Source: Eubacteriales bacterium (GTDB lineage Bacteria; Bacillota; Clostridia; Oscillospirales; CAG-272). Taken from it: a stretch of 35,962 bases of DNA. The stretch spans positions 1 to 35,962 of the forward strand of contig JAZRLJ010000137.1 in NCBI GenBank assembly GCA_045646755.1, given 5' to 3'. Positions 1 to 35,962 of the stretch are shown piece after piece. The notes under the pieces are model-generated. The model did no database searches. It saw only the letters and a program-made list of their open reading frames with translations, and was not told the origin of the DNA. Made by a program: the position numbers and the translations under genes. Within the stretch, counting starts at the first letter, position 1; every line of letters starts with the position of its first letter.

Positions 1-1
1 A

Positions 2-175
2 GAGCTCTCAAATCCTAAGGCGATATATACTCTCGCCTGCCTCTACGAATTTGACAGAGGCGTACAGTCTGACAAATATAAAGCCTATTGCTTATACGAG
101 GAGGCTGACAGACTAGGTTTCTTTGACGGTCATTCAAAATACAAGCTAACTATACTTAAAATGCTAAAAAAGTAA
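2..175 (+). CDS. 3' end of a Sel1-like (SLR/TPR) repeat protein, truncated by the window start
   Basis: Frame 2 reads ELSNPKAIYTLACLYEFDRGVQSDKYKAYCLYEEADRLG...MLKK*, which matches the Sel1 pattern A-x-x-x-L-[GA]-x-x-Y-x-x-x-x-G-V-x-x-D-x-x-x-A-x-x-x-Y-x-x-A-x-x-x-G. Stop TAA at 173-175. Confidence 0.75.
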   Translation, partial: ELSNPKAIYTLACLYEFDRGVQSDKYKAYCLYEEADRLGFFDGHSKYKLTILKMLKK

Positions 176-209
176 ACAACTTGTTACAAAAAAGAGGTTT
201 AAACAACAA

Positions 210-2072
210 ATGGAACGCGATACCGTTTTTCTTGGAATAAAATTAGGAGAACATTCTTTTAATCCGGATAATATGATGGAGGAAATACGGACCAGAGCTG
301 TAGAAACGGGCAAAAGGTTTGTTTATTTCCGTCCGCAAGGCTCTCTCGCAAGCATACCCGAGGAGTATATTCTGAAGTGGGCAAAATACCTTAGCGAAAA
401 CGAAATATACTTCTTCGTCGGCAATACCGTCCAAGCGCCTCCCCCGGATCGAAAATGTCAGCTTTCAAAGGAAACGGTAAAAAAGATAAAGGATATTGCG
501 GGAAAGTTTTTTCTTGGCGATTCCGTCAGAGAGCCCGGTACAACCTACTCCGCAAAATCTCCCGGATATTTCACCACCGATACACACAAGGGCGATCCTG
601 CAATTATCAATCCAAATCTTCCTGATATGGAAAAGGCGCATGAGAATTATATCTCCACCCTTACCGCCTTTGCGAATACGGACCGCGAATTTGGTATGCC
701 TAACGTCCTCACAGTAGAAGCTACCACCCTTATAAAATACGCTCTTGAAGCAGGAATAGACATTCCGATTTTGGAGGTAATGTGTGCAAATCCTGACGAT
801 ATGCTTCCCAGTGTAAGAGGAGCTGTCCGTGCCTACGGCAAAAATTTCTTCGCAACTCTTATCGCGCACGAGTGGTACGGAGGATTTAAGCATAGCGATA
901 CGCTTAAACGAAAGCGCCTTGATCTAGCCACAAAGTTTATCTATATGGCAGGCTCAAACGTAATTATGCTCGAAAGCGGCGACGAAGCGATAGGATCTTA
1001 CGGTGAGAAACACGATGCCGATTCCGAGGTATGCGAGGACTATCGCAGAGTTTTCCGTAATATCGGCAGTTTTATAGAAAACGACGAGCGTCCCAAGGGT
1101 GGTCCAAAGACAAAGCTTGCTTTCGTCTTTGGAAATCACGATGCTTGGCCGGGATTCTGCCAGAGCTCAGTATGGAACCAATGGAACAGAGAGGAATGGG
1201 GACATTCCGATGCAGAATTTTCTTGGAGAATACTGAGAGAATTAAATAAAAAGCGCACGTGGGGCGACGTTCACAACTACGGAGAAAACGATCTCTCCTC
1301 CTGCCCTGCATACGGCACGTACGATATACTCCCAATAGAAGCCCCTCTCACCGTACTTAACAGATACGAGTATCTTATATTCCTAGGCTGGAACACTATG
1401 ACGGACGAGAATTTGAAAAAGCTCATTGAATACGCAAAAGGCGGCGGAAAAATTCTTCTCTCCGGCGCGCATCTTAATTACAGCGCAAAGAGACGCGGAG
1501 AGTTTATACCGCCAAACGAAAACCTTTTAAAAGAGCTGTGCGGAATATCCTATAAGGGAAGCACGTCAAAAACCAACTACGGAATTAAATTCCGCGAGAA
1601 ATCCGCAGAAGAAAAGCATCTCTATCCCGGCACTGCTAACTTTGTTTGCGATCCCGTTTACAGCGCAGGATACGTGGAGTATATGGATATCGAGTTATGC
1701 GGTGCAGAAATGCTCGCAAAGACTGCAGACTGCTTTAGTGACAGAGGCACGGGAGAGCACGTCGCAATTGTAGAAAACCGCGTAGGAAAAGGCGTGGTAA
1801 CCTTTGTCGCAAGCGTAAATTACCCCGGAAACCCAGCTCTCTATCCTATGTATACCGATCTTGTGCGTGAAATGGTAAGCTCCAGCGCGAGAAACTGCGA
1901 AATCAAGGTTATCGCCTCAGATAAACTCAGATATACGGTTTACGAGGGTAATAAAATCTATCTTCTCAACACCGATTACGACCTTCCGATTACTGCAAAA
2001 ATTATTTACAAAGGAAGAGAAACCCTCGTAACGCTTAACTCACTTGAGCTTAAAGCTCTGCCACTCGAATAA
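210..2072 (+). CDS. Putative glycoside hydrolase of unassigned family (predicted TIM barrel + GH42 trimerisation-like domain), paralog 1
   Basis: 620 aa, GAGG RBS, no signal peptide. Shares the motifs GIxLGE, FLGxxxxExG, EAT, LExM, AHEWYxG, LESGD, LIFxGWNTMT, GGGKxL and YLLNTD with the three ORFs at 4296-9760. The segment YEYLIFLGWNTMTDENLKKLIEYAKGGGKILL resembles the GATase1-like middle domain of GH42 beta-galactosidases. Confidence 0.6.
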   Translation: MERDTVFLGIKLGEHSFNPDNMMEEIRTRAVETGKRFVYFRPQGSLASIPEEYILKWAKYLSENEIYFFVGNTVQAPPPDRKCQLSKETVKKIKDIAGKFFLGDSVREPGTTYSAKSPGYFTTDTHKGDPAIINPNLPDMEKAHENYISTLTAFANTDREFGMPNVLTVEATTLIKYALEAGIDIPILEVMCANPDDMLPSVRGAVRAYGKNFFATLIAHEWYGGFKHSDTLKRKRLDLATKFIYMAGSNVIMLESGDEAIGSYGEKHDADSEVCEDYRRVFRNIGSFIENDERPKGGPKTKLAFVFGNHDAWPGFCQSSVWNQWNREEWGHSDAEFSWRILRELNKKRTWGDVHNYGENDLSSCPAYGTYDILPIEAPLTVLNRYEYLIFLGWNTMTDENLKKLIEYAKGGGKILLSGAHLNYSAKRRGEFIPPNENLLKELCGISYKGSTSKTNYGIKFREKSAEEKHLYPGTANFVCDPVYSAGYVEYMDIELCGAEMLAKTADCFSDRGTGEHVAIVENRVGKGVVTFVASVNYPGNPALYPMYTDLVREMVSSSARNCEIKVIASDKLRYTVYEGNKIYLLNTDYDLPITAKIIYKGRETLVTLNSLELKALPLE

Positions 2073-2082
2073 AAATAAAAAA

Positions 2083-2128
2083 GAAGCTATCCTCGGCTGC
2101 TCTATGGCAGTTTTTAAAGGATAGCTTC
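2083..2128. terminator. Compound hairpin, probable bidirectional terminator between convergent genes
   Basis: GAAGCTATCCT (2083-2093) pairs with AGGATAGCTTC (2118-2128), with an inner CTGC/GCAG stem. A-tract upstream, T-rich downstream. Confidence 0.65.
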
Positions 2129-2142
2129 CTTTCATTTATATT

Positions 2143-2994
2143 TTAGTAAAACATTCCCTTGCCTTTTTCGTATTCGGAGGGGGTTATTCCGGTAAGCTTT
2201 TTAAAGGTTTTGGAAAAATAATGTAGCGAAGAAAACCCAAGACAGTCTGATATCTCGGTAAAGTTCATTTTTCCCTCCGAGATAAGCTCCTTTGAGCGCT
2301 CTATTTTAAGAGTGGTAAAAAAGCTTTTTACTCCACCTCTTTCCTTGAAAATCTGCTTTAGCTTCGAAAGACATATAGAATTTTTATCGGCTATCTCCTC
2401 GGCTGACAGATTTTCAGAAATATGCTCCGTAAGAAATTCTCTCACAGAATGAAATTCAGCGTCGCGACGGGAGGAGCTTTCATTTCTTGGCTTAGCATAG
2501 CATCTATGAAGGTCGAGAAGAAAGAGCTCAAGACGTTTTTTGAAGATTTCAAGCTCATACTTGTCCGCCCCGTCAACGATTATCATTCCGCTGATATTTC
2601 CGCCCTTCTCTCTCCTTCGGAAAAGCCTGAGTCCGATTTCTGCGATTTCACAGAATTCTCTCTCCTGACTTTCTGTCAGATGAATAGGTATACCATAAAT
2701 GTCCGGCAGTATAGGCGATGAGGACTCAAAGCTTATAATCAGAAGCTCACTGTCAGACGGACCGGGAGATTTATGAAATGTGCCGGGGGGTATTATGGAT
2801 AGATATCCTTTCGCCGAAATAGTTTCCCTACCGTTGCTCATTCCACGGTGAACACCTCTTGATACATAACTTATCTCCGGGAAAGCATGAGATTCTCCTA
2901 TTCCAACACCCATTCTATTGAAATCCACCCTGAGCACCGTATATATTCCGTCTACCGTAATTTGACTTGGCAGGGGCGCGCTGACGTATATCAT
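2143..2994 (-). CDS. AraC/XylS family transcriptional regulator with N-terminal cupin sensor
   Basis: N-terminal GESHAFPEISYVSRG cupin motif. C-terminal AraC HTH signature: ISDCLGFSSLHYFSKTFKKLTGITPSEY. Confidence 0.93.
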   Translation of the reverse strand: MIYVSAPLPSQITVDGIYTVLRVDFNRMGVGIGESHAFPEISYVSRGVHRGMSNGRETISAKGYLSIIPPGTFHKSPGPSDSELLIISFESSSPILPDIYGIPIHLTESQEREFCEIAEIGLRLFRRREKGGNISGMIIVDGADKYELEIFKKRLELFLLDLHRCYAKPRNESSSRRDAEFHSVREFLTEHISENLSAEEIADKNSICLSKLKQIFKERGGVKSFFTTLKIERSKELISEGKMNFTEISDCLGFSSLHYFSKTFKKLTGITPSEYEKGKGMFY

Positions 2995-3146
2995 TTTTAT
3001 CCTACCTCCTGTAAATACACCAAAAATACAAATTTTATGCCGATTTTACTAAATACAATAGGTTTTATTTGTGCTAAAATGACCTTACAGAGCAAGTATA
3101 ACACCAAGATTTGCTTCTGTCAATACCTTTATGAGAGGAAATTAAA

Positions 3147-4217
3147 ATGGATTTTTTAAGACTTGGCCTTATAGGCTGCGGAAAAATGATGGGTAGCCAC
3201 GTAGTAGGCGTAAAGTACGTTGATAACGTAGACATCGTTGCGGTATGCGACATAGTCAAGGAAAACGCTGAAGAGGTAGCAAAGGAGCTTGGCAATAATC
3301 CCAAGGTTTACACCAACTACAGAGATATGGTTGACGACGTAGACGCGGTTATGATTGCCCTCCCCCACGACCTTCACTACGAGTGCGGAATGTTCTTTGC
3401 CTTCCACGACAAGCACATACTTATGGAAAAACCTCTTTGCAACACCGAGGAAGAGTGCCTTAGCCTTATAGCTGAGTGCGAGAAGAGAAAGCTTAAGCTT
3501 ATGTGCGCTTACCCCGTACCCTTCTGGCGCGGAATAGTTAAGCTCAAGGAGCTTGTTGACTCGGGCGAATACGGAAAAATTATGCAGATGTCCATCTGGA
3601 CCGAGCAGCTGACTCAGCCTGACATCACGAAGGTCAACGTCTGGGGCGCAACCGCAAGAATCGGCGGCGGTCAGCTCTTCAGCCACGGCTGTCACTATAT
3701 CGACCTTCTTCTCCGCTTCCTCGGCAATCCCATTGAGGGCGCGCACGTAGGAACAAGAATCGGCACTCCCGGACTTCTCAAGGAGGGCACGAGCGCTCTC
3801 GTTATGAAGTTTGAGAACGGTGCTCTCGGCTATCACGGAGCAACCTGGGGAGCTAGAGGCTCAAGAATGTCCTACGACTTCCAGATTATGACCGAAGCGG
3901 GACTTCTCGACTACGAGCATGCATCAGGAGAGATAAGATTCTACAACGGAAACGGCGAGCACAAGCCCGATGGCGGCTCTGAAAGACAGCAGTATAACGT
4001 TATCTGGAAGAGAGAGGAACAGCTCGGCAAGGCTACTCAGTACGAAATCCGTCACTTTACCGACTGCGTTCTTAACGACAAGACTCCCCTCACCGACGGC
4101 AAGGTTGCTATCCAGAGCCTCAGAGTTATCTGGGAGCTTTACGACGCGGAAAAGAACCACAGACTCGCAAACCTTCGCGGCCTTGGACTTAACGACTTCG
4201 ACAAGAAGAGAGATTGA
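3147..4217 (+). CDS. Gfo/Idh/MocA family NAD(P)-dependent oxidoreductase
   Basis: Rossmann GLIGCGKM, ALPHDLH, HILMEKP and GGGQLFSHGCHYIDL motifs. GAGG RBS. Confidence 0.92.
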   Translation: MDFLRLGLIGCGKMMGSHVVGVKYVDNVDIVAVCDIVKENAEEVAKELGNNPKVYTNYRDMVDDVDAVMIALPHDLHYECGMFFAFHDKHILMEKPLCNTEEECLSLIAECEKRKLKLMCAYPVPFWRGIVKLKELVDSGEYGKIMQMSIWTEQLTQPDITKVNVWGATARIGGGQLFSHGCHYIDLLLRFLGNPIEGAHVGTRIGTPGLLKEGTSALVMKFENGALGYHGATWGARGSRMSYDFQIMTEAGLLDYEHASGEIRFYNGNGEHKPDGGSERQQYNVIWKREEQLGKATQYEIRHFTDCVLNDKTPLTDGKVAIQSLRVIWELYDAEKNHRLANLRGLGLNDFDKKRD

Positions 4218-4235
4218 TTCCAAATATTCAAATAG

Positions 4236-4267
4236 AAAAGGAAGAGATTTTCACATCTCTTCCTTTT
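4236..4267. terminator. Bidirectional rho-independent terminator
   Basis: AAAAGGAAGAGAT-tttcac-ATCTCTTCCTTTT perfect 13-bp inverted repeat between convergent genes. Confidence 0.85.
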
Positions 4268-4295
4268 GTTTTTCTCCAAAAACGTAAATGTAATT

Positions 4296-6092
4296 TTACA
4301 TTTTTATGTGTTTTATCTCGCAAGGAGCAAGAATTATATCTTCTGTCTTTCCGCATTTTTCAACTCTTGCAAAGGCAGGAATGTCAAAATCGGTATTAAG
4401 AAGATAAACGTCGCCTCCCTCATAAACCGAGTATCTTATCTTATCCGAAGCAAGAACTTTTACCTCAGCCTCTCTTGCAACGGAGCTCATAAGCTCACGT
4501 ACTACGGTACGATAGACGTCGTATGTCTGACCTGCTCCCGGATAGTCAAGAGAGGTGAGAAGAATTGCAAGACCCTCTCCCACTTTGTTCTCTATCATAG
4601 CGGGTGCGCCCTCGGAATTCGTCTTTTCATTAAAGCTGTCGCTAAGAATCGCCGCGGGCACGGCAGTACCAAGCTCAATTGAAGCGTAATTTGCATACCC
4701 AGAAGAGAAAAGCGGGTCGAAGACCTTGTCGGCAGGGTAGATAATATCCTCGCTTAAACTCTTAGTGAACTTAACTCCCGCATTAGTCCTACGGGGAGCA
4801 TCGGCAGAAATCTTACAGCCGAAGAGCTCGGTTAAGTCGCCCCCGTTTATAAATGAAATCTCACCATTACGCTTGTCGGAGGTATTGAGGTGAGGGGCAC
4901 ACATAAGAAGCTTTCCGCCACCCTTCACGAAGGAAACGAGAACTCTGTAAATTTCCTCCGTCATCGTATTCCAACCGGTGAAAATGAGGGTATCGTAATT
5001 CTTTACGTTTTCCTCGGTCAGATATCCTGCGTTTACTATGTCGTACGGCACAAATCCGCTAAAGTCCCTATCGCCAAAGTTATGCACGTCACTCCAGCTT
5101 CTCTTGTTTACAACGTCCAAAAGAATTTTGTTTGTAAACTCTGGCGCGCCATATCCCCACGCCTCGTCGTTTACGTTATTAAAAAGCGCGCTTCCCGCAT
5201 TCCAAGGGCTCCAGCCGTCAAGATTTCCCTGCACAAAGGCAATCTTTACGTCAGGCATAGCTGCGGGGCGCTTATCCTGTTCCACGAAATCGGTAAACTC
5301 GTCAAGTGTTCTGCGATAGAAAACAGGAAGCTCTCCGTCATATCCCTGCTCCATTCCATGACTATACATAGAGAGGTCGCCACTCTCGAGGATAACTGCG
5401 TTTGCTCCGTTCATATAAGAATGATTGTAAACCATTCTAAGTCTTTTCCTCTTGAGCTCATCGTCGTTATAAACTCCCGCATACCACTCGTGCGCGATGT
5501 AGTTCATATAGGGCTTGCCCGTAATTCTTGCCGCACCTCTGATAAGGGGAGTCATTATATCAACGTTTCCACACATCGTTTCAAGCGAAAACATAGAAAC
5601 GCCAACGTCGGTAAGATACGATAGAAGCGAGGTTGCCTCTGTAAATGTAAAGCCGATATCCTCAGGATAACCGTAAGCGTCACGCGCCGCCTTTACAACC
5701 TTGATAAACTCACTTTTTCCCTCGCTGAGTCTCTCGTAATTATGAAAATGGGGAGAGTGCTTATATCCCTTACCCGCGCAACCGAATATAGTGCCAAGCT
5801 CGGGAAGCTCTATGCCAAGGAAATATTTTCCCGCTATTCTCTTTATCTCGGAGACCGCAAGCACAGAAAACGGAGATGGCTCATACTGTCCCCACGCGAG
5901 ATGGAAGTATATCTTATTGTCCGCAAGATACTTTGCCCACTCGTAAAACTTTTCGTCGGGAACGTCAGTTCTTCTTACCGATATAGCGGTGTAATTTTTT
6001 CTACCCTTGACGCACTTCTCGTAGATTTCGTCAATGAGAGTTTCGGGGTCTATTCCGTACTCTCCAAGTCTGATCCCGTTAAGAAACTCCAT
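4296..6092 (-). CDS. Putative glycoside hydrolase of unassigned family, paralog 2
   Basis: 598 aa. Motifs GIRLGE, PELG, EAT, LETMCG, AHEWYAG, LESGD, LIFTGWNTMT. Last gene of a three-gene tandem operon. Confidence 0.6.
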   Translation of the reverse strand: MEFLNGIRLGEYGIDPETLIDEIYEKCVKGRKNYTAISVRRTDVPDEKFYEWAKYLADNKIYFHLAWGQYEPSPFSVLAVSEIKRIAGKYFLGIELPELGTIFGCAGKGYKHSPHFHNYERLSEGKSEFIKVVKAARDAYGYPEDIGFTFTEATSLLSYLTDVGVSMFSLETMCGNVDIMTPLIRGAARITGKPYMNYIAHEWYAGVYNDDELKRKRLRMVYNHSYMNGANAVILESGDLSMYSHGMEQGYDGELPVFYRRTLDEFTDFVEQDKRPAAMPDVKIAFVQGNLDGWSPWNAGSALFNNVNDEAWGYGAPEFTNKILLDVVNKRSWSDVHNFGDRDFSGFVPYDIVNAGYLTEENVKNYDTLIFTGWNTMTEEIYRVLVSFVKGGGKLLMCAPHLNTSDKRNGEISFINGGDLTELFGCKISADAPRRTNAGVKFTKSLSEDIIYPADKVFDPLFSSGYANYASIELGTAVPAAILSDSFNEKTNSEGAPAMIENKVGEGLAILLTSLDYPGAGQTYDVYRTVVRELMSSVAREAEVKVLASDKIRYSVYEGGDVYLLNTDFDIPAFARVEKCGKTEDIILAPCEIKHIKM

Positions 6093-6102
6093 TCTAATCC
6101 TC

Positions 6103-7923
6103 TTAGATTTTAATATGCTTTATCTCACAGGGAGCGAGAGTCACCTCTACAGTCTTGCCGTTCTTCTCAACTCTTGCATACGAAGGAACGTCAAAGTCGG
6201 TGTTAAGAAGATATACGTCCCCGCTCTCGTATACCGTGAAACGCACTCTGTCGTTTGCAAGGACCTTCACGTCGGCAGTCTTGTGGCTTGCTCTGAGAAG
6301 CTCACGCACTACCGTTCTGTATATATCATAGGTCTGTCCCATTCCCGGATAATCAAGAGAGGTAAGAAGAATTGCGTATCCCTCTCCGAGCTTATTTTCA
6401 AGGAGAGCCACGTTTTTGTCAACGTTATTTTTCTCGGAGAAGCTAGTGCTGAGAATTGCCACGCCCTTAGCGCCGTCAAGCTCACACTTAGCGTATCTTG
6501 CGTATCCCGAGGAAAGAAGCGGGTCAAAGCTGGTCTTATCGTAAGGATATCTTATATCCTCGCACTGACTTTCATAGAATTTAACGCCCGCGTTTGAAAC
6601 ATGAACGTTCTTGTAGTCAAGTCTTGCGCCGAAGAGCGCGGAGAGGTCTCCGTCTCTTATCAGATTTATCTCGCCGTTTCTCTTCTCACTTGTATTGAGG
6701 TGAGAAGCGCACATAAAGAGCTTTCCTCCGCCCTTCACGTAAGAAATAAGCTTCTCATATATTTCCTCGGTCATTGTATTCCAGCCGGTAAAGATGAGGT
6801 AATCGTATTTATAAAGATCCTCTGCACTGACAAGACCAATATTAACCATATCGTAAGTGCCGTAACCGGGAGCTCCACTCAAGTCCTGCTCACCGAAATT
6901 GTTTACGTCACACCAACGGCGCTTAGTACCAAGCTCCGAGAGGATTTTATAGGTAAACTCGGGCGCGCCAAATCCCCAGTCCCTATCGTTTACGTTGTTG
7001 AAAACAGTGCTTCCCGCTCTGAAGTTGCTGTATCCGTCAAGATTACCCTGAACGAATGCAACCTTGGTTATGGGATAAGCCTCGGGGCGCTCGTCTGTTT
7101 CAAGAAAATCAGAGAATTCGTCAAGAGTTCTGCGGTAAAACTGAGGAAGCTCGTGGTCGTAGCCTACTTTGAGTCCGTGGCTTGACATACATAGGTCGCC
7201 GCTCTCAAGAATTATTCCTGCAGAGCCGTTCATATACGAATAATCGTACGCCATACGAAGCCTCTTCTTCTTGAGCTCGTCCTCATTATGAACGCCTGCG
7301 TACCACTCGTGCGCTACGTAGTTTATATATCCCTTGTCGCCCTTCGCCTTTGAAGTTCCTCTAACGAGAGGGGTAAGCTCCTCAACGTCGCCGCACATCG
7401 TCTCAAGCATGAGCATACCGGGGCCTGTCTCGGGTATGTAAGAGATAAGGTTAGTCTGCTCTACTACACCGACCTCGAAATCGGGGAAAAATCTGAGTCT
7501 GTCCATTCTCTCGTGCAGAAGACTAAAGAATCCGTCCACACCCTCACTCATATTTTCATAGTTATGATGATAATTCTTCTTTGTGTATCCGTATCCCGAG
7601 CAACCGTAAATATTTCCAAGCTCAGGAACGAAAACTCCGAGAAAATGCTCTCCCGCAACCTTTCTCATTTCAGCTGCGGTTTCAGCATTAAAGGGAATTC
7701 TGAACTTCATATTTCTTGAGCAGGCAAAATGGAAATATATGTCGTTTTCTGCCATATACTTTGCCCAGGAAATAAACTTTTCGGGTTCTATTTCCTCGTC
7801 TCTGTAAACAGCTATAGCCGTGTAATTTTTTCTTCCCTCAACACATTTTTCGCGTATTTCGTCAATTACCGTATCGGGATTTAATGCGTATTCGCCTATT
7901 CTGATTCCGTTAAGAAATTTCAT
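6103..7923 (-). CDS. Putative glycoside hydrolase of unassigned family, paralog 3
   Basis: 606 aa. Same motif set, with EQT in place of EAT. 10-bp gap to paralog 2 contains a GAGGA RBS. Confidence 0.6.
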   Translation of the reverse strand: MKFLNGIRIGEYALNPDTVIDEIREKCVEGRKNYTAIAVYRDEEIEPEKFISWAKYMAENDIYFHFACSRNMKFRIPFNAETAAEMRKVAGEHFLGVFVPELGNIYGCSGYGYTKKNYHHNYENMSEGVDGFFSLLHERMDRLRFFPDFEVGVVEQTNLISYIPETGPGMLMLETMCGDVEELTPLVRGTSKAKGDKGYINYVAHEWYAGVHNEDELKKKRLRMAYDYSYMNGSAGIILESGDLCMSSHGLKVGYDHELPQFYRRTLDEFSDFLETDERPEAYPITKVAFVQGNLDGYSNFRAGSTVFNNVNDRDWGFGAPEFTYKILSELGTKRRWCDVNNFGEQDLSGAPGYGTYDMVNIGLVSAEDLYKYDYLIFTGWNTMTEEIYEKLISYVKGGGKLFMCASHLNTSEKRNGEINLIRDGDLSALFGARLDYKNVHVSNAGVKFYESQCEDIRYPYDKTSFDPLLSSGYARYAKCELDGAKGVAILSTSFSEKNNVDKNVALLENKLGEGYAILLTSLDYPGMGQTYDIYRTVVRELLRASHKTADVKVLANDRVRFTVYESGDVYLLNTDFDVPSYARVEKNGKTVEVTLAPCEIKHIKI

Positions 7924-7939
7924 TTTTTCTCTCCCCCTC

Positions 7940-9760
7940 TCAAACCCTTACGTGCTTTAATTCGGAGGGCGCGAGGGTTACCTCGGTCGCCGCACCGTCT
8001 TTCTCTATTCTTGCATAGAGAGGAATGTCAAAATCAGTATTAAGAAGATAAACGTCACCGCTCTCGTATACCGAGAAGCGTACCTTATCGTTTGCAAGCA
8101 CCTTTACGTCAGCTGCTCTGTGGCTTGCAGAGAGAAGCTCACGCACTACTGCTCTGTAGCACTCGTACGTCTGTCCGGCTCCGGGATAGTCAAGAGAGGT
8201 GAGAAGAATTGCATATCCCTCTCCAAGCTTATTTTCGGTTATCGCAATTCCGCAGTCGGGAACAGCAGCCACGGCAAAGGTATCGCTGAGAGTTGCCACA
8301 GGCTTAGCTCCGAGAAGCTCTACAGCCGCATAATTCGCATATCCCGCAGAGAAAGAGGGGTCGTAAGATCCCTTGTCATAAGGATAGATTATATCCTCGC
8401 ACTGACTCTCAAAGAATTTAACACCGGTGCTTGTGACGTAAGCGTTTTCCGCGTCAAGTCTTGCTCCGAACAGTTCCGTAAGATTACCGTCACGAAGAAG
8501 CTTTACCTCTCCGTCGCGTCTGTCGTTAGTATTAAGGTGAGAAGCGCACATAAAGAGTCTTCCGCCGCCCTTTACGTAGGAAATAAGCTTCTCGTATATT
8601 TCCTCGGTCATAGTGTTCCAGCCGGTGAATATAAGGTAATCGTATGCCGAAAGAGCTTCTGCACTGACAAGTCCGATATTGACTATATCAAAAGTTCCGT
8701 ATCCGGGCGCACCGCTGTAGTCACGAGGACCGAAATTGTTAATATCGCACCAACGTCGCTTGGTTCCAAGCTCGGATAGAATTCTGTTGGTAAACTCAGG
8801 AGCTCCGTAGCCCCAGTTCTTATCGTAAATATTGTTCCAAAGGGAGCTTCCGCAATTCCATGAGCTCCAGCCGTCAGAGTTACCCTGAACAAATGCAACC
8901 TTGGTTATGGGATATCCCTCGGGACGATTATCTGTCTCAAGGAAGTCGGTGAATTCATCAACGGTTTTTCTATAGAATACGGGAAGCTCGTGGTCATATC
9001 CCTCTCTCATTCCGTGGCTGCACATACAGATGTCACCGCTCTCGAGAATGATTCCGCCTCCGCCGTTCATATAAGAATAGTCATATACCATGCGAAGTCT
9101 CTTCTTCTTAAGCTCGTCCGCATTGTCAACGCCACCGTACCATTCGTGCGCTACGTAGTTAAGGTACGCCTTGTCGCCTCTTGCCTTTGCGCTTCCTCTG
9201 AGGAGAGGAACTGTATTCTCAACGTCACCGCACATAGTTTCAAGCACGGGAATTCCCGTTCTTGCGGCGGTTACGTAGGAGACAAGAGAGGTTGCCTCGA
9301 TAACGCTGATACCGATATTCTCGGAAAATCCTATTCTGTCTACAGCCTCGTTAACGTGAGCTATAAAACCGTCTCTTCCCTCACTCATTTCTTCAATATC
9401 GTGGTATCCTGCAAGCTTACCGTATGCACTGCCCGAGCAAGCGTACTTACTGCCAAGCTCAGGAACGAGTATTCCGAGAAAATGCTCTCCCGCTACCTCT
9501 TTTATCTTATCCGCCGTTTCCGCATCAAAGGGGAAACCAAGGCTCTTATCTGCGCTGAATGCAAAATGAAAATATATATCGTTTTCGGCCATATACTTTG
9601 CCCACGAAAGAACCATTTCGGGAGCTATAGTTTCACCCCTGTAAAGAGCTATGCTCGTATAGTTCTTTCTGCCCTCGATGCATTTCTCGCGTATCTCGTC
9701 TATCACGGTATCCGGGTTAAGCTCGTATTCGCCGATTCTTATTCCGTTAAGAAATTTCAT
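7940..9760 (-). CDS. Putative glycoside hydrolase of unassigned family, paralog 4
   Basis: 606 aa. Same motif set. AAGGAG RBS upstream. First gene of the tandem operon. Confidence 0.6.
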   Translation of the reverse strand: MKFLNGIRIGEYELNPDTVIDEIREKCIEGRKNYTSIALYRGETIAPEMVLSWAKYMAENDIYFHFAFSADKSLGFPFDAETADKIKEVAGEHFLGILVPELGSKYACSGSAYGKLAGYHDIEEMSEGRDGFIAHVNEAVDRIGFSENIGISVIEATSLVSYVTAARTGIPVLETMCGDVENTVPLLRGSAKARGDKAYLNYVAHEWYGGVDNADELKKKRLRMVYDYSYMNGGGGIILESGDICMCSHGMREGYDHELPVFYRKTVDEFTDFLETDNRPEGYPITKVAFVQGNSDGWSSWNCGSSLWNNIYDKNWGYGAPEFTNRILSELGTKRRWCDINNFGPRDYSGAPGYGTFDIVNIGLVSAEALSAYDYLIFTGWNTMTEEIYEKLISYVKGGGRLFMCASHLNTNDRRDGEVKLLRDGNLTELFGARLDAENAYVTSTGVKFFESQCEDIIYPYDKGSYDPSFSAGYANYAAVELLGAKPVATLSDTFAVAAVPDCGIAITENKLGEGYAILLTSLDYPGAGQTYECYRAVVRELLSASHRAADVKVLANDKVRFSVYESGDVYLLNTDFDIPLYARIEKDGAATEVTLAPSELKHVRV

Positions 9761-9800
9761 TTTTTATTTCTCCTTCATAGATTTTTGCTATAACAAGGAT

Positions 9801-9829
9801 ATGATACCATACATTTTAATAAAGTTCAA
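9801..9829 (-). promoter_or_regulatory. sigma-A type promoter for the paralog 4-3-2 operon
   Basis: Minus strand TTGAAC-17 nt-TATCAT with extended TG. Confidence 0.55.
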
Positions 9830-9839
9830 CCCTTTTCTA

Positions 9840-9869
9840 TTGACAAAGATAGAAAAAATATAGTAAAAT
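9840..9869 (+). promoter_or_regulatory. sigma-A type promoter for the DUF4317 gene
   Basis: TTGACA-18 nt-TAAAAT. Confidence 0.55.
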
Positions 9870-9899
9870 ACCTTAACTAACTTAATAGGAAACGAGGTT

Positions 9900-11033
9900 T
9901 TGAAAATGACTGAAAGAGAGCTTAGAGAAATCAAAAGACGCTTCCGTCCCGAAAGAAGCAATATATCAAAAATAGTAGGCTGCTTCGTAAACGAAAACAA
10001 GCAGATAATATACAGAATAAATCAGCCCGTCGAATTTGCCGAAAGTGAGCTTAGCGAAAGACTGCTCACTTCTATGAAAAAGGTCCTCTCGGGAAGCCTC
10101 GGCACAAACCTTACCGATATTTCCTTCAGCACAAAGCAGGTGCTCGAGAGCGAGGAGCACGCCCTCCTTACGAAGCTGCGCGAGAGTCACCTCTCCGATT
10201 CCGATGCGCTTGAAAAATTCTACGCTAACGTTATAGAGAGCATAAAAATCGAGGGCAACTACGTAATACTTCTCGCAAACGATATATACGACGTCTTTGA
10301 ATATTCAAAGGACGGTGAAAATAGTGAGTCGAGCGAAGTATTTTCTTACATTGTATGCGCGGTATGTCCAATAAAGAGTCTGCCCGAGGCGCTTACCTTT
10401 AAGGAAGCGGACAGCCTTTTTCACCCTCTTAGTCTTACGGGTGTCCTCGCTTCTGCAGAGCTCGGATTTATGTTTCCCTGCTTTGACGGAAGACGCACGA
10501 ACATTTATAACGCGCTCTTCTACTCCAGAAACCTCGGGGAGAGCTATCCCGATTTTGCGAAAAAAATATTCTCCTCCGAACCCAAAATGCCCCCGAAGGC
10601 TCAGAAAGCGGCATTTGCCGAGTGCCTGAGCGCAGCTCTCGGTGAGGAATGTAGCTACGACGTTGTACGTGCGCTTCACGAGGAGGTCGCTGCCATGATA
10701 GAGGTGCATAAGGAGACAAAGGACCCCGAGCCTCTCACCGTTACGAAAACGACTGTGAAGGATGCCCTCGAAAAGCTTGGCGTAGAGGAAGAAAAGATAG
10801 AAAAGCTCGGCGAGAGCTTCGAGGAAAGCTTCGGAAAAAACGCAGAGCTTTCTCCTAAAAACATTCTGTCTCCCAAGAAGCTTGAGCTTCAAACTCCCGA
10901 TATAAAAATAAAAGTATCCTCCGACAGAGGAGACCTTGTTTCAACCAAAGTAATAAACGGCACGAAATACGTCATGATAAAGGTAGAGGGCTCAGTAGAG
11001 GTAAACGGAATAACGCTAAATATAGAGGAATAA
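9900..11033 (+). CDS. DUF4317 family protein (conserved clostridial protein)
   Basis: The N-terminus ELREIKRRFRPERSNISKIVGCFVN, the LGFMFPCFDGRRTNI motif and the C-terminal INGTKYVMIKVEGSVEVNGI are typical of DUF4317. Start is TTG 9900 or ATG 9906. Confidence 0.8.
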   Translation: MKMTERELREIKRRFRPERSNISKIVGCFVNENKQIIYRINQPVEFAESELSERLLTSMKKVLSGSLGTNLTDISFSTKQVLESEEHALLTKLRESHLSDSDALEKFYANVIESIKIEGNYVILLANDIYDVFEYSKDGENSESSEVFSYIVCAVCPIKSLPEALTFKEADSLFHPLSLTGVLASAELGFMFPCFDGRRTNIYNALFYSRNLGESYPDFAKKIFSSEPKMPPKAQKAAFAECLSAALGEECSYDVVRALHEEVAAMIEVHKETKDPEPLTVTKTTVKDALEKLGVEEEKIEKLGESFEESFGKNAELSPKNILSPKKLELQTPDIKIKVSSDRGDLVSTKVINGTKYVMIKVEGSVEVNGITLNIEE

Positions 11034-11052
11034 AAAAATATTTCTCAAAGTG

Positions 11053-11081
11053 TTGTAAAATGCAGAAAAATATGATACAAT
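11053..11081 (+). promoter_or_regulatory. sigma-A type promoter for the NSS transporter
   Basis: TTGTAA-17 nt-TACAAT with extended TG. Confidence 0.55.
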
Positions 11082-11119
11082 AGTACATTATTGACGTTTT
11101 GTTCATTTGGAGAAAAATT

Positions 11120-12505
11120 GTGAGCTTAAAAAAGAAAACAACAGATTCAGCTTCTCACGGTCAGAGAAGCTCATTTTCGGGAAAGGTAGGCTTCGTTCTC
11201 GCTGCGGCAGGCTCCGCGGTAGGACTCGGAAACATCTGGCGCTTTCCCTACCTTGCCGCTCAGCACGGCGGCGGAATATTCCTACTCGTTTACATTCTGC
11301 TTTCTGTAACCTTCGGTTTTACCCTTATGGTTGCTGAAATCGCTATGGGAAGAAAGACGAGACTCAGTCCTATAGGAGCGTTCAAGGCTCTGGACAAGCG
11401 TTTTGGCTTTGTCGGTTACCTCGCGGCCATAGTTCCTATGCTTATTCTTCCCTATTACTCAGTAATCGGCGGATGGGTTACCAAGTATGCCTTCGGATTT
11501 ATTTCCGGCAATATGTCAGATATGGCGGAAAGCTCGTACTTCGGAGGATTTATCTCTGAGCTGTGGCAGCCTCTCTTCTGGTTTGCTCTCTTCATAGGAG
11601 CAACCGCAGTTATCGTTCTCTGCGGCGTTCAGAAGGGTATAGAAAAGGTAAGCAAGGTTATGATGCCGGTGCTTATCGCACTTATGCTTTTCATAATCAC
11701 ATACACCTTTATCACAACCGATAACGTCGGCGAGGGAATCGTTTACTACCTCAAGCCCGATTTCTCAAAGTTCACCTATATGACCGTCGTTGCGGCTATG
11801 GGACAGCTCTTCTACTCAATGTCGCTCGCTATGGGTATTATGATAACCTTCGGCTCCTATATGAAGAAGGATATCAGCATTGAAAAGTCGGCTCATCAGA
11901 TAGAGATATTTGACACCGGTATTGCATTCCTCGCAGGACTTATGATAGTTCCCGCTTGTATCGCTTACGATCCCTCTCAGCTCACAAAGGGTCCCGGCCT
12001 TATGTTCGGAGTTCTTCCCAAGATATTTAACAATATGCCCGGCGGCGCATTTATAGGCGCGGTATTCTTCCTTATGGTGCTTCTCGCGGCATTGACCTCT
12101 TCAATCTCCCTTATGGAAACGGTAGTTTCGACCATTCAGGACAAGTGGAAGCTCGACAGAAAAATCTCCTGCCTTACAACGCTCTGCATCAGCATTGTTC
12201 TCGGAGCATTCTCCTGCCTTGGATACAGCAAGTGGAGCGGATTTGCATTCTTCGGAAAATTCCAGGTGCTCGACTTCTTCGACTTTATTACCAACAGCGT
12301 AATGATGCCTATAATAGCGCTCCTTACCTGCGTTATGATTTCGTATTTCCTGAAGCCTAAGACGATTATAGATGAAATTTCCGTATCCGGAAAATTCCAA
12401 CTGAAAAATATGTTCTCTATAATGATAAAATACGTCGCTCCCATATGCCTTCTCGTGATCCTCGTGTTTGCGGTGCTTGAGGGTGTTGGAGTAATATCTG
12501 TTTAA
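11120..12505 (+). CDS. Sodium-dependent transporter, neurotransmitter:sodium symporter (NSS/SNF) family, probably an amino-acid symporter
   Basis: GSAVGLGNIWRFPY signature, AMGQLFYSMSL, GPGLMF and AALTSSISLME, with many TM segments. GTG start at 11120 follows a GGAG RBS. Confidence 0.95.
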   Translation: MSLKKKTTDSASHGQRSSFSGKVGFVLAAAGSAVGLGNIWRFPYLAAQHGGGIFLLVYILLSVTFGFTLMVAEIAMGRKTRLSPIGAFKALDKRFGFVGYLAAIVPMLILPYYSVIGGWVTKYAFGFISGNMSDMAESSYFGGFISELWQPLFWFALFIGATAVIVLCGVQKGIEKVSKVMMPVLIALMLFIITYTFITTDNVGEGIVYYLKPDFSKFTYMTVVAAMGQLFYSMSLAMGIMITFGSYMKKDISIEKSAHQIEIFDTGIAFLAGLMIVPACIAYDPSQLTKGPGLMFGVLPKIFNNMPGGAFIGAVFFLMVLLAALTSSISLMETVVSTIQDKWKLDRKISCLTTLCISIVLGAFSCLGYSKWSGFAFFGKFQVLDFFDFITNSVMMPIIALLTCVMISYFLKPKTIIDEISVSGKFQLKNMFSIMIKYVAPICLLVILVFAVLEGVGVISV

Positions 12506-12519
12506 GGCTTAAACAGAAC

Positions 12520-12556
12520 AAAACAAAAAGCTCGGAAAATTCCGAGCTTTTTGTTT
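12520..12556. terminator. Bidirectional rho-independent terminator
   Basis: AAAACAAAAAGCTCGGAA-aa-TTCCGAGCTTTTTGTTTT between convergent genes. Confidence 0.88.
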
Positions 12557-12565
12557 TTATATAAT

Positions 12566-13630
12566 TTAAAGATTGATGGTGTTAGCAACCTCGTAAAGAA
12601 CCTCAAGCTCAGCGCGTCTTTCAGCTGCAAGAGCCTTCATTCTGTCAAGCTCCTCAGTGCTAAACGCATCAAGGTCGCCGTCCTTGAGCTTGCCCTTGTA
12701 CATTCTGTCAAGGATAAGAGCGAAGTTGATATCAACAGACTCAATATCGCCGTTGCGCTGGCAGATAACGAGATTAGACTTGCCTGCAAGAAGCTCCTTT
12801 ACTGCAAAAACACCCATAGCAGATGCCATTACTCTGTCGCGGAGATTGGGGCTACCGCCTCTTACGATATGAGCAAATCTTGCAAACTTGGTTTCAACGC
12901 CGGTCTCAGCCTCAATCTTCTTTACAAGAGCGGGAGCATACTCGCTTCCTACACCCTCGGAAACAACTACGATAAAGTTACGCTTGCCAAGCTTTCTTGC
13001 TGCGTTTATCTTCTCGCAGATAGCGTCGGCATCATAAGAAAACTCGGGGATTACGCAAGCGGTTGCGCCTGCAGCAATTGCAGCGTTAAGAGCAATATCT
13101 CCGGCGCCTCTTCCCATAACCTCAACTACGTTGCAGCGCGCGTGAGATTCACAGGTATCGCGGAGCTTGTCGATAAGGTCAATAACAGTGTTCATAGCTG
13201 TATCATATCCGATAGAATTATCGGTAGAGGAAATATCGTTATCTATGGTTGCGGGAATACCAACGCAGGGAATTCCGTGAGCGGTAAGGTCGGTAGCTCC
13301 TCTGAAGGTTCCGTCACCGCCTATAGCTACAACGCCGTCAATACAGAGCTTCTCGCAGGTTTCAATAGCCTTAGCCATTCCCTCTGCGGTCTTGAACTCG
13401 GGGCATCTGTCAGAATAAAGAACCGTACCTCCCTTGTTGATTATGTTGGATACGTCTCTTATTCCAAGAGGCTTTACATCGCCGTCGATAAGTCCCGAGT
13501 ATCCGCGGGAAATACCCATTACCTCAACGCCGTTTGCAAGCGCTGCTCTTACGACAGCTCTTACAGCTGCGTTCATTCCGGGCGCGTCTCCACCCGAGGT
13601 GAGTACGCCTATTCTTCTGAAAGTTTTCAT
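12566..13630 (-). CDS. pfkA: ATP-dependent 6-phosphofructokinase
   Basis: LTSGGDAPGMNAA, IGGDGT, PATIDND, VEVMGR and HIVRGG motifs. Confidence 0.96.
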   Translation of the reverse strand: MKTFRRIGVLTSGGDAPGMNAAVRAVVRAALANGVEVMGISRGYSGLIDGDVKPLGIRDVSNIINKGGTVLYSDRCPEFKTAEGMAKAIETCEKLCIDGVVAIGGDGTFRGATDLTAHGIPCVGIPATIDNDISSTDNSIGYDTAMNTVIDLIDKLRDTCESHARCNVVEVMGRGAGDIALNAAIAAGATACVIPEFSYDADAICEKINAARKLGKRNFIVVVSEGVGSEYAPALVKKIEAETGVETKFARFAHIVRGGSPNLRDRVMASAMGVFAVKELLAGKSNLVICQRNGDIESVDINFALILDRMYKGKLKDGDLDAFSTEELDRMKALAAERRAELEVLYEVANTINL

Positions 13631-13672
13631 CTATCTATTCTCCATTTTTATTATTTACAGTTTCGGAATTTT

Positions 13673-13701
13673 ATTTTAACACATATTTCGGGCTTTTTCA
13701 A
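13673..13701 (-). promoter_or_regulatory. pfkA promoter
   Basis: Minus strand TTGAAA-17 nt-TAAAAT with extended TG. Confidence 0.6.
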
Positions 13702-13760
13702 TACTTATTTTGTATTTTCTTCGTTTTAGTTTATTTTCGCAATAAATATTTTTACCTGCA

Positions 13761-13789
13761 TTGACAAAGTTATAAATAGGTGATATAAT
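13761..13789 (+). promoter_or_regulatory. Consensus sigma-A promoter for the mgsA-like gene
   Basis: TTGACA-17 nt-TATAAT with extended TG, a perfect consensus. Confidence 0.85.
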
Positions 13790-13840
13790 ATTATAAAATG
13801 TTTTTAGGGCCTTTGATAGAAAAGACAGAAAGGAAAAACA

Positions 13841-14269
13841 ATGGATATAGCTATTATTGCAGAGAACAATAAAAAAGAACTTATGGCGCAATTCTGCATC
13901 GCGTATCGCGGAATTCTCAGCCGCCACCACCTGCTTGCAACCCACACAACCGGTAAATATATCTCCGACTCAACAGGACTTGAGATAGAGACCTTTCTCC
14001 CCGGCAGCTCAGGAACAGAGCAGATAGCCTCCAGAATTTCCTTTAACGAAATTGACCTGGTCTTTTACTTCAGAAGCACCGACCCTGCCAAGATAGTTTC
14101 AGACGCTGAGGAAAGTCTGCTCCGTCTCTGCGACGTTCACAACATTCCTCTCGCAACAAACATTGCAACCGCAGAGGCTCTCGTCACCGCGCTTGACCAC
14201 GGCGAGCTCAACTGGAGAGAATTCATTAACCCAAGAAGCGAATATAATCAGAGAAAGAAAAGAAGATAA
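13841..14269 (+). CDS. mgsA: Methylglyoxal synthase-like (MGS domain) protein with degenerate active site
   Basis: IAIIAENNKK, ATHTTG and LLRLCDVHNIPLATNIATAE match the MgsA fold. Several catalytic positions are altered (see findings). Confidence 0.8.
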   Translation: MDIAIIAENNKKELMAQFCIAYRGILSRHHLLATHTTGKYISDSTGLEIETFLPGSSGTEQIASRISFNEIDLVFYFRSTDPAKIVSDAEESLLRLCDVHNIPLATNIATAEALVTALDHGELNWREFINPRSEYNQRKKRR

Positions 14270-14272
14270 TTT

Positions 14273-14312
14273 TTGTTGCGCCCCGCGTTCCTATCGGTTC
14301 GCGGGCTGCAAC
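14273..14312 (+). terminator. GC-rich hairpin after the mgsA-like gene (weak terminator or processing stem)
   Basis: TGTTGC..CCCGCG / CGCGGG..GCAACA imperfect stem followed by TTTATTTTT. Confidence 0.5.
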
Positions 14313-14334
14313 ATTTATTTTTAAGTAGGATTTT

Positions 14335-14760
14335 ATGAAAGAAGTTAAAATAAAAATCGAATCAACCGTCGAGGAGCTTGACGACGCGGGCCTTACCGAA
14401 AGCTCGGAAAAAACCGAATCTACAGCAAAAGGATTTATAGACGAAAACGAAGATAAAATAAAAATCACCTATTCTGAGACCGAAGAAAACATAACCACAA
14501 ACACTCTCATAACCGTAACCGAAAAAGAGGTGTCGGTCACAAGAGACGGCGGCGTTGAGTACGAATTTGTTTTCAAAGAGGGAGAGAGCACCTCTTCCGT
14601 CTACTCTGTACCTCCGTACAGCTTTGACACTGAGATTTATACGAGAAAAATCAGAAAAGCTCTTACGGATACAGACGGTGAAATATCCCTACTCTACGAT
14701 ATGACGATAGGCGGAGCGAAGAAGCGCACGAGAATGAAAATCAAGGTGATGAAAAAATGA
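14335..14760 (+). CDS. DUF1934 family (YwiB-like) beta-barrel protein
   Basis: Pattern ITYSE...VSVTRDGGVEYEFVFKEGESTSSVYSVPPYSF...LLYDMTIGG is typical of DUF1934. Confidence 0.75.
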   Translation: MKEVKIKIESTVEELDDAGLTESSEKTESTAKGFIDENEDKIKITYSETEENITTNTLITVTEKEVSVTRDGGVEYEFVFKEGESTSSVYSVPPYSFDTEIYTRKIRKALTDTDGEISLLYDMTIGGAKKRTRMKIKVMKK

Positions 14761-15797
14761 ATATATCCGAATTTAAAGCAAGGCTTAAATCGGGTGACGC
14801 TAAGGGCTGGTATATAATATCAGGCGAGGAGGAATACCTCAAAAGATACTATAAAAATGAGATAAAGAAGTCTTTGATTTCAGAGGACGACCCGTTTGCT
14901 CTCTTTAATCACTCGGTATTCGATGGCGGTCTTGATTTTGACATTATGGCGTTCATTGAATCAGTGAAATCGCCACCGATGATGAGCGATGCAAAAGTAA
15001 TCGAATGGCACTTCGCAGACCTTACAAAGCTCAAAGAAAAGGAGATTACGGCTCTCTGTGACCTCGCAGCCGCAAAGGGCGATTATCCTTACGCTACGGT
15101 AATAATATCGGCGCTTCCCGACGGGTTTGACGTCGGAACGCCCAAAAAGCCAACTAAAATTTACAAAACGCTCTCAGAATTCTTCGATATTCTCAATTTT
15201 GAAAAATCATCTGATGCTCAGCTTGTAGCCTGGATACAGAAGCATTTTTCAGCCGAGGGACTCTCTGTCGGGCGCGATGTAGCTCTCGGTATCGTTATGA
15301 GAGTCGGTCACTCAATGCAGACTCTCGCACTCGAAATAGACAAGCTGTGCGCCTATGCGAAGGCAAAAGGAAAAACTGAAGTTTCCGCCTCCGACGTCAG
15401 TGAAATCTGCTCTTCGAGTATTGAGAGCGAAGCGTTTGCAATATCAAACGCGATTATTGAAAAGAATATAGAAAAGGCGTTTATTGCCCTTGAGGATATG
15501 AAAATGCAGAGAGTGGACGCAGGACAGATACTCGCGCAGCTCTCAAAGACGTACGCCGACCTTATGTCCGTAGCGCTCTTCTCAGAGGAAGGAAAAAGCG
15601 CGCAGGACACTGCCGCTATTATGAAATTTCACCCGTACAAGCTTGGGCTCTATATGAACGCAGCAAAAAGACTCGGCTCTGAAAAAATAGCCGCCTCACT
15701 TGATTCTCTGATAAAGACAGACGCCGCCTCAAAGTCGGGCGGAATATCGGGATACGAGGCAATAGAAATTTTTATTACTCAAAACATAGGACGATAA
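14757..15797 (+). CDS. holA: DNA polymerase III delta subunit
   Basis: YIISGEEEYL, SPPMMSD, LEIDKLCAY, FAISNAI and HPYKL motifs. ATGA overlap with the upstream gene. Confidence 0.9.
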   Translation: MNISEFKARLKSGDAKGWYIISGEEEYLKRYYKNEIKKSLISEDDPFALFNHSVFDGGLDFDIMAFIESVKSPPMMSDAKVIEWHFADLTKLKEKEITALCDLAAAKGDYPYATVIISALPDGFDVGTPKKPTKIYKTLSEFFDILNFEKSSDAQLVAWIQKHFSAEGLSVGRDVALGIVMRVGHSMQTLALEIDKLCAYAKAKGKTEVSASDVSEICSSSIESEAFAISNAIIEKNIEKAFIALEDMKMQRVDAGQILAQLSKTYADLMSVALFSEEGKSAQDTAAIMKFHPYKLGLYMNAAKRLGSEKIAASLDSLIKTDAASKSGGISGYEAIEIFITQNIGR

Positions 15798-15827
15798 CGT
15801 CCTGTTCAAATTTTAATGGAGAAAATT

Positions 15828-16547
15828 ATGAAAAAGATTGTAGCAATAGCGCTTCTTCTCTGTATATGCTTATCATTTGTATCCTGCGGTGACGGAGGCG
15901 CATGTGAGTATGCAGAAAGCCGAGATGTTTCCGGCAGAGATATAAAATACGTTGAAATATGCTTTAAGGATTACGGAACGTGCATAGTTCTTCTTGATGC
16001 TACCACAGCTCCCGTGACAGTGGCAAACTTCATTTCTCTCGTAGAATCAGGCTTTTACGACGGTCTCAAAATGCATAGAATTATCAAGGACTTTATGATT
16101 CAGGGCGGAGACCCCTCCGGTGACGGCACGGGCGGTAACGTAGACGAAAGCGGAAATAAAAAAGAAATATTCGGCGAGTTTGACGATAACGGACACAAAA
16201 ACGACATTTCTCACAAAAAAGGGGTTATCTCAATGGCGAGAAGTGACTCCCCCAATTCCGCATCCTCTCAGTTCTTTATCTGCAATGCAGACGCTAGCGA
16301 TTCCCTCGACGGAAGCTATGCAGCATTTGGTTACGTGGTTGAGGGCCTCGACGTTATAGACGAAATAACGGAAAAGGTTTTCCCAAAAACCGAATATGCA
16401 TCCTACTACGGTGACTACTCGATAGATTCAACCTATGGAACATATAAACATGTCGTATGGCAGTACCTCGGAAACGGTGCGCTTAACAAGGAAGCTGTAA
16501 AGCCTGTTATAAAGTACATCAAAGTGCTTGAAAACTATGAGCCATAA
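15828..16547 (+). CDS. Cyclophilin-type peptidyl-prolyl isomerase, lipoprotein
   Basis: APVTVANF, HRIIKDFMIQGGD, GVISMAR, SASSQFFI and LDGSYAAFG motifs. Signal peptide with lipobox FVSC. GGAG RBS favours ATG 15828. Confidence 0.92.
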   Translation: MKKIVAIALLLCICLSFVSCGDGGACEYAESRDVSGRDIKYVEICFKDYGTCIVLLDATTAPVTVANFISLVESGFYDGLKMHRIIKDFMIQGGDPSGDGTGGNVDESGNKKEIFGEFDDNGHKNDISHKKGVISMARSDSPNSASSQFFICNADASDSLDGSYAAFGYVVEGLDVIDEITEKVFPKTEYASYYGDYSIDSTYGTYKHVVWQYLGNGALNKEAVKPVIKYIKVLENYEP

Positions 16548-16573
16548 GACTGAATTTCTATATAAAATTACTC

Positions 16574-16603
16574 TTGACATTATCTTATAGCTTGTGATAA
16601 AAT
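16574..16603 (+). promoter_or_regulatory. guaB-asnA promoter
   Basis: TTGACA-18 nt-TAAAAT with extended TG. Confidence 0.6.
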
Positions 16604-16652
16604 ATAATACAATAATTAAAAATAAAGAAATATAATAAGTGAGGAAGAAAAA

Positions 16653-18143
16653 ATGGCGACTTATTTCAACGAACCCTCCCATACCTTCAGTGAGTATCTT
16701 CTTATCCCGGGATACACCGATGAAAGATGCATTCCCGCAAACGTTACTCTTCGTACCCCTCTCGTAAAGTACAGAAAGGGCAAGGAAGAATGTCCTCTTA
16801 TGATGAACATTCCTATGACCAGCGCAATAATGCAGTCCGTTTCCGACGATAATATGGCTATAGCTCTCGCTAAAGAGGGCGGCGTATCCTTTATTTACGG
16901 CAACCAGTCTATCGAAGACGAGGCAGCTATGGTAGCAAGAGTAAAGGGATATAAGGCAGGATTTGTAGTAAGCGACTCCAACCTCACCCCCGACGATACT
17001 CTCGCCGAGGTTCTCAAGCTCGTTGAGCTTAACGGTCACAACACTATGGCTGTTACCGACGACGGAACTGCAAACGGCAAGCTTCTCGGTATCGTTACCG
17101 GCAGAGATTACCGTATCTCCCGTATGTCTACCGACGAGAAGGTTTCTTCCTTTATGACTCCCCTTGAAAAGCTCGTTACCGCTCCCGAGGGAACTACCCT
17201 TAAGGAAGCTAACGATATAATCTGGGACAACAAGCTTAATTCTCTTCCTATCGTTGATAAGAACGGAAATCTCAAATATTTCGTATTCCGCAAGGACTAC
17301 TCTCAGCATAAGGAAAATCCCCAGGAGCTTCTTGACGAAAACAAGAGCTACATCGTAGGCGCAGGTATCAACACCCGTGACTATGAGAAGAGAATTCCCG
17401 CTCTCGTTGAAGCAGGCGCAGACGTACTCTGCATAGACTCCTCCGAGGGATACACTATATGGCAGAAGAGAACCATTGACTTCGTAAGAGAAAAGTACGG
17501 CGACACCGTCAAGATCGGCGCAGGTAACATAGTTGACCGCGAAGGCTTCCGCTTCCTTGCTGACGCAGGAGCTGACTTCATTAAGATCGGTATCGGCGGA
17601 GGCTCTATCTGTATCACCCGTGAGACCAAGGGTATCGGACGCGGACAGGCAAGCGCAGTTATTGAGGTTGCCGAGGCTCGTGACGAGTACTTTAAGGAAA
17701 CGGGTATCTACATTCCCATCTGCTCTGACGGCGGTATCGTTCACGACTATCACATGACTCTCGCTCTTGCAATGGGCGCAGACTTCATGATGCTCGGAAG
17801 ATACTTTGCAAGATTTGACGAGAGCCCCACACCCAAAATCCTCATTAACGGTCAGTACGTTAAGGAATACTGGGGCGAAGGCTCTAACAGAGCAAGAAAC
17901 TGGCAGAGATATGACCTCGGCGGTAAGGCTAAGCTTTCCTTCGAGGAGGGCGTAGACTCATATGTAACCTACGCAGGTGCTCTTCACGACAACGTTGAGA
18001 AATCACTTTACAAGGTTAAGTCCACTATGTGCAACTGCGGTGCAATCACCATCGAGGAGCTTCAGGAAAAGGCGAAGATAACCCTCGTATCCGCGACCAG
18101 TATCGTAGAGGGCGGATACCACGACGTTATGCTTAAAAAGTAA
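16653..18143 (+). CDS. guaB: Inosine-5'-monophosphate dehydrogenase with CBS pair
   Basis: [13 protein letters not shown] catalytic Cys loop, [13 protein letters not shown] and KEYWGEGS motifs, plus CBS domains. Confidence 0.97.
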
Positions 18144-18177
18144 TTTTTTCACTAAAAGCAACAGAAAGGAGAAGGCT

Positions 18178-19185
18178 ATGAGCCAACTTTACGTACCAAA
18201 GGACTATGCGCCAAGGCTTGACGTTTACAGAACGCAAAAGGCGATAGCCTTTATAAAGAGAACCTTTCAGGACAGACTTGCGGCAGCTCTCAATTTAAAG
18301 AGAGTTTCCGCACCTCTCTTCGTAACCGAATCCTCGGGTCTTAACGACAACCTGAACGGATACGAGCGTCCCGTAAGTTTCGATATACCCGCAGTGGGTG
18401 AATCGGCAGAGGTCGTTCACTCTCTTGCAAAATGGAAGCGCCTCGCGCTTAAAAACTATCACTTCTACGTAGGGAACGGTCTTTACACCGATATGAATGC
18501 TATAAGACGCGACGAAGAGCTTGATAACATTCATTCCATCTACGTTGACCAGTGGGACTGGGAAAAGGTAATAAGCCGAGAGGACAGAACTATCGACTAC
18601 CTTATTGATACCGTAGAGAAAATCGTGGGTGTTATATGCGATACAAACGAGCTTCTCAAGGTTGACTTTCCAGAGCTTGATGCTAAGATTTCGAGAAAGG
18701 TCAAGGCAATAACCACAGAAGAGCTTCTTGAAATGTATCCTAATATGACCGCCAAGGAGAGAGAAAATGCGGTAGCCAAGGAATACGGCACCGTTCTTCT
18801 TATGAAGATAGGCGGCGCTCTTAAAAACGGAAAGCCTCATGACGGAAGAGCCCCCGACTATGACGACTGGGAGCTTAACGGAGATATTCTCTTCTACAAC
18901 GAGGTGCTTGACAGAGCGTTTGAGATTTCCTCTATGGGAATCCGCGTAGACGAAGAATCTCTTGCGCGCCAGCTGAAGATAAGCGGTTGCGAGGACAGAA
19001 GCGCGCTCCCCTTCCATAAGATGCTTCTTGACGGCGAGCTTCCCCTCACTATAGGCGGTGGCATCGGTCAGTCCAGACTCTGTATGCTTATGATGGGCGC
19101 AGCTCACATCGGCGAGGTGCAGTCTTCCATCTGGGATAAGGACACAATAGAAAATTGCAAAAAGGCAGGAATAAGACTGCTATAA
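18178..19185 (+). CDS. asnA: Aspartate--ammonia ligase (asparagine synthetase A)
   Basis: EVVHSLAKWKR, HSIYVDQWDWEK, HDGRAPDYDDW, EISSMGIRVD and TIGGGIGQSRL motifs. Confidence 0.98.
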   Translation: MSQLYVPKDYAPRLDVYRTQKAIAFIKRTFQDRLAAALNLKRVSAPLFVTESSGLNDNLNGYERPVSFDIPAVGESAEVVHSLAKWKRLALKNYHFYVGNGLYTDMNAIRRDEELDNIHSIYVDQWDWEKVISREDRTIDYLIDTVEKIVGVICDTNELLKVDFPELDAKISRKVKAITTEELLEMYPNMTAKERENAVAKEYGTVLLMKIGGALKNGKPHDGRAPDYDDWELNGDILFYNEVLDRAFEISSMGIRVDEESLARQLKISGCEDRSALPFHKMLLDGELPLTIGGGIGQSRLCMLMMGAAHIGEVQSSIWDKDTIENCKKAGIRLL

Positions 19186-19200
19186 AAATTTTAGGCTTTC

Positions 19201-19381
19201 TCATTAAGTAATGGAACAGAACCTTGGGGCGAACGGATTTAGAGCAGAAATTGTCGTTCTCCTCCCCGAAGGTGTATAAACCACCGAGAGGAAGGAAACG
19301 GCAAAAGAATAAAAAACTTTAATAAAAAGAGGAAAACCATAGGTTTTCGACCTCAGCTTTCCTAAAATTTGTACTAAATGA
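19201..19381 (+). ncRNA. Candidate 6S-like RNA (~180-nt irregular rod with central bubble)
   Basis: Nested pairings: 19201-10 with 19372-81, 19224-33 with 19346-56, 19251-58 with 19297-304, and an apical GGTG/CACC stem. A-rich unpaired region at 19305-19330. G-U pairs favour the + strand. Immediately followed by a terminator. Confidence 0.5.
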
Positions 19382-19383
19382 TG

Positions 19384-19420
19384 GAGAGGCACTGTGTTTT
19401 TCACAGTGCCTCTCGTTTTT
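19384..19420 (+). terminator. Rho-independent terminator
   Basis: GAGAGGCACTGTG-ttttt-CACAGTGCCTCTC 13-bp stem followed by GTTTTTT. Confidence 0.9.
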
Positions 19421-19453
19421 TATTCGGTTATGCCTAAATGCGACAGTCCCTTT

Positions 19454-21154
19454 TTATTTCTTAGTATTCATTTCAATGATTTTACGGGTTCCATAATATC
19501 TGTATACCTCTTCCTCAAAATAATCCTCGTCATAATAATCGTCGATTTCACTCTTAAGAATATCAAGTTCCGCTTTATAAGCGGCATCATCAAGAGTTGA
19601 GAACTTTTCACTGTTGGATTCGATATAGTAATCAAGTATATCGTTGTAAAGAAGCGCGCGTATACTTGCATACTCTTCGTCTGTAGGAAGTATATTTTCT
19701 TCCCTTATTATATAATAGAAGATAAGATTCTGAGTTAAATCCCATTCAGCAAGCTCACGAATAGCGCCCTTCCAGTCAGAATTTGAGGAAAGTCCCATTC
19801 CGTAGGTTTCGTTAAGGTAAGCTATAGCCAGAGAATCAAGAGTTTCGTAATACTGAGAATAATATCCGCTGTTATAAAGCGACTGTATTCTTGAATAATA
19901 TGAATCGTAATACGATTCAAGCGTTTTGCTCGGAAGCTTGATTATCTTAACATTACCCATAAGGTGATCCCACATTTTATTAGTGAGAAGCTGAACGTTG
20001 GTATCTTCAATTTCCTCCTTGGTGTCAGCAAAAATCTTAGCCTTATATCTTTCAGCAAGAGTGCTTCCGGGATAAGAGGAATAGTCAGACACTCTCACCT
20101 TAACCTTCTCGGTAAGAATGGTGTCGTCAAATTCAGGTACGTCGTAGCTACACGCACTGCTGACGAAAACGTCGAAATAAGCATCAACTCCTCTGAGACT
20201 CTCTTCACCGTAGTTTGCAGGGAATCTTACCTGTATAGTAATGGGAGTGGACTCCGTGCCTCTGGTGACGAAAGAAACCTGAATATCAGAATAAACGGTT
20301 TCGGTTGAATGTCCGGTCTTTCTTACGGTGAAAGGCTCAAGCTCCTCACCTATAGCCTTACCTATAAGATAGGAAGAAAAGCCGTCGCCGTAAAGCTCGT
20401 CTATATAAGAAAGACTAAGGTCTATTCTCTCGTTTTCAATAAGCTCACTGTTTCCGTCCTCGCCGATAACGCTGTAAGTAAGATATACAATGTCTCCTGC
20501 CATAACGGTGCTCTGTCTTATCTTATCGACAACCGAATACGCACCGGGCACTATTCCGACAAGCGACTCGCCGAATCCGGGGATAAAGCTGCCACTGGAG
20601 TTTCCGGTGCTCTCGTCTATAATCTTACCCGTTCCAACCTCGAGAAGGGTAGTTTTATCGGGAATGTTAGACGAGCCCGCAAAATCCTTCTGTCTGCCGT
20701 TTTCATCTACGGTATAGCCTCTGTAGTATATGTATACCGTATCGCCAACAGAAAGCGGTCTTGCCTTATCATAAGCGCCGTTAAGCTCCTTGTTAAGCGT
20801 CTTATAATTTGTGAGAAGCATATTTATCTTGCGGTCTACAATCTTCTGCACAGCAGAGTCAGACGTATCGTCTAGCGGAATGTTAAAATCTATTCCCTTA
20901 TAATCCTCTGCGGAAATCTCTATATATTTCGTAAGGTCTGCCTTAAGAAGATTTGGGTTACTAGTGCCCTTTGAAAGAACTACGGCACCGATTATTATTC
21001 CGCTTACGATAATCGCCGCAACGGTAACCGCTATAAGAATGATTATCTGCTTTCTGGTAAGCTTTTCCTTTTCCTTCTTAGGCTTCGCCTTTACGTTTTT
21101 TACTCCGTTGCCCACCTTTGCTGTGGGCTTCTTGTTTGATTTTTTATTTGCCAT
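19454..21154 (-). CDS. Membrane-anchored trigger factor-like protein (FKBP PPIase + TF C-terminal-like domain)
   Basis: Lys-rich N-terminus plus one TM helix. TF-type FKBP motifs GDTVYIYYRG, SFIPGFGESLVG and VRFPANYGEESLRG..AYFDV, then VPEFDD and helical MWDHLMGNVKIIKLP...IIREENILPTDEEY. No GFRxGKxP ribosome-binding motif. Confidence 0.8.
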   Translation of the reverse strand: MANKKSNKKPTAKVGNGVKNVKAKPKKEKEKLTRKQIIILIAVTVAAIIVSGIIIGAVVLSKGTSNPNLLKADLTKYIEISAEDYKGIDFNIPLDDTSDSAVQKIVDRKINMLLTNYKTLNKELNGAYDKARPLSVGDTVYIYYRGYTVDENGRQKDFAGSSNIPDKTTLLEVGTGKIIDESTGNSSGSFIPGFGESLVGIVPGAYSVVDKIRQSTVMAGDIVYLTYSVIGEDGNSELIENERIDLSLSYIDELYGDGFSSYLIGKAIGEELEPFTVRKTGHSTETVYSDIQVSFVTRGTESTPITIQVRFPANYGEESLRGVDAYFDVFVSSACSYDVPEFDDTILTEKVKVRVSDYSSYPGSTLAERYKAKIFADTKEEIEDTNVQLLTNKMWDHLMGNVKIIKLPSKTLESYYDSYYSRIQSLYNSGYYSQYYETLDSLAIAYLNETYGMGLSSNSDWKGAIRELAEWDLTQNLIFYYIIREENILPTDEEYASIRALLYNDILDYYIESNSEKFSTLDDAAYKAELDILKSEIDDYYDEDYFEEEVYRYYGTRKIIEMNTKK

Positions 21155-21174
21155 ATATGTCTCCGAAAACTTAT

Positions 21175-21606
21175 TTATAGCGAATCGGCATAACCGGTAG
21201 CAAGAGCGTCACATCTCTCGTTATAATCGTGGCCGTTATGCCCCTTTACCCACACGAAGGTAACCTCGTGCATCTCGGTCAAGGAAAAGAGTCTGTCCCA
21301 CAAATCAGGATTCTTTAACTCTTCCTTACCCCTGCGCCAGCCTGCCTTCTGCCAGGAATATACCCAGCCCTGATTATAGGCGTCAACAAGGTATTTAGAA
21401 TCCGAATAGAGCTTCACCTTACAAGGCTCCTTGAGAGCGGAAAGCCCCGCTATCGCAGCCATAAGCTCCATTCTGTTATTGGTAGTTTCCTTTTCTCCGC
21501 CGCTTATCTCTTTTTCATACTTTCCGTATACGAGAATCGCGCCGTATCCGCCCTTGCCGGGATTTCCCCTGCAAGCGCCGTCAGTATAAAGCTCTACTTC
21601 CTTCAT
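21175..21606 (-). CDS. rnhA: Ribonuclease HI
   Basis: [38 protein letters not shown] and [18 protein letters not shown] motifs. Confidence 0.98.
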
Positions 21607-21618
21607 TTCTCTACCTTC

Positions 21619-21650
21619 AAAAAGAGGCTGACTCGTTATGGGCCAGCCTC
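21619..21650 (-). terminator. Terminator-like hairpin after the lipoprotein gene, upstream of rnhA
   Basis: GAGGCTG...CAGCCTC stem, followed by TTTTT on the minus strand. Confidence 0.6.
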
Positions 21651-21670
21651 ATTTTATAAACGTCAAATAC

Positions 21671-23683
21671 TTAGTGAGTTACGGTAACCTTAATATAATC
21701 GTTATCGTACTTGTAATTTACGTATCTTGCATCCTCGGTCTTAGTAACCTTCTCAGCCTCAAGAAGCGCATTCATAAGCTTCTCGAACTGAAGTCCGTTA
21801 CGAACCGCGCTCTCACCGTAGTAATACTCGTCAGACTCGTATCCGTTGTTCTTATCCTTCTTATACTCCTTGAATTCCTTATCGGTGTATTCAAGTCCAA
21901 GCTTCTCTGCAATGAAAGTGAACTGAACAACAGGAACAACGGTGGACTCAGCGTATGCTCTGAGCGCTGCCTTAGCATCCTTGTAGCTCTCTACCTTAGC
22001 GTCATAGCACTTTGTAATGTCAGAATTTCCTGCAACCTGATCCTTAAGGAATACCTTGAACGAGCCGTTCTTAACGTAATCGCCGCTCATGTAGTAGCTG
22101 TAGTTAGTTACAGTCTCGCCGTCCTCGTTCTTGATTTCCTTGCCGTTTGCATCCTTAGCGGTGTCGTTATAGAAAGCTTCCTTATAGTTGTTGATAAGCA
22201 TATCGTAAGCCTCTTCAACAGCCTTCTTGGGAGCGCCGGTAACAGCAACGTTCTTCTTTATAATCTCGAATACTTCGGTAGCAATCTTTTCTTTAATGTC
22301 CTTGTTGTATGCGTCCTGAAGCTCGTTATACTTAACGTTCTCGTATCCGGTAACAAGGGTTGCGTTCATACCCTCAACACCTACGAGCTGCTTAATAAGG
22401 GTATCTCTGGTCTTCTTGGCTTCTGCAAGAGCTTTCGTAGCCTCGTCGCGAGCTGTGGTAAGGGACTCACGGTTTTCATCGGTAGCCTTGCTGAGATTGG
22501 TCTCAGCAGTAGTAAGAGCGGTATCCTTTGCGGAAACGTCGCTGAGAGCAGTTACGATCTTATCAACAAGAGCATCGAAGGTAATTGTGCCATCTCCGTC
22601 TGCTATGGTAACAGCAGCAATAGCAGCCTTCTTCTCGTCTTCGGTCTTGTCTGCAATTCCTTTGCCGAGAATATACATATTCTGAGCGATTTCCTTAGTG
22701 AAGTTCTTGCCGTAAACAAAAGAGATAACGTTCTCAGCATTGAACTCGTCAACGGTAGTGTAAGAGCTTGCGTAAACATGGTAAACGAGCTTGCTCTCTT
22801 CAACCTCTTCTTCATGACCGTAAACGTCCTTAACCTTAATCTTGGTAGTAGACTCGGTGTTGGTAAAGGTACCGTACTCCGCACCCTTTATTACGTATTC
22901 AACAACAGCTTCGGTAACCTTCACAGCCTCGTTAACGACAACGCCGTCAATAATGAGTCCGGAATTTGCGGGAACGTTAACAGTATCAGCCGTAACTCCG
23001 ATAGTCTTGTCAGTAAGAGCCTTGTGAATGGGGTTAGCTGCATCAAGCTTTACTATTTCTTTAGTAATGGTGTCTGCCTCTACAACGGTAGAACCGGTCT
23101 TGGTGTACTCTGTCTTGTAGGAGATAACAGCCCACTGACCTGCTACAGGCTTTTCGTTAGCGCTGTTGTTCTGAGAATATGCTTTATTCTCAGTGAACTC
23201 AAATCCGCCATCAACAGCGCTGAGCTCGTCAAACACGTACTTAGAAAGCGCGTTGGTATAAGGAATCTTCTGACCAAGCTGAATCTTAACAGCCTTGGAG
23301 GTCTCCATATAGTCGGGTGCGCTCTGAACGGTAACGGTGATAGCATCGTCGCCCTCGCCAACCGTCTTCGTATAGGTGATGTAGTAGCAATAGTAAACGA
23401 GGTCGTGTGCTCCTACCTTGCCGGACTGCTTCTTGGTACTGTCGCTAACAGCGGAAGCAAGTGCGGAATAGATAGCATCGTGAACCTTATTCTTTCTGGT
23501 TTCTACGCCATCTGTAAAATCTCCGCCCTTAACGGTAATGTCCTTAAGAGCTTCGGCGAGCTTTGCTGCATCGTAGCTTGCGTAATCGTCAAGATTCTCG
23601 TCAAGAAGAGAGCTGGAGCATCCAACAAGAGCGAGAGAGAGCATAACGATTACAAGAATTAAACTGATAATTCTCTTTTTCAT
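21671..23683 (-). CDS. Lipoprotein, divergent trigger factor-like chaperone
   Basis: True start is ATG 23683 (GAGGA RBS): MKKRIISLILVIVMLSLALVGC lipobox, 670 aa. The C-terminus VFEIIKKNVAVTGAPKKAVEEAYD...FIAEKLGLEYTDKEF...YGESAVRNGLQFEKLMNALLE parallels the TF C-terminal domain and the 19454-21154 protein. Confidence 0.65.
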   Translation of the reverse strand: MKKRIISLILVIVMLSLALVGCSSSLLDENLDDYASYDAAKLAEALKDITVKGGDFTDGVETRKNKVHDAIYSALASAVSDSTKKQSGKVGAHDLVYYCYYITYTKTVGEGDDAITVTVQSAPDYMETSKAVKIQLGQKIPYTNALSKYVFDELSAVDGGFEFTENKAYSQNNSANEKPVAGQWAVISYKTEYTKTGSTVVEADTITKEIVKLDAANPIHKALTDKTIGVTADTVNVPANSGLIIDGVVVNEAVKVTEAVVEYVIKGAEYGTFTNTESTTKIKVKDVYGHEEEVEESKLVYHVYASSYTTVDEFNAENVISFVYGKNFTKEIAQNMYILGKGIADKTEDEKKAAIAAVTIADGDGTITFDALVDKIVTALSDVSAKDTALTTAETNLSKATDENRESLTTARDEATKALAEAKKTRDTLIKQLVGVEGMNATLVTGYENVKYNELQDAYNKDIKEKIATEVFEIIKKNVAVTGAPKKAVEEAYDMLINNYKEAFYNDTAKDANGKEIKNEDGETVTNYSYYMSGDYVKNGSFKVFLKDQVAGNSDITKCYDAKVESYKDAKAALRAYAESTVVPVVQFTFIAEKLGLEYTDKEFKEYKKDKNNGYESDEYYYGESAVRNGLQFEKLMNALLEAEKVTKTEDARYVNYKYDNDYIKVTVTH

Positions 23684-23765
23684 TTTGTTTTCCTCTATTG
23701 TAAAATTATTTTTAACACTTTCAGAAAAGCAGGCGAATAACGCCTCTTTTTCATTCGTACAGATT

Positions 23766-23794
23766 ATTATAACACAAATTTCCGAAAAATGCAA
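23766..23794 (-). promoter_or_regulatory. Promoter of the TF-like lipoprotein gene
   Basis: Minus strand TTGCAT-17 nt-TATAAT with extended TG. Confidence 0.65.
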
Positions 23795-23829
23795 ATACTT
23801 TTTTAAAATAATATCATTTGTTTATAGTG

Positions 23830-26800
23830 TTATTTCGACACCTCGGGATAAGCGACGTCCTGATCAACAACCTCTGCGTTAAGAACTGCAAACGCATTTC
23901 CTACGATTCTCTTAAATGCAAGTGTTGATATATAGAAATCGGTTACCTTCTCAGTAGTAACGTTTCCCTTGGCATCTGCCTGATACTGACAAACCATAAT
24001 ACGTCTGTCATCAAGTCTGTAAAACTCGTAAACGTGCAGGTCCGTCGTAGTATTCTCCGCTGTCTCCTGATCGAGCTTTACACTCATTCTCATAAGCAAC
24101 GGTGAATTAAGAGCTTCCTGCTGCTCTGCCATGGTGAGATAACCGCCGTAGCTTGTAGAATATATTCCGCCGACAAGCTCTCTGAAGTATCCTACGCCTG
24201 CGGTGTCGCCGTTAGGGTTAGAGCCGTAAAGAAGGAAACCGGCGCTGTTAAGATGCCTATCCCCGTCTGTTACGAAATATTTTGTATAAAGCAGTGAGAT
24301 ATTTGCAGAACTCTTCTCGCCTCTGAGTTCTGTCAGCTTTGTTAACCTACATCCGCAAGTTTCGGTGTGAACGCGCGTACCGCTCACAAGACACTTTTCT
24401 GTTGCAACCACGTCAAAGGAATTTTCATCCTTGGAGATGTGAGGAATGTAGAACTCGTAATCACCCTTAAGGTCATCCATCAGGAATTCAAACCTCAAAC
24501 TCTCAAGATTATTAATATCGAAAATCATAAGGCTTTTTCTTGCCCAGAATTCGACGAAAGCAGTGTCTTCGTCGACATAATTAAGAAATTTCAATTTCTC
24601 TGCATCAACCTTAGATATTATGTCGTACATATCCGATCCCACGAATCTCACGTACATTCCAAGGTCAGGATCAAACGTCTCGTCGCTTATGAAGAGAGTG
24701 AATCCGAGCTTCTGATACTGGCTATAATCGTCAACCGTCTCGCTCTCTCCGCTATCAATAGATATAACACCTCTGGGGAGCTCGAAATATACGGTGTGAG
24801 TGTAGAGTCCGTATCTATCCTTCATTTCGGGAGTTATGCCGACGGCAACGTTTTCAATACCGACAAGACCGGCGGATGTGTTAGAATTATCAGCTATTCC
24901 GCCCAGCATTTTTACCACGGTCTCGCAGGTAGCAGAGTTTATTGCGTAAAGACTGTTTTTATCAGTCATTTTGTTTTCGTAAATAGACTCGCCGTAGAAG
25001 GAGTCTCTCTCAGACTTATTCTGGAAAGCAAACGCGCTTATAAGCTTAGAGACAACGAAAGCCTTTACCTCCCCGATCTCGTAGGTTATAAAGTCCTGCA
25101 TATACTCGTAGTAAGAGGTATATTCAAAAAGCTTTATACCAAGATTTTTAACCTCTTCCTTCTTAGTAAGGTCCTTGCCTACGAATACCGCTTTCAGCTT
25201 TTCTGCAAAATCACTCGTATCGGTTGCAAAGTTTACAGCACCCGTCTCATATTCGGTCTTAACACCGTTTATATAGAAGCAGTAGCGGTAATAAACCTGA
25301 CATTTATCGGTAACGATATCAACGATCTGTCCTTTTTCGTTGTATATTTCAATTATTTCGTCAACCACGTATTTTACGTTTTTGTTTATTGAATTTTCAG
25401 CAGTATATACAACCGTGAGGTTTATAGGTGAAGAGAGCTCTCCTATTTTGGCTGCTCTTATAGTCGCTGAGTCAATCTTGGTATTTGAAAGGTCAAGAAC
25501 ACCGTGCTGATAAACCTCAGAGGCGCTCTTGCCGTTTATCTTCAGCTTATACTTTACTCTAACGAGATTGTTGTCACCTACTGTAGTTCCAAGAGCGGTC
25601 ACGTCCGCCCCGTCGGTAATTATCGACTCTATCTCGGTTATCTCATAAGTGTAAGTTACGGAAGCGGTATTTTCGTCAAGGTACAGATTCTTTGTATCCG
25701 TATGAAGAGTTACGACTATTTTCTCGCCGAATACACCGATAGTCTGTCCGACGAGCGCCTTGGCAAATTTCTCATATCCGTCCTTTTTAGAGAGGTCTAT
25801 CTCAATCGCGGAAGCTTTGCCCTTATGGTATCCGTCCTCATACTTGTCAAGTTCAGCGTTATACTCCTGGTCAAGAATGAATCTGTCCTTGTCCTTTTCG
25901 TATTCCGTCTTATCAAGTCTTGATTCAACGGGAGTTAAAATCTTGGCAACGGCAATCGCAGTGCTATCCTTTTCTATAGGAGTGCCGACTGCCTCAATCT
26001 TACTATTCTTCCACTGCTTATAATCAGTGGTGAGGTAAGGCTCGTAGGAGGAATCCTCCTCAAGTCCTGCGGAAACGAGTATGGAATTAACGTAGGAATA
26101 AAATCCGAGCATAGCGTAGTTGTAATACTCCGCCATTGAGTTGTATATATACGGTCTGTATTCTATTTTAGTTCCGGATGCACTCTTTGTTTCCTCGGTT
26201 ACCATAAAGTAGTAGCCGAATCCCGTTACGTTTCTGTCACCGATTTTAATGTTTCTGGTAACAGTCTCTTTGTTTTCATTTACGTAATCGAAACTTATAA
26301 CTACCTGCGGATCGTCAAGTCCGAATCCGCGAAGCTGAGACTCTTGCTTCTCTCCCTCTGGCAGAAGGGCAATACGGTCGGTGAAATACGGAAGCTCAAG
26401 AGCTACGCAAAGATAAGTGAGCTTATATATTCTTCCGTATCCGTCGCTCTGTTCTACGGAATAGAGAGATTCGTAGTCAAAGGTAACGTCCTCGTTGGCA
26501 ACCTTGGGATAGTAAATCTTTGTGTTTTTGTCTTTGTCCTCATAGTACAGAACGAACTGTCCGTCAAAGTCATCGTCGCGAACAAGAGCGTAAGAGGTTT
26601 TCGGTGCTTTATCCTCGCCGAAGTAATCCTTGTAGCTTGCCTTGTTGGTTATGATTATTCTCTGAATCTGAGACTCCTGAACTGTCGGATAAGCAATAGG
26701 ATAATTGTTTTCAAGCGACTCTCCCGCAAGAATTTCGGGCGGGTCAGATTTGGGGCTTGAGGAGTTGTCGCCAGACATAATGCTGACGAGTAATATAGCC

Positions 26801-26898
26801 GCGGCAATCGAAACGAGCATAACGCTAAGAAGAATAAGCAAAAGGCGTCTTTTTTGTTTTTGCCTTGAAAGGCGGATAATTTCCTGTCTGGATTTCAT
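23830..26898 (-). CDS. Large membrane-anchored DUF4340-like protein with three internal FKBP-like repeats
   Basis: 1022 aa with an N-terminal TM. LRGFGLDDPQVVISF...IKIGDRNVTGFGYY and DRYGLYTHTVYF...LFIS are DUF4340-type segments. Located directly downstream of the GldG-like genes, the usual DUF4340 context. Confidence 0.65.
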   Translation of the reverse strand: MKSRQEIIRLSRQKQKRRLLLILLSVMLVSIAAAILLVSIMSGDNSSSPKSDPPEILAGESLENNYPIAYPTVQESQIQRIIITNKASYKDYFGEDKAPKTSYALVRDDDFDGQFVLYYEDKDKNTKIYYPKVANEDVTFDYESLYSVEQSDGYGRIYKLTYLCVALELPYFTDRIALLPEGEKQESQLRGFGLDDPQVVISFDYVNENKETVTRNIKIGDRNVTGFGYYFMVTEETKSASGTKIEYRPYIYNSMAEYYNYAMLGFYSYVNSILVSAGLEEDSSYEPYLTTDYKQWKNSKIEAVGTPIEKDSTAIAVAKILTPVESRLDKTEYEKDKDRFILDQEYNAELDKYEDGYHKGKASAIEIDLSKKDGYEKFAKALVGQTIGVFGEKIVVTLHTDTKNLYLDENTASVTYTYEITEIESIITDGADVTALGTTVGDNNLVRVKYKLKINGKSASEVYQHGVLDLSNTKIDSATIRAAKIGELSSPINLTVVYTAENSINKNVKYVVDEIIEIYNEKGQIVDIVTDKCQVYYRYCFYINGVKTEYETGAVNFATDTSDFAEKLKAVFVGKDLTKKEEVKNLGIKLFEYTSYYEYMQDFITYEIGEVKAFVVSKLISAFAFQNKSERDSFYGESIYENKMTDKNSLYAINSATCETVVKMLGGIADNSNTSAGLVGIENVAVGITPEMKDRYGLYTHTVYFELPRGVISIDSGESETVDDYSQYQKLGFTLFISDETFDPDLGMYVRFVGSDMYDIISKVDAEKLKFLNYVDEDTAFVEFWARKSLMIFDINNLESLRFEFLMDDLKGDYEFYIPHISKDENSFDVVATEKCLVSGTRVHTETCGCRLTKLTELRGEKSSANISLLYTKYFVTDGDRHLNSAGFLLYGSNPNGDTAGVGYFRELVGGIYSTSYGGYLTMAEQQEALNSPLLMRMSVKLDQETAENTTTDLHVYEFYRLDDRRIMVCQYQADAKGNVTTEKVTDFYISTLAFKRIVGNAFAVLNAEVVDQDVAYPEVSK

Positions 26899-26909
26899 CT
26901 TTTGCTCCT

Positions 26910-28577
26910 TTACATGAATTTGCGCTTAACGTGTATTACCACGCCAAAAACAAGCGCCACTATAGGAAGAATGGCTACGGCTACAGAAATAAGAATCTTA
27001 GCTGTCTGTCCGATTCCTCGATTTACGATTATACTCTCGCCGTCGGAAGAAATCTCGCTTGTATCCTGCTCCGAAAGAGCGGTGCTGAGAATTTCTTTAC
27101 CTCCTACTCTGTCGGTATTAAGGGTACTGCCTCCAAGGTCGCTGGAAGCGTATATATCTCTTCTTGAAATATTATTTACAAGCGCTGACATAATATCGAA
27201 ATTAGCATACGAAGGATTGCCGAGAAGCTCGTTTGAGAAGAAATCTCCGTCGTTAACGCAGAAGACGTAAGAATAAGTATAGTTTGCCGTATAATTGTCA
27301 AATCCGGTTCTAACGCTTACAGCGGCAATATCATAACTGTCTGCATCACCAAGCGGATTTCCTGATGAATACGGTACGGAAGTGTTAGGGGATTTTATAA
27401 AGCTCGTATAAACTCTTCTCACGTCAAATGAGCCGGACTCAAAAATCGAGGAGTCAGCACCGAATGAACACTCAATGTATCCAGTACCATCGAAAAGAGT
27501 CTTGGGGGCAGAGGAGATAGAAGAAAAATCTCCGTATATAGCGTAAGCATAGCTTGTCTCGTCAGTATCGTAAACGCCGTTCATAATCTCCGTCTTATTA
27601 TCCGAAGCAATTGGCTTGCTTGTATCCTGAGGAACTGAAAGAGTAGAATCGGAGAGCTTGAATCCCCACTCCTCCAGATACCTCTCAAAGTAAGGAAGAG
27701 AAAGAGTCGGGTCCTTCGCTATCATAAGCGAACCCTGGTCCTCGGTAAGATACCTGTCTATCTTTTCAATTTCAGATTCATAGAAAAAACTGCCGAGACT
27801 ACTTTCGTCGGAAATAAAATCCTCCGTAGGATTATTTATTACGAGAACTGCGCAGTCGCTCGGTACGACTGAGCCCGGGACGGAGAGATCGAGAATCTCC
27901 ACGCGAAGACCTCTGTCTATAAACAGATTTTTAAACTGCTCCGCCGCAAGAGTTCCCGCGCTTTCAAGAGAGTTCTTATCATAGCACGTCTCACCGTGTC
28001 CGGTAAGGAAATACGCCGCAGGGTCACCGTCGTTTGCGCGTGTCACGGACTTAAGCAGTGTAGCGAGCTTGTATTCTCCATTATAATAAGCATACTGCTC
28101 TCCGTCGCTGGAGGTCCAGAAGCTCTGTGCTGATACGATACGGTATCTGTCTCCGTATGCAATTATAACGTCAGAGGTTTTAATCTGCGTCAATGAGGTC
28201 GCCTTGTATTTTGCAACCTTTGTAGGATTGAAATTTACATTTTCTGCCTCAACGGTGATATTCTTAAAAATCTTACGAAGCTTAAGAGCCATAAAATAGG
28301 TGGTTCTCGTAACGGTGCTGTCCATAAGAGCATCGGGGTCGTCGCAGAAAATTATTTTAACTTCCTTTTCATTATCAATCTCGTTTAGGAAGGAACATTC
28401 CTTCACCATTATATCGGAAACCGTGTAAAGCTCCTCGGGTGTCATATCAATATAGATATTGTTATTTAAACCCAGAATCGAAAACAGGAGATTGAGTCCA
28501 AAAAGAACTACTATCATAGCAAGCGTAATCAACGCAAAAATGCGACTGCGCTTACTTTTAGCCTTAAGTATTTTCAT
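26910..28577 (-). CDS. GldG-like ABC transporter auxiliary/extracytoplasmic component (copy 2)
   Basis: N- and C-terminal TM helices. IDMTPEELYTVSD, YNGEYKL, AYFLTGHGE, VPSDCAVLVINNPTEDF and IDRYLTEDQGSLM motifs. Confidence 0.85.
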   Translation of the reverse strand: MKILKAKSKRSRIFALITLAMIVVLFGLNLLFSILGLNNNIYIDMTPEELYTVSDIMVKECSFLNEIDNEKEVKIIFCDDPDALMDSTVTRTTYFMALKLRKIFKNITVEAENVNFNPTKVAKYKATSLTQIKTSDVIIAYGDRYRIVSAQSFWTSSDGEQYAYYNGEYKLATLLKSVTRANDGDPAAYFLTGHGETCYDKNSLESAGTLAAEQFKNLFIDRGLRVEILDLSVPGSVVPSDCAVLVINNPTEDFISDESSLGSFFYESEIEKIDRYLTEDQGSLMIAKDPTLSLPYFERYLEEWGFKLSDSTLSVPQDTSKPIASDNKTEIMNGVYDTDETSYAYAIYGDFSSISSAPKTLFDGTGYIECSFGADSSIFESGSFDVRRVYTSFIKSPNTSVPYSSGNPLGDADSYDIAAVSVRTGFDNYTANYTYSYVFCVNDGDFFSNELLGNPSYANFDIMSALVNNISRRDIYASSDLGGSTLNTDRVGGKEILSTALSEQDTSEISSDGESIIVNRGIGQTAKILISVAVAILPIVALVFGVVIHVKRKFM

Positions 28578-28581
28578 TAGC

Positions 28582-30144
28582 TTACCTATACTTTCTCTTA
28601 GATACGATAACGATTCCCGTTATTGCTATAGCAACGGGCAGCGTCATAATTAAAGCGGTATAAAGTCTCGCTTTTCCCATAGTGAGATTCTCAAGCGTGG
28701 TAACCTCCCAGCGCATGACGTTACAACCGTATGGCATACCGTCCTGACCGTAGAAGTTATCAAAAAGCGAGTAAAAGAAATCCGTGTTTGAATATCCGTC
28801 CGTAATAAGCGCGTCAGCAACCGACATATAGATGCTCGACACTACGCAAACGGATGCTTCCATCTCACCGCCTACGTTTACCTTAGCGCACGCTGCAACG
28901 GGGTAAGAGCCCTTTTTATCAACCTGTTCACCCGATGCATAGAGCGACGAAGAAGGAGTAGATACGAGAAGAGGAATAGCAGTGCCCGAAAGCTCAAGAG
29001 CTGCCGCCTGTCTTATGATAACGCTTCCCTCGGAATAATTATCTACAGTTCCCTCAACGGATTTTGCAATATCATTGTCCGCGAAATCTGCTACGAGAGT
29101 AAATCCGTCGGAGGTAATAGCGTTAGTAGAGTCCTTGATTATATTTCTTACGGGCTTGTTTTCCGATACGGTCTCGGAGAACTTGATGCCCCACTCGGCA
29201 AGCATTCCTTCAAATACGGGTAGCTTACCTACGTATGGGTCAAAAGCAACGTAAAGGTTCTTTCCCTTTTCGATGTAGGTCTTAAGTCGCTCCTTCTCAG
29301 TACGGACACCTGAGCCCGCTACTGCCTCCTCAAAATCGCTGAGGGGATTTGAGATTATAAGAAGGTCTGCGTCGGCAGGCACGTCTTCCGTCTTAAGGTC
29401 AACGGTGTCAATGTAATATCCCGCAGAAACGAGAAGGTTGAGAAAAGCTCTGTCAAACTGCTCGCTGTGACCTACGGTAAAATAAGCAGTTGGGTGACTG
29501 TTAACAGTTACCCAATGTATCATAGAAGCCATGTAAGCCTCGCCGTTATACGAGGTTACCTGCATCTCAGAGTCAAGAGTATAGAAATCTGCAAACGCAG
29601 CGGAGGTATAGGTATCGGTTACTACCTTGTAGCTTTCGCCACACTCAAAAATTACACTTCCCTTTGCGAGATAATTTTTGTTGCCTCGCATATCGGTCTG
29701 CCATTTCTGTATTTTCTCACTTACGTCTTCGCCACGATTATTCTGTCTTGTAATCAAATTAAGATATTCTATGTTGATAAAATCGCCATATCTCTCCTTG
29801 AATTTGAGAGCTGTGCTATGCACGTACGCGCCCGTCTCGTGGGCCTCAAGGTCATCAGCGCTCGGAAAACAGAAATACACCTTAACCTTTTTCTCACTGT
29901 TTATTGCATCCGCAAAGAGCGAATCGGTGTTTCCCGACAGGACGAGAGCGTCCTTCTCTCTTGTAGTAAAGGAAAGACCGAAAATCGACGCAAGAGCAAA
30001 TACCGCTATGTTGAAAACGAGAACGGTCACTATGAGCACCGCGGTCAGAATACCGGACGAAGCTCTCTCGTTATCAAGCACACGGTCTATCCTTTCCGTG
30101 AAGCCCACTCGCTCTGCGGCCTCATTGTTTTTTAATTTTCTCAT
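28582..30144 (-). CDS. GldG-like ABC transporter auxiliary/extracytoplasmic component (copy 1)
   Basis: N- and C-terminal TM helices. YNGEAYM, AYFTVGHSE, VPADADLLIISNPLSDF, YVAFDP and YSNTDFF motifs. Confidence 0.85.
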   Translation of the reverse strand: MRKLKNNEAAERVGFTERIDRVLDNERASSGILTAVLIVTVLVFNIAVFALASIFGLSFTTREKDALVLSGNTDSLFADAINSEKKVKVYFCFPSADDLEAHETGAYVHSTALKFKERYGDFINIEYLNLITRQNNRGEDVSEKIQKWQTDMRGNKNYLAKGSVIFECGESYKVVTDTYTSAAFADFYTLDSEMQVTSYNGEAYMASMIHWVTVNSHPTAYFTVGHSEQFDRAFLNLLVSAGYYIDTVDLKTEDVPADADLLIISNPLSDFEEAVAGSGVRTEKERLKTYIEKGKNLYVAFDPYVGKLPVFEGMLAEWGIKFSETVSENKPVRNIIKDSTNAITSDGFTLVADFADNDIAKSVEGTVDNYSEGSVIIRQAAALELSGTAIPLLVSTPSSSLYASGEQVDKKGSYPVAACAKVNVGGEMEASVCVVSSIYMSVADALITDGYSNTDFFYSLFDNFYGQDGMPYGCNVMRWEVTTLENLTMGKARLYTALIMTLPVAIAITGIVIVSKRKYR

Positions 30145-30159
30145 ATTCTACGGCACCTC

Positions 30160-30867
30160 TCAGTTGTAACGGCGGCGGTCGTAAATACGAACCGTAAGAT
30201 AAAGGAATACAAAAGCAACCGAGATATAGTAAATGAGAGACGCAACGTCAAGATAACCGGCAGTGAAGCCCTGGAATCTTGAGAATATCGAAATAAAGTC
30301 GAATATATAGCGAGCCGTGTAATCTGAGGGAATGAGGTTTCCAATAAGACCGATGGCAAGGAAGCCGAGTATAATAGCCATTGTTCCTATGGCAGCGGAA
30401 AGCTGATTCTCGGTGAGAGAGGAAACGAAAAGTCCGATTGCTATATATACCATTCCTACGAGAAGTATCGCAAAGAGATTTCCTATAAGCACCGCAACCT
30501 TAAGGGTGGCGTAATTTGTAAGGAAAACGAAATAAAACGAGCTGATAACCATACATCCGGCAAAAACGGTGTACGCAGCAAGGAACTTACCGCTTACAAT
30601 TCCGATAATTGACACGGGAGAGGTGAGAAGCAGCTGCTCGGTCTTTGCCTTTCTCTCTTCGGAGAATGACTTCATAGTAAGAAGAGGAAGCATAACCGAG
30701 GATATTATCAGCATAAACGTGTAGAAACTGGTAACGTTAGACGACATTGAAAATAAAGTGGTGTAGCAGAATACCGCGCCTGCAATGGCGAGGTAAAGCA
30801 CCAAAAATACGTAACCTATAACGCTGGTAAAATACGAGCGCATTTCCTTTTTATAAACAGCAAGCAT
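30160..30867 (-). CDS. GldF-like ABC-2 type permease
   Basis: AVYKKEMRSYFTS, PLLTMKSFSEERKAKTEQLLLTSPVS..GKFLA and IGLFVSSLTENQ motifs. About 6 TM segments. Confidence 0.92.
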   Translation of the reverse strand: MLAVYKKEMRSYFTSVIGYVFLVLYLAIAGAVFCYTTLFSMSSNVTSFYTFMLIISSVMLPLLTMKSFSEERKAKTEQLLLTSPVSIIGIVSGKFLAAYTVFAGCMVISSFYFVFLTNYATLKVAVLIGNLFAILLVGMVYIAIGLFVSSLTENQLSAAIGTMAIILGFLAIGLIGNLIPSDYTARYIFDFISIFSRFQGFTAGYLDVASLIYYISVAFVFLYLTVRIYDRRRYN

Positions 30868-30879
30868 CGCTTAACCTCC

Positions 30880-31857
30880 TCAGTGAATTCTCGAGCGCTT
30901 GTCTTTTTTGAGAAGAGCCTGTCCCTCAGAGCGCTCAACGAGTCTGATGAATATTGTTTCAAGATCAGTTCCCACGGGACTGAGTCCGAGAATTGCCCAA
31001 CCCATTCTTGAGCAGAGATTGAATACCGATTTGCGAATGTCAATTCCTCTCTCGCTCTCTACGACGAAGGAATACGAATCCATATCTCTCTCTCCTGTAG
31101 CAACGGCACTCTTAACACCGTTTATCTTTGCTATAGAAGAAGCAACCTCCTTCTCCGGACCGCAAATCTTGAACTGATACTGATATCCGTCCTCTATAGT
31201 ACGGGTAAGCTCAGAGGTCTTCTCGTTTGCAATTATCTTACCCTTGTTGATAATAACGACTCTCTCGCACACTGCCTGTACCTCGGCAAGAATGTGTGTC
31301 GACAGGATTACGGTATGCTTCTTTGCAAGTGAACGGAGAAGATTTCTGACCTCAAGAATCTGCTTGGGGTCGAGACCTACGGTAGGTTCGTCGAATATTA
31401 TTACCTTGGGGTCGTTAATAAGCGCCTGAGCTATTCCTACTCTCTGCTTATAACCCTTGGAAAGATTCTTTATAAGACGGTTTCTTACGTCTCCGAGTCT
31501 TACTACGGAAAGAACCTCCTCAAGATGAGGACCTCTCTCAAGCTCGCATCCCTTGAGCTCATACACGAAATTAAGGTATTCCATAACCGTCATATCGGGA
31601 TATATGGGCGGCTGCTCGGGAAGGAATCCTATATATTTTTTTGCCTCGATGGGATTCTCAACTATGTTTATTTCGTTGACGTAGGCAGCGCCCGAGGTCG
31701 CGGAAAGGTATCCCGTGAGAATATTCATAGTGGTACTCTTACCGGCGCCGTTAGGACCGAGAAGACCAACTATCTCTCCCTCTGCAATTTCAAAGCTTAC
31801 GTCGTCTAAGGCGTAGTTTGTTCCATATCTTTTTACAAGATTTTCAACTCTTATCAT
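30880..31857 (-). CDS. GldA-like ABC transporter ATP-binding protein
   Basis: Walker A GPNGAGKST, signature LSKGYKQR, Walker B IIFDEPT and H-loop STHIL. Confidence 0.95.
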   Translation of the reverse strand: MIRVENLVKRYGTNYALDDVSFEIAEGEIVGLLGPNGAGKSTTMNILTGYLSATSGAAYVNEINIVENPIEAKKYIGFLPEQPPIYPDMTVMEYLNFVYELKGCELERGPHLEEVLSVVRLGDVRNRLIKNLSKGYKQRVGIAQALINDPKVIIFDEPTVGLDPKQILEVRNLLRSLAKKHTVILSTHILAEVQAVCERVVIINKGKIIANEKTSELTRTIEDGYQYQFKICGPEKEVASSIAKINGVKSAVATGERDMDSYSFVVESERGIDIRKSVFNLCSRMGWAILGLSPVGTDLETIFIRLVERSEGQALLKKDKRSRIH

Positions 31858-32025
31858 TTCTGTTTATCGGACTATCCGATTTCCTTTCAAAAGGTTACTC
31901 GGCGACAATATCGCAGTTATATATTATAATATATAATTATAAACAAAGTGTGAACAAAATGCATATATTTAAGATTTAAATAAAAATATTGTGTTAACTA
32001 TGGTTTAAAAAGCATATAATTCGGC

Positions 32026-32054
32026 TTGACAAATTCGGGTTTTTGCAGTATAAT
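32026..32054 (+). promoter_or_regulatory. Consensus sigma-A promoter of glyA-trpS
   Basis: TTGACA-17 nt-TATAAT. Confidence 0.85.
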
Positions 32055-32099
32055 AAGATGGTTTATTATATAGGTTACATCTAACTTGGAGGAACAAAA

Positions 32100-33344
32100 A
32101 TGAGAGAGTATTCACTTTTAAAGAAAAACGATCCCGAGGTCTTTGCAGCAGTAGAAAAGGAAACTGCAAGACAGCGTAACAAAATAGAGCTTATCGCTTC
32201 GGAGAACTTTGTTTCCGAAACCGTAATGGAAGCAAACGGCACCACCCTTACCAACAAGTATGCCGAGGGCTATCCTGCAAAGAGATACTACGGCGGTTGC
32301 GAGAACGTAGATATCGTTGAGAATATCGCAATTGAGAGAGCAAAGGAGCTCTTCGGTGCAGGCTACGCAAACGTTCAGCCGCACTCCGGCGCTCAGGCAA
32401 ATATGGCGACCTTCTTCGCCCTTCTAGAGCCCGGTGATACCGTTCTTTCCATGAGTCTTGCTCATGGCGGTCACCTCTCACACGGCTCACCCGTAAATAT
32501 GTCGGGTAAGTACTGGAAAATAGTTCCCTACGGCGTCGGACGTGAAACCGGAAGAATAGATTACGAAGAGGTAAGAAGACTTGCGCTTGAATGCAAGCCT
32601 AAGCTCATTCTCGCAGGCGCTTCAGCTTACCCCAGAATCATAGATTTCAAGAAATTCAGAGAGATTGCAGACGAGGTTGGCGCTTACCTTATGGTAGATA
32701 TGGCGCATATCGCAGGACTTGTTGCGGCAGGCGTTCATCCTAATCCCGTTCCTTACGCTCATGTAACAACCACGACCACTCACAAGACCCTCAGAGGTCC
32801 GAGAGGCGGTCTTATCCTCACCAACGACGAGGAGCTTGCAAAGAAAATCAACAAGGCTATATTCCCCGGTATCCAGGGCGGTCCTCTTATGCACACCATA
32901 ACCGCTAAGGCAGTTTGCTTCGGCGAAGCTCTCAAGCCTGAATTTACCGAGTATGCAAAGCAGATAGTAAAGAACTGCGCGGTTCTTGCAGAGAAGCTCT
33001 CCGCGGCAGGCTTCGGTCTTGTTTCCGGCGGTACCGACAACCACCTCATTCTCGTTGACCTTACCGGTATGAAGGTTGATACGGGCAAAGAGGCAGAGCA
33101 CCTTCTTGACGAGGTAGGAATCACCACGAACAAGAATGCAGTTCCCTTCGATATTCAGAAGCCCTTTGTAACCAGCGGTATCCGTCTCGGTACTGCGGCC
33201 GTAACCTCCAGAGGCTTTAAGGAGGACGATATGGCAGAGGTTGCAGAGCTTATCACCCTCACCCTCACCGACTTTGATAAAAATGCAGACGAGGTTCGCA
33301 GAAGAGTCAAGGCTCTTTGCGAAAAATACCCTCTCTACGAATAA
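32100..33344 (+). CDS. glyA: Serine hydroxymethyltransferase
   Basis: [40 protein letters not shown] (PLP lysine) and SGIRLGT motifs. Confidence 0.99.
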
Positions 33345-33362
33345 TTTGATACAGGAGCGCTT

Positions 33363-34358
33363 ATGAACGGCGATATGAAGACGGTATTCTCGGGAGTTCA
33401 GCCCTCGGGAAACCTCACGATAGGAAATTACCTCGGGGCAATAAAGAACTTTACCACGTTCCCCGACGATTACAAGAAATTTTACTGTGTTGTTGACCTA
33501 CACGCAATAACCGTGAGACAGGTTCCCGCGGACCTGCGCAGAAGAACCTACGAAACCTTGGCTCTATATATGGCGTGCGGCCTTGACGAGACGAAGAACA
33601 CTCTCTTTGTTCAGTCTCACGTTCCCGCTCACGCAGAGCTTGGATGGATACTCGACTGCTACACTATGTTCGGCGAGCTTTCAAGAATGACTCAGTTCAA
33701 GGACAAGAGCCTCAAAAACGCTCAGAATATAAACGCGGGACTCTTTACTTACCCTGCGCTTATGGCAGCAGATATGCTTCTCTACCAGACCGACATCGTT
33801 CCTGTCGGCATCGACCAGAAGCAACACCTTGAGCTTGCGCGCGACGTCGCAATGAGATTTAACCAGATTTATTCGGATACCTTCACCGTGCCCGAAGGTT
33901 ATATCAATCCCGACACAATGAAGATTATGTCACTTGCAGAGCCCGCCTCCAAGATGTCAAAATCTGATGCAAACCAGAACGCAGTAGTATATATACTCGA
34001 CTCCAAGGACGATATAATCAGAAAGTTCAAGAGAGCTGTAACCGACTCGGATACCGTAGTAAGATACGCAGAGGACAAGCCCGGCATCTCCAACCTTATG
34101 ACTATATACAAGGCGTTCACCGGCAAGAGCTACGACGAAATTGAGAGAGAGTTTGACGGCAAGGGATACGGAGACTTCAAACTTGCCGTAGGTGAAGCTA
34201 CGGCAGACGGACTTGCAGAGGTAAGAGATAACTTTGCTCGCCTCATAGCTGACAAGGCTCACCTCGAGGCAGTTATGAAAGCAGGCGCAGAAGACGCTGC
34301 TTATTTTGCAAACAAAACTATGAGAAAAGTAAGAAAAAAGATAGGTTTTGTAAACTAA
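33363..34358 (+). CDS. trpS: Tryptophan--tRNA ligase
   Basis: SGVQPSGNLTIGNYLG, RMTQFKDK, YPALMAAD, VPVGIDQKQHLE and KMSKS motifs. Confidence 0.99.
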   Translation: MNGDMKTVFSGVQPSGNLTIGNYLGAIKNFTTFPDDYKKFYCVVDLHAITVRQVPADLRRRTYETLALYMACGLDETKNTLFVQSHVPAHAELGWILDCYTMFGELSRMTQFKDKSLKNAQNINAGLFTYPALMAADMLLYQTDIVPVGIDQKQHLELARDVAMRFNQIYSDTFTVPEGYINPDTMKIMSLAEPASKMSKSDANQNAVVYILDSKDDIIRKFKRAVTDSDTVVRYAEDKPGISNLMTIYKAFTGKSYDEIEREFDGKGYGDFKLAVGEATADGLAEVRDNFARLIADKAHLEAVMKAGAEDAAYFANKTMRKVRKKIGFVN

Positions 34359-34371
34359 AATTAGCATAATT

Positions 34372-34397
34372 AAAAAAGCGGCTTTTCGCCGCTTTTT
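34372..34397. terminator. Bidirectional rho-independent terminator
   Basis: AAAAAGCGGC-tttc-GCCGCTTTTT between convergent trpS and M20 genes. Confidence 0.85.
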
Positions 34398-34408
34398 CTT
34401 TTTATGTT

Positions 34409-35557
34409 TTACAAGCAATGTATGACTGATGCTATTCTCTTTGCAGCCTCGCCCAGGCTGTCTATAAGTGCGAACTCACCTCTCGAATGAGTTGCGCCGC
34501 CATCTGTAGATATAGAGTCTACGCAGGGTATTCCAGCTATAGTCACGTATGCAGCGTCAGAGCCGCCGTTTGCCGATATTGGGCGAAGCTCAGAGATTTC
34601 ATTCTCTCTGAATATCTCGTTCATTCTTTCAAGAAGTCTTGCGTTTCTTTCGGTGTATTCCATCGGAGGACGGTAGCTGACCTCTTCTACCTCGCACGAA
34701 GTTCCTTCTATAAACGATTTCTCAGCTAAGCTGCGTACAAGCTCATACGCCTCTTCCTTCTCCTTGAGAGTCGCAAAACGGATATCCGCAATAAACTCGC
34801 ACCATTCTGCGACGACGTTCGGGGCCGTTCCGCCCTTTATATTCGTGCAGTTGCAGGTAAGACCACTCTTGCTCTTCATTTTCTCAAGCTCAATAATCTT
34901 GTACGCCGCCTCGCATACAGCGTTCGCACCATCATAACACATTGCCGAGTGAGCCGCCTTACCGTGAACGGTAAGCTTCAATCGAAGGATTCCCTTGCGA
35001 GCGAGAACGGCGGTGTGATTACTCGTTCCCTCAATATTAAGAAACGCCTCAGCACCTTCAGCCTTTTTACATATATATTTGATGGTTTCTTTGCCACTCG
35101 GCATGCTGCTCTTTTCCTCGTCAGACTGAAGCAGAAGCAAAACGGGACGCTCTTCAAATCCACACTGACTTAAAGCATCCATAGCGAGAAGTCCCGCTAC
35201 AATTCCGCCCTTACAATCCTTAGTTCCGGGACCGTACAAGCGGTTTCCCTCACGTCTTACCTTAGGCTCGTCAAAAGAGCCAACCGGATGTACGGTATCC
35301 ATATGCCCAGACAGAGCAATAGGAGACTTTTTTGCATTAGGGTTAAGAGTTATACACACAACATCACCTGATATCTTCTGTGAGCAAACCTCAACCTTCC
35401 AGCCCTTTTCCTCCGCGAAATCAATAAAACAACGTCCTACCTTATCCACGCCCTCTTTATAGTCTGTCGGGCTGTCTATATTGCAGATTTTCTCAAGAAA
35501 ATTCACGTGTTTTTCCCGAAGACTATCAATTGTTTCAAAAAGCTTTTTGCATTTCAT
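34409..35557 (-). CDS. M20 family metallopeptidase (carboxypeptidase G2 / ArgE-DapE-like)
   Basis: GHMDTV, GPGTKDCKGG, SDEE, GKAAHS, GGSDAA and GGATHSRGE motifs. Confidence 0.92.
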   Translation of the reverse strand: MKCKKLFETIDSLREKHVNFLEKICNIDSPTDYKEGVDKVGRCFIDFAEEKGWKVEVCSQKISGDVVCITLNPNAKKSPIALSGHMDTVHPVGSFDEPKVRREGNRLYGPGTKDCKGGIVAGLLAMDALSQCGFEERPVLLLLQSDEEKSSMPSGKETIKYICKKAEGAEAFLNIEGTSNHTAVLARKGILRLKLTVHGKAAHSAMCYDGANAVCEAAYKIIELEKMKSKSGLTCNCTNIKGGTAPNVVAEWCEFIADIRFATLKEKEEAYELVRSLAEKSFIEGTSCEVEEVSYRPPMEYTERNARLLERMNEIFRENEISELRPISANGGSDAAYVTIAGIPCVDSISTDGGATHSRGEFALIDSLGEAAKRIASVIHCL

Positions 35558-35600
35558 ATAAGTTACCGTCCATTTAAAATTATAATTGTATCCTTAGTAT

Positions 35601-35628
35601 ATTATACCACTTTTTTCTTGATTGTAAA
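35601..35628 (-). promoter_or_regulatory. Promoter of the M20 peptidase gene
   Basis: Minus strand TTTACA-16 nt-TATAAT with extended TG. Confidence 0.55.
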
Positions 35629-35631
35629 GAG

Positions 35632-35962
35632 GTAGCAGCTCCAGAACGAAAAACACCACTCTTACGAGTGGTGTCGATTGAAGCCTAGTGCGTACAAGTT
35701 GCGTCTCGCGACGCAAACCCAGATACCGCCTTTGCCAAGGCAAAGCGGGGGTTACGAACTGGATTTGTCCTTTGGACAAAGCCGAGTTCTGAACGGAGTA
35801 GCAGCTCCAGAACGAAAAACACCACTCTTACGAGTGGGCTCGATTGAAGCCTAGTGCGTACAAGTTGCGTCTCGCGACGCAAACCCAGATACCGCCTTTG
35901 CCAAGGCAAAGCGGGGGTTACGAACTGGATTTGTCCTTTGGACAAAGCCGAGTTCTGAACGG
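35632..35962. repeat. Tandem direct repeat of a 166-bp multi-hairpin unit (2 copies visible, running off the window end)
   Basis: Copy 1 is 35632-35797 and copy 2 is 35798-35962. They are identical except TG (35672-73) versus GC (35838-39). Each unit starts with GTAG and carries four palindromic hairpins. Confidence 0.95.

Follow-up and report, generated by a model that had tools for sequence, protein, structure and literature searches.

A likely new family of intracellular glycosidases related to GH42 and GH164 in a Eubacteriales bacterium

Retaining enzymes of clan GH-A act through catalytic carboxylates that lie about 5 to 6 Å apart. Among the GH42 enzymes, the β-galactosidases and an α-L-arabinopyranosidase of known structure (PDB 3tts, 5e9a, 4oif, and 5xb7; Pfam PF02449 and PF08532) are cytoplasmic exo-enzymes, and GH42 proteins form homotrimers in which the active site lies where domains A and B meet. 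Barrels of about 290 aa are found in the ketose 3-epimerases and other xylose-isomerase-like proteins (8xiv, 4pfh, and 2hk0; PF01261), which have carboxylates and histidines at successive strand ends. The GH164 β-mannosidase Bs164 (6t5o), whose model begins at residue 22 by its own numbering, has a barrel of residues 22 to 389 with a helical subdomain after strand 4, a fully conserved Asn-159/Glu-160 and Glu-297, and a sugar-binding Glu-346, as given in the available sections of its description (PMC7105311). The GH35 group of GlmA-type exo-β-D-glucosaminidases and the β-1,2-glucosyltransferase IALB_1185 (5gsm, 6jow, 8oug, and 7vky; PF22369 and NF041127) includes GlmA itself, which is about 780 aa long, has a barrel of 435 aa, and forms a dimer. 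GlmA departs from the Asn-Glu motif of clan GH-A, having an Asp-Glu that binds the C2 amine instead, and excerpts of the review stating this add that sequence is not a reliable guide to the catalytic residues of the GlmA group (PMC6566704).

The window considered here is a stretch of 35,962 nt from a Eubacteriales bacterium (assembly GCA_045646755.1, contig JAZRLJ010000137.1), of which the segment 210..9760 was studied (Table 1). It encodes four paralogs, an AraC-family regulator, and a Gfo/Idh/MocA oxidoreductase. Paralogs 4, 3, and 2 follow one another with gaps of 16 nt (4 to 3) and 10 nt (3 to 2), which suggests a single operon. The regulator gene, whose AraC_binding match is weak (0.0052, Pfam), is convergent with paralog 1 and divergent from the oxidoreductase gene.

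Table 1. Features of the studied segment and its upstream region, in window coordinates
Feature	Position	Strand	Observation
Paralog 1 (P0001, 620 aa)	210..2072	+	ORF; GH42-shaped, three domains; E 3.0e-239 against family profile
P0001 candidate catalytic codons	E108, 531-533; H220-E221, 867-872	+	Codon positions checked
AraC-family regulator (P0005, 283 aa)	2143..2994	-	HTH_18, 1e-11; HTH_AraC, 4.9e-11
Gfo/Idh/MocA NAD(P)-dependent sugar oxidoreductase (P0006, 356 aa)	3147..4217	+	PF01408, 7.2e-22; PF22725, 1.1e-15
Terminator-like hairpin, 13 pairs	4236..4267		Consensus scan; between convergent Gfo/Idh/MocA gene and paralog 2
Paralog 2 (P0002, 598 aa)	4296..6092	-	Last in three-gene array; E 1.5e-259 against family profile
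Paralog 3 (P0003, 606 aa)	6103..7923	-	Chain used for AlphaFold2 model
P0003 barrel, aa 1-285	7069-7923	-	Predicted structure
P0003 GH42M-like domain, aa 286-548	6280-7068	-	Predicted structure
P0003 β domain, aa 549-606	6106-6279	-	Predicted structure
P0003 codons	E101, 7621-7623; E155, 7459-7461; E174, 7402-7404	-	Codon positions checked
P0003 codons	H205-E206, 7306-7311; E240, 7204-7206	-	Codon positions checked
Paralog 4 (P0004, 606 aa)	7940..9760	-	First in three-gene array; E 2.8e-272 against family profile
Intergenic region 5' of array	9761..9899	-	Common to array and divergent DUF4317 gene
Candidate promoter-like site upstream of array	9829..9801	-	9/12 consensus positions (consensus scan)

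A first-pass annotation of this DNA had described the four paralogs as proteins of about 600 aa that lack signal peptides and recognisable GH42 N-terminal motifs and share invariant glutamates, and these observations held, with the reading frames at the positions it gave. No signal peptide or membrane segment was apparent in any of the four in a Kyte-Doolittle scan (12-residue mean near the N terminus at most 0.81; 19-residue mean anywhere at most 1.28), and PF02449, the GH42 catalytic domain, gave no match to any of them at E values up to 1. Six glutamates, E14, E108, E170, E189, E221, and E255 in paralog-1 numbering, are identical in all four; E108 and E221 correspond to E101 and E206 of P0003, whose numbering is used below. 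Paralogs 2 to 4 show 60 to 69% identity to P0003, and paralog 1, at 39 to 40% identity to this trio, groups apart from it in a tree, with Faecousia/Oscillospiraceae sequences. PF22369 was the sole Pfam family over its cut-off on paralogs 2 to 4 (28.9 to 30.3 against 27.7 bits), and PF08532 fell under its gathering cut-off on all four (14.8 to 23.2 against 25.8 bits).

The AlphaFold2 model of P0003 (pLDDT 92.3, pTM 0.93) shows the (β/α)8 catalytic barrel characteristic of clan GH-A, and not the non-barrel fold that the annotation had named as the contrary outcome. Its strands (4-9, 34-38, 63-67, 94-100, 151-155, 171-174, 200-203, and 236-239), alternating with helices, are exactly the eight that had been counted from the letters. 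The GATase1-like domain and short β C terminus proposed earlier appear as a GH42M-like α/β domain (about 288-548) and a six-stranded β domain (552-605). In Foldseek, the whole chain matched GH35 IALB_1185 best (7vky; E 7.5e-20, TMq 0.63), and the other top matches were GH42 3tts, GlmA 6jow, and GH164 6t5o. The predicted structure supports the proposed three-domain GH42-type layout with a TIM barrel, and its nearest solved structures belong to clan GH-A.

When the barrel was modelled by itself (pLDDT 88.8) and compared with 48,161 representative chains by VIA-align, at least 48 of the best 50 rows were glycosidases by title, with GH164 and GH5 leading. Its language-model neighbours were likewise all glycosidase barrels (GH98M at 0.86, 'GH_cat', and GH42); every score was below 0.9, so that these neighbours serve as a lead only. 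In Foldseek, metal-dependent ketose 3-epimerases, namely, D-psicose and D-tagatose 3-epimerases, ranked first for the barrel alone (8xiv, E 6.4e-07; TMq 0.55 to 0.61, with 4pfh_A at 0.61). It is conceivable, though improbable, that the family comprises metal-dependent xylose-isomerase-like isomerases, epimerases, or eliminases on a GH42-type scaffold, in which E101, E/D155, E174, E240, and H205 or H243 would bind Mn, Co, or Zn and the substrates might be, for example, 3-keto-glycosides from neighbouring NAD-dependent oxidoreductases. Consistent with this, strands 4, 5, 6, and 8 end in conserved carboxylates and a His lies beside strand 7 or 8; when a global alignment to a profile of 28 PF01261 sequences was forced, E174 was matched to the Glu that is the first metal ligand, in a short motif common to both. 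However, that alignment superposes just one of the four ligand columns, hhalign to PF01261 proteins gave probabilities of 13.6% (local) and 24% (global), and PF01261 matched none of the four paralogs at E values up to 1. Moreover, no ketose epimerase was among the best 50 VIA-align rows, H205 occurs in only 24 of 73 diverse members, and, unlike the ketose 3-epimerases, the new family has GH42-type domains 2 and 3, which are homologous to glycosidase domains.

The family as a whole numbers 769 representative clusters at 50% identity, and 73 diverse members, down to 21% identity, were sampled from it. None of the 73 matched any catalytic-domain family in Pfam, and no sequence match in Pfam, NCBIfam, or the PDB covered the barrel; PF08532 and PF22369 were matched by 55 and 52 members, respectively. 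Against a 32-sequence GH42 profile, the family profile aligned with 99.0% probability (A3 columns 142-613 with GH42 237-681) and with strands 5 to 8 in register. Domains 2 and 3, which keep the GH42 order of a GH42M-type second domain and a C-terminal β domain, are homologous to those of GH42 (hhalign, 96.6% with one sequence and 99.0% with the 32-sequence profile), whereas the barrel-only profile gave 26.9% with the GH42 barrel, which is not significant. Distant members carry fusions to GH2, to polysaccharide deacetylase plus heparinase II/III, or to DUF4874/DUF4832.

Sequence searches did not place the family in GH42, GH164, or GlmA-type GH35. PF02449 matched 0 of 73 members, and the family barrel is about 100 residues shorter than that of GH42 and has no Asn before the acid/base residue. 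Bs164 shares the fold at 9 to 12% identity in structural alignments, but the 73-sequence profile, searched against the PDB at E values up to 10, found 19 PDB sequences, and Bs164 was not among them; the family barrel, at about 285 aa, also differs from that of Bs164 in the absent Asn and in a strand-7 Glu that is not family-wide. NF041127, the model for GlmA-type GH35, scored 15.2 to 16.2 bits on the paralogs against a cut-off of 1500 and covered only residues 348 to 445 or so. The PF22369 match to the GlmA group spans only about 50 to 100 residues of domain 2, the new proteins are about 600 aa, and the residue before the acid/base Glu is Asp in GlmA but Gly, Pro, or Arg here; a likeness to the GlmA group is that the new family often has amino-sugar genes nearby. 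GH173 is closer to GH5/GH30 than to the new family in the accessible part of its description (PMC8810776), and the candidate founders of GH165 are proteins of 79.6 kDa, 109 kDa, or five-bladed-propeller type in the portion available for them (PMC5342196). Literature searches found no published description of the new family. The build of a sugar-cleaving enzyme combined with a shrunken, unrecognised catalytic barrel points to a probable new glycosidase family. It is likely an intracellular one related to GH42/GH164 and new relative to Pfam, NCBIfam, and the PDB.

The catalytic glutamates had been placed at the ends of strands 4 and 7, and the position of the first was borne out. The candidate acid/base residue E101 is kept in all 73 members, directly follows strand 94-100, and, in a global profile alignment that was forced (hhalign), pairs with the acid/base Glu of GH42, with low per-column confidence. 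The Asn-Glu motif of clan GH-A was not found, since the residue before E101 is Gly in 48 of 73 members, Pro in paralogs 2 to 4, and Arg in paralog 1, and Asn is absent from the six commonest residues there. The proposed strand-7 Glu, E206, lies three residues after the GH42 nucleophile column, which is Val/Ile in the family, and although it is kept in the Clostridial subfamily and is present in all 15 rows that cover the position among the 19 matches in this genome, only 29 of 73 diverse members have it, the other 44 having Gly, Ala, Val, or other residues. E174 on strand 6, aligned to the GH42 strand-6 Asp, and E240 on strand 8 are near-universal (72 and 69 of 73), and this distribution leaves a strand-4/strand-7 retaining mechanism plausible. 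For the Clostridial subfamily, we tentatively propose, at somewhat less than even confidence, a retaining mechanism in which E101 would serve as general acid/base and E206, in an A-H-E-W-Y motif immediately following strand 7, as nucleophile, with E174, E240, and E/D155 on strand 5 holding the sugar.

GH98 enzymes work by inversion, using Glu as the acid and Asp/Glu as the bases, and GH98 clusters are the nearest named ones to the barrel by language-model features. It is unlikely, yet deserves weight, that the new proteins are glycosidases outside the clan GH-A 4/7 type, with a center of E101, E174, and E240 that acts either as a strand-4/strand-6 pair, as in alpha-glycoside clans, or as an inverting arrangement of one acid and two bases; in that case H205-E206 would contribute to specificity in the Clostridial subfamily. 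Indeed, E174 and E240 lie directly at strand ends in the model, and among the 44 members that lack E206 there is retention of E101 (44), E174 (44), and mostly E240 (40) and D/E155 (37), with no compensating group-specific acidic column among them. However, GH42 and GH164 also retain acidic residues around strands 6 and 8 that take no part in catalysis, so that conservation of E174 and E240 need not mean catalysis, and every structural neighbour sharing the three-domain architecture relies on strands 4 and 7.

The missing Asn-Glu and universal strand-7 Glu, together with the lack of an adjoining transporter at most copies in this genome, would also suit noncatalytic relics, that is, sugar-binding or regulatory proteins with a retained GH42-like fold. 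We consider this very improbable, given the strict conservation of the strand-end acids across the 73 sequences, the 769 clusters, and the placement of the genes in operons with catabolic enzymes. On contig C119, a GH109-like gene directly upstream of a paralog, the paralog, and a GH39-like gene form one operon, and on contig C132 a paralog lies beside a NagB-like gene and two NagA-like genes.

The family is also larger than the four genes first described, with 19 matches in this 1.74-Mb genome that sum to 28.4 kb, or 1.6% of it, and 22 of 24 congeners have no family match. At least eight copies adjoin an AraC gene, and PF02449 has no match anywhere in the genome. A further sample of 77 related loci, all from metagenome bins or isolates and mostly from uncultured gut and digester Clostridia, gave 135 immediate neighbours. 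These included 11 AraC regulators, 5 sugar ABC transporter parts, 4 GH88-like genes, 4 amidohydrolases, 3 GlcNAc-2-epimerase-family genes, 3 PF01261 proteins, 2 GH1, and 1 each of GH2, GH20, GHL6, GH123_N, PIG-L, and Gfo/Idh/MocA. From the acid-rich pocket and these gene families we infer that the substrates may contain amino sugars.

A functional pairing with the neighbouring dehydrogenase had been suggested, in which the paralogs and the Gfo/Idh/MocA enzyme form one pathway unit and the dehydrogenase oxidises the released sugar or primes the glycoside; we regard this as distinctly improbable. The genes are adjacent in the window, a comparable pair occurs in the C119 operon, and P0006 is weakly similar to sugar and glycoside C3-dehydrogenases: its nearest solved relatives are the WlbA-type 3q2k (9.7e-22) and DgpA 9m3d (1.1e-17), and all NCBIfam equivalogs fell far under their cut-offs. 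The PF01261 neighbours, the weak DgpA likeness, and the oxidoreductases beside some paralogs, in the window, on C119, and in one case at locus L053, would also suit the metal-dependent enzyme considered above. Against a coupled unit, however, Gfo/Idh/MocA accounts for only one of the 135 neighbours, no such gene adjoins the paralogs on contigs C76, C169, C32, C132, and C100 of this genome, and the gene for P0006 is a transcription unit of its own that starts in the region shared with the divergent AraC gene and runs towards the array, with the terminator-like hairpin between.

Overall, the proteins are probably, if not securely, cytoplasmic glycosidases that share ancestry and build with the GH42/GH164/GH35-GlmA group of exo-glycosidases. 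Their barrel would have been cut down to about 285 residues and would have diverged past sequence recognition, and they would trim imported oligosaccharides or glycosides inside the cell, with different paralogs probably taking different sugars and most being induced through a dedicated AraC-type sensor. A bolder reading, which we hold to be rather unlikely, is that the scaffold stayed GH42-shaped while clan GH-A chemistry was lost, the center being the family-wide carboxylates of strands 4, 5, 6, and 8 and a nucleophile on strand 7 being dispensable. On this reading, the family, amplified to about 15 to 19 copies in one gut species, many of them AraC-paired, would form a modular sense-and-cleave repertoire. 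If true, such a carboxylate ring would represent a new glycosidase mechanism class for amino-sugar-rich substrates or a metal-dependent enzyme that cleaves or isomerises glycosides.

A family of 769 clusters is invisible to Pfam and NCBIfam annotation and, if its members are glycosidases, is overlooked when CAZymes are counted in gut bacteria of the Oscillospiraceae type. With its missing Asn-Glu and non-universal strand-7 Glu, the family may illustrate the way in which the catalytic machinery of a GH-A-type barrel is altered, and its AraC-flanked expansion is a compact setting in which sensors could be matched to enzyme specificities.

Four long open reading frames (ORFs) of a single family, P0001 to P0004, lie in the window, together with an AraC-family regulator gene and the gene for the oxidoreductase P0006. 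P0001 shows 39 to 40% amino acid identity to each of the other three proteins; identity to P0003 is 60% for P0002 and 69% for P0004. The genes for P0002 to P0004 follow one another with spacings of 10 and 16 nt and look like one operon, convergent with the P0006 gene. Transcription of the AraC gene diverges from that of the Gfo/Idh/MocA gene and converges with that of the gene for P0001. The proteins had been called cytoplasmic in the first-pass annotation, and none of the four has a hydrophobic N terminus or a membrane-like segment. Elsewhere in the window, a DUF4317 gene (E = 5.3e-117) is divergent from the three-gene array, sharing with it a 139-nt upstream region, and is followed by a gene for a transporter of the sodium:neurotransmitter-symporter family. 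A 392-aa ORF overlapped by an opposite-strand ORF, and a run of large ORFs nearly devoid of family assignments, are also present.

Features of the window, and loci in the source genome (G000) and in congeneric genomes G008 and G010
Feature	Location	Position	Strand	Description
P0001	Window	210..2072	+	620 aa; long ORF of the family
AraC-family gene	Window	2143..2994	-	Situated among the paralogs
P0006 gene	Window	3147..4217	+	Gfo/Idh/MocA; situated among the paralogs
Terminator-like hairpin	Window	4236-4267		Between P0006 and the three-gene array; consensus scan only
P0002	Window	4296..6092	-	598 aa; long ORF of the family
P0003	Window	6103..7923	-	606 aa; long ORF of the family
P0004	Window	7940..9760	-	606 aa; long ORF of the family
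DUF4317 gene	Window	9900-11033	+	Divergent from the three-gene array
392-aa ORF	Window	12551-13729	+	No Pfam match
354-aa ORF	Window	12566-13630	-	Overlaps the 392-aa ORF
Run of large ORFs	Window	19454-31857	-	566 aa (weak Trigger_C match); 707, 1022 and 555 aa (no match); 520-aa ABC_transp_aux (GldG-like); ABC-2 permease; ABC ATPase
Apparent operon L011	G000, C132	175-8463	-	Paralog and five further genes
Congener copy	G010, C65	13508-15316		Single full-length copy, in-frame TAG
Congener fragment	G008, C47	5156-5374		73 residues, TGA

P0003 was modelled by AlphaFold2 from an alignment of 40 close family members, giving a pLDDT of 92.3 and a pTM of 0.93. The barrel strands in the model, residues 4-9, 34-38, 63-67, 94-100, 151-155, 171-174, 200-203 and 236-239, coincide one for one with the β-strand peptides, eight in all, that had been picked out by eye, with a helix after each. 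The proposed three-domain layout likewise holds, the barrel being followed by an alpha/beta domain (about residues 288-548) and a six-stranded beta domain (552-605). In a Foldseek search of the PDB, the whole chain matched the GH35 protein IALB_1185 (7vky; E = 7.5e-20, TMq 0.63), and further matches were to GH42 (3tts), GlmA (6jow, 5gsm) and GH164 (6t5o). With the barrel modelled alone (285 aa, pLDDT 88.8), Foldseek placed D-psicose and D-tagatose 3-epimerases on top (8xiv, E = 6.4e-07; TMq of at most 0.61), with GH13 branching enzymes and GH5, GH79 and GH35 barrels below at similar E-values. In build the paralogs are like GH164, GH42 and GlmA-type GH35 exo-glycosidases, and these are also the enzymes whose working mode they would most resemble.

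Sequence comparisons divided the chain. Pfam covered the middle domain only, with PF22369 (GLMA_2nd) just over its 27.7-bit cutoff on P0002 to P0004 (28.9 to 30.3 bits) and PF08532 (GH42M) under cutoff for all four window paralogs. An NCBIfam exo-β-D-glucosaminidase model reached 15 to 16 bits against a cutoff of 1500, and neither database gave a match over residues 1 to about 340. Among 73 diverse family members, Pfam found PF08532 in 55 and PF22369 in 52 and a catalytic-domain family in none. PDB sequence searches with profiles of 4 and 73 sequences matched only domains 2 and 3 of GH42, GlmA and IALB_1185 proteins, and GH164 was not among the matches. An hhalign comparison of the 40-sequence alignment with a single GH42 sequence was negative (1.8% probability), and a comparison of the family with one GH42 sequence gave 96.6% probability over domains 2 and 3 only. 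When the GH42 side was a 32-sequence profile, assembled from genomes belonging to the same class, the probability was 99.0%, with family columns 142-613 aligned to GH42 237-681 and strands 5, 6, 7 and 8 in register. A forced global alignment brought strands 1 to 4 into register as well and matched E101 (P0003 numbering throughout) to the Glu in the Asn-Glu motif of GH42, at low per-column confidence. The barrel by itself gave nothing significant with hhalign (GH42, 26.9%; PF01261 proteins, 13.6%). Judged by these alignments, homology with the GH42-type counterparts is demonstrable for domains 2 and 3; the barrel is related to GH42-type enzymes only in its fold and in the order of its strands.

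The Glu residues named in the first-pass annotation are invariant in all four window paralogs and were numbered correctly. Every member of the 40-sequence set has E101, E174 and E240, and at least 90% have E155, H205 and E206. The 73-sequence set, which extends down to 21% identity, separated these positions: E101 is present in 73/73, E174 in 72/73 and E240 in 69/73 (Gln in 3), position 155 is Glu in 41 and Asp in 21, and H205 and E206 are retained in only 24 and 29 sequences, the latter position being otherwise mostly Gly (20), Ala (6) or Val (5). One group of 29 sequences, which includes all source-genome copies, carries Ala-His/Asn-Glu-Trp-Tyr past strand 7 and Glu-Ser-Gly-Asp past strand 8; the other 44 carry Ala-Met-Gly-Trp-Tyr and Glu-Ser-Gly-His, and the 73-sequence alignment revealed no acidic column specific to them.

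Position and invariance make E101 a well-supported candidate for the acid/base. The residue preceding it is not Asn, and in 48/73 sequences it is Gly; a review of GlmA describes the residue before the acid/base as sensing the C2 substituent, Asn for OH and Asp for NH3+ (PMC6566704). For the nucleophile, our best single guess, a tentative one, is E206, and this for the subfamily of the window paralogs; the alignment of 99% probability places the column of the GH42 nucleophile on V203, three residues before it. A catalytic center made of E101, E174 and E240, the three residues best conserved across the diverse set, is a serious alternative, if an unlikely one. E174 pairs with the Asp in the strand-6 motif of GH42 in the same alignment, and the GH164 β-mannosidase Bs164 is described as having, beyond Glu-160 and Glu-297, an extra sugar-binding Glu-346 after strand 8 (PMC7105311), so conserved acids at strands 6 and 8 need not be catalytic. 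That the conserved residues form a catalytic metal site is more doubtful still. The GlmA review also considers prediction of catalytic residues from sequence unsafe for that enzyme group (PMC6566704).

The paralogs fail the sequence definitions of GH164, GH42 and GlmA-type GH35, and their family has neither the Asn-Glu motif nor a family-wide strand-7 nucleophile. By the published descriptions, GH173 is set apart as GH5/GH30-like (PMC8810776) and the candidate GH165 founders as different in size or fold (PMC5342196). Literature searches found no description of the family, and the names SSO3021, GLMA-like and PF22369 yielded nothing relevant. We rate the family as a probable GH42-type scaffold whose barrel has been trimmed and re-equipped.

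Searched exhaustively with an HMM, 1.84 billion representatives yielded 769 clusters at E ≤ 0.001 and 251 at E ≤ 1e-30. A word-based search returned 296 proteins; among the 120 listed, 7 carried a source name, in each case "hypothetical protein." A search with the 40-sequence alignment over contigs representing each species by one genome confirmed 159 relatives; 77 loci were retained, every one from a metagenome bin or an unnamed isolate. They belong to Oscillospiraceae, Faecousia, Eubacteriales and Clostridia of animal and human guts and digesters, apart from a few from Armatimonadota and WS1. Distant members in some cases carry a fused partner: GH2, a polysaccharide deacetylase together with heparinase II/III, or DUF4874/DUF4832. 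One of them in the representative library, P0189 (1424 aa), joins the family to a polysaccharide deacetylase and a heparinase II/III-like lyase, a "Rosetta-stone" fusion that hints at glycosaminoglycan-like, partly de-N-acetylated substrates.

Coupling of the paralogs to the neighboring dehydrogenase had been proposed, but the pairing is not a fixed partnership, as Gfo/Idh/MocA proteins account for only 1 of 135 immediate neighbors in the 77 loci, which are not mutually independent. On the same count, there were 11 AraC regulators, 5 sugar ABC transporter parts, 4 each of GH88-like proteins, amidohydrolases, PF12831 flavoproteins and ~900-aa proteins with an aminoglycoside-N-acetyltransferase-like domain (these last from closely related loci), 3 each of the GlcNAc-2-epimerase family and xylose-isomerase-like barrels, 2 GH1, and 1 each of GH2, GH20, GHL6, GH123_N, PIG-L deacetylase and DegT aminotransferase; many others were housekeeping genes. 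Neighbors within two genes were heterogeneous (177 clusters among 250), and Pfam at E ≤ 0.1 gave nothing useful on 11 unassigned neighbor proteins. P0006 itself shows weak similarity to WlbA-type and DgpA-type sugar C3-dehydrogenases. In the source genome, contig C119 has the order AraC, GH109-like oxidoreductase, paralog, GH39-like gene. On C132, an AraC gene precedes an apparent operon in which a paralog is followed by a 719-aa protein lacking any Pfam match up to E = 0.1, then by an aldo/keto reductase, a NagB-like isomerase and two NagA-like amidohydrolases. The picture suggested by these gene assignments is one of carbohydrate breakdown, with a leaning toward amino sugars and uronic acids. 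A sequencing-run search listed no RNA run and a single DNA run, with 0.05 of sampled words.

The family, first counted as four paralogs, has 19 matches in the source assembly, which comprises 201 contigs totaling 1.74 Mb (91% complete, 3.3% contamination). Summed, the matches take up 28.4 kb (1.6%) of it. Eleven cover the whole model and 8 are cut at contig ends, and the true copy number is therefore roughly 15 to 19. Tandem arrays occur on C76 (4 pieces), C169 (3), C16 (2) and in the window (3+1). Mis-binning of small paralog contigs was considered and rejected; their GC content (0.39 to 0.46, against 0.44 for the genome) and tetranucleotide distance (1st to 71st percentile) are ordinary, and paralog contigs C137 (the window contig) and C100 also bear housekeeping genes, which counts against it. 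At E ≤ 1e-20, a threshold that could miss distant subfamily members, and with several genomes incomplete, matches were found in 2/24 genomes of same-genus species and in 0/16 from other families of the order. The two congener matches, each with a stop codon (see table), look like decaying copies.

In a FastTree phylogeny of 90 sequences, whose deep branches are provisional, nine copies form a source-genome-only clade with support of 100 and a long stem, which by its topology is a duplication burst in the source lineage. The window trio clusters with one Eubacteriales MAG sequence, and P0001 and the C100 copy each fall among sequences from Oscillospiraceae or Faecousia. At least two old family lineages, not one recent quadruplication, thus gave rise to the window genes. 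The nine-copy clade lies on C76, C169, C16, C32, C126, C119, C132 and C107 (loci L008 and L010 to L016), mostly in repeated modules of a divergent AraC regulator and one or two paralogs, with frequent contig breaks inside. AraC-type regulators adjoin paralogs on C137, C119, C132, C76 (three), C169 and C32, and are divergent from a paralog on all of these except C137. A new glycoside hydrolase family is by itself routine; moderate interest is added by the uncertainty about its catalytic apparatus and by its expansion in one species, with AraC regulators adjoining most paralog loci.
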